Part shown: positions 1-47,726 of the stretch, in pieces
Numbering within the stretch: the stretch's first letter is position 1
How the letters are laid out: each line of letters starts with the position of its first letter
NCBI GenBank assembly: GCA_017990495.1
Contig: JAGNNV010000004.1
Span: 3,003-50,728, forward strand
Length of the DNA: 47,726 nucleotides
Reading direction: 5' to 3'
Origin: Vicinamibacteria bacterium
GTDB lineage: Bacteria > Acidobacteriota > Vicinamibacteria > Fen-336 > JAGNNV01
Program-made: the position numbers and the translations under genes
Notes under the pieces: generated by a model
The model's input: the letters and a program-made list of their open reading frames with translations, nothing else
Told to the model about the DNA's origin: nothing
Databases searched by the model: none

Positions 1-1678
1 GCGCCCTCACGGCGGCGGTGCAGGCAATTCGCGCGGGGCGGATCGTCGCGGTGAAGGGCATCGGCGGTTTCCATCTGATGTGCGACGCTCGGGACGACGC
101 GGCGGTGGGGGAAATGCGGCGGCGAAAAGGTCGCGAGGAGAAGCCCTTCGCGCTGATGTTCCCTGCTCTGGCCGCGGTGCGTGCGGTCTGCAATCTGAGC
201 CCGGCCGAAGAGAGGCTCCTCACCTCACCCGAGTCCCCCATCGTTCTCCTCCGTCGACACGGCGCGGAGCTCGCGCCGCGGATCGCGCCCGGCAATCCCT
301 ATCTCGGCGTGCTTCTGCCCTACGCGCCGCTCCACCATCTCCTGATGCGTGAGCTGGGCTTCCCTGTGGTCGCCACCAGCGGCAACCGCCACGACGAACC
401 AATCGTCACGAGAGAACCAGACGCCATCGACCGGCTCGCCGGCATCGCCGATTTGTTCCTCGTTCACAATCGACCCATCGCGCGTTACGCCGACGACTCC
501 ATCGCCCGAATCGTGGCGGGCCGACCCATGCTGCTACGCCGTGCTCGCGGCTACGCGCCACTGCCCCTCGCCGCCTCGCCGTCGCAAGAATCCATCCTGG
601 CGGTGGGCGCGCATCTCAAGAACACCATCGCCTTCTCGGTGGGCGGGCAGTTCATGGTCTCGCCGCACCTCGGCGATCTCGAGACGCCGCAGGCTCTCGT
701 CGGGTTTCACAACGTCGTGGCGAGCCTTCCCGGTCTCTACGGTTTTACTCCGACCCTCATCGCCCATGACCTTCACCCGGACTACGCGTCCACGCAGTAT
801 GCGGAAATGCAGCCGGGACGGCGGGTGGGTGTGCAGCATCACGCCGCCCATGTCTTCGCCTGTTTGGCGGACAATGAACTCGAAGGCGAGGTTCTGGGCG
901 TCAGCTGGGATGGAACCGGCCTCGGCACGGACGGAACGATCTGGGGCGGCGAGTTCCTCCACGTGCGCGACGGAGAGTTTCGCCGGGTGGCGCATCTGCG
1001 GACATTCCTTCTCGCGGGCGGCGACGCCGCGGCGAGAGAGCCAAGGCGCTGCGCGCTCGGCCTGCTCCATGCGGTGGGGGGCGACACCGCCCTTTCGGAG
1101 GCAGACCTTGGCGCGCGGCTCGGTTTCGAGCCCGCCGAACTGACCGTGCTTCGCGGCATGTTCAGGAGTGGCACGGGGGTTGCGCGCACGTCGAGCGCAG
1201 GGCGGCTCTTCGATGGCGTGGCCGGCCTCATCGGCCTTCGCTTGAGGGCCGCCTTCGAGGGACAGGCCGCGATGGATCTCGAGTTCGCGGCAATGGAGTC
1301 CGATGAGGGAGCCGCTTACGAGTTCGAACTCCAAGGCATGACGGTGGACTGGACCGCGATGATCCCCGCTATCGAAACCGATCGTCGCTCCGGCGTGCCG
1401 GTCGCCGTCATCGCGAAGCGCTTCCACAACACCCTCACCGAGATGATCGTGGCGGTGGCGAAACGGGAGGGACTGCCGAGGGTATGTCTGACCGGGGGCT
1501 GCTTCCAGAACCTGGTGCTCGCGGAACGAACGATCGCGCGTCTCACCGAAAGTGGCTTCGCTCCGTACTGGCATCAGCGGGTCCCGCCGAACGACGGCGG
1601 CATCGCCCTGGGCCAGCTCGTGGGCGCGGCCTTTCGGGCGCGCGGGGCGTCGTTATCGAATGGACTACACTCCCGCGA

Positions 1679-1682
<4 letters not shown>
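1..1682 (+). CDS. hypF: [NiFe]-hydrogenase maturation carbamoyltransferase HypF, C-terminal ~555 aa (5' end cut by window edge)
   Basis: ORF 18..1682 stays open to the window start. It has the YrdC/Sua5-like motif VAVKGIGGFHLMCDA and a Kae1-like C-terminal domain with VQHHAAH, both typical of HypF. The stop TGA 1680-1682 overlaps the next gene's GTG. Confidence 0.85.
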
Positions 1683-4302
<2,620 letters not shown>

Positions 4303-4306
<4 letters not shown>

Positions 4307-5310
4307 CCGCGCCTGGCCTCGTCAACGCGCACACCCATCTCTACAGCGGACTCGCGCCGCTCGGCATGCCCGCGCCGTCGTCCCCTCCGCCCGACTTCGT
4401 GTCGATCCTGCAGCAGGTGTGGTGGCGGCTCGACCGCGCTCTGGACGAGGCTTCCCTCGCCGCGAGCGCCGAGTTGTACGTCGCCGAAGCAGTGGCCCTG
4501 GGTGCGGCCGGTTTGATCGACCATCACGAGTCACCGAACCTGATCGAGGGCTCGCTCGATATCCTGGCCGACACGTGCGCGCGTTTCGGGATGCCCGCGG
4601 TGCTTTGTTACGGCGCCACCGAGCGCAACGGAGGTCGCGACGAAGCCCGGCGGGGACTCACGGAATGCGCGCGATTCGCCCGAGAGAACCGCCGGCCGAC
4701 CATCGGCGCGGTGGTGGGTCTGCACGCGTCCTTCACCGTGTCCGACGACACCATCCGCGAGGCGGCTCATCTCGCACGCGATCTGGGCACCGTGCTTCAT
4801 ATCCATGTCGCGGAGGACAAGGCGGACGTGGACGACTCCCGCGCGCGGGGCTTCGCCGGCGTGATCGACCGCCTGACCAAGCTTGACGCGATGGTGCCCG
4901 GATCGATTCTCGCGCATGGCGTCTACCTCACCGTCGACGAAGTCAAGGCGTGCGAGGCCGCGGGCATCTGGCTCGTCCAGAATCCGCGATCAAACAAGGG
5001 CAATCGCGTCGGCTATCCGCTCGCCCTCGCGGCCTCCGGTCGCGTCGCCCTCGGAACCGATGGATACCCCGCGGCGATGGCGGATGAAGTGAGGGCACTC
5101 ATGGAAGAGTCGGCGGCCCACGACGACGACCCTGACCGCGCACGGGCTCGCCCCGGGGCCGGAACGACGCTGCTTGCCGAACGCCTCGGAGGTGCAGCGA
5201 CTCCCCCCTCTTTGGCCGCCCGCGCCTCCGCCACGGCCTCTCTCGACGGCATCCGCACCCGCGTCCAATCTGATGCAAATGCACTGTGGGAGCGGATGAG
5301 CCGCCTCTAG
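4303..5310 (+). CDS. Metal-dependent amidohydrolase, SsnA/chlorohydrolase-like, lacking the usual N-terminal beta-sandwich segment
   Basis: HxH metal motif [14 protein letters not shown] sits almost at the N-terminus, and a WWRLDRAL segment recalls SsnA-type proteins. TTG 4303 forms a TTGA overlap with the upstream stop. The alternative ATG 4222 would overlap the upstream gene by 85 nt. Confidence 0.65.
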
Positions 5311-5323
5311 ACTCGACAACGCC

Positions 5324-6819
<1,496 letters not shown>

Positions 6820-6823
<4 letters not shown>

Positions 6824-8244
6824 CTTCGTACGCCTTCGTGTGTTCGGGCTGCGGGGGCGTCGCTGAGGCCGCATCACTTCCCTTCCGCTGCGCGAACGCG
6901 GGACGGGACGATCGCGATCACGTCCTTGCGCGCGCCGAGCGTCCGCCGGACGCAACCGTGCCCGCGGATGGCGATCTCAATCCCTTCATCCGGTATCGCG
7001 AACTCTCAGCCTCCTGGGCCCTCGCGAAGCAGCGCGGCCTGTGGAACGACGACTACGTTTCCCTCGTGGACAGTCTCGATCGCGCGGTGGCTGAAATCGA
7101 CGGCCGTGGTCTGCAGATCACGCCCTGGCGCGTCGCAACGAAGGCGGCGGCGCGGCTGGGGCTTCCCCATGGTGGTCTCTGGATCAAGGATGAGACCGGG
7201 CAGGCGTCAGGCTCACACAAGGCGCGCCATCTTTTCGGGCTCGCGCTCTATCTCGCGGTCGCCGAGCGGACCGGCGCCGTCGGTCCCGTCGATGCTGCGC
7301 GCCCGTTCGCCATCGCCAGCTGCGGCAACGCGGCCCTGGCCGCCGCGGTGGTGGCGAGCGCGGCTCGACGGCCGCTGCAGGTCTTCGTCCCGCCCTGGGC
7401 CGACGCAGTCGTCATCGACCGGCTGAAGTCGCTCGATGCTTCCATCGTCATCTGCCCGCGTCGCGAGGTCGATCCCCCGGGCGACCCCTGTCACCATCGT
7501 TTTCGCGAAGCGGTTGAGGCCGGTGCTTTGCCCTTCTGCTGTCAGGGCAGCGACAACGGCCTGACCATCGACGGCGGGATGACCCTGGGTTTCGAACTCG
7601 CCTCCCAAAGTGCGGCGGCCCCCCTCGACCGGCTGCTCGTTCAGGTCGGCGGTGGCGCGCTTGCGAGTGCGGTGATTCAGGGTCTCGTCTGGGCCCAGGC
7701 TTCAGGCGCGCTTGCCCGTCTCCCCGCGCTTCACGCGGTTCAGACCGCGGGCGGCTTCCCGCTAATCAGGGCCTGGCGGCGGGTCGCGCGCGGTCTCGTC
7801 AAGAACCTCGGCGGGTCGGCTGGGCCGGGTGACGACCGGGCCGTGGATGACGATGCGGCACGGGCCGATGCCTCGGCGGCACGCTGGCTCTTCGCCCACG
7901 CGGACACCGCAACCCTGGAGCACGCGGTGACGTCCGCGGCTCAGGATCGCGCCGGCTTCATGTGGGCGTGGGATTCCGAGCCCGCAAGCCTCGCCACCGG
8001 CATCCTCGATGACGAGACCTACGATTGGCTGGCCATCGTTCGCGGGATGCTGCTCACCGGGGGCTGGCCCGTGGTGGCCTCCGAGCACAATGTTCTCGAA
8101 GCCTGGTGCGAGGGGCGCGGTGAAGGTATCGAGGCGAGCGCCACCGGGACCGCGGGACTCGCGGGAGGGATGAGTCTCGCGCAGGCCGGTCTGCTGCATC
8201 CTCACGACCGCGTCGGCGTTCTGTTTACGGGGGTCGATCGATGA
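6820..8244 (+). CDS. Fold-type II PLP-dependent enzyme, threonine-synthase-like
   Basis: N-terminal Cys pair FVCSGCGG. Candidate PLP lysine in [11 protein letters not shown]. Further motifs IASCGNAA and [10 protein letters not shown]. The start GTG 6820 overlaps the upstream stop (GTGA). Confidence 0.6.
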
Positions 8245-9185
8245 GCCGAACCATCCGAGTCGCGCTGAGCGAGACGTGCAACGCCTACTCCGATATGCCC
8301 GCGAGCCTCGCCGATCTAAAGGCTCTGGCGAATCGGCTCGATGACATCCGGGCGGCGAACGTGGCCCACCACGTCGACCTCGCACGCGCCGCCGCGGGGG
8401 CCGGCGCGCAGGTCCTGGGGATGGGCGAACTCTTCACGGGGCCGTACTTCGCCCTCGGCCGTGATCCCATGTGGCTGGGCCTCGCCGAGGACGCGCTCGT
8501 CGGTCCGACGGTCACGACTCTTCGCGGGACGGCGCGCGAAACCGGGCTCATCCTCGTGGCCCCGATCTTCGAACACGACCCGCGCTCGGGCCGTCGCTTC
8601 AACACCGCGGTGGTGATCGACGAGGCCGGCGAGATCCTGGGCCGGTACCGCAAGACTCACATCCCCGTGGGCACGAACGAACAGGCGTCGTTTTGCGAGA
8701 CCTTCTATTACGACCGGAGTGACGGCGATCTCGGAACCTGGCCGCGTAACGTCTCTAGCAATCCCATCTTCCCGGTGTTCGAGACGCGCCTGGTGCGACT
8801 CGGCGTTGCCATCTGCTACGACCGGCACTTCGAAGGCGTGATGTCGGCGCTGGCCGAAAACGGCGCGGAACTGGTGCTCTCCCCCGCCGTCACCTTCGGC
8901 GCGAAGTCGCGACGCATGTGGGATCTCGAGTTCCCAGTCGACGCGGCTCGGCACAACCTCTACATCGGCGGCTCGAATCGTCGTGGCGTGGAACCACCGT
9001 GGACCCAGGAGTATTTCGGAGCGAGTTACTTCGCGGGTCCTGATGGCGTCGTGCCGAACGTCGTTGCGCCCACCACGAACCTCGTCATCGCCGATCTCGA
9101 TCTTGATCTTCTGGGCGGAGCCGACCCCTCGGGCTGGGACCTTCCGCGCGATCGTCGGCCGGACATCTATCGGCCGAAGGTCTGA
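8241..9185 (+). CDS. Carbon-nitrogen hydrolase (nitrilase superfamily), beta-ureidopropionase / N-carbamoyl-amidase-like
   Basis: Candidate Glu-Lys-Cys triad contexts are MGELF, YRKTHIP and [13 protein letters not shown] overlap with the upstream stop. Confidence 0.75.
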
Positions 9186-9196
9186 CGAAGCCCAGG

Positions 9197-9910
9197 GTGC
9201 GACGCTCCTCTATCGCCAAGACCCTCGGCCCGACCGGCCTCCTGGGCATCGCCTGGACGGCCGGGCCCGCCATCTGCGGCACCCTGCTGCTCGCGAGCCT
9301 CGGGCCAGTCTCGGAGTGGCTCCTCCACCATCGCCCTCTCGGCCTGGCTGTATTCACCGCCGTCTTCGTGCTGGGCTCCGGCCTCGGGTTTCTCCCGACC
9401 TACGCGCAGTCGATCCTCGGGGGCTGGGTGTTCGGGGTCTCCCTGGGCCTGCCCGCGGCCCTCGTCGGCTTCACGGGTGGAGGTCTACTCGGGTACTACG
9501 TCGCGCGGCGCGTATCTAAAGACCGGGTCGAGGAACTAATCGACCGCAACCCGAAGGCCCGGACCATCCGCGATGCGCTCGTCGGACAGGGTCCGCGGCG
9601 TACGCTGCTGATCGTCGCGCTGCTCCGCCTGCCGCCCAACTCGCCTTTCGCGCTCACCAACCTGGTCATGGCCGCGACCGGCGTGCCTCTCCCGGCGTAC
9701 CTCGCCGGCACGTTCCTCGGCATGCTGCCGCGCACCGCGGTTGCCGTGATGCTCGCTGCGGCTGCGGGAGCGACAGGCGCAGAAGACATTCAGACCTTCG
9801 TGAGCCAGAGGGGGCCGTGGCTCCTCGCGGCCGGCGTGGTCGGGGGGATGGCGGTTCTCGGCGTGGTCGGCGCCATCGCGCGCCAGGCGCTGCGGCGCCT
9901 CACGACCTGA
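9197..9910 (+). CDS. TVP38/TMEM64 (DedA-related) family membrane protein
   Basis: Multi-TM protein with YYVARRVSKDRVEELI and LLRLPPNSPFALTNLVMAATGVPL segments typical of the family. GTG start 12 nt after the upstream stop. Confidence 0.65.
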   Translation: MRRSSIAKTLGPTGLLGIAWTAGPAICGTLLLASLGPVSEWLLHHRPLGLAVFTAVFVLGSGLGFLPTYAQSILGGWVFGVSLGLPAALVGFTGGGLLGYYVARRVSKDRVEELIDRNPKARTIRDALVGQGPRRTLLIVALLRLPPNSPFALTNLVMAATGVPLPAYLAGTFLGMLPRTAVAVMLAAAAGATGAEDIQTFVSQRGPWLLAAGVVGGMAVLGVVGAIARQALRRLTT

Positions 9911-9923
9911 GGCGGCGGTCTGC

Positions 9924-11158
9924 TCAGTCCACCCGCGCGACCTGCTGAACGACGTCGAGCAGGACGTTGGCTCCCGCGATCAACTGGCTGGCTTCGGTGA
10001 ACTCGCGGACGTTGTGGCTGATACCGCCGCGACTGGGCACGAAGATCATCCCGGTGGGGCAGTTCGGCGCGAACATCTGGGCGTCGTGGCCGGCCCCTGA
10101 CGGCATGCGACGCACACTCAGTCCCTCGCTCTTCGCCGCCTGTTCCACCAGATCGATCATGGCGGGCGCAAAGTCCACGGGTTCGAAGCGCGCCAGGGTC
10201 CGCCGCGTCATCTCAACCCCCTCGGCTTTCGCCGCCTGATCGATGAACTCGAAGGTCGCGGCCTCCGCGCGCTGCAGCGTGGCCTCGTCGGTGTTCCGGA
10301 TATCGATGGTCATCACCACGCGATTGGGGATCACGTTCACGAGATTGGGCGCGAAGGTCAGGTGGCCCACCGTGCCCACCTGCGCCCCGCCGTACTCGCG
10401 AGTCAGGCGGCGGACAAAGCAGGCGATCTCGGCCGCGACGTACCCGGCGTCCGATCGCATGGACATCGGAGTGGTGCCGGCATGGTTGGAGACGCCGGAC
10501 AGCGTGACCTCAGTCCACGAAATCCCTTGCACACCGGTCACCGCGCCGATCTCGAGACCTTCGCGTTCGAGCACCGGACCCTGCTCGATGTGGAGTTCGA
10601 AGTAGGCGGCGGCTTTGACCGCGCCCACCTTCGTGTCTCCCGCGTAGCCGATGCGTTTCAGCTCATCGCCGACCGAAGCGCCGTCAATGCCTTTGGTGGC
10701 GAGGGCGGTTTCAAGGTCGAGGGCGCCCTGGTGCACCGCGCTTCCCATCATGTCGGGCGCGAAACGCGCGCCTTCTTCGTTGGTGAAGAAGGCGACCGCG
10801 ACGGGATGGCCGGTGACCACACTCTCCTCGTTCAGCCGCTCGATCACCTCGAGGCCGGCCAGGACGCCGAGGTTCCCGTCGTATTTCCCGCCCGTGCGCA
10901 CGGTGTCGATGTGGGATCCGATGATCACCGGCGGCAGATCCGAAGTCCCCGCGCGCCGGCCGAGGACATTGCCGATCTGGTCGATGGTGATGGTGAGACC
11001 GAGGTCCCGCATCCAGCCCGTCACAAGATCGCGGCCGGCGCGATCTTCGTCGGTGAGAGCGAGACGACAACAGCCGCCACCGTCGATCGCGCCGATTTCG
11101 GCCAGCTTCATCAGCCGGCTCATGAGGCGCTCGCCGTTGATCCGCAGTTTCTGGCTGG

Positions 11159-11162
<4 letters not shown>
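9924..11162 (-). CDS. M20-family Zn amidohydrolase (N-carbamoyl-L-amino-acid hydrolase / allantoate amidohydrolase / bacterial beta-ureidopropionase type)
   Basis: N-terminal LRINGERLMSRLMKLAEIGAIDGGGCCRLALTDED and GSHIDTVRTGGKYDGNLGV are typical of the AmaB/AllC group. The proposed GTG 11162 forms a GTGA overlap with the upstream gene's stop and gives ~412 aa. The track ORF extends to 11237. Confidence 0.8.
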
Positions 11163-13228
<2,066 letters not shown>

Positions 13229-13411
13229 GGTCTTCTTGGACGATACGCCCGAGCGGTTTCCCCACAGCTCTTTGTTTCATGATTCGTTGGAACCATCGGG
13301 GCGTCGTGGCCGGCGACTTACCGTGGAGGTCGAGTGCGGAAGATCTTGACTGCGGCGTTACACTAGCAATGCGGGGAACGTCGTAAATCCGTCGCCATGA
13401 GGAGGTTGAGC

Positions 13412-15289
13412 ATGAACCAACTCGATGGGTCGGCCCTCCCGGAATTTCTGGTGAGGACTCTGGAGCGGTATGAGCGAAATCCGCACTCCCTGCTGCAGAT
13501 TCTGATCGCGCTGCAGCACTCTTTCCACTGCGTCCCCAAGCCTGCGGTCCCCGTCCTTGCCGAGAGCCTGGGCCTGTCACGGATGCGCGTCGAAGGACTG
13601 GTGAGCTTCTACTCCTTCCTTTCGCCGACCTTCCAGGGCGATTACGTCGTCCACCTGAGCGACAACATCACCGATCAGATGCAGGGAAGCCGGGATCTGG
13701 CTTCTCTGCTGTGCGAGAGGCTTGGCGTAAAACCTGGCGAGACCCGGAGAGACGGCCGCGTCAGCGTGCGCTTCACCTCGTGCACGGGGATGTGCGATCA
13801 GGGTCCCGCGGCTTTGGTGAACTATCTACCGGTGACCCGGCTCGACCGCAAGCGTATCGAGCGCGTAGCGGAGCTGATCAACGGCAAGGTTCCCCTGGAG
13901 GAATGGCCGGAAGAGTTCTTCCGGGTGGACAGCCAGGTTCGGCGCTCGGATGTGGTTTTCTTCCGCGGGGCCTTCGAGCCGGGGGCTGGTCTTCGGGCCA
14001 GCCTCGATCGCGGCGGCAAGAGCCTGGAGCCCTGGGCCGAGGATCTTCCTCCGCACGACGCCCGAAGGCACCAGCTCGAACGGGGCGGGGCCGAGACCTT
14101 GAAAGAAATGTACTCCTCCGGACTTCGCGGCCGGGGCGGGGCCGGCTTCAAGGCCGCCATCAAATGGGAGTCGGTGCGCGACGCGGCCAAAGGCGACCGT
14201 TTCGTGCTTTGCAACGCCGACGAAGGTGAGCCCGGAACGTTCAAGGATCGGGTTCTCCTGGCCGACCACGCGGACATGGTGATCGAGGGAATGACCATCT
14301 GCGGGCACGTCGTGGGGTCGCGCAAAGGGGTGATGTACGTGAGGCAGGAATACTGGTACCTCAAGGATCACCTCGAAAAAGTCCTGGAACGGCGGCGGCA
14401 GCTCGGCCTCCTGGGAAAGAACATCCTGGGCAGCGCCCTCGATTTCGACGTCGAGGTGCAGTTCGGCGCGGGCGCTTACATCTGCGGCATGGAAACCGCG
14501 ATGATCAAGAGCATCGAGGGCCGTCGGGGCATCCCCCGCAGGCGCTGGCCGATGCCCGTATTGCAGGGTCTTTTCAAGCGGCCCACCGTGGTGAACAACG
14601 TCGAGACCTTCGCCTGCGCCGCGGCCATCAGCGCCCGCGGAGGCGCGTGGTTCAAGGGCATCGGAACCGAAGCGTCCACGGGGACGAAGTTGTTCTGCAT
14701 CTCCGGCGACTGCGGAAGGCCTGGCATCTACGAGTACCCGATGGGAGTCACGATCCGCGAGATCTTGCGGGACTGCGATGGACGAGACGCCCAGGGCATC
14801 CAGATGAGCGGCCCCAGCGGCACCTTGATCAACCGCGGCGACTTCGATCGCACCGCCTGTTTCGAGGATCTGACCACCGTGGGCACTCTGATCGTGTTCG
14901 GCCCCGACCGGGATCTTTTCACTGCGATCAAGAACTTCGCCTTGTTCTTCCAGCACGAGAGCTGCGGACTGTGCACGCCGTGCCGGGTGGGAACGACGCT
15001 GCTCGCGAACTACGTGAAGAAGTTCGAACGGGGCTGCGGTTCGCCCGTCGATATCGAAGAGATGACCAACATCGCGGGTCTCATGAGAACCATGTCGCAC
15101 TGCGGCCTCGGGCAGACCGCGCCCAACCCGATCACCAACAGCCTCTCGAAGTTCCCCCTCGTCTGGGAGAGCCGAATGAAAACCACCGAGTTCATTCCCG
15201 CCTTCGATCTCGACTGGGCCCTGGAAGAGGCGCGCGCGCTCACCGGCCGGACGGATGCCGAGGCCCACTTCCTGCCCGAGGAGGTCTGA
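13412..15289 (+). CDS. hoxF: NAD-reducing [NiFe] hydrogenase diaphorase subunit HoxF (NuoE-like plus NuoF-like)
   Basis: NuoF motifs GLRGRGGAGF and ESCGLCTPCRVG, plus an N-terminal NuoE-like thioredoxin fold. GGAGG at 13401-13405 sits 6 nt before ATG 13412. The track start 13397 is less likely. Confidence 0.9.
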   Translation: MNQLDGSALPEFLVRTLERYERNPHSLLQILIALQHSFHCVPKPAVPVLAESLGLSRMRVEGLVSFYSFLSPTFQGDYVVHLSDNITDQMQGSRDLASLLCERLGVKPGETRRDGRVSVRFTSCTGMCDQGPAALVNYLPVTRLDRKRIERVAELINGKVPLEEWPEEFFRVDSQVRRSDVVFFRGAFEPGAGLRASLDRGGKSLEPWAEDLPPHDARRHQLERGGAETLKEMYSSGLRGRGGAGFKAAIKWESVRDAAKGDRFVLCNADEGEPGTFKDRVLLADHADMVIEGMTICGHVVGSRKGVMYVRQEYWYLKDHLEKVLERRRQLGLLGKNILGSALDFDVEVQFGAGAYICGMETAMIKSIEGRRGIPRRRWPMPVLQGLFKRPTVVNNVETFACAAAISARGGAWFKGIGTEASTGTKLFCISGDCGRPGIYEYPMGVTIREILRDCDGRDAQGIQMSGPSGTLINRGDFDRTACFEDLTTVGTLIVFGPDRDLFTAIKNFALFFQHESCGLCTPCRVGTTLLANYVKKFERGCGSPVDIEEMTNIAGLMRTMSHCGLGQTAPNPITNSLSKFPLVWESRMKTTEFIPAFDLDWALEEARALTGRTDAEAHFLPEEV

Positions 15290-15292
15290 GTC

Positions 15293-16015
15293 ATGCCGAC
15301 CTTCTTTCTGGATGAGCGAGAAGTCCCCTTCAGCTATGGGCAGACCATTCTGGACGCGGCCCTGTCCGCCGGCCACTACATCCCCCATCTGTGCTGGAGA
15401 CCCGAGCTTGAACCCCACAGTTCCTGTCGCTTGTGCACGATCCGCATCAACGGGCGGCCCTTCGCTTCGTGCACCCAGCCGGCGGTGGCGGGACAACGGG
15501 TCGAATGCGACACTCCTGAATTGAAAGCCAATCGCCTCGCCCTCACCCAGATGCTCTTCGTGGAGGGGAATCACTACTGCCCTTCCTGCGAGAAAAGCGG
15601 CCGTTGCAAGCTCCAGGCAACGGGTTATCTGCTGGGAATGCAGGACAGCCATTTCCCTCACCAGTTCCCGATACGGGGTCGCGACCTGACTCACCCGGAA
15701 GTCGCCCTCGACCGGGACCGCTGCATCCGTTGCGAAATCTGCGTGCGGGCCAGTCGGACGCTCGACGGCAAGGACGTCTTCGGTATGCACGGTCGCGGGA
15801 AAGACACCGAACTGGTGGTGAATTCGCCCAGCGGGCTCCTCAAAGACAGTGCCCTCTGCGGCGACGACGCGGCGGTCAGGCTTTGCCCCACCGGGGCGCT
15901 CAGCCTGAAGGCGGCGGCATTCAGCGTCCCCATCGGCGAACGGGCCTATGACCGTGAGACCCTGAGCGAGGCGGAACTGCGGGAGTACCGAAACCGCGAG
16001 GTGAGCCATGGGTAA
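15293..16015 (+). CDS. hoxU: Diaphorase Fe-S subunit HoxU (NuoG-N-terminal-like)
   Basis: 2Fe-2S motif (SCRLCTIRINGRPFASC) and 4Fe-4S motifs (HYCPSCEKSGRCKLQ, CIRCEICVRA). Size is right for HoxU. Confidence 0.9.
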   Translation: MPTFFLDEREVPFSYGQTILDAALSAGHYIPHLCWRPELEPHSSCRLCTIRINGRPFASCTQPAVAGQRVECDTPELKANRLALTQMLFVEGNHYCPSCEKSGRCKLQATGYLLGMQDSHFPHQFPIRGRDLTHPEVALDRDRCIRCEICVRASRTLDGKDVFGMHGRGKDTELVVNSPSGLLKDSALCGDDAAVRLCPTGALSLKAAAFSVPIGERAYDRETLSEAELREYRNREVSHG

Positions 16016-16547
16016 GGTCAAAGTCGCCACCTGTTCGCTCGCGGGCTGCTTCGGCTGCCACATGTCCCTTCTCGACATCGATGAGAAGCTGCTCGATCTT
16101 CTGGAGCTTGTGGAGTTCGATCGCAGCCCCATCAACGACATCAAGACCATCAGCGCTCCGGTTGACGTGGGCCTGATCGAGGGCGGGGTGTGTAATGTCG
16201 AGAACGTTCACACCCTGCGCGAGTTCCGAAGGATGTGCAAGGTCCTGGTGGCGGTCGGAGAGTGCGCGAACACCGGGGGTGTCCCTTCGATGCGCAACGG
16301 CATCCCGTTGAAGCGATGCCTCGAAGAGAGCTTCGTCCGGGGCCAGGGCACCGAGAACGCTCACATTCCCGATGACCCGGAGTTACCCCTCCTGCTGAAC
16401 CGGGTCCGCCCGCTGCATCACATCGTGAAGATCGACCACTTCCTTCCCGGCTGTCCCCCCTCCGCGGATGCTTTCTGGCACTTCCTCACCGAACTGCTGG
16501 CCGGGCGGAACCCGGCGCTTCCGAGCGCGCTGATTCGCTTTGACTGA
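16008..16547 (+). CDS. hoxY: [NiFe] hydrogenase small subunit HoxY (group 3)
   Basis: VKVATCSLAGCFGCHMSLLDIDE and a short 179-aa small subunit without a Tat signal. Overlaps hoxU by 8 nt. Confidence 0.9.
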   Translation: MGKVKVATCSLAGCFGCHMSLLDIDEKLLDLLELVEFDRSPINDIKTISAPVDVGLIEGGVCNVENVHTLREFRRMCKVLVAVGECANTGGVPSMRNGIPLKRCLEESFVRGQGTENAHIPDDPELPLLLNRVRPLHHIVKIDHFLPGCPPSADAFWHFLTELLAGRNPALPSALIRFD

Positions 16548-16560
16548 AGGGTAAAGCGCC

Positions 16561-18066
16561 ATGAACCCTCATACGAAGCCCCTCGAAACCGCGGCCCATC
16601 CGGAGACGCTGAAGCGCATCGTCATCGAGCCGCTGAGCCGCGTCGAGGGTCACGGGAAGGTCACGCTGTTGATGGACCAGGAGAACCGGGTGCAGCAGGC
16701 CCGGCTTCACATTGCGGAATTCCGCGGCTTCGAAACGTTCATCCAGGGTCGTCCCTATTGGGAAGTTCCAGTCCTGGTCCAGCGCTTGTGCGGCATTTGT
16801 CCGGTGAGCCACCATCTGGCCGCGGCCAAGGCCATCGATGCGTTCGTCGGGGGTCGCAAGCTCACCCCCGCGGCGGAACGCCTGCGCCGGCTCTTGCACT
16901 ACGGTCAGACTCTCCAGAGTCACGCCCTCCATTTTTTCCACCTGGCGAGCCCCGACCTGCTCTTCGGTTTCGGCTCGGATGTCGCGAACCGCAACATCGT
17001 CGGCGTCATCAAGGCGAACCCGACCCTCGGCCTTCAGGGCGTGAAGATGCGCAAGTACGGTCAGGAAGTGATCCGCGTGCTTTCCGGTAAACGTGTGCAC
17101 GGCGTGCTCGCTCTTCCGGGCGGCGTGAATAAGGCCCTGTCCGCCGAGGATGGCGAGTTCCTGCGCCAGGACATCGATCAGATGGTTGCGTGGGCGCAGG
17201 CCGCGGTGGGTATCGCGCGGGACCTCTACATGAAGGACCTGGCCCGGAGTTCGTCGTTTGGGGCCTTTCGCTCGAATTTCGTCAGCCTGATCGCGCCGGA
17301 TGGCAGCTTCGAGCTTTATGACGGTGGCCTGCGCGCACGGGATGCGGAAGGCGAAACCGTGTTCGATCATCTCGACTGCGACCACTACCTGCGCCACATC
17401 CACGAGGAAGTGAAGTCGTGGTCGTACATGAAATTCCCATTCATCGTGGCTCTCGGGTCCGACAACGGCTGGTACCGGGTGGGCCCGCTCGCCCGCATCA
17501 ACAATGCGGACCGCATGCCCACGCCCCTCGCCGAAGCAGAGCGGCAGACCTTCGCCGCCATGGGCCACGGCGAACCGGTGCACGCCACCATGGCCTATCA
17601 CTGGGCGCGCATGATCGAGATGCTCTATGCCGCGGAGGCCATCCGTGACCTTCTGCAGGACAAAGAGACCTATGGGACGGATCTGATGACCAGAGGCGCG
17701 CGCGCCTTCGAGGGCGTGGGCGTGGTCGAGGCCCCCCGGGGCACTCTGATTCACCACTACGTCATCGACGAGAACGACACCATCGTCAAGGCCAACCTGA
17801 TCGTCGCCACCACCAACAACAACACGGCCATGAACACCGCGGTGCGGGAGGTGGCGGCCCATGAGCTCGATGGAAAGGAACTGACCGAGGGCCTGTTGAA
17901 CCACATCGAGGTCGCAATCCGCGCCTATGACCCCTGCCTCTCCTGCGCCACTCACGCTGTGGGCTCGATGGCGCTCGATGTCGTCTTGCAGGACGCCAGC
18001 GGACGGGTGGTTGATCGGCTCATGCGTAATGAAGATGGCGCCCTGGTCAGGGGCGACGTCGATTGA
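16561..18066 (+). CDS. hoxH: [NiFe] hydrogenase large subunit HoxH
   Basis: RVEGHGKV, N-terminal Ni-binding motif RLCGICPVSH, and C-terminal DPCLSCATH followed by a 36-aa cleavable tail. Confidence 0.92.
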   Translation: MNPHTKPLETAAHPETLKRIVIEPLSRVEGHGKVTLLMDQENRVQQARLHIAEFRGFETFIQGRPYWEVPVLVQRLCGICPVSHHLAAAKAIDAFVGGRKLTPAAERLRRLLHYGQTLQSHALHFFHLASPDLLFGFGSDVANRNIVGVIKANPTLGLQGVKMRKYGQEVIRVLSGKRVHGVLALPGGVNKALSAEDGEFLRQDIDQMVAWAQAAVGIARDLYMKDLARSSSFGAFRSNFVSLIAPDGSFELYDGGLRARDAEGETVFDHLDCDHYLRHIHEEVKSWSYMKFPFIVALGSDNGWYRVGPLARINNADRMPTPLAEAERQTFAAMGHGEPVHATMAYHWARMIEMLYAAEAIRDLLQDKETYGTDLMTRGARAFEGVGVVEAPRGTLIHHYVIDENDTIVKANLIVATTNNNTAMNTAVREVAAHELDGKELTEGLLNHIEVAIRAYDPCLSCATHAVGSMALDVVLQDASGRVVDRLMRNEDGALVRGDVD

Positions 18067-18641
18067 CCGGGATCCCTGAGTCAGGAACGCGGATCGCGAT
18101 CCTTGGCTGTGGCAACCCAAGCCGCGGCGATGACGCGATCGGCCCGGTTCTTCTGGAAAGGGTGGAAGAGTGGACGCGCGCGCATCCCGGTCGCCCGGTG
18201 GTGGCGGCGCAGGACTTCCAGCTCCAGGTCGAACACGCGCTGGACATGGTGGGACGGGACCTGGTGTTGTTCGTGGATGCGAGCGCCGTCGGTCTCGATC
18301 CTTTTACTCTCCGCCCCGTTCTGGCCTCTGACCAGACGAGCTTCTCGACCCACGCCCTCTCTCCCCAGGCCTTGCTTCACACCTTCAACACCCTCGGCTG
18401 TGGCGATGCCCCCAAGGCGTTCTCGCTGGGTATCCGCGGCCACTCCTTCGAACTCGGGCAGCCGCTGTCGGCACAGGCCGCTCAGAACCTGGAGCAAGCC
18501 TGGAGCCTGGTCAAGGCGCTGCTGGAAAGCCCGTCAGAGAGTGACTGGGCGAGCCAGTGCTCACTTCAGGAGATAGATCACTCCGACGATCAATCCGATG
18601 GCGACCACCACGCGCCTGAGTCCATTCGGGCTGACTCGTGA
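18063..18641 (+). CDS. hoxW: Hydrogenase maturation endopeptidase HoxW/HycI family
   Basis: [19 protein letters not shown] motif. TTG start overlaps the hoxH stop. The acidic C-terminal tail runs 81 nt into the convergent TSUP gene. Confidence 0.8.
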
Positions 18642-19346
18642 TGCGAGATGTCCCCCAATGGATCCGCCGATCAGGGCGCCTGTAGCCATCACCACCGCCA
18701 CGTCCCAGACCACCCGGCCGGAGAAGGCGAAGAACACCGCCGCCGCGAGATTGGAACTGAAGGACAGCGCTTGCTTGAGAGCGTTCAGGCGGTTGAAGGA
18801 ATCCGTGAGAACCAGACCGAGGGTTGCCAGCAGGATGACACCGAGACCGGCCCCGAAGTAGCCGCCATAGGCCGCGGCCAGTGCCACCGGCGCCGCCGCG
18901 CGCGCGACCTCCGAGGCCCCCCCCGCGGGCCGGCCGAGCCGATGCAGCACCCACGCGCGGATGGGATCCTGGGCCGCCAGCAGAAGGGACGCGGCCAGAA
19001 TCAGAAACGGCACCACCGCGCGGAAGACCCGGTCGCCGGCGTAAACAAGGATCAAGCCACCCGCGACACCTCCGAGCGCCGCGATGGGAAGCAGCACCTG
19101 CATCCGCCGCCCCTGCCCGGACAAGTCGCGGCGCTGGGCGAAGATTCCCCCTATGAATCCTGGACACAGGGCCACCGTGTTGGTGACATTCGCGGCGAGG
19201 GGCGGCAATCCGACCGCGGTCAGGACGGGGAAGGAGATCAACGTGCCGCCGCCCGCCACGGCATTCACGGCGCCGGCCGCGATCGCCGCGAGAGCGATCG
19301 TGATGTAGTCCAGCCCGGTCGGCACTGTAGTCAGGGCAATCCTCAA
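18561..19346 (-). CDS. TSUP (TauE/SafE) family anion exporter
   Basis: Eight-TM-like hydrophobic protein with [20 protein letters not shown] and a repeated GxxGGxxG half. Confidence 0.8.
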
Positions 19347-19375
19347 ACTCTCGGCGGACCGGATTGGGCCCTCCT

Positions 19376-20722
19376 TCAGTGCAGGTGGGCCTGCGGGTTG
19401 GGCGGCGGAAGGCTCGCGAAGGCCGGATGGTCGGCCACCCCTCTCGTCAGGATCAACGCGTAGAGGAAGGGCGGGAAGCTCACGCCCTTGCGCCCGTTGA
19501 GGGCCACGATCGGCGTTCCGTCGGAAGCAAACTGCGCGGCGTACGCGATGTCTTCATCCAACCGGGCCTTGGTCTCCCGGCTCACGACGCAGGACTGGAG
19601 GGCCGCTTCCTTCATATAGGGAGCAGCGATGCGATACACCTCGGATGTCGTCAGATCCGTCTGCCGGGCGAAGAGCGAGCGAGCGAACTCCTCGCTCTTC
19701 GGGTGATCCGCGAGGCAGATGCGAGCGCGCGCGGCCAGGCAACGCACCGGGTCCGTGGCGTTTTGCACCATGCTGTTGCACTCGCCGTCGAGGGGAAACT
19801 GCCGCGCCTCCACCGTGAAGCTTCCGGCCGGCGTTTGTTCCCGCAGACTCAGCAGGGTCTGTTGCAGCTCGGCGCAGTGCCCGCAGCGGATGTCCGTCCA
19901 TTCCGTGATGTGAACCGGCGCGGAGGTGTTCTGCCGGGACGCCGGACCGGTCACCGGGTCGGAATTCCGGTAGATCCCGAGCGCGTCCGAGAGGGTCTGC
20001 TTCAGGCGTGGGTCGAGCGAGTCGACCAGTTGCACGAGCCTCTGATCGCGCTCGGCGTCTCCCGTTCCGAGCGGGGCCGAAGCCGCACTCCCCCTGGTTG
20101 CCGTGGCGGTGGCGGCCTGCCCCGCTTCCGTTACGGACAAGGGCGTATTCAGGCCGGGATAGAGCAAAGCCAGAAAGCCGGCGAAGCATGCAAGGGCCGC
20201 CACCATGGTGGCGCGGGGCAACTGCGGATAGCCCGCCGCGGTCCAACTGAAAAGCGCGATGCCCCCATAACCCGCGATGATCATGTCGGCGGCGAAGCAG
20301 CCCACACAAAACACTCCGAGCACGGCGCTCGCGATCAACATCACCGCCACAGCCACGAGTCCAACGACGGCGAGAAGTCGTGTCGCGGAAACGAGGGCCG
20401 GTTGGTGCCGGCCCTCGGCCTGGCGCAGCAGCGCGAGCAGCGGCATCACGAATGCGGCCATGCTCCAGACCAGTCCCCACGCGGCGAGGGGCAATCCGGT
20501 GATCTGGTGGACGCGGTGGGCAAACGTCGAGTCCCAGGCGGCGGTGCACGAAGTCGCGGCATTGACGTCGCAGAAGGCGCTGCCTCCCGACCGCGCCAGC
20601 ACCAGTTCAAACCAGAGGAAAGCGAACCAAAGCGCCGCCCCCGCGGCCAGCGCGACCAGCGAGGCCAGGCTCGGGGCCGTCGGGTGAAACGAAGGGGCGG
20701 TGTCGGTCTTGCTGCCTGTCAT
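19376..20722 (-). CDS. VKOR (vitamin K epoxide reductase)-DsbA/thioredoxin-like fusion oxidoreductase
   Basis: The N-terminal membrane domain has a loop Cys pair ([10 protein letters not shown]) and a CxxC (FCVGCF). The C-terminal soluble domain has the thioredoxin-fold motif [12 protein letters not shown]. Confidence 0.8.
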
Positions 20723-20862
20723 TGGTGTCCTCAGTCGAGCGTTGATGCTACATGCCCCACTCAGGGCGCCCCATCGCCGAGCCGTTCCCTCGTGGGGTTC
20801 TCTTTGCAGTTGCCGCGGCTTGCCCGTTCCTTCCCGGAGGACGGGGCGGTGTCGCCCGCAAA

Positions 20863-20898
20863 GGTCACAACCGCCTCCTCAATCGCAAGATTGTGACC
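20863..20898. promoter_or_regulatory. Inverted repeat GGTCACAA-N20-TTGTGACC upstream of the small secreted-protein genes
   Basis: Perfect 8-bp arms at 20863-20870 and 20891-20898, about 55 nt upstream of ATG 20951. Located in the divergent intergenic region. Confidence 0.3.
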
Positions 20899-20950
20899 CC
20901 GATTACATGGCACGGCGGTTGCTCTGCATCCGTGGCGAAGGAGAAACATC

Positions 20951-21334
20951 ATGAACCGAACCGCCATCGCCCTCACCCTCGCATTGACCACCATCGCCGC
21001 CACCACACCCGCCGACGCGGGCGTGCGCATCGGAGTCCAGTTCGGCAACGACCGCGGCCGCTACGATGAACGCGGGCGCTACGGCGCGGGCCGCATCGCT
21101 TTCGACAACGGCTATCGCGACGGTCTGCGAGAAGGCGAGAAGGACGACCGAAGCGATGATCGCTACAACTATCGCGACGAGCGTCGCTATCGCGAGGCCG
21201 ACGCGGGTTATCGACGCGGCTACGGTTCGCGCTTCGAATACGCGGCTTCGTACCGCCGCGGTTTTGAAGAGGGCTACAGGCGCGGTTACTCGAACCGTCG
21301 TCACGACGATCGCGGTCGCGGCTATCGGCGTTAA
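20951..21334 (+). CDS. Secreted Arg/Tyr/Gly/Asp-rich low-complexity protein (Sec signal peptide)
   Basis: Signal peptide MNRTAIALTLALTTIAATTPADA. GGAG RBS. The mature part is built from GYRxG / YRRGY-type motifs. Confidence 0.7.
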   Translation: MNRTAIALTLALTTIAATTPADAGVRIGVQFGNDRGRYDERGRYGAGRIAFDNGYRDGLREGEKDDRSDDRYNYRDERRYREADAGYRRGYGSRFEYAASYRRGFEEGYRRGYSNRRHDDRGRGYRR

Positions 21335-21349
21335 GGATCTCGAGGACAC

Positions 21350-21694
21350 ATGAACCGTTCGCGCTTGTACGCAGCGCTCGTGATCGGGCTGGCCGTTTTC
21401 GGGGCCGCGTGTTCCACTTCACGCCCGCCTCGGGATCGGCCCGCCCCTTACGGTGTCTCTGCGTTCGACGAAGGCCTGACGCGCGGCCTCATGGCCGGAG
21501 CCTGGGCCGCTCACCGCGATCTCGGCAAGCCGGCCCGACGCAGTTTCTGGAACGACGCCCAGTATCGACGAGCCACCGAAGGGTATCGAACCCATTACGG
21601 CTCGAAGGCCGCGTACGCGGACGGTTTCCGCGCGGGGTACGAACGGGGCTACCGCGAGCGTCGACTGAAGGAACGGAATCGGCGCCGACGCTGA
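21350..21694 (+). CDS. Lipoprotein paralog of the preceding Arg/Tyr-rich protein
   Basis: Lipobox VFGAAC. Shares AFDxGxxxGL and YRxAxxGYRxxYGSxxxYAxGFxxGYxRGY blocks with 20951..21334. Confidence 0.7.
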   Translation: MNRSRLYAALVIGLAVFGAACSTSRPPRDRPAPYGVSAFDEGLTRGLMAGAWAAHRDLGKPARRSFWNDAQYRRATEGYRTHYGSKAAYADGFRAGYERGYRERRLKERNRRRR

Positions 21695-21733
21695 ACGCGA
21701 CTTCGCCCTGAAAAATCGGCCTAGAATCACGAA

Positions 21734-23146
21734 ATGGCGATTGGGCCTTCGATACTTCGCATCGGGGTGGTAGATCCCGTCGGCGCCATCGACCCTCGCA
21801 ACATGGCCGAGGCCACCACCATCCTCCTCGCGCGTCAGGTCTTCGAAACGCCCTTCCAGGCCTCGTCGACCGGCGACGCCATCCCCGCGCTCTTCAGCGA
21901 GAAGCTCGTCGAAACCCCGGGCAGCGGTGGTTTGAAATTCTCCACCACCGTGCGCACCGATGCGCGCTTCAGCGACGGGTCGCCCGTGACTCCGGAAGAC
22001 GTGGTGGGAGCGCTGGCTCAGGATCCCGTCTTCACCGGGCGCGCCACCGCCTCTTACCGCGATGGCCGTGTGCACCTCACTCTCTTCGCGCCCAACACCC
22101 GCTTCGATCTCTTCCTGACCATGTGCGGCATGCTCTATCGCCAGAACGGCAGCATCCTCCTCGGATCGGGCCCCTTCATGATGGGCACCTCCGATCGCGA
22201 CGTGGTGCGCCTGGTGCGCAACCCCCACGCACGAACGGTCTCGAAGATCGAATCGATTGAAGTCAGGCAGTATCCGGTAGACGCTCAGACCGGACGACCG
22301 ACCGCCCTGCTCGCCGCCCTCGAGAAAGGTGAGGTCGACCTGGCTCCGCGACTCTCCTGGCGTGACGTCAATCTGCTCAAGAGCACCGCGGTGGTGATGA
22401 AGCCGGTGAACTCCACGTGCATGCTCTACATCAACACCGAGCGGCTCAAGGACGTCCGCCTTCGCGGCGCTCTGGCCAAGGCCGTGGACCGAACCGTGGT
22501 GGCTGAACTCGCCTTCGGAGAGAACCCTCTGGCCTTCCGCGCCACCGGACTTCTGCCGCCAGCGCTGGGCAAAACCAACGATCGTCTGGTGCCCGACCTC
22601 GAACGGGCGCGCACCGAGTGGCAGGAGGCGGGCGGCTACGACAAGCCCATGACCATCCTCTACTCTCCCGCGCCCAGGCCCTACCTTCCCGCACCCGCGG
22701 CGGTGGGCAAACACCTCCGTGACCGCTTCAAACGACTCGGCGCCAACGTGGAGGCGGTGGAGGTCTCGTCGGGCGAGCTGATTCAGAAGGTGAACTCAGG
22801 GGACTACGACCTCGCTCTCATGGGCAACATCCCGGACAGCCCTGATCCAAGCGACTATCTGTCCGCGGTGGTGGGATCGGACGCGGTGCCTCAAGGCGTC
22901 GAAGGCGCGTCGTTCGCGTTCAACTTCTCGCGTTACCGGAGCCGCGAAGTCGACGATCTCATCGCCAACTACCGCAAGGAACGCCGTGAGGAAACCCTGG
23001 GCGAAATCGGTCTGCTGCTTGGCCGCGATGTTCCCCTGGTGCCCCTCATGTACGGTCGCGCGTGTGTGGCCCACGCCTGGCGGCTCCGCGGCTTCCAGCC
23101 CACGGTCACCGGCCTCGTCGACATCTCAGCTCTCAACCTGACCTGA
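21734..23146 (+). CDS. Family-5 (peptide/nickel, DppA/NikA-type) solute-binding protein homolog without signal peptide
   Basis: Overall SBP_bac_5-like sequence (FSDGSPVTPEDVV, INTERLKDVRLRGALAKAVDR). An in-frame TAG at 21722-21724 prevents any N-terminal extension. No adjacent permease or ATPase genes. Confidence 0.7.
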   Translation: MAIGPSILRIGVVDPVGAIDPRNMAEATTILLARQVFETPFQASSTGDAIPALFSEKLVETPGSGGLKFSTTVRTDARFSDGSPVTPEDVVGALAQDPVFTGRATASYRDGRVHLTLFAPNTRFDLFLTMCGMLYRQNGSILLGSGPFMMGTSDRDVVRLVRNPHARTVSKIESIEVRQYPVDAQTGRPTALLAALEKGEVDLAPRLSWRDVNLLKSTAVVMKPVNSTCMLYINTERLKDVRLRGALAKAVDRTVVAELAFGENPLAFRATGLLPPALGKTNDRLVPDLERARTEWQEAGGYDKPMTILYSPAPRPYLPAPAAVGKHLRDRFKRLGANVEAVEVSSGELIQKVNSGDYDLALMGNIPDSPDPSDYLSAVVGSDAVPQGVEGASFAFNFSRYRSREVDDLIANYRKERREETLGEIGLLLGRDVPLVPLMYGRACVAHAWRLRGFQPTVTGLVDISALNLT

Positions 23147-23201
23147 AGTGTGAGCCGCTAGCTTCGCGGCGCGGTTGAGCAGATAGTTCCGCTCCGGGAG
23201 G
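23118..23201. repeat. Direct repeat copy A (about 84 bp) flanking the ADOP gene
   Basis: Covers the last codons plus stop of the SBP gene and a fossil copy of the sigma-factor 3' end. It pairs with 25786-25870. The first 29 nt are identical, the central ~16-17 nt have diverged with a 1-nt indel, and the last 39 nt carry 2 mismatches. Confidence 0.85.
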
Positions 23202-23202
23202 G

Positions 23203-25719
23203 TCAGTCGGCTCGCAAGGCGACCACCGGGCTCACGCTGGTCGCCCGGCGCGCCGGCAGCCACGCCGCGCCCAGGCTCGCGCCAAGCAGGAGAAGCGGGG
23301 CGATGACGAATGTCGCCGCGTCGAACGCCCCGACGTCGACGAACAGGCTGTCCATCAGCCGTCCCATGCCGACGCCGAAGACGAGGCCCAGCGCGACGCC
23401 GCCTCCGCCGAGGGCCAGCCCTTCCCCGATCACCATTCGTCTTACGCCCGCCGGACTCGCGCCGATAGCGAGACGAATTCCGAACTCACGCGTCCTTCGA
23501 GCCACCGCGTAAGACATCGAGCCGTAGATCCCGACTACCGCGATCATTGTCGCGAAGAGCCCGAGGGTCAGGAAGAGCGTCGAGCTCACGCGTAACAACC
23601 AGAACTCGAGCGACCCCGCCACATGCTGCGCGAACGTCACGGCCTTGAAAGCAGGCAGGCCGGGTGCTATCGCCCGCACCTCGTTCTGCACCGCCTCGAC
23701 CAGGTGCGTAAGGGCTCCCGCCGAGTGCCCGCGAACCTGGAAGAAAGCGTCGCCGCGGAAACCCTGAGCGAAGGGCACGTAAACCCCATTCGTCTCCCCT
23801 TTATCGAAAGCATCGTCGCGGGTGGCCGAGACGATTCCGACGATCTCCGCCGGACCGGTCTCGACCGGCTTCGAACCCGTGGCCTGAAACTCGATCGATC
23901 GCCCAAGCGGCTCGCCGTCTGGGAAAAGGCGCCTCGAAAGCGCCTCGTTGATGACCACCACGCGTCGATTCCCGGAATGCCGGGCTTCCGCGTCCGTGAA
24001 CCCGCGCCCGCGCAACACCTTCATGCCCATGGTGCCGAAGTACGACGCGCTGACCGCATTCCAACGCGCGCCGAGGGCCTCGACTTCCGGGCGTGAAGAG
24101 GTCGCGCGCACGTACCGCCCCTCGTTCATTGTATGAAACGGCACGAAGGCCGCGAGACTCGCCGATTGTGCTCCGGGAATCGCTTTCAGTCGATCCTCGA
24201 TCACGCCATAAAGCGCCAGGGCCTCGGGCTCCTGGAGCCCCGCGAGCCCCGCGTCGACCTCGATCATCACGGTCTGCGTGGCGTCGTATCCAAGATCCGC
24301 GGTGTTCGCCTGCCGCGCCATCTGCACGAACAGGCCCGCGGAAATGAGCAGACTCAGGGAAAGGGCGATCTGGCCCGACACGAGCGGATTCCGCGGAAGG
24401 AAGCGCGAACGCCGGGGCGGCGCCTCGTCGCCGGCCTGCTGCTTGAGATCCGTCAGCACGCTCGCTCCCGAGTGTCGAAGCGCCGGCCCAAACGCGAACA
24501 TCAGCGTCGCCATCACGGAGAACACCGCCGTCCCGACGACCATCGCGGGAGGCGTGCCGAACTCGAGGGCAAGCGAGAAGGGCAGACGATCGAGCAGCGT
24601 AGCGGCGAGGCCGTTTACCGCATACATCCCAAGCGCCGCGCCCACCGCCCCACCCACCACAGAGAGAATCAGCCCCTCGGTGACGAACTGCCGCACGATC
24701 CGCGCCCGACCACCGCCCAGGGCGAGCCGGATCGCGAACTCGCGCCGTCGCGACTGGCCGCGAGCCAGGAACAGCGAGGCCAGGTTCAGGCAAACGATCA
24801 GCAGTACGGATCCCGTCATACCGAGCATCGCGAAGGCCAGCGTCATCACCGCACCCTCCTGGGGTGGGGCGTTGCTCAGAACCATCCGAGGCGCCGGGCG
24901 CGCGAAGAAGTCGGCGCCGCGATACTCGACGGGAAACCTTCGCTCCACCTCCGCGGCGGCCAGGCTCAGGGCCGGACCGGCTCCTTCCGGTGTGATCCCT
25001 TCCTTCAGGCGACCGATCAGCGTCAGGGTGAATCGATCGGGCCTCTCGAGCTCGCGCCTCGTGGACGGTTCCGCTCGATTCTCGATGGAATCAAGAACGC
25101 CGAGCGGCAGGAAGATTTCCGGCCCGAGGAGCACGTTCGCCCCCATGAATCCCTTGGGCGTGATCCCGACAATGGTGAAGGGCCGGCCGTTGACGCGGAC
25201 ACTTCGCCCGACAAGATCAGGGTCCAGGCCCGCCCGTTTCCACAGGCCGTAGGAGGCGATCGCCACGGGCGCCTCCGCACCCGGCATCGTCTCCTCCTCG
25301 GTGAAGGCCCGACCGTGAGCGAGGGAGGTGCCCAGCACCTTGAAGTAGTTGGCGCTGACGAGGGCCGAAACGGTTCGCCGCGGCGTGCCCCCTTGTGCGA
25401 GATGGTCGACGCCGACGACCTGAACCTTCTGCGCGAGCACGCCGTCGAACGCATCGTCGCGGGCAGAGAGCGATTGCCACGCACCGAGGGAGAACGGGCG
25501 GAATGAGTCCGGCTCGTTGCGCGAGTGCGAGTAGATCTGCACCAGGGCCTCGGGCTGGGCGACCGGGAGCTTCGCAAAGACCATCGAGTACGAGAGGCCG
25601 AACATCGCGGCGTTGAGTCCGATGCTCAAAGCCAGAACCAGGACCGCCGACGCCGTGAACCCCGGCGTCTTCCGGAGCTGGCGCAGCGACACCTTCACAT
25701 CGTTGAGTATTCCCCTCAT
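23203..25719 (-). CDS. ADOP-family duplicated FtsX/MacB-like ABC transporter permease
   Basis: The N-terminus (LRQLRKTPGFTASAVLVLALSIGLNAAMF) and two FtsX-type 4-TM modules separated by large periplasmic domains fit the Acidobacterial duplicated orphan permease family. No adjacent ATPase. Confidence 0.85.
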   Translation of the reverse strand: MRGILNDVKVSLRQLRKTPGFTASAVLVLALSIGLNAAMFGLSYSMVFAKLPVAQPEALVQIYSHSRNEPDSFRPFSLGAWQSLSARDDAFDGVLAQKVQVVGVDHLAQGGTPRRTVSALVSANYFKVLGTSLAHGRAFTEEETMPGAEAPVAIASYGLWKRAGLDPDLVGRSVRVNGRPFTIVGITPKGFMGANVLLGPEIFLPLGVLDSIENRAEPSTRRELERPDRFTLTLIGRLKEGITPEGAGPALSLAAAEVERRFPVEYRGADFFARPAPRMVLSNAPPQEGAVMTLAFAMLGMTGSVLLIVCLNLASLFLARGQSRRREFAIRLALGGGRARIVRQFVTEGLILSVVGGAVGAALGMYAVNGLAATLLDRLPFSLALEFGTPPAMVVGTAVFSVMATLMFAFGPALRHSGASVLTDLKQQAGDEAPPRRSRFLPRNPLVSGQIALSLSLLISAGLFVQMARQANTADLGYDATQTVMIEVDAGLAGLQEPEALALYGVIEDRLKAIPGAQSASLAAFVPFHTMNEGRYVRATSSRPEVEALGARWNAVSASYFGTMGMKVLRGRGFTDAEARHSGNRRVVVINEALSRRLFPDGEPLGRSIEFQATGSKPVETGPAEIVGIVSATRDDAFDKGETNGVYVPFAQGFRGDAFFQVRGHSAGALTHLVEAVQNEVRAIAPGLPAFKAVTFAQHVAGSLEFWLLRVSSTLFLTLGLFATMIAVVGIYGSMSYAVARRTREFGIRLAIGASPAGVRRMVIGEGLALGGGGVALGLVFGVGMGRLMDSLFVDVGAFDAATFVIAPLLLLGASLGAAWLPARRATSVSPVVALRAD

Positions 25720-25740
25720 GACGATCAGGACGAGGGCGGC

Positions 25741-25758
25741 TCCGGGAAAGTTCCCGGA
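25741..25758 (-). promoter_or_regulatory. 18-bp palindrome TCCGGGAA-AG-TTCCCGGA upstream of the ADOP start
   Basis: Perfect 8-bp arms, 22-39 nt upstream of the ADOP ATG (25719). Candidate operator. Confidence 0.35.
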
Positions 25759-25785
25759 AGGAGGTCCCCAGTGAAGGAGGTCCCC
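25757..25785. repeat. Tandem 13-bp direct repeat GAAGGAGGTCCCC x2, 16-nt period
   Basis: Identical copies at 25757-25769 and 25773-25785, inside the 66-nt cassette-specific leader of the ADOP gene. Confidence 0.8.
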
Positions 25786-25870
25786 TCGACATCTCAGCTC
25801 TCAACCTGACCTGAGCTTCGAGTCCGCGAGTTTCGCGGCGCGGGTGAGCAGATAGTTGCGCTCCGGGAGG
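25786..25870. repeat. Direct repeat copy B flanking the ADOP gene
   Basis: Contains a fossil of the SBP gene's last codons plus TGA (..LDISALNLT*) and the functional 3' end of the sigma-factor gene. Confidence 0.85.
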
Positions 25871-27072
25871 CTCGCGGTTTTGCCGGCGGCGGCGCGGTAG
25901 TGCCCGATGGCTTTGGCCGGATCGCCGGCCCTTTCGTACAGGTGTCCCCGAACCGCGTCCAAGCGGTGGTGGCCGGAAAGGCCCCCATCACCATCGAGCG
26001 CTTCCAGAAGCCGCAGTCCCTCGCGAGGGCCGTGCACCATGGCCGCGGCGATGGCGTGGTTGAGGGCGATCATGGGGTTATCCGACATCCGTTTGAGCAG
26101 ACCGTACAGCGCGAGAATCTGAGGCCAGTCGGTGTCCTCAGGACGAGCCGCTTCATCGTGCACGGCGGCGATGGCGGCCTGGATCTGATAGAGGCCCACC
26201 GTCCCCAAGGCCAGGGCTCCGGTAATGAGGCGCACGCCTTCGTCGATGAGCGTCTTGTCCCACAAACCTCGGTCCTGTTCCTCGAGCGGAATGATCTCGC
26301 CGCTCGCTCCGGTGCGAGCGCGGCGCCGGGCATCGGTGAGCAGCATGAGCGCCAGCAGTCCCTTGACTTCCGGGTCTTGCGGGATCAGTTGATGAACCGC
26401 CCGGGTCAGCCGGATGGCCTCGTGAGCGAGTTCGACACGCTGTAAGTCGGGACCGACGCTGCTCGCGTAACCCTCATTGAAGATCAGGTAGAGCACATGG
26501 AGCACGGCGCCCAGCCGCTGCGCGCGTTCGGCTTCAGTGGGCTGGGCGAAGGAGGCCCCCGCGGTTTTGATGCTTTGTTTCGCCCGGCTGATCCGCTGGG
26601 CCATGGTTGCTTCCGGAACCATGAAGGCGTGGGCGATCTGGGCCGTGGTCAAACCGCCCACCGCGCGCAAGGTGAGCGCGATGGCGGAGGGCGTGCTCAA
26701 CGTCTGATGGCAACACATAAAGAGCAGGAGCAGTGTGTCTTCGCGCTCGACCTGCGCGGGGGCATCAATGGATGGCGACCACGATTCGTCGGACGCGGAC
26801 AACGTGAAGACCCGGCCCTCGCGACGGCGGCGAGCGATCTCGCTCCGCACATGGTCGGTGAAACGCCGCGTGGCCACCTGGATCAGCCACCCTCCGGGGT
26901 TTTCGGGGAGGCCTTGTTCGGGCCACTGAAGGGCGGCGGCGAGAAGTGCTTCCTGCACCGCGTCTTCGGCGGAAGCAAAGTCGCCGAACCGACGGACCAG
27001 AGTCCCAAGCACCTGCGGCGCGAGTTCACGCAGCAGGTGCTCGGTCGCCGCGTCGAGCCGCGCCGCCGTCAC
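25801..27072 (-). CDS. ECF-type sigma-70 factor with ~230-aa C-terminal (TPR-like) extension
   Basis: Sigma-2 region EDAVQEALLAAALQWPE..GWLIQVATRRFTDHVR. Sigma-4 region LTLRAVGGLTTAQIAHAFMVPEATMAQRISRAKQSI. Long helical C-terminal domain. The GTG start overlaps the YCII gene stop (GTGA). Confidence 0.8.
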   Translation of the reverse strand: MTAARLDAATEHLLRELAPQVLGTLVRRFGDFASAEDAVQEALLAAALQWPEQGLPENPGGWLIQVATRRFTDHVRSEIARRRREGRVFTLSASDESWSPSIDAPAQVEREDTLLLLFMCCHQTLSTPSAIALTLRAVGGLTTAQIAHAFMVPEATMAQRISRAKQSIKTAGASFAQPTEAERAQRLGAVLHVLYLIFNEGYASSVGPDLQRVELAHEAIRLTRAVHQLIPQDPEVKGLLALMLLTDARRRARTGASGEIIPLEEQDRGLWDKTLIDEGVRLITGALALGTVGLYQIQAAIAAVHDEAARPEDTDWPQILALYGLLKRMSDNPMIALNHAIAAAMVHGPREGLRLLEALDGDGGLSGHHRLDAVRGHLYERAGDPAKAIGHYRAAAGKTASLPERNYLLTRAAKLADSKLRSG

Positions 27073-27467
27073 TCCGTGGGAGGCGGGCCGCTCATGACCT
27101 GGCGCACTTCGATGGCCATGTTGAGGGGCGCGCCGCCCCGTCCGGGCGCCGCCGAGGCCCTCGCCGCGATTTCATACGCGCGTTCGGTGGTGGGCACGTC
27201 GACGATCCAGTAGCCGGCCAGGAACTCCTTGCCCTCAGCGTAGGGGCCATCGGTGACCGCGGGAGCGCCTGCTTTGCCGGCGCGCACGATCCTTGCCTCA
27301 TTGGGACCGGCCAGACCCTCGGCCGCCGCCAGCTCGCCGTTCTTCCCGAGTTCCTGGCTGAAGGCGATCATGAAGTCGATATGGGCCTTGATGTCCTGGG
27401 GCGGCCAGTTCTGGATCGCCCACTCGCCGGCCGTCCGCGGAGCGTGCATCATGAGCATGTATTTCAT
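27069..27467 (-). CDS. YCII-related (YciI/DGPF) domain protein
   Basis: MKYMLMMH.. N-terminus and the DGPYAEGKEFLAGYWIVDV motif are characteristic of YCII-like proteins. Confidence 0.8.
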   Translation of the reverse strand: MKYMLMMHAPRTAGEWAIQNWPPQDIKAHIDFMIAFSQELGKNGELAAAEGLAGPNEARIVRAGKAGAPAVTDGPYAEGKEFLAGYWIVDVPTTERAYEIAARASAAPGRGGAPLNMAIEVRQVMSGPPPTE

Positions 27468-27492
27468 TTCCCTGTCTGTCCTCTGGTTTTGG

Positions 27493-27514
27493 GAAGCGCC
27501 AGGATCGGCGCTTC
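27493..27514 (-). promoter_or_regulatory. Perfect 8-bp stem hairpin GAAGCGCC-aggatc-GGCGCTTC in the YCII/sigma leader
   Basis: Located 26-47 nt upstream of the YCII start codon (27467). Confidence 0.3.
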
Positions 27515-27668
27515 ATGGGTCAGTCGAAGCCGCGGCCGGTTTCTCGACATGCCTTGGCGGATCTTAGGGAAAAGTGGTCGGTGAAGGCCGAAGGGGGCAT
27601 TTGGTGCCCAACGGGGCCGGGCGTATTGTTGCCGGACGCAGGTCTTGGCCACAAGGAGGGCGAAACCC

Positions 27669-28121
27669 TTGAAGCAACTGAAAGCGATGTTCCTCATTCC
27701 CCTGTTGGCGGCGGGTTGCGGTTCGTCACCGGCCGCGCCGAGCGCCACCACGCCCGTGCCCGCGGGGGCGCCGCGAGTCGGCCTGAGCATGGGCCTCCTG
27801 GTGTCGCCGTCCGGAGCCTCTGGCTTTACCGCACCTACGTCCCTGACTCTCCAGATCCAGTCGCGCGGCACACCCGTGCACGTGGAGACGGTGAGCTACC
27901 GAATGCTGGACGCGCGGGGGCAAGTGCTGGTCGAGGCGTTCATCGACACCGCTACCGCCGGGAATTCCGACCCGAGCCGGTACGTAAGCGGAGGCACGAT
28001 CGTCCAGACTCTTTCCTGGCCGGCGGAGCGCGGCACGGGTGCAAGGATCGATGTCATCCTGACCTATCGCGACACGGCGGGCGTCCTCAGCACCCACTCG
28101 TTCTCGGTTCCCGCTCAGTAA
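27669..28121 (+). CDS. Hypothetical lipoprotein
   Basis: AAGGAGG at 27653-27659 precedes TTG 27669, giving MKQLKAMFLIPLLAAGC with a lipobox. The alternative start is ATG 27687. The mature part is beta-rich with no motif I recognise. Confidence 0.6.
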   Translation: MKQLKAMFLIPLLAAGCGSSPAAPSATTPVPAGAPRVGLSMGLLVSPSGASGFTAPTSLTLQIQSRGTPVHVETVSYRMLDARGQVLVEAFIDTATAGNSDPSRYVSGGTIVQTLSWPAERGTGARIDVILTYRDTAGVLSTHSFSVPAQ

Positions 28122-28195
28122 ACCGGACCTCCTTGCCTGTGCGCCGCGTGTTGCCGCGACACGCGAAGTCCAGACCCGGCTGCTAGCCTCCCGGC

Positions 28196-30232
28196 ATGAA
28201 GCCGCCGGTTGCCCGCCCCATTCCCCGAACCACCGTTTTGCACGGGGAGACCCTCGAGGATCCCTACTTCTGGCTGCGGGAAAAAGAGAATCCTGAGGTC
28301 CGCACGTACCTCGAGGCGGAGAACGCCTACGCCGACGCAGTGACGGCGCCTCTCGCCGAACTAAGCGCATCGCTCTACGACGAGATGCTGGCGCGGATTC
28401 AGGAGGATGACACCAGCGCGCCCTATCTCTTCCGCGGGTTCTTGCACCGCGTGCGGACGGAGAAAGGCCGCCAGTATCCGATTCACGAGCGTCGGCGCCA
28501 GGACGCTCCGGCCTACGCTCCGTTCGAGACCGTGCTCGACGTCAACGATCTCGCCGCGGGGCGGTCGTTCATGTCCCTGGGCGCGTGCCTGATGAGCGAC
28601 GATGGCGCGCTCCTCGCGTATTCCACCGACGACACCGGCTTCCGCCAATACCGTCTGCAGGTCAAGAATCTCGTCACCGGCGAGTTGTGGAATCGCTCGT
28701 TCGAGAAGACGATCTCCGTGGCCTGGGCCGCGGACTCCCGCACCCTCTTCTTCACCGAGGAGGACCATGCGAAACGCGCGGCGAAGCTTTACCGGGTGGA
28801 AGCCTTCACCGATGCGGAGCCCGAACTCGTTTTCGCCGAGCCGGACGAGCGATTCAATCTCGAGATCTTCCGCTCCCGCAGCGCGAAGATCCTGTTCCTC
28901 GTCACCTCCTCCCACACCACCGCGGAGTTCCACTGGAACCGAGCTGACGCACCGCGCGAGCCCTTCCGGCTGATCGCACCGCGGCATCAGGATCACGAAT
29001 ACGAGGTCGACCACCAGGGCGACCGCTTCCTCATCCGCACCAACGACCGCGGTCGCAATTTCCGGCTGGTGGAAGCGAATGTGGAGTCGCCGGATCAGAC
29101 GAACTGGCGGGAGATCGTGGCTCATCGCGATGACGTGATGCTCGAAGGGGTCCTCGCATTCGAAGACGCGGTGGTGCTGGCCGAGCGCTCGGGCGGCCTG
29201 CCCCGATTCCGGTCGCTCACGCGGGGCATCTCCGCCGGCGTGGCCGCGGCCTTCGAAGAGCCCACGTACACGGCGTTCCCCCACGACAATCGCGAGTACG
29301 CGACCACTTCCTTCCGCTACTCGTACCAGTCTCTGGTGACTCCGCCTTCGATCTTCGAGCTCGACCTGCGGACGGGGCAGAGCACGCTCATCAAGCAGAC
29401 CGCGGTGCTCGGCACGTTCGATCGAAACGACTACGTGTCGGAATGGATCTCCGCCACCGCTCAGGACGGCACCGTGATCCCTATCTCCCTGGTGCGTCGT
29501 CGCGACACACCCAAGGACGGCACGGCCCCCATGCACCTTTTGGGCTACGGCTCGTACGGTTATCCCTACCCGGTGTCCTTCGTCTCGCACCGGCTGTCGC
29601 TGCTCGATCGGGGTTTCGTCATCGCCCTCGCCCACATTCGCGGCGGCGGCGAGCTGGGCAAACCATGGCACGACGCCGGACGCATGGGCACGAAGATGAA
29701 CACCTTCACCGACTTCATCGCCTGCGCGACCCATCTCATCGATGCGGGCTACACCTCGAGCACACGTCTCGTCATCGAAGGCGGTTCGGCGGGCGGCCTG
29801 CTGATGGGCGCGGTGATCAACCTCCGCCCCGACCTCATGAAAGCGGTGATCGCCAAGGTGCCCTTCGTCGACGTGATCAACTCCATGCTCGACGAGGATC
29901 TACCCCTCACCGTGGCCGAGTTCGAGGAGTGGGGCAACCCCAAGCTCCTTCCCGACTACAAGGTGATGCGGGCCTATTGCCCCTACAGCAATCTCGAGCG
30001 GAAGGCCTATCCCGCGATCCTCCTGCGCAACTCGTTCAACGACTCGCAGGTGATGTACTGGGAGGCCGCCAAGTACGCGGCCCGGCTGCGCACACTCAAG
30101 ACCAACGACACGCCGCTGCTCCTCCGCACCCTGATGGACGCGGGCCACGGCGGAGCCTCCGGCCGCTACGACGCGCTGCGGGAAACCGCCTCGGACTACG
30201 CCTTCATTCTGTGGCAGGTGGGCGCGATCTGA
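28196..30232 (+). CDS. ptrB: Oligopeptidase B (protease II), S9A prolyl oligopeptidase family
   Basis: N-terminal HGETLEDPYFWLREKENPEVRTYLEAENAY. Catalytic Ser context GGSAGGLLMG. C-terminal DAGHGG. Confidence 0.88.
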   Translation: MKPPVARPIPRTTVLHGETLEDPYFWLREKENPEVRTYLEAENAYADAVTAPLAELSASLYDEMLARIQEDDTSAPYLFRGFLHRVRTEKGRQYPIHERRRQDAPAYAPFETVLDVNDLAAGRSFMSLGACLMSDDGALLAYSTDDTGFRQYRLQVKNLVTGELWNRSFEKTISVAWAADSRTLFFTEEDHAKRAAKLYRVEAFTDAEPELVFAEPDERFNLEIFRSRSAKILFLVTSSHTTAEFHWNRADAPREPFRLIAPRHQDHEYEVDHQGDRFLIRTNDRGRNFRLVEANVESPDQTNWREIVAHRDDVMLEGVLAFEDAVVLAERSGGLPRFRSLTRGISAGVAAAFEEPTYTAFPHDNREYATTSFRYSYQSLVTPPSIFELDLRTGQSTLIKQTAVLGTFDRNDYVSEWISATAQDGTVIPISLVRRRDTPKDGTAPMHLLGYGSYGYPYPVSFVSHRLSLLDRGFVIALAHIRGGGELGKPWHDAGRMGTKMNTFTDFIACATHLIDAGYTSSTRLVIEGGSAGGLLMGAVINLRPDLMKAVIAKVPFVDVINSMLDEDLPLTVAEFEEWGNPKLLPDYKVMRAYCPYSNLERKAYPAILLRNSFNDSQVMYWEAAKYAARLRTLKTNDTPLLLRTLMDAGHGGASGRYDALRETASDYAFILWQVGAI

Positions 30233-30247
30233 GCCGTTCAAGAGGAT
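30199..30247. repeat. Direct repeat copy A (about 47 bp): functional 3' end of ptrB plus 15 nt
   Basis: The 35-nt core TTCTGTGGCAGGTGGGCGCGATCTGAGCCGTTCAA has 1 mismatch to 32092-32126. The flanks align with a 3-nt indel. Confidence 0.85.
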
Positions 30248-30578
30248 CCGCACCCGCGCTCTTCGACTTCTGCGATACGGAACGCGTTTCGCTCCTTCTA
30301 CGGAGCGCTGCCTGTTTCCGGGAAGAACAAGATCGCGAATCGACGTGGCGGCATCCACCTGGTCCCGCTTCATCTCGGCCGCTCGGTGGGTACGGACCTT
30401 GTCCAGACGCTGTTCGCATCGCCGAAGGCAATCAGCACTTCGCCAGCGAGCTTTGAGTCGGGCATGATATTTGACTCCGCACGATGTGCTGGTAGTTTGC
30501 GCTGGTGAACGTGCATGGGCAGCGGGTGGCAATGATCGAAAGTGGCCGGTCCAAGTGTCGGACCGCGCGGTGGTCGGC
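30248..30578. other. About 330 nt with no convincing ORF (possible decayed gene or divergent promoter region) at the left end of the inserted segment
   Basis: Only short, frame-broken minus-strand ORFs are present, for example MPDSKLAGEVLIAFGDANSVW.. from 30464. GC looks lower around 30450-30520. Confidence 0.4.
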
Positions 30579-31382
30579 ATGAACACCCCGCCACGATCCG
30601 CAGCGATCGTCACCGGCGGTGGTCGCGGCATTGGCAAGGCGATCGCAACGAGACTCGCAGGTGCACAGGCGGTCGTGGTGGTGGGCCGAACGGAAGCGGA
30701 TCTGCGGCAGGTGTGTGCCGAAATCGCCGCAATGGGCGGAATGGCGGTGCCCTGCGCAGGCGATGTCGCCGACCCGACCACTGCCATTTCCGCACTGTCC
30801 CTCCTGCGCGCCCAGGGCTGGTCGCTGGGGCACCTGGTCTGCAACGCCGGGATCGGCAAGAGTGGTGCCACCGAGTCCCTGGACAGCGGCGCCTGGACGC
30901 GGGTGTTCGAGGTCAATGTGCACGGTTGTTTCCACATGGTGCGCGCTTGCTTGCCGGAGCTGATGGTTCAGCCGGGCGCGGCGATCACCATCATGAGCAG
31001 TCTGGCGGGCGTGCGCGGTGTCGCCTTCGATGCGGCCTATACCGCGAGCAAGCATGCGCTGGTCGGCTTCGCACGCGCACTGGCACTGGAATACCGCAAG
31101 CATGGGCCGTCGGTGGCCGCGCTGTGTCCCGGATTTGTCGAAAGCGAAATGACCCAGCGAACGATCCGCGGCGTGATGCGGCGGCAGGGGCTCGACGAAG
31201 CGCAGGCCCGTCAGCGCATCGCCGGCCGCAGTCTCGCGGGGCGCATTCTGGCGGCGGAGGAAATCGCCGAGGCCGTGGCGCTGCTCGGCGCGCAGCAGTT
31301 CGCTGCCGCCCGAGCACTGGCCGAACGCGGTGGCTATCCGATGGTCGGCAGCCCCGAACTTCAGTCCGAGGACCTTCCATGA
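30579..31382 (+). CDS. Short-chain dehydrogenase/reductase (SDR)
   Basis: AAIVTGGGRGIGKAI cofactor motif, NAGIG, and a YTASKHAL catalytic Tyr-x3-Lys. ATG 30579 chosen within track ORF 30471..31382. Confidence 0.85.
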   Translation: MNTPPRSAAIVTGGGRGIGKAIATRLAGAQAVVVVGRTEADLRQVCAEIAAMGGMAVPCAGDVADPTTAISALSLLRAQGWSLGHLVCNAGIGKSGATESLDSGAWTRVFEVNVHGCFHMVRACLPELMVQPGAAITIMSSLAGVRGVAFDAAYTASKHALVGFARALALEYRKHGPSVAALCPGFVESEMTQRTIRGVMRRQGLDEAQARQRIAGRSLAGRILAAEEIAEAVALLGAQQFAAARALAERGGYPMVGSPELQSEDLP

Positions 31383-32065
31383 GTGCGTTGGACGCCCGCC
31401 TGCAGGTGATCATCGACTGGATTCGCGAGCGCACCGATGTCGAGGCCGGACGCGGTGCGCTGGTCCCCGTCAGTGGCGGCTCGGACAGTGCCCTGGGTTT
31501 CTGGCTATGTGCGCAGGCGCTGCCGCCGGGTCGCGCCATCGGCGCCTTCGTGGGCAGCGGGTTGCGTTGTCGTGGATGGTTCGAGCAATTCGGCCCGGTT
31601 CGGCTGCTGCCCGAACCGCTGGTCTCAAGCCACATCGAGACCACGCGCTGGGCCATGATGTTGTCCCTGTCCCTGGACGTGCGTGGCTGGCTGGTCGGCA
31701 CCCGCAACCGCACCGAAGATGTCTTTGGCACCTACAGCCTGGCCAGTCGCGTCGCCACCCTGTTGCCACTGGTCGGGTTGTGGAAGAGCGAAGTAATGGA
31801 ACTTGCGCTGGGCGTAGGCGTGCCCGCAGAAATCCTGGAGTCCAGTCAACGCGCCGATCCCAGTTGTGGCCGGCCGCAGGCGATGGCTGATATCCCGTTT
31901 GAGACGATCGACCGGTTCCTGCAGGTTCGATTGGGTGAACGCGCCGAGTCCGATCTCGACGCCATTGCGCCGGCGACCGTCGAATATCTGGAGTCGGTTT
32001 ATCGGCGCAATCGGTTCAAACAGGCATTGCCGTTGTCTGCACCGGGATCGGCCCGCCGCAGCTAA
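31379..32065 (+). CDS. PP-loop ATP pyrophosphatase, short NadE (NH3-dependent NAD+ synthetase)-like
   Basis: SGGSDS PP-loop in ALVPVSGGSDSALGF. GTRNRTEDVFGTYS and PLVGLWKSEVMELA blocks resemble NadE. ATGA overlap with the SDR stop. Only ~228 aa. Confidence 0.65.
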   Translation: MSALDARLQVIIDWIRERTDVEAGRGALVPVSGGSDSALGFWLCAQALPPGRAIGAFVGSGLRCRGWFEQFGPVRLLPEPLVSSHIETTRWAMMLSLSLDVRGWLVGTRNRTEDVFGTYSLASRVATLLPLVGLWKSEVMELALGVGVPAEILESSQRADPSCGRPQAMADIPFETIDRFLQVRLGERAESDLDAIAPATVEYLESVYRRNRFKQALPLSAPGSARRS

Positions 32066-32086
32066 CCCGCGCACGGCGACAGCGTG

Positions 32087-32132
32087 CGCCTTTCTGTGGC
32101 AGGTGGGCGCGGTCTGAGCCGTTCAAAAGAAT
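32087..32132. repeat. Direct repeat copy B: fossil ptrB 3' end (..AFLWQVGAV*)
   Basis: Retains a reading frame and TGA equivalent to the ptrB terminus. Lies 22 nt after the NadE-like stop. Confidence 0.85.
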
Positions 32133-32247
32133 GGTTGCGCGGGACCGCGGGAGGTCCTATCCTCCCGCCCCAATTGAGGGCGGGGCTCTTCCTGCTGCTT
32201 GTGTAATCACGGGGCTTAGGGCCCATCCAGAAGGAGAAAAGAGAGAA

Positions 32248-32589
32248 ATGCGCGTTAAGAAGACGTTCGTGATGGCTGCTGTCCTGCTCCTGCTGAGCTT
32301 CACTCCCGGTTTCGCCAAGTCCCTCGAGGACTACAAGTTCAAGGTGTACAACAACACCAAGGTCCGCATCAAGCAAATCCTCGTCTCGGAGAACGGCAAG
32401 AAGTGGGGTTTCTTCGACGTGGGCAAGGGCATCGCCGCCGGCGCCACCACTGAGCTCGTGTGGGACTCCTCAACCGACAACGACGGCTGCGAGTGGTACT
32501 TCAAGGCGGTTTGGGCCGATGGCGATGAGTCCGATCCAGCGCAGTTCGACTTCTGCGAAGAGGGCCTGGTCATCGAATTCAGCAAGTAG
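32248..32589 (+). CDS. Small secreted protein of unknown function (113 aa)
   Basis: Strong RBS GAAGGAGAAAAGAGAGAA before ATG 32248. Signal peptide MRVKKTFVMAAVLLLLSFTPGFA. Beta-rich mature part with 2 Cys. Confidence 0.7.
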   Translation: MRVKKTFVMAAVLLLLSFTPGFAKSLEDYKFKVYNNTKVRIKQILVSENGKKWGFFDVGKGIAAGATTELVWDSSTDNDGCEWYFKAVWADGDESDPAQFDFCEEGLVIEFSK

Positions 32590-32665
32590 TCCGGCAAGGC
32601 TGTGGTCGGCGGCAAGACCGGCGCTAGAGTCTGGGTCGCGAACGACAAAAGGAGTCACGCCACCC

Positions 32666-34651
32666 ATGCTGATCACAGCCTCCCTCGTTTTCACTCTGGC
32701 CGCCGCCCCCCCCGCCTTCACCGCCAAGGACCTTCACGGGCTCAAACGGCTGGCCGACCCCAAGATCTCCCCCGACTCGAGCTGGGTGCTCTACCAGCAG
32801 ACCACGATTGAACTGGGGAAGGGTCGCAACACCGACCTCTTTGTGATGCCGGCCGAAGGCGGAGCGCCTCGCGCCCTGACCTCGCACCCCAAGGCGGATT
32901 CCCAGGGCCGGTTCTCGAAGGACGGGCGTCAGATCGCCTTCCTCTCCTCGCGCGACGGCGCGCCCCAGATCTACCTGCTCGACCTTGCGGGCGGCGAGGC
33001 CCGGCGAGTGACCCACCTCTCGCAGGGCGTCTCCAACTTCCGATGGGCCACCGCGGACAAGCTGGTGGTGATCACCGACGTTCATCCCGCGTGCACCGGC
33101 GCCGACTTCGACACTTGCACCAAGAAGAAGGTGGAGGAGAAGGGCGAGGGCGTCCGGGTCTACGACAAGCTCTTCGTCCGCCACTGGGACACCTGGGAAG
33201 ACGGTCTGCGGTCGCACATCCTCTGGGTTGACGTGAAGACCGGCGAGGCCAAAGACCTCACCCCGGGCGACGCGGACGTGCCCCCTTATCCCGGGCCCAA
33301 CGACTTCGACGTGTCGCCGGACGGAACGGAGGTCGCCTTCGGCCGCAACGACGACAAGGACGAATCCGCTTCAACCAACGCAGACATCTTCGTGGTCCCG
33401 ACATCGGGCGGTGCAGCGAAGAAGATCGGTTCCGCCCCCGGTTTCGACGGACTGCCCGTGTACAGCCCGGACGGTTCCATGATCGCCTACCACGCGCAGT
33501 TCCGCGCGGGTTTCGAAGCCGACCGCTGGCGGCTCATGGTCTACGACCGAAAGAGCGGCGCCACCAGGAATCTGACCGAGTCCTTCGACCGCAGCGTGGA
33601 TGAGATCGCCTGGTCGCCCGACGCGAAAACCATCTACTTCACCGCCGGCGACGGTCCGCAGAACCCTCTCTTCTCCATCCCGGCCGCGGGCGGCGCACCG
33701 CGCAAAATCGCGGAAGGTCACCTCACCCAGCTCTCGATCGCAAGCGACGGGAAGCGCGCCATCATGGCCCAGGACGCGCTGCACAAGCCCGCGGACATGG
33801 TGAGCGTCGATCTCGCGAGCGGAAAAATCACCCGGCTCACCACGACAAACGATGAAGCTCTCAAGCCCTTCGCGCTTCTGCCCGGCGAGTCCGTCACCTA
33901 CACCGGTTCCCTGGGGAAGAAGGTCCAGGCCTGGGTGGTCAAGCCGGCCAATTTCGACCCCACGAAGAAGTACCCCCTGCTGATGTTGATCCACGGCGGG
34001 CCCCAGGGTGTTTGGGGAGACTCGTGGAGCAACCGCTGGAATCCCCAATTGTTCGCGGCCGCGGGCTTCATCGTTTTCGCGCCCAACCCGCGCGGCTCCA
34101 CCGGCTTCGGCCAGGCTTTCACCGACGACGTGACGAAAGACTGGGGCGGCAAGGCCTACGAGGACATCATGAAGGGCGTCGATTTCGCGGGCGCCCTGCC
34201 TTATGTCGACAAGGACCGGGTGGTGGCCGCGGGCGCCTCCTACGGCGGCTACATGATTAACTGGATGTGCACCCAGACCAAGCGCTTCAAGGCCTTGGTC
34301 TCGCATGACGGCGTCTACGACCTCGAGTCGATGGCCGGCTCCACCGAGGAGCAGTGGTTCACCGACTGGGAGTTCGGCGGACCGCCCTGGAAGGATCGCA
34401 CTCAGTACGAGAAGTATTCGCCTTCGCGTTTCATCGCTCAGTGCACCACCCCCACCCTCATCATCCACAACGACCGCGACTACCGGGTGCCGGTGGAGCA
34501 GGGCCTGCAGATGTTCACGGCTCTGCAACGTCAGAACGTGCCCTCGCGTCTTGTGATGTTCCCCGAGGAGAATCACTGGGTGCTCAAGCCCGAGAACTCC
34601 GTGCGCTGGTACGACGAGGTTCTGGGCTGGCTCACGAAGTGGTCGAACTGA
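32666..34651 (+). CDS. S9-family serine peptidase (acylaminoacyl-peptidase / dipeptidyl-peptidase-like) with N-terminal beta-propeller
   Basis: Short signal peptide. Repeated propeller blades (SPDG..). Catalytic Ser context GASYGGYM. C-terminal HNDRDYRVP and ENHW motifs. Confidence 0.85.
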   Translation: MLITASLVFTLAAAPPAFTAKDLHGLKRLADPKISPDSSWVLYQQTTIELGKGRNTDLFVMPAEGGAPRALTSHPKADSQGRFSKDGRQIAFLSSRDGAPQIYLLDLAGGEARRVTHLSQGVSNFRWATADKLVVITDVHPACTGADFDTCTKKKVEEKGEGVRVYDKLFVRHWDTWEDGLRSHILWVDVKTGEAKDLTPGDADVPPYPGPNDFDVSPDGTEVAFGRNDDKDESASTNADIFVVPTSGGAAKKIGSAPGFDGLPVYSPDGSMIAYHAQFRAGFEADRWRLMVYDRKSGATRNLTESFDRSVDEIAWSPDAKTIYFTAGDGPQNPLFSIPAAGGAPRKIAEGHLTQLSIASDGKRAIMAQDALHKPADMVSVDLASGKITRLTTTNDEALKPFALLPGESVTYTGSLGKKVQAWVVKPANFDPTKKYPLLMLIHGGPQGVWGDSWSNRWNPQLFAAAGFIVFAPNPRGSTGFGQAFTDDVTKDWGGKAYEDIMKGVDFAGALPYVDKDRVVAAGASYGGYMINWMCTQTKRFKALVSHDGVYDLESMAGSTEEQWFTDWEFGGPPWKDRTQYEKYSPSRFIAQCTTPTLIIHNDRDYRVPVEQGLQMFTALQRQNVPSRLVMFPEENHWVLKPENSVRWYDEVLGWLTKWSN

Positions 34652-35724
34652 AGGCCCTCGAACTCGCCGCGAGTCTCGGTCACGAAGAAGTCATCCTTCT
34701 TCATGACCGGGAGTCCGGCTTGCGCGGGGCCATCGCCATTCACGACTCGACGTTCGGCCCCAGCGTCGGGGGCACACGGATGCGCGTTTATCCGAGCTAC
34801 GACGAGGCGATCGTCGACTCCCTTCGTCTCGCTCGGGCCATGACCTACAAGGCGACCATGGTCGAGATGCCTTATGGCGGAGCCAAAGCCGTGATCATGG
34901 GCGACCCGGGTCGGGACAAGAGCCGACCGCTGCTCGTGGCCTACGCGAAGGCGGTGGATCGTCTTGGCGGCCGCTTCTTCACCGGCTGCGACATGGGCAT
35001 CGAGCCGCGCGATCTCAAGGTGATGCAGCGCCACACCAAACACCTGTCGCACGCGAAAGAAGATTCGCCCATCGACACTTCCTACCTTGCGGCTCTGGGT
35101 GTGTTCGAGGGCATCGCCGCGGCGGCCGCGGTTCTCGGGCGGGATTTTTCCTCCCTGCGTGTGGCCATCCAGGGCGTGGGTGCGGTGGGTCTGCGTCTCG
35201 GCAAGCTCCTGGCCGAACACGGCGTCTCGCTGGTGGTGGCCGACACCGACAAGGCGCGGACCGTGCGCGCGGCCCGCGAACTCGAAGCGCAGGTGGTGGA
35301 ACCCGAGGCCATCTACGACGTGGAAGCCGACGTGTTCTCCCCAAACGCCATGGGGGGCATCCTCAATGACGACACCATCGCCCGTCTCAAAGTCCATGCC
35401 ATTGTGGGCGGGGCCAACGAACAGCTTCAAGAACCGCGGCACGGAGACGTCCTCCACTCCCTGCGCATCCTGTGGGGGCCCGACTACGTGGTGAACGCTG
35501 GCGGACTGTTGAGCCTGCTCTACGAGACCAAACAGGCGGACGAGGCTGGTGTGGAGGAGCGTGTGAGAATGATCGGGCCGCGCCTCGCCGACATCTGGCA
35601 GCGGTCCGAGGAAGAAGAAGACGCCCCCGGGGTCATCGCCGATCGGATCGTCGAGGAACGCCTCGCCCTCGGACGGCGGGCCAGGTCGGAATCGGTGCGC
35701 AGGACGAAGTACGAAGACGACTGA
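34639..35724 (+). CDS. Leucine/valine/phenylalanine dehydrogenase family (Glu/Leu/Phe/Val DH)
   Basis: GLRGAIAIHDSTFGPSVGGTRM and YGGAKAVI catalytic-Lys region, plus Rossmann IQGVGAVG. GTG 34639 overlaps the peptidase 3' end by 13 nt. Confidence 0.8.
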   Translation: MVELKALELAASLGHEEVILLHDRESGLRGAIAIHDSTFGPSVGGTRMRVYPSYDEAIVDSLRLARAMTYKATMVEMPYGGAKAVIMGDPGRDKSRPLLVAYAKAVDRLGGRFFTGCDMGIEPRDLKVMQRHTKHLSHAKEDSPIDTSYLAALGVFEGIAAAAAVLGRDFSSLRVAIQGVGAVGLRLGKLLAEHGVSLVVADTDKARTVRAARELEAQVVEPEAIYDVEADVFSPNAMGGILNDDTIARLKVHAIVGGANEQLQEPRHGDVLHSLRILWGPDYVVNAGGLLSLLYETKQADEAGVEERVRMIGPRLADIWQRSEEEEDAPGVIADRIVEERLALGRRARSESVRRTKYEDD

Positions 35725-35741
35725 AGAAAGAGCAGGGCCCC

Positions 35742-36530
35742 ATGCAACAGATCACTATCGGCGGTGTCGAAATTCAATACGCCGACAAGGGTCAGGGCCC
35801 ATCGGTTCTGTTCCTGCATGGCTTCCCGCTCTCTCTTGCGATGTGGGATGCCCAGGAGGCGCTTTCCGATCGTTATCGGATCGTGCGCTTCGATGCCCGG
35901 GGCCACGGCGGCTCCGGCGTGGGTGACTCAGCGCTTTCGATGGAGCGCATCGCCGATGACGCCGCGGTCCTTATCGAACAACTGCGTCTCGGCCCGGTGA
36001 TCCTGGTCGGTTGCTCGATGGGCGGCTACGCCGCGTTCTCCTTCGCCCGCAAACACGCGGCGCTCTTGCGCGGTCTGGTTCTGGTCGACACGCGCGCCGG
36101 CGCCGATTCCCCGGAAGCGCGCACCGGCCGTGGTGAACTCGCGGCCAAGGTGATGAAGGACGGCGCGCAACCCGCCCTCGATGCCTTCCTGCCCAAGGTC
36201 GTCGGGGACACCACCAGGAAGTCCCGGGCCGACGTGGTGGTGAAGGTCAAGGACATGATTCTGGCGACACCGCCGCGCGGCATCTCGGACGCCTTGCACG
36301 GCATCGCAGCCCGGCCGGACTCCACACCCTTCCTTCGCGAGATCGCTGTTCCCACTCTGGTGGTCTGTGGCGAGGAAGACGTGATCACACCGCGAGCGGA
36401 AGCGGAGATTCTCCAGAAGGGTATCAAGGGCGCCGAACTCGCCATGATCCCGATGTCGGGCCATCTCCCCTCGATGGAAACGCCGGAAGAGTTCAACACG
36501 ATCCTCCGCGCCTTCCTCGCCCGGTTCTGA
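35742..36530 (+). CDS. Alpha/beta-fold hydrolase
   Basis: LFLHGFP, nucleophile elbow GCSMGGY, and a C-terminal SGHLP His motif. Confidence 0.8.
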   Translation: MQQITIGGVEIQYADKGQGPSVLFLHGFPLSLAMWDAQEALSDRYRIVRFDARGHGGSGVGDSALSMERIADDAAVLIEQLRLGPVILVGCSMGGYAAFSFARKHAALLRGLVLVDTRAGADSPEARTGRGELAAKVMKDGAQPALDAFLPKVVGDTTRKSRADVVVKVKDMILATPPRGISDALHGIAARPDSTPFLREIAVPTLVVCGEEDVITPRAEAEILQKGIKGAELAMIPMSGHLPSMETPEEFNTILRAFLARF

Positions 36531-36686
36531 TCTCATACAGCGCTGAGTCCCGCGAGAAGCGCTCGAACCGTTGCGGCCATCGAGGCCTGAAGAAGAGACG
36601 GTATTCTTCCGAATTCTCGGGATGTGTGGGGACGGCCGCCCGCTGGAAACGGCCGAGTTGTTTCACGCAGCTTTCGGAGGAGCAGA

Positions 36687-37511
36687 ATGCGCACCCTGGT
36701 CACTTGTGTTTTGCTGGCGGTGATGGCCGCACCCTCTGTCCACGCGGCAGACCGCTACAAAGTCGGCGACACCGTTCAATGCGACGCGACGCAGATCGGA
36801 AGTTTCAGAACCGGCAAGGTCGTTGGCATCCAGCCGCGCCCGGGCTGGCCTGATCCTTTCTACCAGGTGGTTCTTGAGGGCGAGCGGGATCCAAGCCTCT
36901 GCCTTCCGAAATTCATGAAGGCCGCCCCTGCCCGAGGGGCGGGCACTCCGTCCGCCCGGACAAACAAGCAGCCACCCGACACCCGGCCGATGCAGCCGAC
37001 AAAGCCGGCCGAGCAGGAGGCGAGTTCGTCGTCGAATCCGCTTTGCGTCAAAGGTAAGAAGCTGGAAGCAGCCCTTGGCATCAGCTGGTACGCGGCGACC
37101 GTCCTCGCGCCGCCCGATGCCAACGGCATGTGCCTCGTCCACTACGACGGATATCCGTCGCTCTATGACATTCCCGTCTCCGCGGGCAGCCTGCGACCGG
37201 CAGGGTCCGGCCCCATCGTCAAACCGTCGCGTCCCGTGGATGAAGCAGGAACGGCCGCCCCCGCATCAGGTCTCAAGATGGGCGAATACGCCTGCTACGG
37301 CTCGGGCGGCACCGTGCTCGCCGGGATGGGTTTCAAAGTGGTGGGCGCGGGTCGCTACACCGACCTCGACGGCAAGAATTCCGGCACCTTCACCGTGGCC
37401 GGAGGCACCGTGACCTTCCGAGGTGGTCACCTGAACGGCGAAACCGGGCGCAACCTCAATGCCAAGGGCCAGTTCGTGACCCACCTCTACGCCACCTGCG
37501 AGCCCTGGTAG
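36687..37511 (+). CDS. Secreted hypothetical protein with two SH3/Tudor-like segments and a Pro/Ser-rich linker
   Basis: GGAGGAG RBS. Signal peptide MRTLVTCVLLAVMAAPSVHA. YKVGDTVQCD..GKVVGI and WYAATVLAPP..LVHYDGY segments. Confidence 0.55.
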   Translation: MRTLVTCVLLAVMAAPSVHAADRYKVGDTVQCDATQIGSFRTGKVVGIQPRPGWPDPFYQVVLEGERDPSLCLPKFMKAAPARGAGTPSARTNKQPPDTRPMQPTKPAEQEASSSSNPLCVKGKKLEAALGISWYAATVLAPPDANGMCLVHYDGYPSLYDIPVSAGSLRPAGSGPIVKPSRPVDEAGTAAPASGLKMGEYACYGSGGTVLAGMGFKVVGAGRYTDLDGKNSGTFTVAGGTVTFRGGHLNGETGRNLNAKGQFVTHLYATCEPW

Positions 37512-37555
37512 GCCAACAGCCTGGCGGTCTGCGGCGAGGAAGAGGTGACTCAAAC

Positions 37556-38569
37556 CTATGGCCTATTCAGGTTGTACCTCATGATCCGACCGTGGGGGCC
37601 TTCGCGGTCGCGTTCGAGTTCGTAGCAGTCGCCCGCGACGCCACGACCCGCCAGGCCGCCCAGCAGCTGCAGGTCGTTCGCGTCGAGCCGTACAAGAGGC
37701 GCGGCTGTGGTCTGGGGAAGATGAGAGGTGTCGCGCGCGCCGACGATGGCCGCGGCCACGTGGGGTTGAGCGAGAACCCAGGCGATGCCGATCGCCCCGA
37801 TGGTGACCCCGTGTTTGAGGGCGATGCGCCCGACCGTCTCCAGCAAGGATTGGAAACCATCCCAACCCACGGCCTCATCAATGATGAGCTTGTACTTGGT
37901 GAGAGAGCGGTTCTCGAAGGGTTCGCGCGGCTCCGGCGCGCCCAGCCATCGCTCGTGCAGAAAACCGCCGAGGACTGAGCCGTAGACGAGAAGCCGGAAG
38001 CCCCTTTCTGCGGCGAGCGCGCTCATCGCTCCTTTGGGCCGACGGTCGAGAAGCGAATACTGGACCTGATGCGAGACCACGGGAACGCCCGCGTCGATCA
38101 GCGCGCGGAGCCTGGGAGTGTCGAAGTTGGTGACCCCAATGTGCCGGATTGCTCCTTCGCGGCGGAGGGTATCGAGATGACGCGCCACTTCGACGAAGCG
38201 GTCCACCGAGTAGTCCCACCAATGAAACTGAACCAGGTCGAGAGCCTTTCGGCGCAAGCGTGTGCTTGATCGATCGATGATGGCCCGAACCTCCGCCTCG
38301 TTGACCGTGGCCAGGGAGGCGAGATCCGGCACGTACTTGGTGTGAACCTCGATCGCACGGCCCGAGGCCTCCGCGAAGGATCCGATCTGTTCCTCGACCC
38401 CGGTGTAGATGTCGGCGCAATCAAAGGTGGTGATGCCCGCCTCCACGAAAGCCGCCATGTCGGCATGGGCCTCGGCGGCGGTCGAACGCGCGCTGTGGCC
38501 TTGCGCGAGTTGCCATCCCCCTTTGATGATCCGGGAGATCGAGTATCCCGGAACAAGATCAATGCGCAC
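37556..38569 (-). CDS. Aldo/keto reductase
   Basis: IIKGGWQLAQGH, TFDCADIY, HIGVTNF and VQYSLLDRR motifs. GTG 38569 chosen, giving ~337 aa. The track ORF extends to 38677. Confidence 0.8.
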   Translation of the reverse strand: MRIDLVPGYSISRIIKGGWQLAQGHSARSTAAEAHADMAAFVEAGITTFDCADIYTGVEEQIGSFAEASGRAIEVHTKYVPDLASLATVNEAEVRAIIDRSSTRLRRKALDLVQFHWWDYSVDRFVEVARHLDTLRREGAIRHIGVTNFDTPRLRALIDAGVPVVSHQVQYSLLDRRPKGAMSALAAERGFRLLVYGSVLGGFLHERWLGAPEPREPFENRSLTKYKLIIDEAVGWDGFQSLLETVGRIALKHGVTIGAIGIAWVLAQPHVAAAIVGARDTSHLPQTTAAPLVRLDANDLQLLGGLAGRGVAGDCYELERDREGPHGRIMRYNLNRP

Positions 38570-38978
38570 GTTTGCGTGACTTCGTCGAGGGCATCGGAGC
38601 GGGAAGGGGGACCGCGGTGACCGCGGCGTGATCGAAGACGCTGGTTCCGGCGCGGAGGATGCGGAACCGCCCGCCACAATGGGGATCGGGACAGGCGATG
38701 ACCGCGTCGGTGGTCATCCAGTCGTTCGGGTGGGTCTCCCGCTGCTTGGCGGGGAGCAGCGGCAACAGGGCAGCCAACGAGTAGAGAGGAAAAGTCTGGC
38801 CCGCGGGCAGCGAGAGGTTTTCGCCGCGCAGCTCGAAGAAATCGCCTTCGCGGTGATTGCAGATCATGGGCTGACCCGCGGCCTTCTCCACCACCACCTT
38901 GAGGTCGTAGAGCCGGAATGTGGCGCGGGCGGGAGGTTTGGGGGAGGCGGGGCTCTTCTTCGGCATTCCACTTAGCAT
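38559..38978 (-). CDS. TIGR04076-like small Cys-containing protein
   Basis: LYDLKVVVEK..ICNHREGDFFEL..FPLYSLAALLPLLPAKQR..DWM..ACPDP matches my recollection of the TIGR04076 family. Start is uncertain (GTG 38984, ATG 38978 or ATG 38966). The 3' end overlaps the AKR start by 11 nt. Confidence 0.6.
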   Translation of the reverse strand: MLSGMPKKSPASPKPPARATFRLYDLKVVVEKAAGQPMICNHREGDFFELRGENLSLPAGQTFPLYSLAALLPLLPAKQRETHPNDWMTTDAVIACPDPHCGGRFRILRAGTSVFDHAAVTAVPLPAPMPSTKSRKRAH

Positions 38979-38986
38979 AGCCACCG

Positions 38987-40378
38987 ATGACCGAGGGATC
39001 CGCGTCCGCCCGTCTTTCCTTCCACGGCGGGATCCCGGGCTCGCTCATCCCCGCTTTCGTCTTCCTGGCCGGCGTCACCGCCCTCGCCCTTCAGGGAGCG
39101 CCCGACGAGCGAGGCTTCTGGCCCGTCCTCCTCGGAGCCTTGTGCGTCAGCATGCTGCTGGCCCGCGATCGCACCGCGTGGAGCGAAACCGTCATTCGTT
39201 CCATGAGTCAGGAAATCGTGGCCCTCATGATCCTGGCCTGGCTGCTTTCCGGTGTGCTCTCCGAACTTCTGCGCGCCTCCGGCCTGATCCAGGCCCTCGT
39301 CACCGCCGGTTCGTTCCTGGGTTTTTCGGGCGGCGGTTACGTGGCCCTGTCCTTCCTGATCTGCGCCCTCGTCTCCACCGCCACGGGGACGAGCTTCGGG
39401 ACGATTCTCGTGTGTGGTCCGCTTCTTTATCCCGCGGGCGGGTCCCTGGCCGCCGACCCGTATTGGCTCGCCGGCGCGATCCTGGGGGGTGCGACCTTCG
39501 GGGACAGCATCTCGCCCATCTCCGACACCACCATCGCCTCGGCGGGCACACAGGGTGCGGACATCGGCGGCGTGGTTCGAAGCCGCCTCGGCTACGTCTG
39601 GCCCCCGGCCCTGCTCGCTCTCGTCGTGGGATTCCTGGCCGGACGCGGCGAGGGAACGAGCAGCGGGGCCGCCATCGAAGGTTCCTTGCGCGCCCTGCCC
39701 ATGCTGGCAGCACCCGCCCTGGCTCTTGGACTGCTCCTGCGGAAAAAGCATCTTCTCGAGGGATTGCTCATGGGCATCCTGCTCGCGACGGGTCTGGGTC
39801 TCAGCCTCGGTCTCGTCGCCCCTTCCGACCTTCTCTACCTCGACCGCGAGAACTTCCTGGCCCGAGGTCTCATCTTGAAGGGTCTCGAACGCGGCGTGGG
39901 TGTGTCTGTGTTCACTCTTCTTCTGATGGGCCTCGTGGGCACGCTGGTGGCGACCGGCCTTCAGGACTCACTGGTCGATCTGGCCCGACGAAAGGCCCGA
40001 ACCTTGCGCGCCACCGAGATCTCCATCGTGGTCGCGGTGAGCATCGCCGTTCTTCTCACCACGCACAGCGTGGTGGCCATGCTGGCAGTAGGTGCGTTCG
40101 CCCGGGAGACGGGAGGGCGGTTTGGTCTGTCCGCCTATCGGCGCGCGAACCTCCTCGACGTGACCGTCTGCACCTACCCCTTCCTGCTCCCCTATTTCCT
40201 GCCGACCATTCTGATGGCGTCGGCCACTGCTGCAGGCGGCGACTTCGGCATGCCGCGGCTGAGTCCGCTCGACGTGGGTCTCTTCAATCTCTATTCGTGG
40301 GGTCTTCTTGCGATGATTGGAATCGCGGTCGGTTCGGGATATCTCCGGGGCCCGATCGAACAGGACCCCACAGAGTGA
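38987..40378 (+). CDS. NhaC-family Na+/H+ antiporter-like membrane protein
   Basis: Polytopic membrane protein about 460 aa long, with a GDSISPISDTTI motif typical of NhaC-type carriers. Confidence 0.7.
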   Translation: MTEGSASARLSFHGGIPGSLIPAFVFLAGVTALALQGAPDERGFWPVLLGALCVSMLLARDRTAWSETVIRSMSQEIVALMILAWLLSGVLSELLRASGLIQALVTAGSFLGFSGGGYVALSFLICALVSTATGTSFGTILVCGPLLYPAGGSLAADPYWLAGAILGGATFGDSISPISDTTIASAGTQGADIGGVVRSRLGYVWPPALLALVVGFLAGRGEGTSSGAAIEGSLRALPMLAAPALALGLLLRKKHLLEGLLMGILLATGLGLSLGLVAPSDLLYLDRENFLARGLILKGLERGVGVSVFTLLLMGLVGTLVATGLQDSLVDLARRKARTLRATEISIVVAVSIAVLLTTHSVVAMLAVGAFARETGGRFGLSAYRRANLLDVTVCTYPFLLPYFLPTILMASATAAGGDFGMPRLSPLDVGLFNLYSWGLLAMIGIAVGSGYLRGPIEQDPTE

Positions 40379-41007
40379 TCATCGAGACCTTTCCCGTCGG
40401 ACCCCTTCAGTGCAACTGCACCATCCTCGGCGACCCCGAGACGGGCGAAGCCATCGTCATCGATCCCGGCGACGAGGCGCTGGTGGTGCTGAAGCGGCTG
40501 GCCGCCCATGGCCTCAAGCCCAAGGCCATCCTCATCACCCACACCCACCTCGACCATGTGGCGGGGAACCACGAGGTGAAGCAGAAAACGGGAGCGAAGG
40601 TGATGCTGCATGAGAAGGACCTGCCCCTCTACGACAACCTGAAGATGCAGGCTCAGTTCATCGGCATGGCCACACCCGTCCGGGCCGAGGTGGACGAACA
40701 CATCCACCAGGGCGATGTCATCGCGTTCGGCGGCAAGGGTGATTCGGTGGAGGTGCTGCACACCCCCGGTCACACTCCGGGGTCGTGCAGCTTCTTCGTG
40801 GCCAGCCAGAATCTGCTTTTTTCAGGCGACACTCTGTTCTCGGGTTCGGTCGGTCGCACCGACTTGTGGGGAGGCGACTTCGATACCGAGATCCGCTCGA
40901 TCCGCGAACGGTTGTTGCCCCTCCCCGACCGCACGCGGGTGATCGCGGGTCACGGTCCCGACACCACAATCCAGGAAGAGCGCCAGTCGAATCCGTTTCT
41001 CGCCTGA
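40375..41007 (+). CDS. MBL-fold metallo-hydrolase (glyoxalase II-like)
   Basis: THTHLDHVAG metal motif, and HTPGHTPGS. The GTG start overlaps the upstream stop (GTGA). Confidence 0.85.
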   Translation: MIIETFPVGPLQCNCTILGDPETGEAIVIDPGDEALVVLKRLAAHGLKPKAILITHTHLDHVAGNHEVKQKTGAKVMLHEKDLPLYDNLKMQAQFIGMATPVRAEVDEHIHQGDVIAFGGKGDSVEVLHTPGHTPGSCSFFVASQNLLFSGDTLFSGSVGRTDLWGGDFDTEIRSIRERLLPLPDRTRVIAGHGPDTTIQEERQSNPFLA

Positions 41008-41052
41008 TCGCACGTTGATGGCCTCGACCACAAGCGCGCGCTGAGCTCCGAA

Positions 41053-42642
41053 ATGGCCACGCCAGACGCCTCGCCCCCGACTCCAGCCCCGACCGCGGTG
41101 ACGTCGCACGCCCGCTTCATCCTGGGTGTGTTGTTCGTGGTCTCGATCCTCAACTTCGTCGACCGGCAGATCCTGGCCATCCTGGCCGGCAAGGTCAAGG
41201 CCGACCTTCTGATCAGCGATGCCCAGTTAGGGTTCCTCTACGGCACGGTCTTCGGGATCTTCTACGCGGTGTTCGGCGTGCCCCTTGGGGTCTATGCCGA
41301 CCTCGGGTCGAGGAAGAGGCTCATCGCCTGGGGCCTGGGGCTGTGGAGTTTGATGACGCTCGCCTCGGGCTTCGCCACCGGTTTCGTAAGCCTCGCTCTC
41401 GCGCGCATCGGTGTGGGCATTGGCGAAGCCAGCGCTTCGCCCGCCGCGTACTCGTTGATCTCCGACCTCTTTCCCAAGGTCCGACGCGCCACCGCACTCG
41501 CTATCTACTCGCTGGGCGTTTACGTGGGCATCGGCCTGAGCTCATTCCTGGGCGGCGCGGTAGTCGACGGTTGGAGCGCGGCCTTTCCCCCGGGCCAGGA
41601 GCCGTTCGGCCTGCGAGGGTGGCAGGTCGCTTTCATCGTCGCCGGACTTCCCGGACTTCTGCTCGTGCCTCTCGTCCTGTCGTTCCGCGAACCCGTGCGG
41701 GGTGCGATGGAGGAGGGCGCCACCGCAAGCAAGGAAGTCACTCCCGCCGCGGACTCAAAGCCCGGCGCCCTGCGCTCCGCGTTGTCCGAAGGCCTCGCCC
41801 TGCTGCCTCCCTTTTCTCTTTTCTTCCTGCGCCGGGATGGCGTTCCCTTCGCGACCAATGCCTGGACGTTCGGCATCATGGCCCTCTCGGCGCTCCTCTT
41901 GTCGACAGCCTTCGGCGATCCGGTGCAATGGATCTGTCTGTCGATCGGCCTCTACGTGGTGGCAACCATGGCTCAGAGGCTGCGGGCGAGGGAGAAGGAC
42001 ACCTTCGCCCTGATCTTCAACACACCCTCCCTGGCCCTTGCCACCTTCGGATTCTCGTCCCTCTCCTTCACCGGATATGCGATCGGTCTGTGGACGGCGC
42101 CATTCTTCGTCCGCTACCACGGCTTCTCGTTGAGCGAAATCGGCGGAATTCTGGGCGTGATCTCCGCGGTCGGCGGAGGTTTGGGGGTGACCATGGGCGG
42201 ACTGCTGGCCGATCGACTGCGCCGGAAGATTCCGTGGGGCCGCCTGGCCGTGGGCATGATGAACGCCCTGCTTCCCCTTCCTTTTCTGTGGCTGGCCCTG
42301 AACATCCCCGATCGAACGACGGCCCTCGTCCTCTTCGTTTTCGCCCAGACCTTCGCGGCCCTGTGGCTGGGCGCCGCCACCTCCATGGTTCAGGAGATGG
42401 TGCTGCCCCATATGCGGGCGCGCGCCTCCGCGGTGATGCTGCTCTTCGTGAACATCGTCGGCCTCGCCCTCGGCCCGTACGTGGTGGGACGACTGAGCGA
42501 CCTGTGGGGCGATCTGCGTCTTGCCTTCATGGTCGCATCACTCGCGAATCTCGTGGCCTTCGTGTTCTTCGTCCTCGCTTCCCGCACTATCGCCATCGAC
42601 GAGGAAACGCGGGAGGCGAGGGCCGCAGCCGCCCGGGCATAA
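41053..42642 (+). CDS. MFS transporter (Spinster-like)
   Basis: 12-TM-like profile. FVDRQILAILAG and GVYADLGSRKRLI (MFS motif A region). Confidence 0.8.
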   Translation: MATPDASPPTPAPTAVTSHARFILGVLFVVSILNFVDRQILAILAGKVKADLLISDAQLGFLYGTVFGIFYAVFGVPLGVYADLGSRKRLIAWGLGLWSLMTLASGFATGFVSLALARIGVGIGEASASPAAYSLISDLFPKVRRATALAIYSLGVYVGIGLSSFLGGAVVDGWSAAFPPGQEPFGLRGWQVAFIVAGLPGLLLVPLVLSFREPVRGAMEEGATASKEVTPAADSKPGALRSALSEGLALLPPFSLFFLRRDGVPFATNAWTFGIMALSALLLSTAFGDPVQWICLSIGLYVVATMAQRLRAREKDTFALIFNTPSLALATFGFSSLSFTGYAIGLWTAPFFVRYHGFSLSEIGGILGVISAVGGGLGVTMGGLLADRLRRKIPWGRLAVGMMNALLPLPFLWLALNIPDRTTALVLFVFAQTFAALWLGAATSMVQEMVLPHMRARASAVMLLFVNIVGLALGPYVVGRLSDLWGDLRLAFMVASLANLVAFVFFVLASRTIAIDEETREARAAAARA

Positions 42643-42728
42643 GCTTGAAGCCAGACGGCGGACACCCTTCGACGAATCCCTCCGACGAACGCAGGGACCA
42701 CTGGGCCGCCCCTAGTTGAGGCCACGCC

Positions 42729-43514
42729 ATGAGACCCACCGCCACCGCCACCATCTCTTTCGGAATGGTCTCCATTCCGGTCAAGCTCTTCTCCGCCACC
42801 GAGAGCAAGGCCTCGATCTCCTTCAACATGCTGCACGAGAAGTGCAAGGGTCGGGTGAAGCAGCAGTACATCTGCGAGCGCGACAACAATGAAGTGGTCC
42901 CGCGCACCGAGATGGTGAAGGGCTACGAATTCGCCAAGGACCAGTACGTCGTCTTCACCCCGGACGAGATCAAGAAGATGGAGGAGGAGAAAACCGGCCT
43001 CGTCGACATCGCGGAGTTCCTCGACATCAATCTGGTCGACCCCGTGTACTACGAGGGCGCCTCGTACCTCGCTCCCGACAAGGGCGGCGAGAAAGCCTAC
43101 CGACTTTTGTGCGACGCCATGAAGAAGACCGGCCGGGTTGCGGTGGCGCGCTGGGCGGCCCGGGGCAAGCAGTACCTGGTGCTTTTGCGCCCGCTCAAGA
43201 ACGTGATCATCCTCCAGCAACTGCGGTACCCCGACGAAGTACGCGCGCTCGATGAGGTTCCGGTGGGCACGGCCGAGTCCAAGGAGAACGAACTCAAGCT
43301 CGCGGTCCAGCTCATCGATCAGATCACCTCTCCCGCCTTCGAACCCGCGCAGTACGAGGACGAGGTGCGGAAACGCATGCAGGCCGCGATCGATCGGAAG
43401 ATCCAGGGCCAGGAGATCGCGAGCGCCCCCGAACAGCCGCGCGCCCAGATCATCGACATCATGGAGGCCCTGAAGGCATCCCTGGCCGCCCGGAAGGGCG
43501 ACCTCGTCAGCTAG
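42729..43514 (+). CDS. ku: Ku protein (non-homologous end joining)
   Basis: ISFGMVSIPVKLFSAT and VKGYEFAKDQYVVFTPDEI are hallmark bacterial Ku segments. Confidence 0.9.
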   Translation: MRPTATATISFGMVSIPVKLFSATESKASISFNMLHEKCKGRVKQQYICERDNNEVVPRTEMVKGYEFAKDQYVVFTPDEIKKMEEEKTGLVDIAEFLDINLVDPVYYEGASYLAPDKGGEKAYRLLCDAMKKTGRVAVARWAARGKQYLVLLRPLKNVIILQQLRYPDEVRALDEVPVGTAESKENELKLAVQLIDQITSPAFEPAQYEDEVRKRMQAAIDRKIQGQEIASAPEQPRAQIIDIMEALKASLAARKGDLVS

Positions 43515-43539
43515 GAGTCTGCGCGGCAGACTCCTAGCT
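43509..43539 (+). terminator. Perfect 14-bp-stem palindrome AGCTAGGAGTCTGC-gcg-GCAGACTCCTAGCT spanning the ku stop codon
   Basis: Arms at 43509-43522 and 43526-43539. Followed by TTCGTCTCT, a weak U tract. Lies between the convergent ku and YHS genes. Confidence 0.5.
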
Positions 43540-43617
43540 TCGTCTCTGAGCTGGGGGGCCGCAAAGTGCTCAGCCCCCCAGACCCCCGCGCTCCGGCCGA
43601 AGTGAATTCGGCCTGCG

Positions 43618-43926
43618 CTAGCCGTTCCGGGCCTTTTCCGCGCACTCGGGCGAACAGAAGTACGCCTCGCGTCCTTCGTACCTGCCGGCGATGGCGGATG
43701 ACCTTGCGGTGTGGACGCCGCAGATCGGGTCTTTCACCAGCTCCTCAACCTGGCCCTTCGTCTGCTGGCCGGAGTACCCGCCCTGGCCCGCACCCCGCGC
43801 GGCCGCCGGTCCGGTGGGACGGGTTCCCCGGACCAGACCGCCGAAGAACGAGCGCAAGACGATGCCGGCCAGTCGAAAGACGATGAGAAAGAGGATGAGC
43901 CTGAAAATGAAGGCCAGAATAGCCAT
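43618..43926 (-). CDS. Membrane-anchored YHS/TRASH-domain protein
   Basis: N-terminal TM helix, Gly-rich linker, and C-terminal DPICGVH..YEGREAYFCSPEC (YHS/TRASH metal-binding pattern). Confidence 0.7.
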   Translation of the reverse strand: MAILAFIFRLILFLIVFRLAGIVLRSFFGGLVRGTRPTGPAAARGAGQGGYSGQQTKGQVEELVKDPICGVHTARSSAIAGRYEGREAYFCSPECAEKARNG

Positions 43927-43955
43927 GGGGGTCCGATCGGACGGCTTCTAAACGG

Positions 43956-44954
43956 CTAGAACTTCAGGGTGGACCAGCGAAGGACGGCGGAGCCCACGGT
44001 GAAACCGGCGCCGACCGAGGTCATGAGCAGATTGAAGCCTTTTTGCAGGCGGTTCTCCTCGAGCGCGGTGTAGATGCCGAGGGGAATGGTCGCGGCGGTG
44101 GTGTTGCCGTACTTCGCGATGTTCTTCACCACCTTCTCATCGGGAAGCCCGAGCCGCGCCTGGGCCGCCTCGATGATCCGTATGTTGGCCTGGTGGGGAA
44201 TGAAGACGTCGATGTCCGCGTTGGTCAGACCCGCTTTCTCCACAGCCAGCACGGAGGTGTCGGCCATCTTGCGGACCGCGTACTTGAAGACGGCCTGGCC
44301 TTCCTGCTTGACGTAGTGCAGGCGCTGGTCGACGGTCTCATGCGACGCGGGCCGCAGGCTGCCGCCCGCCGGCATCTGCAGACAGGAACCGCCCGAACCG
44401 TCGGTTTCGTGGGTGAAAGCGAGAAGGCCGCAATCGTCTTCGGATGGCTCGAGCAACACGGCGCCCGCGCCGTCGCCAAAAAGCACGCAGGTGGTGCGAT
44501 CCTGGAAGTCGAGGATCGAGGACATGACCTCGGCGCCGATGACCAGGACCTTGCGGTGAGAGCCGCTTTCGATGAACTGGGCGCCCACGGTGAGGGCATA
44601 GACGAACCCCGAGCAGGCGGCGGAAAGATCGAAAGCCCAGGCGCGGGACGCCCCCAGCTCGTTCTGCACCAGGCAGGCGGTGGCGGGGAAGATCATGTCC
44701 GGGGTGATGGTGGCCACGATGATGAGGTCGATCTCGGACGCGGCGATGCCCCGCCGCTCGAGACACTCACGCGCCGCGGCGGTGGCGAGGGTGGACGTGC
44801 CCACGCCTTTTTCCGCGTGGTGGCGGGTGGTGATCCCGGTCCGGGTGCGGATCCATTCGTCGTTCGTGGCCACGAACTGTTCGAAGTGTTGGTTATCCAA
44901 CACCCGGGGCGGCAGGTAACGGCCAATGGATGTGATCGCGGCGCGGCGGGTCAT
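43956..44954 (-). CDS. fabH: 3-oxoacyl-ACP synthase III (KAS III)
   Basis: [26 protein letters not shown], active-site Cys in DLSAACSGF, and C-terminal GAGFT. ATG 44954 lies within the longer track ORF. Confidence 0.88.
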
Positions 44955-45014
44955 GGGGCTGTGGAGTATATCGACCCGTCTCATCCGACCCTGGTCTTGG
45001 TAGATTGACGGTCC

Positions 45015-45983
45015 TTGAGCCTTGTCCCTCCGCTTGAACGCCTGAAGACGCTGCCCCGGGCTCCCTTCCTGGGCGCGCCCTCGCCTATCGACCGCCTCGA
45101 CCGCTTCGAATCCGCGATCGGGTCGCCGTATCCCATCTTCATCAAACGGGACGACGCCATCCCTTTCGGTTTCGGAGGGAACAAGGTCCGCAAGCTGGAG
45201 CTGGTGATCGCGGAGGCCGAGGGAAAAGGCGCCACCACCGTCATCACCTGCGGCGGTCTGCAGTCGAATCACTGCCGGGCCACCGCGGCGGCGGCGGCCC
45301 GACGCGGACTGTCCTGCCACCTCGTGCTGAACGGCGTTCGCCCCGAGGCCCTTAGCGGCAACACTCGGCTCGATGATCTTTTTGGCGCAACCCTTCACTT
45401 CGTGCCCGGGCGCGAGGATCGGGATCCGAAGATGGCCGCTCTCGCCGCGTCGCTCCTGGAACGAGGTGAGAAGGCGTTCGTGATTCCGCTGGGCGCCTCC
45501 ACGCCCATGGGCGCCGCCGGGCTGGCAAACGGCATCATCGAGATGATCGACCAGGGCCATCGCCCGGACGTGATCGTGCACGCGTCCTCTTCCGGCGGAA
45601 CCCAGGCCGGCCTGCTCGGGGGCCTCGCCCTGACCGGTCTGAAGACGCGGGTGATCGGCATCAGCGCCGACGAAACGGAGGCCAGACTGGTCCGTGTGGT
45701 CGAGGACCTCGAACGCGATCTGCTCGCTCTTCTCCACTCCCCCGAAGAACCGCTCAAGGCCGAAGTCCGCGACGGTTTCGTGGGCGAGGGTTACGGCCTG
45801 CCCACCGAAGCCTCGCGCGAAGCGCAGCGCCTTCTGGCCCGCAGTGAGGCCGTGTTGGTCGACCACACCTACACCGCCAAAGCCCTGGCCGGACTCATCA
45901 GCCTGGTCCGCGAAGGTTCACTGCCCACCGGGACATCCCTCCTCTTCTGGCACACCGGCGGTCAGGTGGGAGTCCTCGCCTAG
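45015..45983 (+). CDS. D-cysteine desulfhydrase / ACC deaminase family PLP enzyme
   Basis: [17 protein letters not shown]-lysine motif and [15 protein letters not shown] start. Confidence 0.8.
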
Positions 45984-47260
45984 TGGCCACCCGCGGGGCC
46001 GCCCCCTTCATTCTGCGCCTGGCCTTCCGGAATCTCTCGAGGCACCGGCGGAGGACAGCCCTCACCATCGCCGCCCTTTCCTTCGGCATCGCCTTGATGG
46101 TTCTCGGCCAGGCCTGGACCGACGCCATGGAGCGCGCGGTGGTGGAGCCCGCGAAAAACGCCACCCTCGGCCACGTGCAGGTCTATCGAAGCGATGCGGC
46201 TGAGGATGAGACGGGCGAGATCTCGTTCATCATGCCCCAGAACAACTACCGTCTGATTCAGAACCCGGTGGCACTGATCGAAGACATCAAGCGTCTCGAT
46301 CCGCGAGTCGAGTCCGGCCTGGCCCGGCTGATGGTGGGAGCGCTTCTCTCGTTCAAGGACACCACCATGGACGGTGTGTTGATCGGCATCGACCCGAGAG
46401 CACGCTCCGCCACCTATCCCGATCTCTCGGTGGTCGAAGGCCGGCATTTCGAGCCCGGGGAGAAAGGCGTGCTCATCAATCGTGGGGTGGCCCGCAAGCT
46501 GGGCATCGGTCCGGGCGACGACATGGTGGCGCTCGGCACCACCTCCGACGGCCGGCTCAATGGGACACGGCTCCGAGTCACCGGCGTCTACACCATCAAG
46601 GGTCTCGAGGCCTACGAATGGGGATCCTGTTACGCCGACCTGGCCTCGGTGCAGGACCTCCTCGACGTGCCCGATCAGGCCGGTCTGGTGGTGCTTCGGC
46701 TGGATGACGCCGGGCGGGAGTCGGAAGCGGTGCGCGACACACTGAACGCCGCATTCAAGGCGAAAGGCACGAACGCGGTGGCCTTCACCTGGAAGGACAT
46801 GGGGGGGCCCTTCATCGGGGGCATGCTGGTCACGAACTTCATCGCCACCATCATGAACTTCGTCATGGGCATCATCGTGGCCGCGGGAGTGCTGAACACC
46901 GTGCTCATGGCCACGTTCGAACGCACGCGGGAGATGGGCACCATGCGGGCCATGGGGGCTCGAAAGCTCGACGTGTTGTCGGTGTTCCTTTCCGAGGGAT
47001 TCCTGATCGGCGTTTTCGGAGCCGCCCTGGGCGCGTTCCTGGGTGCTGGCGCCATCGTGTTCTTCTCCCACTACGGGATTCCCGCTTTCAGCGAGGCCCA
47101 GAAGTACACCTACGGCGGTGATCGGCTTTATCCCATGCTCAAGGTTCTCGACGTGGTCCGGCCGCCCCTCATCATGCTGGGGGTCAGCGTGCTCGCCGCT
47201 CTCGCCCCCTCTCTCTCCGCGGCGCGGCAGCGGCCCGCGGAGTCCCTGCGCTACGTATGA
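45983..47260 (+). CDS. FtsX-like ABC transporter permease (LolC/E- or MacB-type), no adjacent ATPase
   Basis: N-terminal LRLAFRNLSRHRRRTALT, a periplasmic domain, and a C-terminal FtsX 3-TM module with ERTREMGTMRAMGA. Confidence 0.8.
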   Translation: MATRGAAPFILRLAFRNLSRHRRRTALTIAALSFGIALMVLGQAWTDAMERAVVEPAKNATLGHVQVYRSDAAEDETGEISFIMPQNNYRLIQNPVALIEDIKRLDPRVESGLARLMVGALLSFKDTTMDGVLIGIDPRARSATYPDLSVVEGRHFEPGEKGVLINRGVARKLGIGPGDDMVALGTTSDGRLNGTRLRVTGVYTIKGLEAYEWGSCYADLASVQDLLDVPDQAGLVVLRLDDAGRESEAVRDTLNAAFKAKGTNAVAFTWKDMGGPFIGGMLVTNFIATIMNFVMGIIVAAGVLNTVLMATFERTREMGTMRAMGARKLDVLSVFLSEGFLIGVFGAALGAFLGAGAIVFFSHYGIPAFSEAQKYTYGGDRLYPMLKVLDVVRPPLIMLGVSVLAALAPSLSAARQRPAESLRYV

Positions 47261-47726
47261 CCCTCCCCGCCCTCGATCTCCTTCTCTACGGAGGCACCGG
47301 AGCCCTGACCGGAATGATCGGCGCGTTGCTTGGTCTCGGAGGCGGCGTGTTCCTCGTGCCGCTCCTCGCCCTGGGTTTTCACCTCGAACCGCGCACCGCG
47401 GTGGCGGCGAGCCTCGTGGCCGTCATCGCAAGTTCCTCGAGCACCACTCTCGTCAACATGAAGCGGGGCCTCGTGAACATCCCCCTCGCCTTCACCCTGC
47501 TCCTCACCACCTCGCTCGGCAGCCTCGGGGGCGGCGTGATCGCGGAGCACATCACCACCCGCACCCTTTATGCCGTGTTCGCCTCGACCCTGTTCGTGGT
47601 GGCCATCATCGTGACCTCGCGGTCGGGAACGCGCAACGTGATCGACGATGCGACGCTCGACGTGGGAACGCTGGGTGGCCGGGTGATCGAGAACGGGAAG
47701 ACGCTCAGTTACCGCATGAAACGACA
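47257..47726 (+). CDS. TSUP (TauE/SafE) family membrane protein, 3' end beyond window
   Basis: My own translation from ATG 47257 (ATGA overlap with the permease stop) reads MTLPALDLLLYGGTGALTGMIGALLGLGGGVFLVPLL... It is open to the window end and absent from the ORF track because it has no stop. Confidence 0.7.
   Translation, partial: MTLPALDLLLYGGTGALTGMIGALLGLGGGVFLVPLLALGFHLEPRTAVAASLVAVIASSSSTTLVNMKRGLVNIPLAFTLLLTTSLGSLGGGVIAEHITTRTLYAVFASTLFVVAIIVTSRSGTRNVIDDATLDVGTLGGRVIENGKTLSYRMKR

Follow-up and report, generated by a model that had tools for sequence, protein, structure and literature searches.

The DNA analysed here, a stretch of 47,726 nucleotides that we call the window, comes from a soil acidobacterium, a member of the Vicinamibacteria. 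One end of the locus is formed by a gene for a family-5 solute-binding protein (SBP; 21734..23146, plus strand; 470 aa; Pfam SBP_bac_5, E 4e-34), whose orthologues in metagenome-assembled genomes (MAGs) of Vicinamibacteria are 54-100% identical. Its tail, ..LVDISALNLT*, agrees with the orthologue consensus, ..LVDLSALTLT*, and is therefore native. The other end is formed by a gene for an ECF42-like sigma factor on the minus strand (25801..27072; 423 aa; Pfam Sigma70_r2, Sigma70_r4_2, and DUF6596). The assignment is made from domains and not from an ECF-group classifier: the protein has sigma-70 regions 2 and 4 and a C-terminal extension (DUF6596, residues 186-286), and the gene has a YCII neighbour. 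The ECF42 group, marked by a long TPR-like C-terminal extension and a YCII/DGPF-type gene nearby, is described in PMC8999054. This neighbour, a YCII-family gene (27069..27467, minus strand; Pfam YCII), is the operon partner of the sigma gene and overlaps it from upstream; the pair is kept in all related loci. Homologues of the sigma factor all keep ..PERNYLxTxAARL (also given as ..PERNYLxTxAAKL) followed by a variable tail, and sigma C-termini vary among strains.

Between the two genes lies a duplicated permease gene of the ADOP family (23203..25719, minus strand; 838 aa). The ADOP family (TIGR03434) is highly multiplied in Acidobacteriota, and this gene is a bona fide member: it scores 672.8 bits against a cutoff of 622.3 and covers profile positions 2-803 of 803. 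Pfam finds MacB_PCD twice and FtsX twice, that is, two MacB_PCD plus FtsX modules, which constitute the internal duplication of the family. The gene is an "orphan": its neighbours are the SBP and sigma genes, no ABC ATPase gene adjoins it, and no ABC ATPase domain was found in the scanned open reading frames of the window or among the called genes of overlapping loci. Comparison with a sister lineage, represented by CXWL01001536 (CXWL), gives a dN/dS of 0.16 for the ADOP gene. Identity between the two lineages is a uniform 92-93% across SBP, ADOP, sigma, and a prolyl oligopeptidase (POP) gene (28196-30232), and ADOP has a dS of 0.17, below the 0.23-0.36 of the neighbouring genes. A later recombinational exchange of the cassette between lineages could conceivably account for this lower value.

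Upstream of the ADOP gene is a leader of 66 nt (25720..25785, minus strand), made up of a promoter-like motif of the family and a junctional tandem duplication. The motif, GGAAC-N17-CGTC (25729..25754, minus strand), is of ECF type, and its GGAAC starts 35 nt before the ADOP ATG. Of 11 ADOP genes for which upstream sequence is available, 7 have it at exactly -35 (6 of 10 when the window gene and its CXWL orthologue are treated as one) and 9 have it within 120 nt, against a background of 0.055 per kb per strand. Such spacing implies a putative promoter from which a nearly leaderless ADOP transcript would start. DNA homology with ADOP genes at other loci extends through about 25757, and the promoter-plus-gene unit is kept as a unit at unrelated loci; the leader appears to have arrived together with the gene. 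The tandem duplication consists of the 13-mer GGGGACCTCCTTC at 25757-25769, which occurs again at 25773-25785. This 13-mer is not a dispersed repeat, an origin that we ruled out.

The ADOP gene and its leader are bracketed by a direct repeat. In a self-BLAST of the window, 23118-23204 occurs again at 25786-25873, over 88 nt at 88.6% identity (E 7e-25); the only other repeat returned is one of 41 nt at 30207/32092. Given this E value and its place as the strongest repeat in 47.7 kb, the junction repeat is far stronger than chance. We refer to the left copy as J_L (23118..23204) and to the right copy as J_R (25786..25873), both compared in an alignment of eight junction copies. The first 29 nt are identical (29/29; 23118-23146 and 25786-25814) and include the SBP stop codon, TGA, at 23144-23146. 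The centre has diverged: the left copy has 16 nt there (23147-23162) and the right copy 17 nt (25815-25831), an indel of 1 nt. The 3' part, 39 nt at 23163-23201 and 25832-25870, holds 2 mismatches, and the alignment can be extended from 23201/25870 to 23204/25873. Apart from that extension and the BLAST figures, these details, along with the length of the leader and the single nucleotide between the ADOP stop codon and the repeat end as first drawn (23201), bear out an earlier note on this DNA, which was made by reading the letters.

As a composite, the repeat joins the final 29 nt of the SBP gene to the last ~24 codons of the sigma gene. J_L opens with the live SBP tail (23118-23146); a hypervariable spacer (23147-23162) then leads to a sigma fossil (23163-23204, read on the minus strand) that corresponds to the last ~14 codons of the sigma gene. 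Translation of the fossil is frame-shifted and gives LPERNYLLNRAAKLAAHTSGQVES*; in strains L001 and L008, the fossil has a deletion of 25 nt. J_R contains a fossil SBP tail (25786-25814), a spacer (25815-25831), and the live sigma tail (25832-25873). The last 4 codons and the stop of the sigma gene are now encoded by part of this SBP fossil, which the end of the sigma reading frame overlaps by 14 nt. The spacer is different in every junction copy of the eight-copy alignment. The earlier note had read the repeat as the joined 3' ends of both neighbours, with a fossil sigma tail on the left; the native SBP tail, the family motif in the sigma tail, and the frameshift and deletion in the fossil uphold that reading. 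It had also placed an SBP/sigma convergent junction before the arrival of ADOP, and such an ancestor is implied by a composite repeat with ADOP and its leader between the two copies.

The copies differ by 11%, which fits a duplication older than the split between the window and CXWL lineages. The 29 nt in J_R are identical in both lineages, and left copies vary at synonymous sites only; gene conversion is thus unneeded as an account of the 29/29 identity. A tandem duplication followed by deletion was rejected as well, since it needs a second copy of ADOP and leader downstream of sigma, and the 22 kb up to the window end hold no such copy.

No machinery for movement is apparent. The inserted unit holds the ADOP gene only, no transposase domain occurs among the main reading frames of the window, and no integrase is encoded across its 47.7 kb, as the earlier note had stated. 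None of 20 pairs of inverted repeats in 22000-27000 joins the two insert ends, which leaves the insert without terminal inverted repeats. Consensus sites for structure, a terminator, or a sigma-70 promoter were likewise absent from the repeat and leader. Transposons and insertion sequences, casposons, and CRISPR spacer integration also leave a duplicated target around the insert. Transposon target duplications are fixed at 2-15 bp, and those of casposons and CRISPR repeats at ~14-37 bp. The locus differs from all of these in that it has no transposase or Cas1, no terminal inverted repeats, and, together with a second insertion described below, duplications that vary from 41 to 88 bp.

Site-specific integration would cast the two copies as attL and attR of a small mobilizable element, CIME-like or dif-module-like, with the integrase supplied in trans. 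Its general layout does resemble what is seen here, with direct repeats of tens of bases at gene 3' ends and cargo that carries no recombinase. But two host gene ends, and not a conserved att or dif core, make up the repeat; the repeat of the second insertion is unrelated to it; ten other ADOP genes have no repeat; and, beyond the missing integrase, secondary structure is not significant (fold z = -1.3). We consider this explanation largely refuted and very improbable.

The same layout is found in at least 8 independent assemblies from varied samples and assemblers, one on a contig of 1.24 Mb. Both copies lie on single contigs in ENA, NCBI, JGI, and Logan assemblies (L001, L002, L006, L007, L009, and L057), and in the sister lineage both have the same boundaries (L011 and L048-L050). 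The earlier note had named a misassembly as what could overturn it. Collapsed or misjoined reads are a general risk of metagenome assembly, and one MAG does break its contigs within the locus (L003 and L047). The independent assemblies, and copies that have diverged with lineage-specific substitutions, leave an artefact with practically no probability.

Several strains show the cassette in decay, with frameshifts and deletions of 0.5-1.4 kb, and the locus is mosaic, with recombined patches in L001. In the sister lineage, an extra 8.1 kb lies between J_R and the ADOP promoter, for an overall order of sigma-J_R-[8.1 kb]-promoter-ADOP-J_L-SBP. The earlier note had counted exactly one gene between the repeats. 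That count is right for the window and uncertain as a description of what was inserted: with 8.1 kb more in the sister lineage, the original insert may have been ~10.7 kb and not one gene. Accordingly, a larger island may have entered, carrying ADOP, MBOAT, an acyl-AMP ligase/carrier protein, JmjC, PqqD, and a PIN/Phd toxin-antitoxin pair, with the window lineage later losing 8.1 kb. This alternative concerns what was inserted and not how, and it is compatible with the explanation that we prefer. Its evidence is the order on the CXWL contigs; moreover, toxin-antitoxin pairs are typical island cargo. The breakpoint, in the second GGGGACCTCCTTCC unit with ~6 nt of similarity, fits a deletion or an insertion alike. 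No outgroup has ADOP at the locus and could thereby polarise the change. In CXWL the 13-nt unit is broken up, whereas the window lineage keeps it whole; insertion into the unit is thus the slightly more natural reading, and the conservation of the promoter-plus-gene unit at unrelated loci also speaks against the island. We regard an original island as a possibility, though a rather unlikely one. Around the 8.1-kb CXWL insert itself, there is no long target duplication: we find ~6 nt of similarity only, and a diverged candidate copy of ~30 nt is unconvincing.

The search for an empty site, with SBP converging directly on sigma, compared an SBP profile with JGI metagenome contigs, which gave 18 loci, and with GTDB genomes, which gave 14, and used exact-protein look-ups for SBP, sigma, and members of their 90% clusters. 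There are 22 SBP-identical contigs; the 10 of these that were displayed each have the permease gene or its start downstream. So do L011, a close relative with 97% SBP identity, and L057. Of 31 further loci anchored on SBP, taken from metagenomes and GTDB genomes, most are either more distant or carry little information. Those that extend downstream have SBP followed by POP or by unrelated content, and never by sigma or ADOP. In 14 SBP-anchored loci that reach POP, the order is SBP then POP without ADOP or sigma; the gap is 30-2750 nt with S9b beyond in 10 loci and 563-1090 nt in L014, L016, L034, and L035. These 14 of 14 loci indicate that this lineage acquired the sigma block and ADOP step by step. 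Inserts that relatives carry in their own SBP|POP gap have no flanking repeats. Neither an empty site (SBP-J-sigma) nor a precise excision allele was found in the loci that cover the SBP end, and the polarity of the insertion rests for this reason on parsimony and on the composite repeat.

These data bear on the origin favoured by the earlier note, a Campbell-type single crossover in which a circle with ADOP, its leader, and one 88-bp junction recombined with the chromosomal junction. Such integration resembles the locus in that direct repeats represent shared homology around the insert, and it is reversible in principle. The repeats are direct, of variable, non-transposon length, and without a recombinase gene; strains of this lineage recombine often, as the mosaic patches in L001 and the lower dS of ADOP show; and 88 bp suffices for a RecA-dependent crossover, 41-88 bp being at the low end. 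However, the homology is a chimera of two host gene ends unique to this locus. The donor circle would have to come from the same locus and carry the 88-bp sequence already: a crossover can explain spread and not origin. The nearest ADOP gene outside the locus has 82.5% DNA identity and no junction, and no donor circle or locus with the junction was found. The filler duplication at the leader junction needs an illegitimate join anyway, and in the second insertion the homology is just 41 bp. Excision, which the earlier note had predicted from the repeats, is not in evidence: the SBP-identical contigs displayed, L011, L057, and the distant SBP loci include no empty allele, and ADOP is lost instead through unrelated, imprecise deletions and frameshifts. 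We judge Campbell-type integration unlikely.

A second insertion lies 4 kb away. There, a 41-bp duplication of the POP gene end brackets a 1.85-kb insert that is not ADOP. The proximal copy, R2a (30207..30247), consists of the last 26 nt of the POP gene and 15 nt downstream. It is followed by the inserted block (30248..32091, plus strand; Pfam), which holds genes for a short-chain dehydrogenase (30555-31382) and an NAD-synthase-family protein (31379-32065), preceded by ~300 nt of upstream DNA. The distal copy, R2b (32092..32132), comes directly after the block. Neither the sister lineage nor any of the more distant relatives has the block, and the sister lineage preserves the empty site (L048 6700-6960, reverse strand): the one copy there runs without a break from the POP end into the sequence that follows R2b in the window. 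All three derived differences are in R2a, and R2b agrees with the sister lineage at those three positions. The R2 repeat has no sequence in common with the junction repeat, and the 300-nt upstream region holds nothing recognisable as a mobile-element remnant. Since a non-ADOP insertion has the same signature, the signature belongs to the way that this lineage inserts DNA and not to ADOP genes as such. The differences in duplication length (41 versus 88 bp) and in cargo point to a host process with variable stagger and not to a dedicated element.

The distribution of derived differences at R2 is also what would be expected of a donor-derived proximal copy, and it counts toward a displacement process: a two-step, homology-facilitated illegitimate recombination between haplotypes. 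First, ADOP would replace the body of sigma (or SBP) beside the junction. This DNA would then enter a wild-type strain, with homology as an anchor on one side and, on the other, an illegitimate join upstream of the end of homology, such that the junction is duplicated and not deleted. Displacement was put forward earlier for T6SS effector-immunity and Rhs loci, where duplicated gene 3' ends form arrays (PMC5361080), which supports its use here. Arrays at Rhs, CdiA, and T6SS effector-immunity loci resemble our locus in that repeated 3' fragments of resident genes bracket new cargo at a hotspot without an integrase (PMC5361080). Those arrays grow behind a single conserved toxin gene, with immunity genes left as orphans; our locus has no array, and both of its convergent genes, which are unrelated to each other, are restored. 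The locus is a hotspot of recombination and insertion with many haplotypes, in keeping with displacement. Yet the process would take two rare events and an unseen intermediate haplotype with a disrupted sigma or SBP gene, and divergence between window and sister is not raised beside either repeat, as a donor tract would predict. We hold displacement to be improbable.

The other ADOP genes give little sign of a shared mechanism. Among ten other ADOP genes or gene pairs in 7 genomic contexts, the best flank matches are 8-14 nt (E 0.004 or weaker), and none has a flanking repeat above chance. ADOP loci had no matches in viral contigs. One block with two ADOP genes (L031) is bracketed by a direct repeat of 95 nt that consists of a gene fragment; displacement accounts for this repeat better than a simple target duplication would, and some association of such repeats with ADOP is, given L031, conceivable. 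The literature searched contained no paper on how ADOP genes multiply and nothing specific on long target duplications in bacteria. The suggestion in the earlier note that the locus is a footprint of ADOP spread is not supported, given the unflanked genes elsewhere, the distance to the nearest ADOP gene, and the shared signature of the nearby non-ADOP insert: the locus reveals no multiplication mechanism specific to the ADOP family.

We conclude that the arrangement probably results from a single ancient insertion at the SBP/sigma junction, with a target duplication of ~88 bp and vertical inheritance since, and not from a mobile element. From the sequences, the order of events may be reconstructed as follows. 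In the ancestor, an operon of YCII and the ECF42-like sigma gene would have come tail to tail with the SBP gene, and the sigma reading frame would have reached 14-21 nt into the SBP 3' end. A self-contained unit, composed of the GGAAC-N17-CGTC promoter region and the ADOP reading frame and ending 1 nt past the stop codon, would have entered this overlap. The insertion would have duplicated ~88 bp of target, such that the left copy saves the end of SBP and the right copy saves the end of sigma; each junction copy would from then on hold a decaying fossil of the other gene's end. Selection may account for the length of the duplication: an insertion that did not duplicate the overlapping ends would truncate a conserved C-terminus. 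Descent would have been vertical afterwards, with ADOP under purifying selection in some lineages and lost piecemeal in others.

The ends of the insert suggest that joining was illegitimate and independent of a recombinase. Microhomology at the junction with the ADOP stop is at most 1-2 nt, and the 13-nt tandem "filler" duplication at the leader junction predates the lineage split. An insert end right at the ADOP stop looks over-precise for random breakage; in ADOP genes, however, a tightly packed 3' side is common (the gaps in L030, L031, and L053 are 0-13 nt). Two routes would be likeliest: a staggered double-strand break whose ends were filled in and joined, or a template switch during replication that copied the target again. 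The window encodes Ku, of bacterial non-homologous end joining (42729..43514, plus strand; Pfam Ku, E 1.2e-50); the gene itself lies outside the scar, and it marks an end-joining pathway in the host that could yield such insertions. Repair of staggered breaks through Ku/LigD end joining, and template switching of the FoSTeS/MMBIR type, leave an ectopic segment within a direct duplication of the target, duplications of variable length (here 41 and 88 bp), microhomology of 0-2 nt, and short templated filler, and they involve no element-encoded enzyme, as at this locus. To our knowledge, such long duplications around whole-gene insertions have rarely been documented in bacteria, and a stagger of 88 nt is unusually long for break repair, which counts against our preferred explanation. 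This locus also differs from known cases in that the duplicate covers the stretch where two convergent genes overlap at their ends and was presumably kept as it rescues both.

The locus provides a natural example of a complete expression unit slotted into the overlapping ends of convergent genes, where duplication of the overlap leaves both genes unharmed. Population data cover the life cycle of such a unit: gain, maintenance by purifying selection, further insertion at the same spot, and decay by frameshifts and deletions. The second insertion, with its empty site, unties the signature from ADOP and corrects the idea that it traces the route of ADOP spread. Three such scars (the junction repeat, R2, and the 95-nt repeat of L031) occur in about 0.5 Mb of largely redundant related sequence. 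It is a speculative proposal, and distinctly unlikely on present data, that Vicinamibacteria, perhaps Acidobacteriota generally, gain promoter-plus-gene units through a recombinase-independent, duplication-generating pathway that leaves gene-end copies of 40-95 bp; if true, these three scars would be its first hint. Variants of the pathway, each a long shot, would employ an enzyme in trans that makes very long staggered cuts, or unusually active end joining or template switching; that either serves as a main route for multiplying orphan families such as ADOP has an equally slim chance of being correct. If long target duplications prove common in Acidobacteriota, they would provide a marker for recent gene gain in uncultured soil bacteria and hint at an active end-joining or template-switch pathway. 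In addition, the GGAAC-N17-CGTC motif at a fixed distance from ADOP starts offers a lead on the regulation of a large orphan family.

The gene for a duplicated permease of the ADOP family (23203-25719, - strand; TIGR03434, 672.8 bits against a cutoff of 622.3) lies between two direct copies of a junction sequence. The copies share 29 identical nt (23118-23146 and 25786-25814), which end with the TGA of the gene for a family-5 solute-binding protein (SBP; 21734-23146, + strand). The centre has diverged, with 16 nt in the left copy and 17 nt in the right, and the 39 nt that follow hold two differences, so the repeat is to the base as an earlier note had described it. With one further mismatch, the alignment reaches 23204/25873, or 88 nt at 88.6%. 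Beyond the right copy, on the - strand, are the gene for an ECF sigma factor with a DUF6596 extension (25801-27072) and a YCII gene that overlaps it upstream (27069-27467). Self-comparison of the 47.7-kb window reveals only two repeats: this junction (E 7e-25) and a 41-nt repeat at 30207/32092.

Each half of the repeat is native to one neighbor. All SBP orthologues examined (54-89% identity) end in ..LVDLSALTLT and a stop, which assigns the 29 nt to the SBP gene. All of the approximately 60 sigma homologues compared carry ..PERNYLxTxAARL, followed by a tail that varies in length and sequence; the right-hand part of the repeat, which includes this conserved motif, is thus native to sigma. The sigma stop codon falls within the SBP tail of the right copy. 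The minus-strand translation of the left copy is LPERNYLLNRAAKLAAHTSGQVES followed by a stop, in which the sigma C-terminus (..LPERNYLLTRAAKLADSKLRSG and its stop) survives as a frame-shifted relic. These native tails bear out the proposal of a composite of SBP and sigma ends, and a sequence of this kind could only have originated where the ends of the two genes overlapped tail to tail. The halves that serve no function behave as fossils. In the window, the left sigma relic is out of frame, and in strains L001 and L008 it has a deletion of 25 nt; the spacer sequence differs among all copies examined. One right-copy allele (L047) retains the frame of the left fossil (..AAKLAAHGSDQAEC and a stop), with a 21-nt overlap; the 1-nt indel must therefore have arisen later, in the right copy of the window. 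The earlier note had read the layout as Campbell-type integration of a circular DNA. We consider this improbable: single-crossover integration would place a repeat on both sides of the insert, but the source of a circle with a locus-specific 88-bp chimera is left unexplained.

Across ENA, NCBI, JGI, and Logan assemblies, an identical SBP protein occurs on 22 contigs. Among the 10 of these that were compared, the permease is present in every contig that extends beyond the SBP stop, and both repeat copies are present in those of sufficient length. Both copies, bounded as in the window, also occur on a 1.24-Mb JGI contig (L057) and on CXWL01001536 (L011 and L048), a 198-kb groundwater contig of a sister lineage. 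The recurrence of the structure in multiple assemblies and on these two contigs rules out an assembly artefact. The window and sister lineages are 92-93% identical, uniformly over SBP, ADOP, sigma, and the downstream peptidase, whereas the two repeat copies differ by 11%; the duplication is therefore older than the lineage split and has been inherited vertically since.

In the sister lineage, an extra 8.1 kb (L048 11273-19678, CXWL01001536.1) separates the right copy from the ADOP promoter, at a place equivalent to that between window 25761 and 25786. The block encodes an MBOAT protein, a 322-aa protein, an acyl-AMP ligase with a carrier domain, a 277-aa protein, JmjC and PqqD proteins, and a PIN/Phd toxin-antitoxin pair, a gene set that may constitute a small biosynthetic or peptide-modification cluster. 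No long flanking duplication surrounds this block, and it would be either a gain in the sister lineage or a loss in the window lineage; outgroups settle neither.

Fourteen SBP-anchored loci (78-89% identity) that reach the prolyl oligopeptidase gene (POP; window 28196-30232) share a core of SBP and then POP in the same direction. The 10 that extend further have a second S9 peptidase (S9b) after POP, and their SBP-POP gap measures 30-2750 nt; in the other four (L014, L016, L034, and L035), it measures 563-1090 nt. Since none of these 14 gaps holds ADOP or sigma, the window lineage appears to have gained the YCII-sigma block beside SBP first and ADOP afterwards. No flanking repeats were found around the gap inserts of the relatives. 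Across Vicinamibacteria (comparison with L012, L019, and L033-L045), the SBP-POP gap (window 23147-28195) is an insertion hotspot, 5 kb in the window and unrelated in content between relatives, and the gap between the peptidase and S9b behaves similarly. Two small paralogous genes on the + strand (20951-21334 and 21350-21694; 127 and 114 aa, approximately 31% mutual identity, no Pfam match) are always upstream of the SBP gene in relatives.

The earlier note had suggested a search of relatives for an empty site, where SBP converges directly on sigma. Its junction would have the SBP tail and spacer running beyond ..CCGGGAGG into CTCGCGGTTTTGCC, and no such allele was found among the contigs and SBP-anchored loci compared. 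Alternatively, haplotypes could have recombined in two steps by homology-facilitated illegitimate recombination, a mechanism discussed for T6SS and Rhs arrays (PMC5361080); this route requires an intermediate haplotype that was not seen, and we regard it as unlikely.

The limits of the inserted unit emerge from the nearest ADOP genes, at unrelated loci (L029, 87% aa; L030, 73% aa; L031, 68% aa): DNA homology covers the reading frame and up to ~38 nt upstream, and ends at the stop codon. The common upstream stretch contains GGAAC-N17-CGTC (window 25729-25754, - strand), followed by a conserved CGTCaTTCcCGTC ATG; the motif also stands upstream of ADOP in L029, L030, L031, L051, L052, and L053. 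Relative to the ATG, GGAAC begins at exactly -35 in 7 of the 11 ADOP genes with upstream sequence (6 of 10 when the window gene and its sister orthologue count once), and the motif lies within 120 nt upstream in 9 of the 11, on a background of 0.055 matches per kb per strand. It looks like an ECF-type promoter and would imply a nearly leaderless transcript; no description of it was found in the literature searched. Because the promoter-like motif and the reading frame travel together, the insert would be a self-contained unit of expression. Where it adjoins the right copy, at the upstream end, the 13-nt unit GGGGACCTCCTTC is tandemly duplicated, a feature common to the window and the sister lineage that thus dates from the original junction. 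The other junction displays at most 1-2 nt of microhomology, and both look like illegitimate joins. ADOP genes often abut a convergent neighbor, with 0-13 nt between gene ends; besides the left junction of the window, such packing is seen in L053-L056 (ADOP stop 12517, convergent peptidase M24 from 12518), L031 (12511/12514), and L030 (7442/7456).

The only other repeat in the window represents an independent case and brackets different cargo. The last 26 nt of POP and 15 nt downstream (30207-30247) recur at 32092-32132 (41 nt, 3 differences), and the insert between them (30248-32091) comprises genes for a short-chain dehydrogenase and an NAD-synthase-family protein, preceded by ~300 nt of DNA. 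The sister lineage has the empty site: its POP end continues into the sequence that follows the window's distal copy (L048 6700-6960, reverse strand), with a single 41-nt copy and no insert, and both genes are also missing in more distant relatives. Since a duplicated gene 3' end here bounds recombinase-free, non-ADOP cargo, the same signature with other contents and length points to a host insertion process rather than to a property of ADOP. A third pair, on an unrelated acidobacterial contig (L031), is a 95-nt direct repeat (90.5%; 6583-6677 and 13091-13185, 6.5 kb apart) that brackets a HAD hydrolase gene, two ADOP genes, and the 3' part of a dehydrogenase gene. This example is less clear-cut. 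One copy makes up codons ~45-77, in the interior of a short-chain dehydrogenase gene that is still intact. The other, a fossil, begins precisely at the stop codon of the HAD gene; displacement and a tandem-duplication remnant are candidate origins.

The earlier note had also proposed that the permease gene is an excisable cassette and a footprint of ADOP spread. As it stated, no transposase or integrase domain was detected among the reading frames scanned throughout the window; inverted repeats are likewise absent from the insert ends. Flanking direct repeats above chance, which it had suggested seeking around other ADOP paralogues, were found at none of ten other genes or gene pairs in seven contexts, and the non-ADOP insert with the same signature further speaks against a footprint. 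The gene is an ordinary family member whose closest copy elsewhere has 17.5% DNA divergence. No excision allele was found among the contigs and loci compared. On this evidence, the ADOP gene does not appear to be a mobile cassette; of the earlier interpretation, the composite junction that predates the insert stands and the mobility is not supported. The defining features of transposons, integron cassettes, and att-bounded elements were sought at the scar and are absent, which places it outside all three classes.

Between the window and sister lineages, the dN/dS of the ADOP gene, 0.16 (0.04-0.10 for neighbors), indicates purifying selection; within the window lineage, the gene is undergoing piecemeal loss, and strains of a single species have inactivated it independently. 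In L001, one base is deleted at each of three positions (window 24214, 24299, and 25140). L057 has a 526-bp deletion (window 25298-25823; L057 11200-11330) that joins the sigma tail to ADOP codon ~142. In L032 (4640-5020), what remains of the gene is one fragment of codons 464-502 and one of codons 786-837, in fusion with the sigma tail; the DNA that follows contains a reading frame with a weak match to IS91-type transposases (Y2_Tnp, E 0.005). The same fusion to the sigma tail recurs in the cluster members P0329 and P0335, together on at least 8 more contigs. The L057 and L032 deletions created new sigma C-terminal tails, and the repeats played no part in any of the losses. The window and L001 are ~99% identical, with differences in three patches (22975-23550, 24178-24364, and 26305-26763), the second a 97.6% match to the L032 remnant. 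Such a mosaic is typical of a population in which homologous recombination is frequent.

The structure probably originated in one illegitimate insertion that duplicated its target; this would account for the composite repeat, the variable repeat lengths, the junction filler, the lack of a recombinase, and the second case. Most likely, either a staggered break was filled in and its ends joined, or replication switched template and copied the target a second time. A Ku gene (42729-43514, + strand; Pfam Ku, E 1e-50) indicates that the organism probably possesses bacterial non-homologous end joining. Selection would have retained the event because only a duplication keeps both conserved C-termini intact. 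Duplicative illegitimate insertions are already known as a class of event; the scar behaves like the product of one and is an unusually clear bacterial example. No paper describing a mechanism of ADOP multiplication was found, and this locus supplies none. Its value lies in documenting one insertion through its entire natural history, and the two or three scars hint that, in this group, long target duplications may serve as a mark of gene gain.

Follow-up and report, generated by a model that had tools for sequence, protein, structure and literature searches.

The phenomenon closest to the locus described here is 'insertion with long target duplication' (Nobusato, Uchiyama, Ohashi & Kobayashi, Gene 2000; Furuta, Abe & Kobayashi, NAR 2010, PMC2853133), which has been reported mainly for restriction-modification genes. 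In H. influenzae, the repeats are 46 bp long and extend 2–15 bp into the 3' end of a neighbouring gene, and duplications elsewhere range from 30 to over 400 bp (PMC2853133). The published screens sought restriction-modification cargo, and their authors tie the process to DNA breakage by that cargo (PMC2853133). As in these cases, a block of a few kilobases at our locus is found in some close relatives and missing from others, and the direct repeats on either side of it exceed 30 bp and each align to a sequence that occurs once in the genome with the empty site. Repeat sequences are likewise unique and vary in length, with no transposase, integrase or tRNA, and the geometry of the 46-bp cases in H. 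influenzae is nearly the same as here. However, the cargo at our locus is metabolic (a short-chain dehydrogenase/reductase, SDR, and a NadE-like ATPase), with a transporter permease in a neighbouring case; the host is an Acidobacterium, and a relic suggests a longer duplication that was trimmed later.

Integrase-mediated genomic islands that sit in gene 3' ends, together with non-autonomous derivatives such as CIMEs and pseudo-SCC elements, also carry direct repeats by which the 3' end of the target is restored, and some of these derivatives lack a recombinase of their own. Their repeats are att cores for a dedicated recombinase and are reused by many elements, whose ends are conserved; none of these traits was found at this locus. 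In S. meliloti, heterologous DNA is captured through non-homologous end joining (NHEJ) at double-strand breaks in the chromosome (Dupuy, Sauviac & Bruand, NAR 2019, PMC6379672), and that paper also cites Popa et al. 2011 for capture of this type. As here, foreign DNA is integrated without homology or recombinase in a Ku-encoding bacterium, with arbitrary insert ends and no mobile-element features. In those experiments, however, the junctions at I-SceI ends carried small deletions, and a long target duplication is not mentioned (PMC6379672); LigD was not seen in the 47.7 kb analysed here. Arabidopsis transposed genes (PMC2869330) are reported as non-transposon genes that moved to new sites and are bounded by repeats credited to double-strand-break repair; in this they resemble our case, but they belong to a eukaryotic system.

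The target of the insertion is a ptrB-like gene for an S9 oligopeptidase B of 678 aa (28196–30232, plus strand) within the 47.7-kb stretch of DNA that we analysed, hereafter the window. Its product matched the Pfam families Peptidase_S9_N and Peptidase_S9 and the NCBIfam oligopeptidase B model (E=7e-171), and orthologues in relatives share 76–97% amino acid identity. The first-pass annotation had described a duplicated ptrB 3' end on either side of an insert, and its coordinates proved exact to the base. The left copy, R1 (30199–30247, plus strand), comprises the last 11 ptrB codons, the stop and 15 nt 3' of it. Local alignment with the right copy, R2 (32087–32132, plus strand), reproduced the reported similarity: 43 of 46 aligned bases were identical, with one 3-nt gap where R2 lacks the CAT of R1, and the 35-nt core (30207–30241 and 32092–32126) differed by one mismatch. 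Allowing up to three mismatches, we detected no further copy of this core in the window, and none of 100 shuffles gave a chance match. The open reading frame ending at 32117 translates to ...CAFLWQVGAV-stop, confirming R2 as a fossil ptrB end (AFLWQVGAV-stop) with a 3-nt deletion. Misassembly, the objection raised at the outset, is excluded because the arrangement is repeated in more than 14 independent contigs, drawn from assemblies at NCBI, ENA, JGI and Logan.

Comparison with relatives revealed the empty site that had been predicted. In L109 (~92% nucleotide identity), ptrB is followed by a single R copy and then by the small secreted-protein gene, and the two alignments of the window to this contig overlap at its positions 5847–5878. 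The more distant lineages L097–L101 and L102 also have the empty site with a single repeat copy. R1 is continuous with ptrB on its left, which matches the L109 empty site, and R2 is continuous on its right with the ancestral spacer, an arrangement shared with L109, L094 and L097. This spacer (32133–32247, plus strand) contains GC-rich hairpins and is homologous to the post-ptrB spacer in L109 and L097. It is followed by the small secreted-protein gene (32248–32589, plus strand; 113 aa, no Pfam family) and a second S9 peptidase gene (32666–34651, plus strand), the conserved right neighbour of ptrB family-wide. The comparison thus establishes ptrB, one R copy, spacer and small gene as the reconstructed ancestral state, and R on both sides of the insert as the derived one. 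In 13 more distant Vicinamibacteria species, neither the insert nor the small gene is present, and ptrB directly adjoins the next gene; the small gene is itself an older, lineage-specific insertion. By a rough count, each branch has accumulated about 8–9 neutral changes in 97 nt since the duplication, approximately half of the intergenic divergence between the window and L109, which places the event close to the split of these two. L109 could conceivably have lost the insert secondarily through recombination between R1 and R2.

The foreign DNA spans 30282–32086, ~1.8 kb with two enzyme genes, in a soil Acidobacterium host. As first described, a stretch of about 330 nt poor in open reading frames (30248–30578; 331 nt without a credible gene) is followed by an SDR gene and a coupled NadE-like gene, and profile matches and an ATGA overlap confirmed this organization. 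The left part (30282–30457) had no homologue in any fetched locus by blastn, tblastx or tblastn. A 31-aa minus-strand reading frame at 30370–30465 is probably the decayed 5' end of the donor's divergent neighbour gene, as its start, at 30465, coincides in alignment with that of a divergent 189-aa gene in L095. In L094, a further 293-nt deletion with 2–4 nt of microhomology at its junction was observed; because it removes 30282–30457, this part is dispensable. The non-coding region upstream of the SDR gene (30458–30578, plus strand) came in with the cargo and is a likely promoter or leader; its first ~80 nt (30458–30539) share 73% nucleotide identity with L095 as part of an alignment over 30458–32040, and no sigma-70 consensus was found in it. 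The SDR gene (30579–31382, plus strand) encodes 267 aa with an adh_short match (E=1.6e-47), under all NCBIfam equivalog cut-offs. The second gene (31379–32065, plus strand) encodes a NadE-like PP-loop ATPase of 228 aa with an SGGSDS motif. It matched NAD_synthase through its C-terminal half only (E=2e-14, 53.7 bits) and scored below the nadE equivalog cut-off; its top PDB match was NH3-dependent NAD synthetase (E=7.6e-10). Its start overlaps the SDR stop (ATGA), indicating translational coupling. Most of its 169 homologues adjoin an SDR, and one is a natural fusion (P0090). At the right end, a terminator-like hairpin (32069–32089, plus strand; 7-bp stem with six GC pairs, followed by CTTTCTGTGG) spans the junction with R2. 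The interval between ptrB and the SDR gene showed no site resembling a terminator.

The insert is compositionally foreign. The earlier impression of richness in A/T-ending codons was correct insofar as GC3 was lower in the SDR (0.77) and NadE-like (0.75) genes than in the two flanking peptidase genes (0.85 and 0.87), but both values fall within the window range of 0.70–0.89 and neither is an outlier. Codon log-likelihood z-scores were −0.9 for SDR and −2.2 for NadE-like. The tetranucleotide deviation that the first-pass annotation had proposed to compute was strong: among 1.84-kb segments of the window, the insert deviates most (r=0.858 vs 0.934±0.020), and only 0.4% of sliding windows had an r as low. 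The SDR-NadE-like pair, which had been flagged for a search in other taxa, was found there, with homologues at 80–83% nucleotide identity in four unrelated contexts. The three contexts compared at the DNA level contained no flanking repeats or R-like sequence. Two of the copies, in L095 and L104 (80–83%), lie in a genomic background that the insert resembles. The foreign DNA correlated at 0.922 and 0.899 with their non-homologous flanks vs 0.845 with its own window, and native 1.8-kb pieces correlated at 0.937±0.016 with their own window vs 0.790±0.046 with the L095/L104 flanks. Every contig encoding an identical NadE-like protein had the same context, so nothing points to an additional copy in the species that could have served as the source.

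No integrase or transposase was encoded by any gene of the window, which bears out the original remark on the absence of a recombinase and extends it to all 47.7 kb. We also found no tRNA, Rfam match, terminal inverted repeats, conserved cassette ends or att-like ends, and no plasmid or viral sequence related to the cargo or R. Outside the insertion, the window carries a gene for Ku, the end-binding component of NHEJ (42729–43514, plus strand; PF02735, E=1.2e-50), with the top GC3 of the window (0.889). Capture by end joining is plausible with this gene present.

Directly abutting R1, with at most 1 nt of microhomology, we found a 35-nt relic, P (from ~30247/30248 to 30281, plus strand), which is a copy of coding sequence near the 3' end of the small gene (source 32530–32564). 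P matched L109 (6283–6317) at 31 of 35 positions with a 23-nt exact run, vs 24 of 29 for the window's own small-gene copy, and it keeps ancestral bases present in this outgroup. Its position against R1 suggests that the ~49-nt repeat is probably the remnant of a ~480-bp duplication, or else that P is a templated patch. An original duplication of ~480 bp that ran from R across the spacer, covered most of the small gene as far as 32564 and was trimmed afterwards has in our view just under an even chance of being correct; a templated filler patch explains this single 35-nt piece equally well.

We consider it probable that the foreign DNA was inserted without a dedicated recombinase and with a long target duplication. 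The empty sites, the foreign composition, the unrelated contexts of the cargo homologues and the absence of a recombinase all support the insertion first proposed from the sequence, although its mechanism is not new and corresponds to the 'insertion with long target duplication' of the literature. A fragment consisting of the divergent-gene stub, promoter region, SDR and NadE-like genes and terminator hairpin would have entered the short spacer behind ptrB in an illegitimate, recombinase-independent event that duplicated the target. The left copy would then have lost ~397 bp, fusing R1 to the 35-nt relic P, and decay would be going on, as in L094 with its further 293-bp deletion. The duplication may have arisen during double-strand-break or fork repair, either by end joining in which two sister copies, each broken differently, captured the foreign fragment, or by microhomology-mediated template switching. 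Ku-dependent end joining as the route is only a tentative proposal, with the odds against it. The repeat could instead have been ~49 bp long from the start, had the two opposite-strand nicks of a short staggered break been filled in and the fragment ligated between the ends, with P as filler from ~400 bp downstream. The junction of R1 and P (≤1 nt of microhomology) and the presence of Ku fit such a break, but we know of no templated 35-nt filler from 400 bp away in bacterial end joining. Duplications of 46 bp of this kind are documented, yet those of ~95–115 bp at the neighbouring ADOP permease gene and of more than 400 bp in the literature (PMC2853133) would be hard to produce by staggered nicks alone, and we judge this origin unlikely.

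A single RecA-dependent crossover with a circle carrying the foreign fragment and the recipient's R-to-P piece would also yield exactly a duplicate-insert-duplicate product, as in laboratory insertion-duplication; ~480 bp of homology is efficient for RecA, and P is consistent with it. This Campbell-type route is nonetheless improbable, as it requires an earlier unexplained joining of foreign and recipient DNA plus circularisation, and no plasmid or viral relative of cargo or R was found. The sequence data do not discriminate among end joining, template switching and Campbell-type integration. Very improbable is site-specific integration of a small non-autonomous island (cis-mobilisable or pseudo-SCC-like), with a tyrosine or serine recombinase encoded elsewhere that would recognise an att site in the ptrB 3' end, and with R1/R2 as attL/attR. 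Direct repeats that restore a gene 3' end are typical of integrase-mediated islands and the 35-nt core is near-identical between copies, but the 47.7-kb window has no recombinase, and cargo homologues elsewhere lack conserved ends, R-like sequence and flanking repeats. In addition, L017 has an MFS gene at the same intergenic spot without repeats, R is unrelated to the repeat at the ADOP gene, P is left unexplained, and the differences between R1 and R2 fit divergence after a true duplication. That no insertion occurred, the segment being ancestral and lost elsewhere or a repeat-driven assembly artefact, is hardly credible and already largely refuted. Recombination between R1 and R2 could excise precisely and mimic an empty site, and the dating relative to L109 is coarse; however, the site is empty in three nested outgroup lineages, the segment is missing from 13 more distant species, its composition is foreign, and the more than 14 independent assemblies agree.

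The first-pass annotation had pointed to an ADOP cassette as another repeat-bounded case, and this second case is real: an older event with the same architecture. The ADOP permease gene (23203–25719, minus strand) is flanked by R'a (23111–23204), which joins a functional SBP gene 3' end to a fossil sigma-factor 3' end, and R'b (25779–25873), which joins a fossil SBP 3' end to the functional 3' end of the ECF sigma-factor gene (25801–27072, minus strand). The duplication is ~95–115 bp long, and R and R' are unrelated sequences. Because R'b is common to L094 and L109/L115, the ADOP duplication predates the SDR/NadE event. The suggestion of a recurrent integration mechanism is based on two events, both in a single lineage: no further repeat pair of this type was found in the other fetched Vicinamibacteria loci, including L014–L027, L097, L102, L109 and L115.

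The locus is thus the scar of one horizontal acquisition rather than a self-mobile element. Recombinase-free insertion of this type is real but seldom documented, and it does not amount to a new class of mobile element. ptrB is kept intact by the left R and appears to be unharmed by the insertion. The host would have gained, downstream of ptrB and in the same orientation, an SDR/NadE-like operon with its own upstream region.

In this Vicinamibacteria (Acidobacteriota) genome, the 3' end of ptrB is duplicated on either side of a 1.84-kb insert. The left copy (R1, 30199-30247, 49 nt) and the right copy (R2, 32087-32132, 46 nt) were identical at 43 of 46 aligned positions, with one 3-nt gap, and their 35-nt core differed by a single mismatch. 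R is present in two copies only in the 47.7-kb window, in which no further match to the core was found at up to three mismatches; 100 shuffles yielded none. Translation of R2 still gives AFLWQVGAV followed by a stop. By alignment, core matching and this fossil translation, the duplication lies exactly where the first-pass annotation had placed it. Numerous metagenomes and two MAGs, GCA_018063445.1 and GCA_020050275.1, contain near-identical contigs. Because more than 14 independent assemblies show the same arrangement, the misassembly that the annotation had named as an alternative is ruled out.

By Pfam, the insert encodes only an SDR and an NAD_synthase-like protein. A 331-nt stretch with no credible gene separates R1 from the SDR gene (30579-31382), which is overlapped by a NadE-like PP-loop gene (31379-32065). 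The NadE-like protein scored 50.9 bits with TIGR00552 (cut-off, 63.65) and 58.6 with PRK13980 (cut-off, 255), and the NAD synthetase match covered its C-terminal half only. As these scores are below the curated equivalog cut-offs and the match is not full-length, we rejected its assignment as an NH3-dependent NAD+ synthetase (NadE); it can be called a divergent PP-loop relative but not a demonstrated NadE. A defence-system cargo was also rejected, with no PADLOC match. The two genes form a conserved module, with 169 homologues detected, and a 353-aa natural fusion of an SDR domain and a NadE-like domain (P0090) supports the view that they may be functionally coupled. A terminator-like hairpin (32069-32089) spans the junction of foreign DNA and R2, and the 3-nt deletion in R2 (32087-32096; CCTTCATTCTG to CCTTTCTG) leaves a longer T-rich tail after the hairpin stem. 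At the other end, the ptrB frame continues past its TGA with 90 sense codons (30233-30502, plus strand; GC3 ~0.72), which probably arose by chance in GC-rich sequence or represent the wobble signature of a decayed minus-strand gene stub.

We compared the locus with its relatives, in which the annotation had predicted an empty site. The family-wide backbone reads SBP, a variable position, ptrB, a second variable position and an S9 peptidase gene. In 13 other Vicinamibacteria species, ptrB was 76-82% identical at the amino acid level and the second S9 peptidase gene began 40-100 nt downstream; a motif conserved upstream of that gene is still discernible in the window at ~32624. In one species (L017), an MFS transporter gene (10006-11253, minus strand, 415 aa) takes this spot instead; it runs towards ptrB in convergent orientation and shares ~29 nt with the 3' end of ptrB, and a search for repeats on its flanks was negative. 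The empty site was present in L097-L101, L102 and L109, in which ptrB, a single R and the small secreted-protein gene follow one another and the small gene stands alone between the two peptidase genes. Its product was 84% identical to that of the window in L097-L101 and 73% in L102. L109 lies on a 198.7-kb groundwater contig with ~92% nucleotide identity to the window. Window positions 25760-30240 and 32094-36531 align to one contiguous L109 stretch, and the two alignments overlap by 32 nt (L109 5847-5878), which is the single R copy. L097 and L102 likewise align on both flanks without the insert. In the multiple alignment, R1 runs on from ptrB and R2 runs into the ancestral spacer (GGTTGCG...). 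The sister locus L094, ~95-96% identical to the window, contains the insert, and the event therefore took place between the splits from L109 and from L094.

The proposed compositional deviation of the insert was confirmed for tetranucleotides and was mild for codon usage. GC3 of the cargo genes was 0.75-0.77 versus 0.85-0.87 in the two flanking genes, but these values fall inside the window range of 0.70-0.89, and the codon-usage z-scores were -0.9 and -2.2. The cargo is thus only mildly atypical in codon usage, which is too weak a discriminator, and tetranucleotides were needed. By this measure, the insert was the most deviant 1.84-kb segment of the window (r = 0.858 versus 0.934 ± 0.020). 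The foreign DNA correlated at 0.92 and 0.90 with non-homologous flanks of L095 and L104, two loci that carry the same gene pair, versus 0.845 with its own window, and native window pieces showed the opposite pattern. Tetranucleotide usage is decisive for the foreign signature of the insert.

The annotation had suggested a search for the SDR/NadE-like pair elsewhere; L095, L104, L105 and another contig carry it, each in an unrelated setting. Nucleotide homology to L095 covered 30458-32040 (80%), reaching 121 nt upstream of the cargo genes, and homology to L104 and L105 covered the coding region alone (83% and 72%, respectively). The 189-aa divergent gene of L095 was considered as a source of the gene-less stretch and rejected, as tblastn returned nothing and the start position alone coincides. 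An intragenomic origin of the insert was also rejected: all contigs encoding the identical NadE-like protein share one context, and the tetranucleotide signature is foreign. Because of the tetranucleotide match to the L095 and L104 flanks and this single context, we conclude that the segment was acquired horizontally from an L095/L104-like lineage.

The left end of the insert retains a trace of its formation. The 35 nt abutting R1 (30247-30281), here called relic P, were copied from the small gene, where they correspond to 3' coding sequence at 32530-32564. Relic P and L109 agree at 31 of 35 positions, 23 of them in one unbroken run, and relic P retains ancestral L109 bases at places where the functional small gene has since diverged in the window and in L094. 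The derived order is therefore R, P, foreign DNA, R, spacer and small gene (including P). Two readings fit this structure. The original duplication may have extended from R through P (~480 bp), in which case the left copy would later have lost ~397 bp; alternatively, the duplication may have spanned ~49 bp, with relic P as a templated patch. The original duplication was thus possibly ~480 bp long. Decay of the left side is exemplified by L094, which lacks window positions 30226-30518 (293 nt; L094 7100-7200) and has GC/GGGC microhomology at the junction. Lost with this stretch were the ptrB stop codon, relic P and part of the foreign DNA on its left side; L094 ptrB (687 aa) now ends in nine C-terminal codons that are new to it, and 24 nt separate the new stop from the SDR gene.

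We then weighed the systems that could account for such a locus. A site-specific integrative or cis-mobilisable element has a recombinase in or next to it, conserved ends or an att-like sequence, and an att site reused by other cargos. Neither Pfam nor precomputed annotations identified an integrase, transposase or recombinase in any gene of the 47.7-kb window, which bears out the absence of a recombinase noted in the first-pass annotation. No tRNA or tmRNA was found in the window, Rfam families gave no match, the insert has no terminal inverted repeats, R did not occur in viral contigs, and the cargo did not occur in viral contigs or plasmids. With all these searches negative, we rejected a site-specific element, although an enzyme encoded outside the window might have acted in trans. 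We also rejected a mobile cassette with conserved ends, as the homologous pairs in L095, L104 and L105 share the genes without flanking repeats or R-like sequence. The other occupants of the position downstream of ptrB, namely the small gene and the L017 MFS gene, had no R repeats, although this is a small sample. A DNA transposon, IS or MITE would have terminal inverted repeats and a transposase, neither of which is present, and a target duplication of 2-15 bp, compared with 46-49 nt here. A tandem-duplication-plus-deletion history of native DNA predicts remnants of downstream window genes in the gene-less stretch; relic P was the only one, and this origin of the stretch was rejected.

The architecture of the locus fits insertion with long target duplication. 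Furuta et al. (2010) defined such cases by presence or absence relative to a related genome that is similar on either side of the site, by repeats of >30 bp that both align to a single-copy target in the empty genome and are unique in the genome rather than dispersed, and by an insert of <20 kb without mobility genes and with no tRNA at the repeat. That study also screened for a restriction and modification cargo, which the mechanism does not require. Here, the site is polymorphic with both flanks alike (L109, L097 and L102), the two repeats (49 and 46 nt) correspond to one single-copy target in L109, and the 1.84-kb insert has no mobility genes or tRNA. The cargo differs, with SDR and NadE-like genes in place of restriction-modification genes. 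Repeats of 46 bp overlapping gene 3' ends are known from H. influenzae and duplicated repeats of several hundred bp from other species, mainly with restriction-modification cargo, for which cargo-inflicted breakage was suggested (PMC2853133). A later paper, which mentions 'other DNAs', offered a second explanation, tandem duplication plus recombination (PMC3457768). Our locus is a well-resolved new example of this known, mechanistically unexplained mode of gene gain, and it reveals neither a new kind of mobile element nor a new biochemical function. Given the empty site, the foreign composition and the absence of a recombinase, the original interpretation of the segment as an insertion was essentially right.

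The annotation had also proposed a recurrent integration mechanism, for which this one lineage provides two events. An ADOP permease gene (23203-25719, minus strand) lies 7 kb away between ~95-nt repeats (23111-23204 and 25779-25873) that contain the overlapping 3' ends of the convergent SBP and ECF sigma-factor genes; as these ends are duplicated, both genes are intact. This duplication is common to L094 and the L115/L109 genome (L115 11470-21413 plus L109 1-1443), and it is therefore older than the SDR/NadE event. Beyond these two events, a scan of 1.25 Mb of loci revealed no other repeat pair of this kind in those from Vicinamibacteria. In the L115/L109 genome, an additional block of 8,322 nt separates ADOP from the right repeat, with its junction at window 25760/25761 and no flanking repeats; besides PqqD-like, JmjC, AMP-binding and MBOAT proteins, it encodes a Phd/PIN toxin-antitoxin pair. 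In L094, 33 nt of the window (37518-37550) are replaced by a 1,968-nt insertion (14139-16106), which carries a 115-aa ORF as well as a Gp49/HI1420-type toxin-antitoxin pair and has no flanking direct repeat. hypA, upstream of the [NiFe]-hydrogenase genes in L115 (2021-2375), is missing from the window (~13311-13320), where only its last ~15 nt are left, and was therefore deleted in the window lineage. Long duplications were absent from these last three indels and from the L017 MFS insertion. Around the ptrB homologue of a Terriglobales MAG (L075 3264-14004), we observed dispersed ~47-nt REP-like direct repeats in many copies (94-100% identity), which are unrelated to the insertion.

End joining between differently broken sister copies, template switching and Campbell-type integration would each give the observed product, and sequence data alone would not separate them. 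The metabolic nature of the cargo speaks for a host process. Ku, the end-binding protein of NHEJ, is encoded in the window (42729-43514, plus strand), and its gene has the highest GC3 there (0.889) and the most typical codon usage; no ligD was found adjoining it or elsewhere in the 47.7 kb. In S. meliloti, chromosomal breaks can incorporate heterologous DNA through NHEJ (PMC6379672). Tentatively, and with considerable doubt, we propose that insertion with long target duplication is a general, host-driven and cargo-independent route of gene gain in Ku-bearing soil Acidobacteria, with relic P recording an intermediate. In this proposal, end joining or fork restart would be the process, with no dependence on DNA breakage by restriction-modification genes; a several-hundred-bp sister-chromosome duplication would later be trimmed to short 'gene-end' repeats, and relic P would be its record.

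Most bacterial accessory genes have no visible vehicle. This locus offers a clean, dated example in which foreign metabolic genes entered a compact chromosome without a recombinase and without disrupting the genes on either side. The site is seen both empty and filled, one derivative of it is decaying, and the type of donor context has been identified. Insertion with long target duplication thereby gains a case in Acidobacteriota and a cargo other than restriction-modification genes, which argues that host repair or replication, and not the cargo, produces the duplication; relic P supplies one junction relic that constrains the mechanism. If true, the general route would make a phenomenon that has gone unexplained for 25 years mechanistically tractable.
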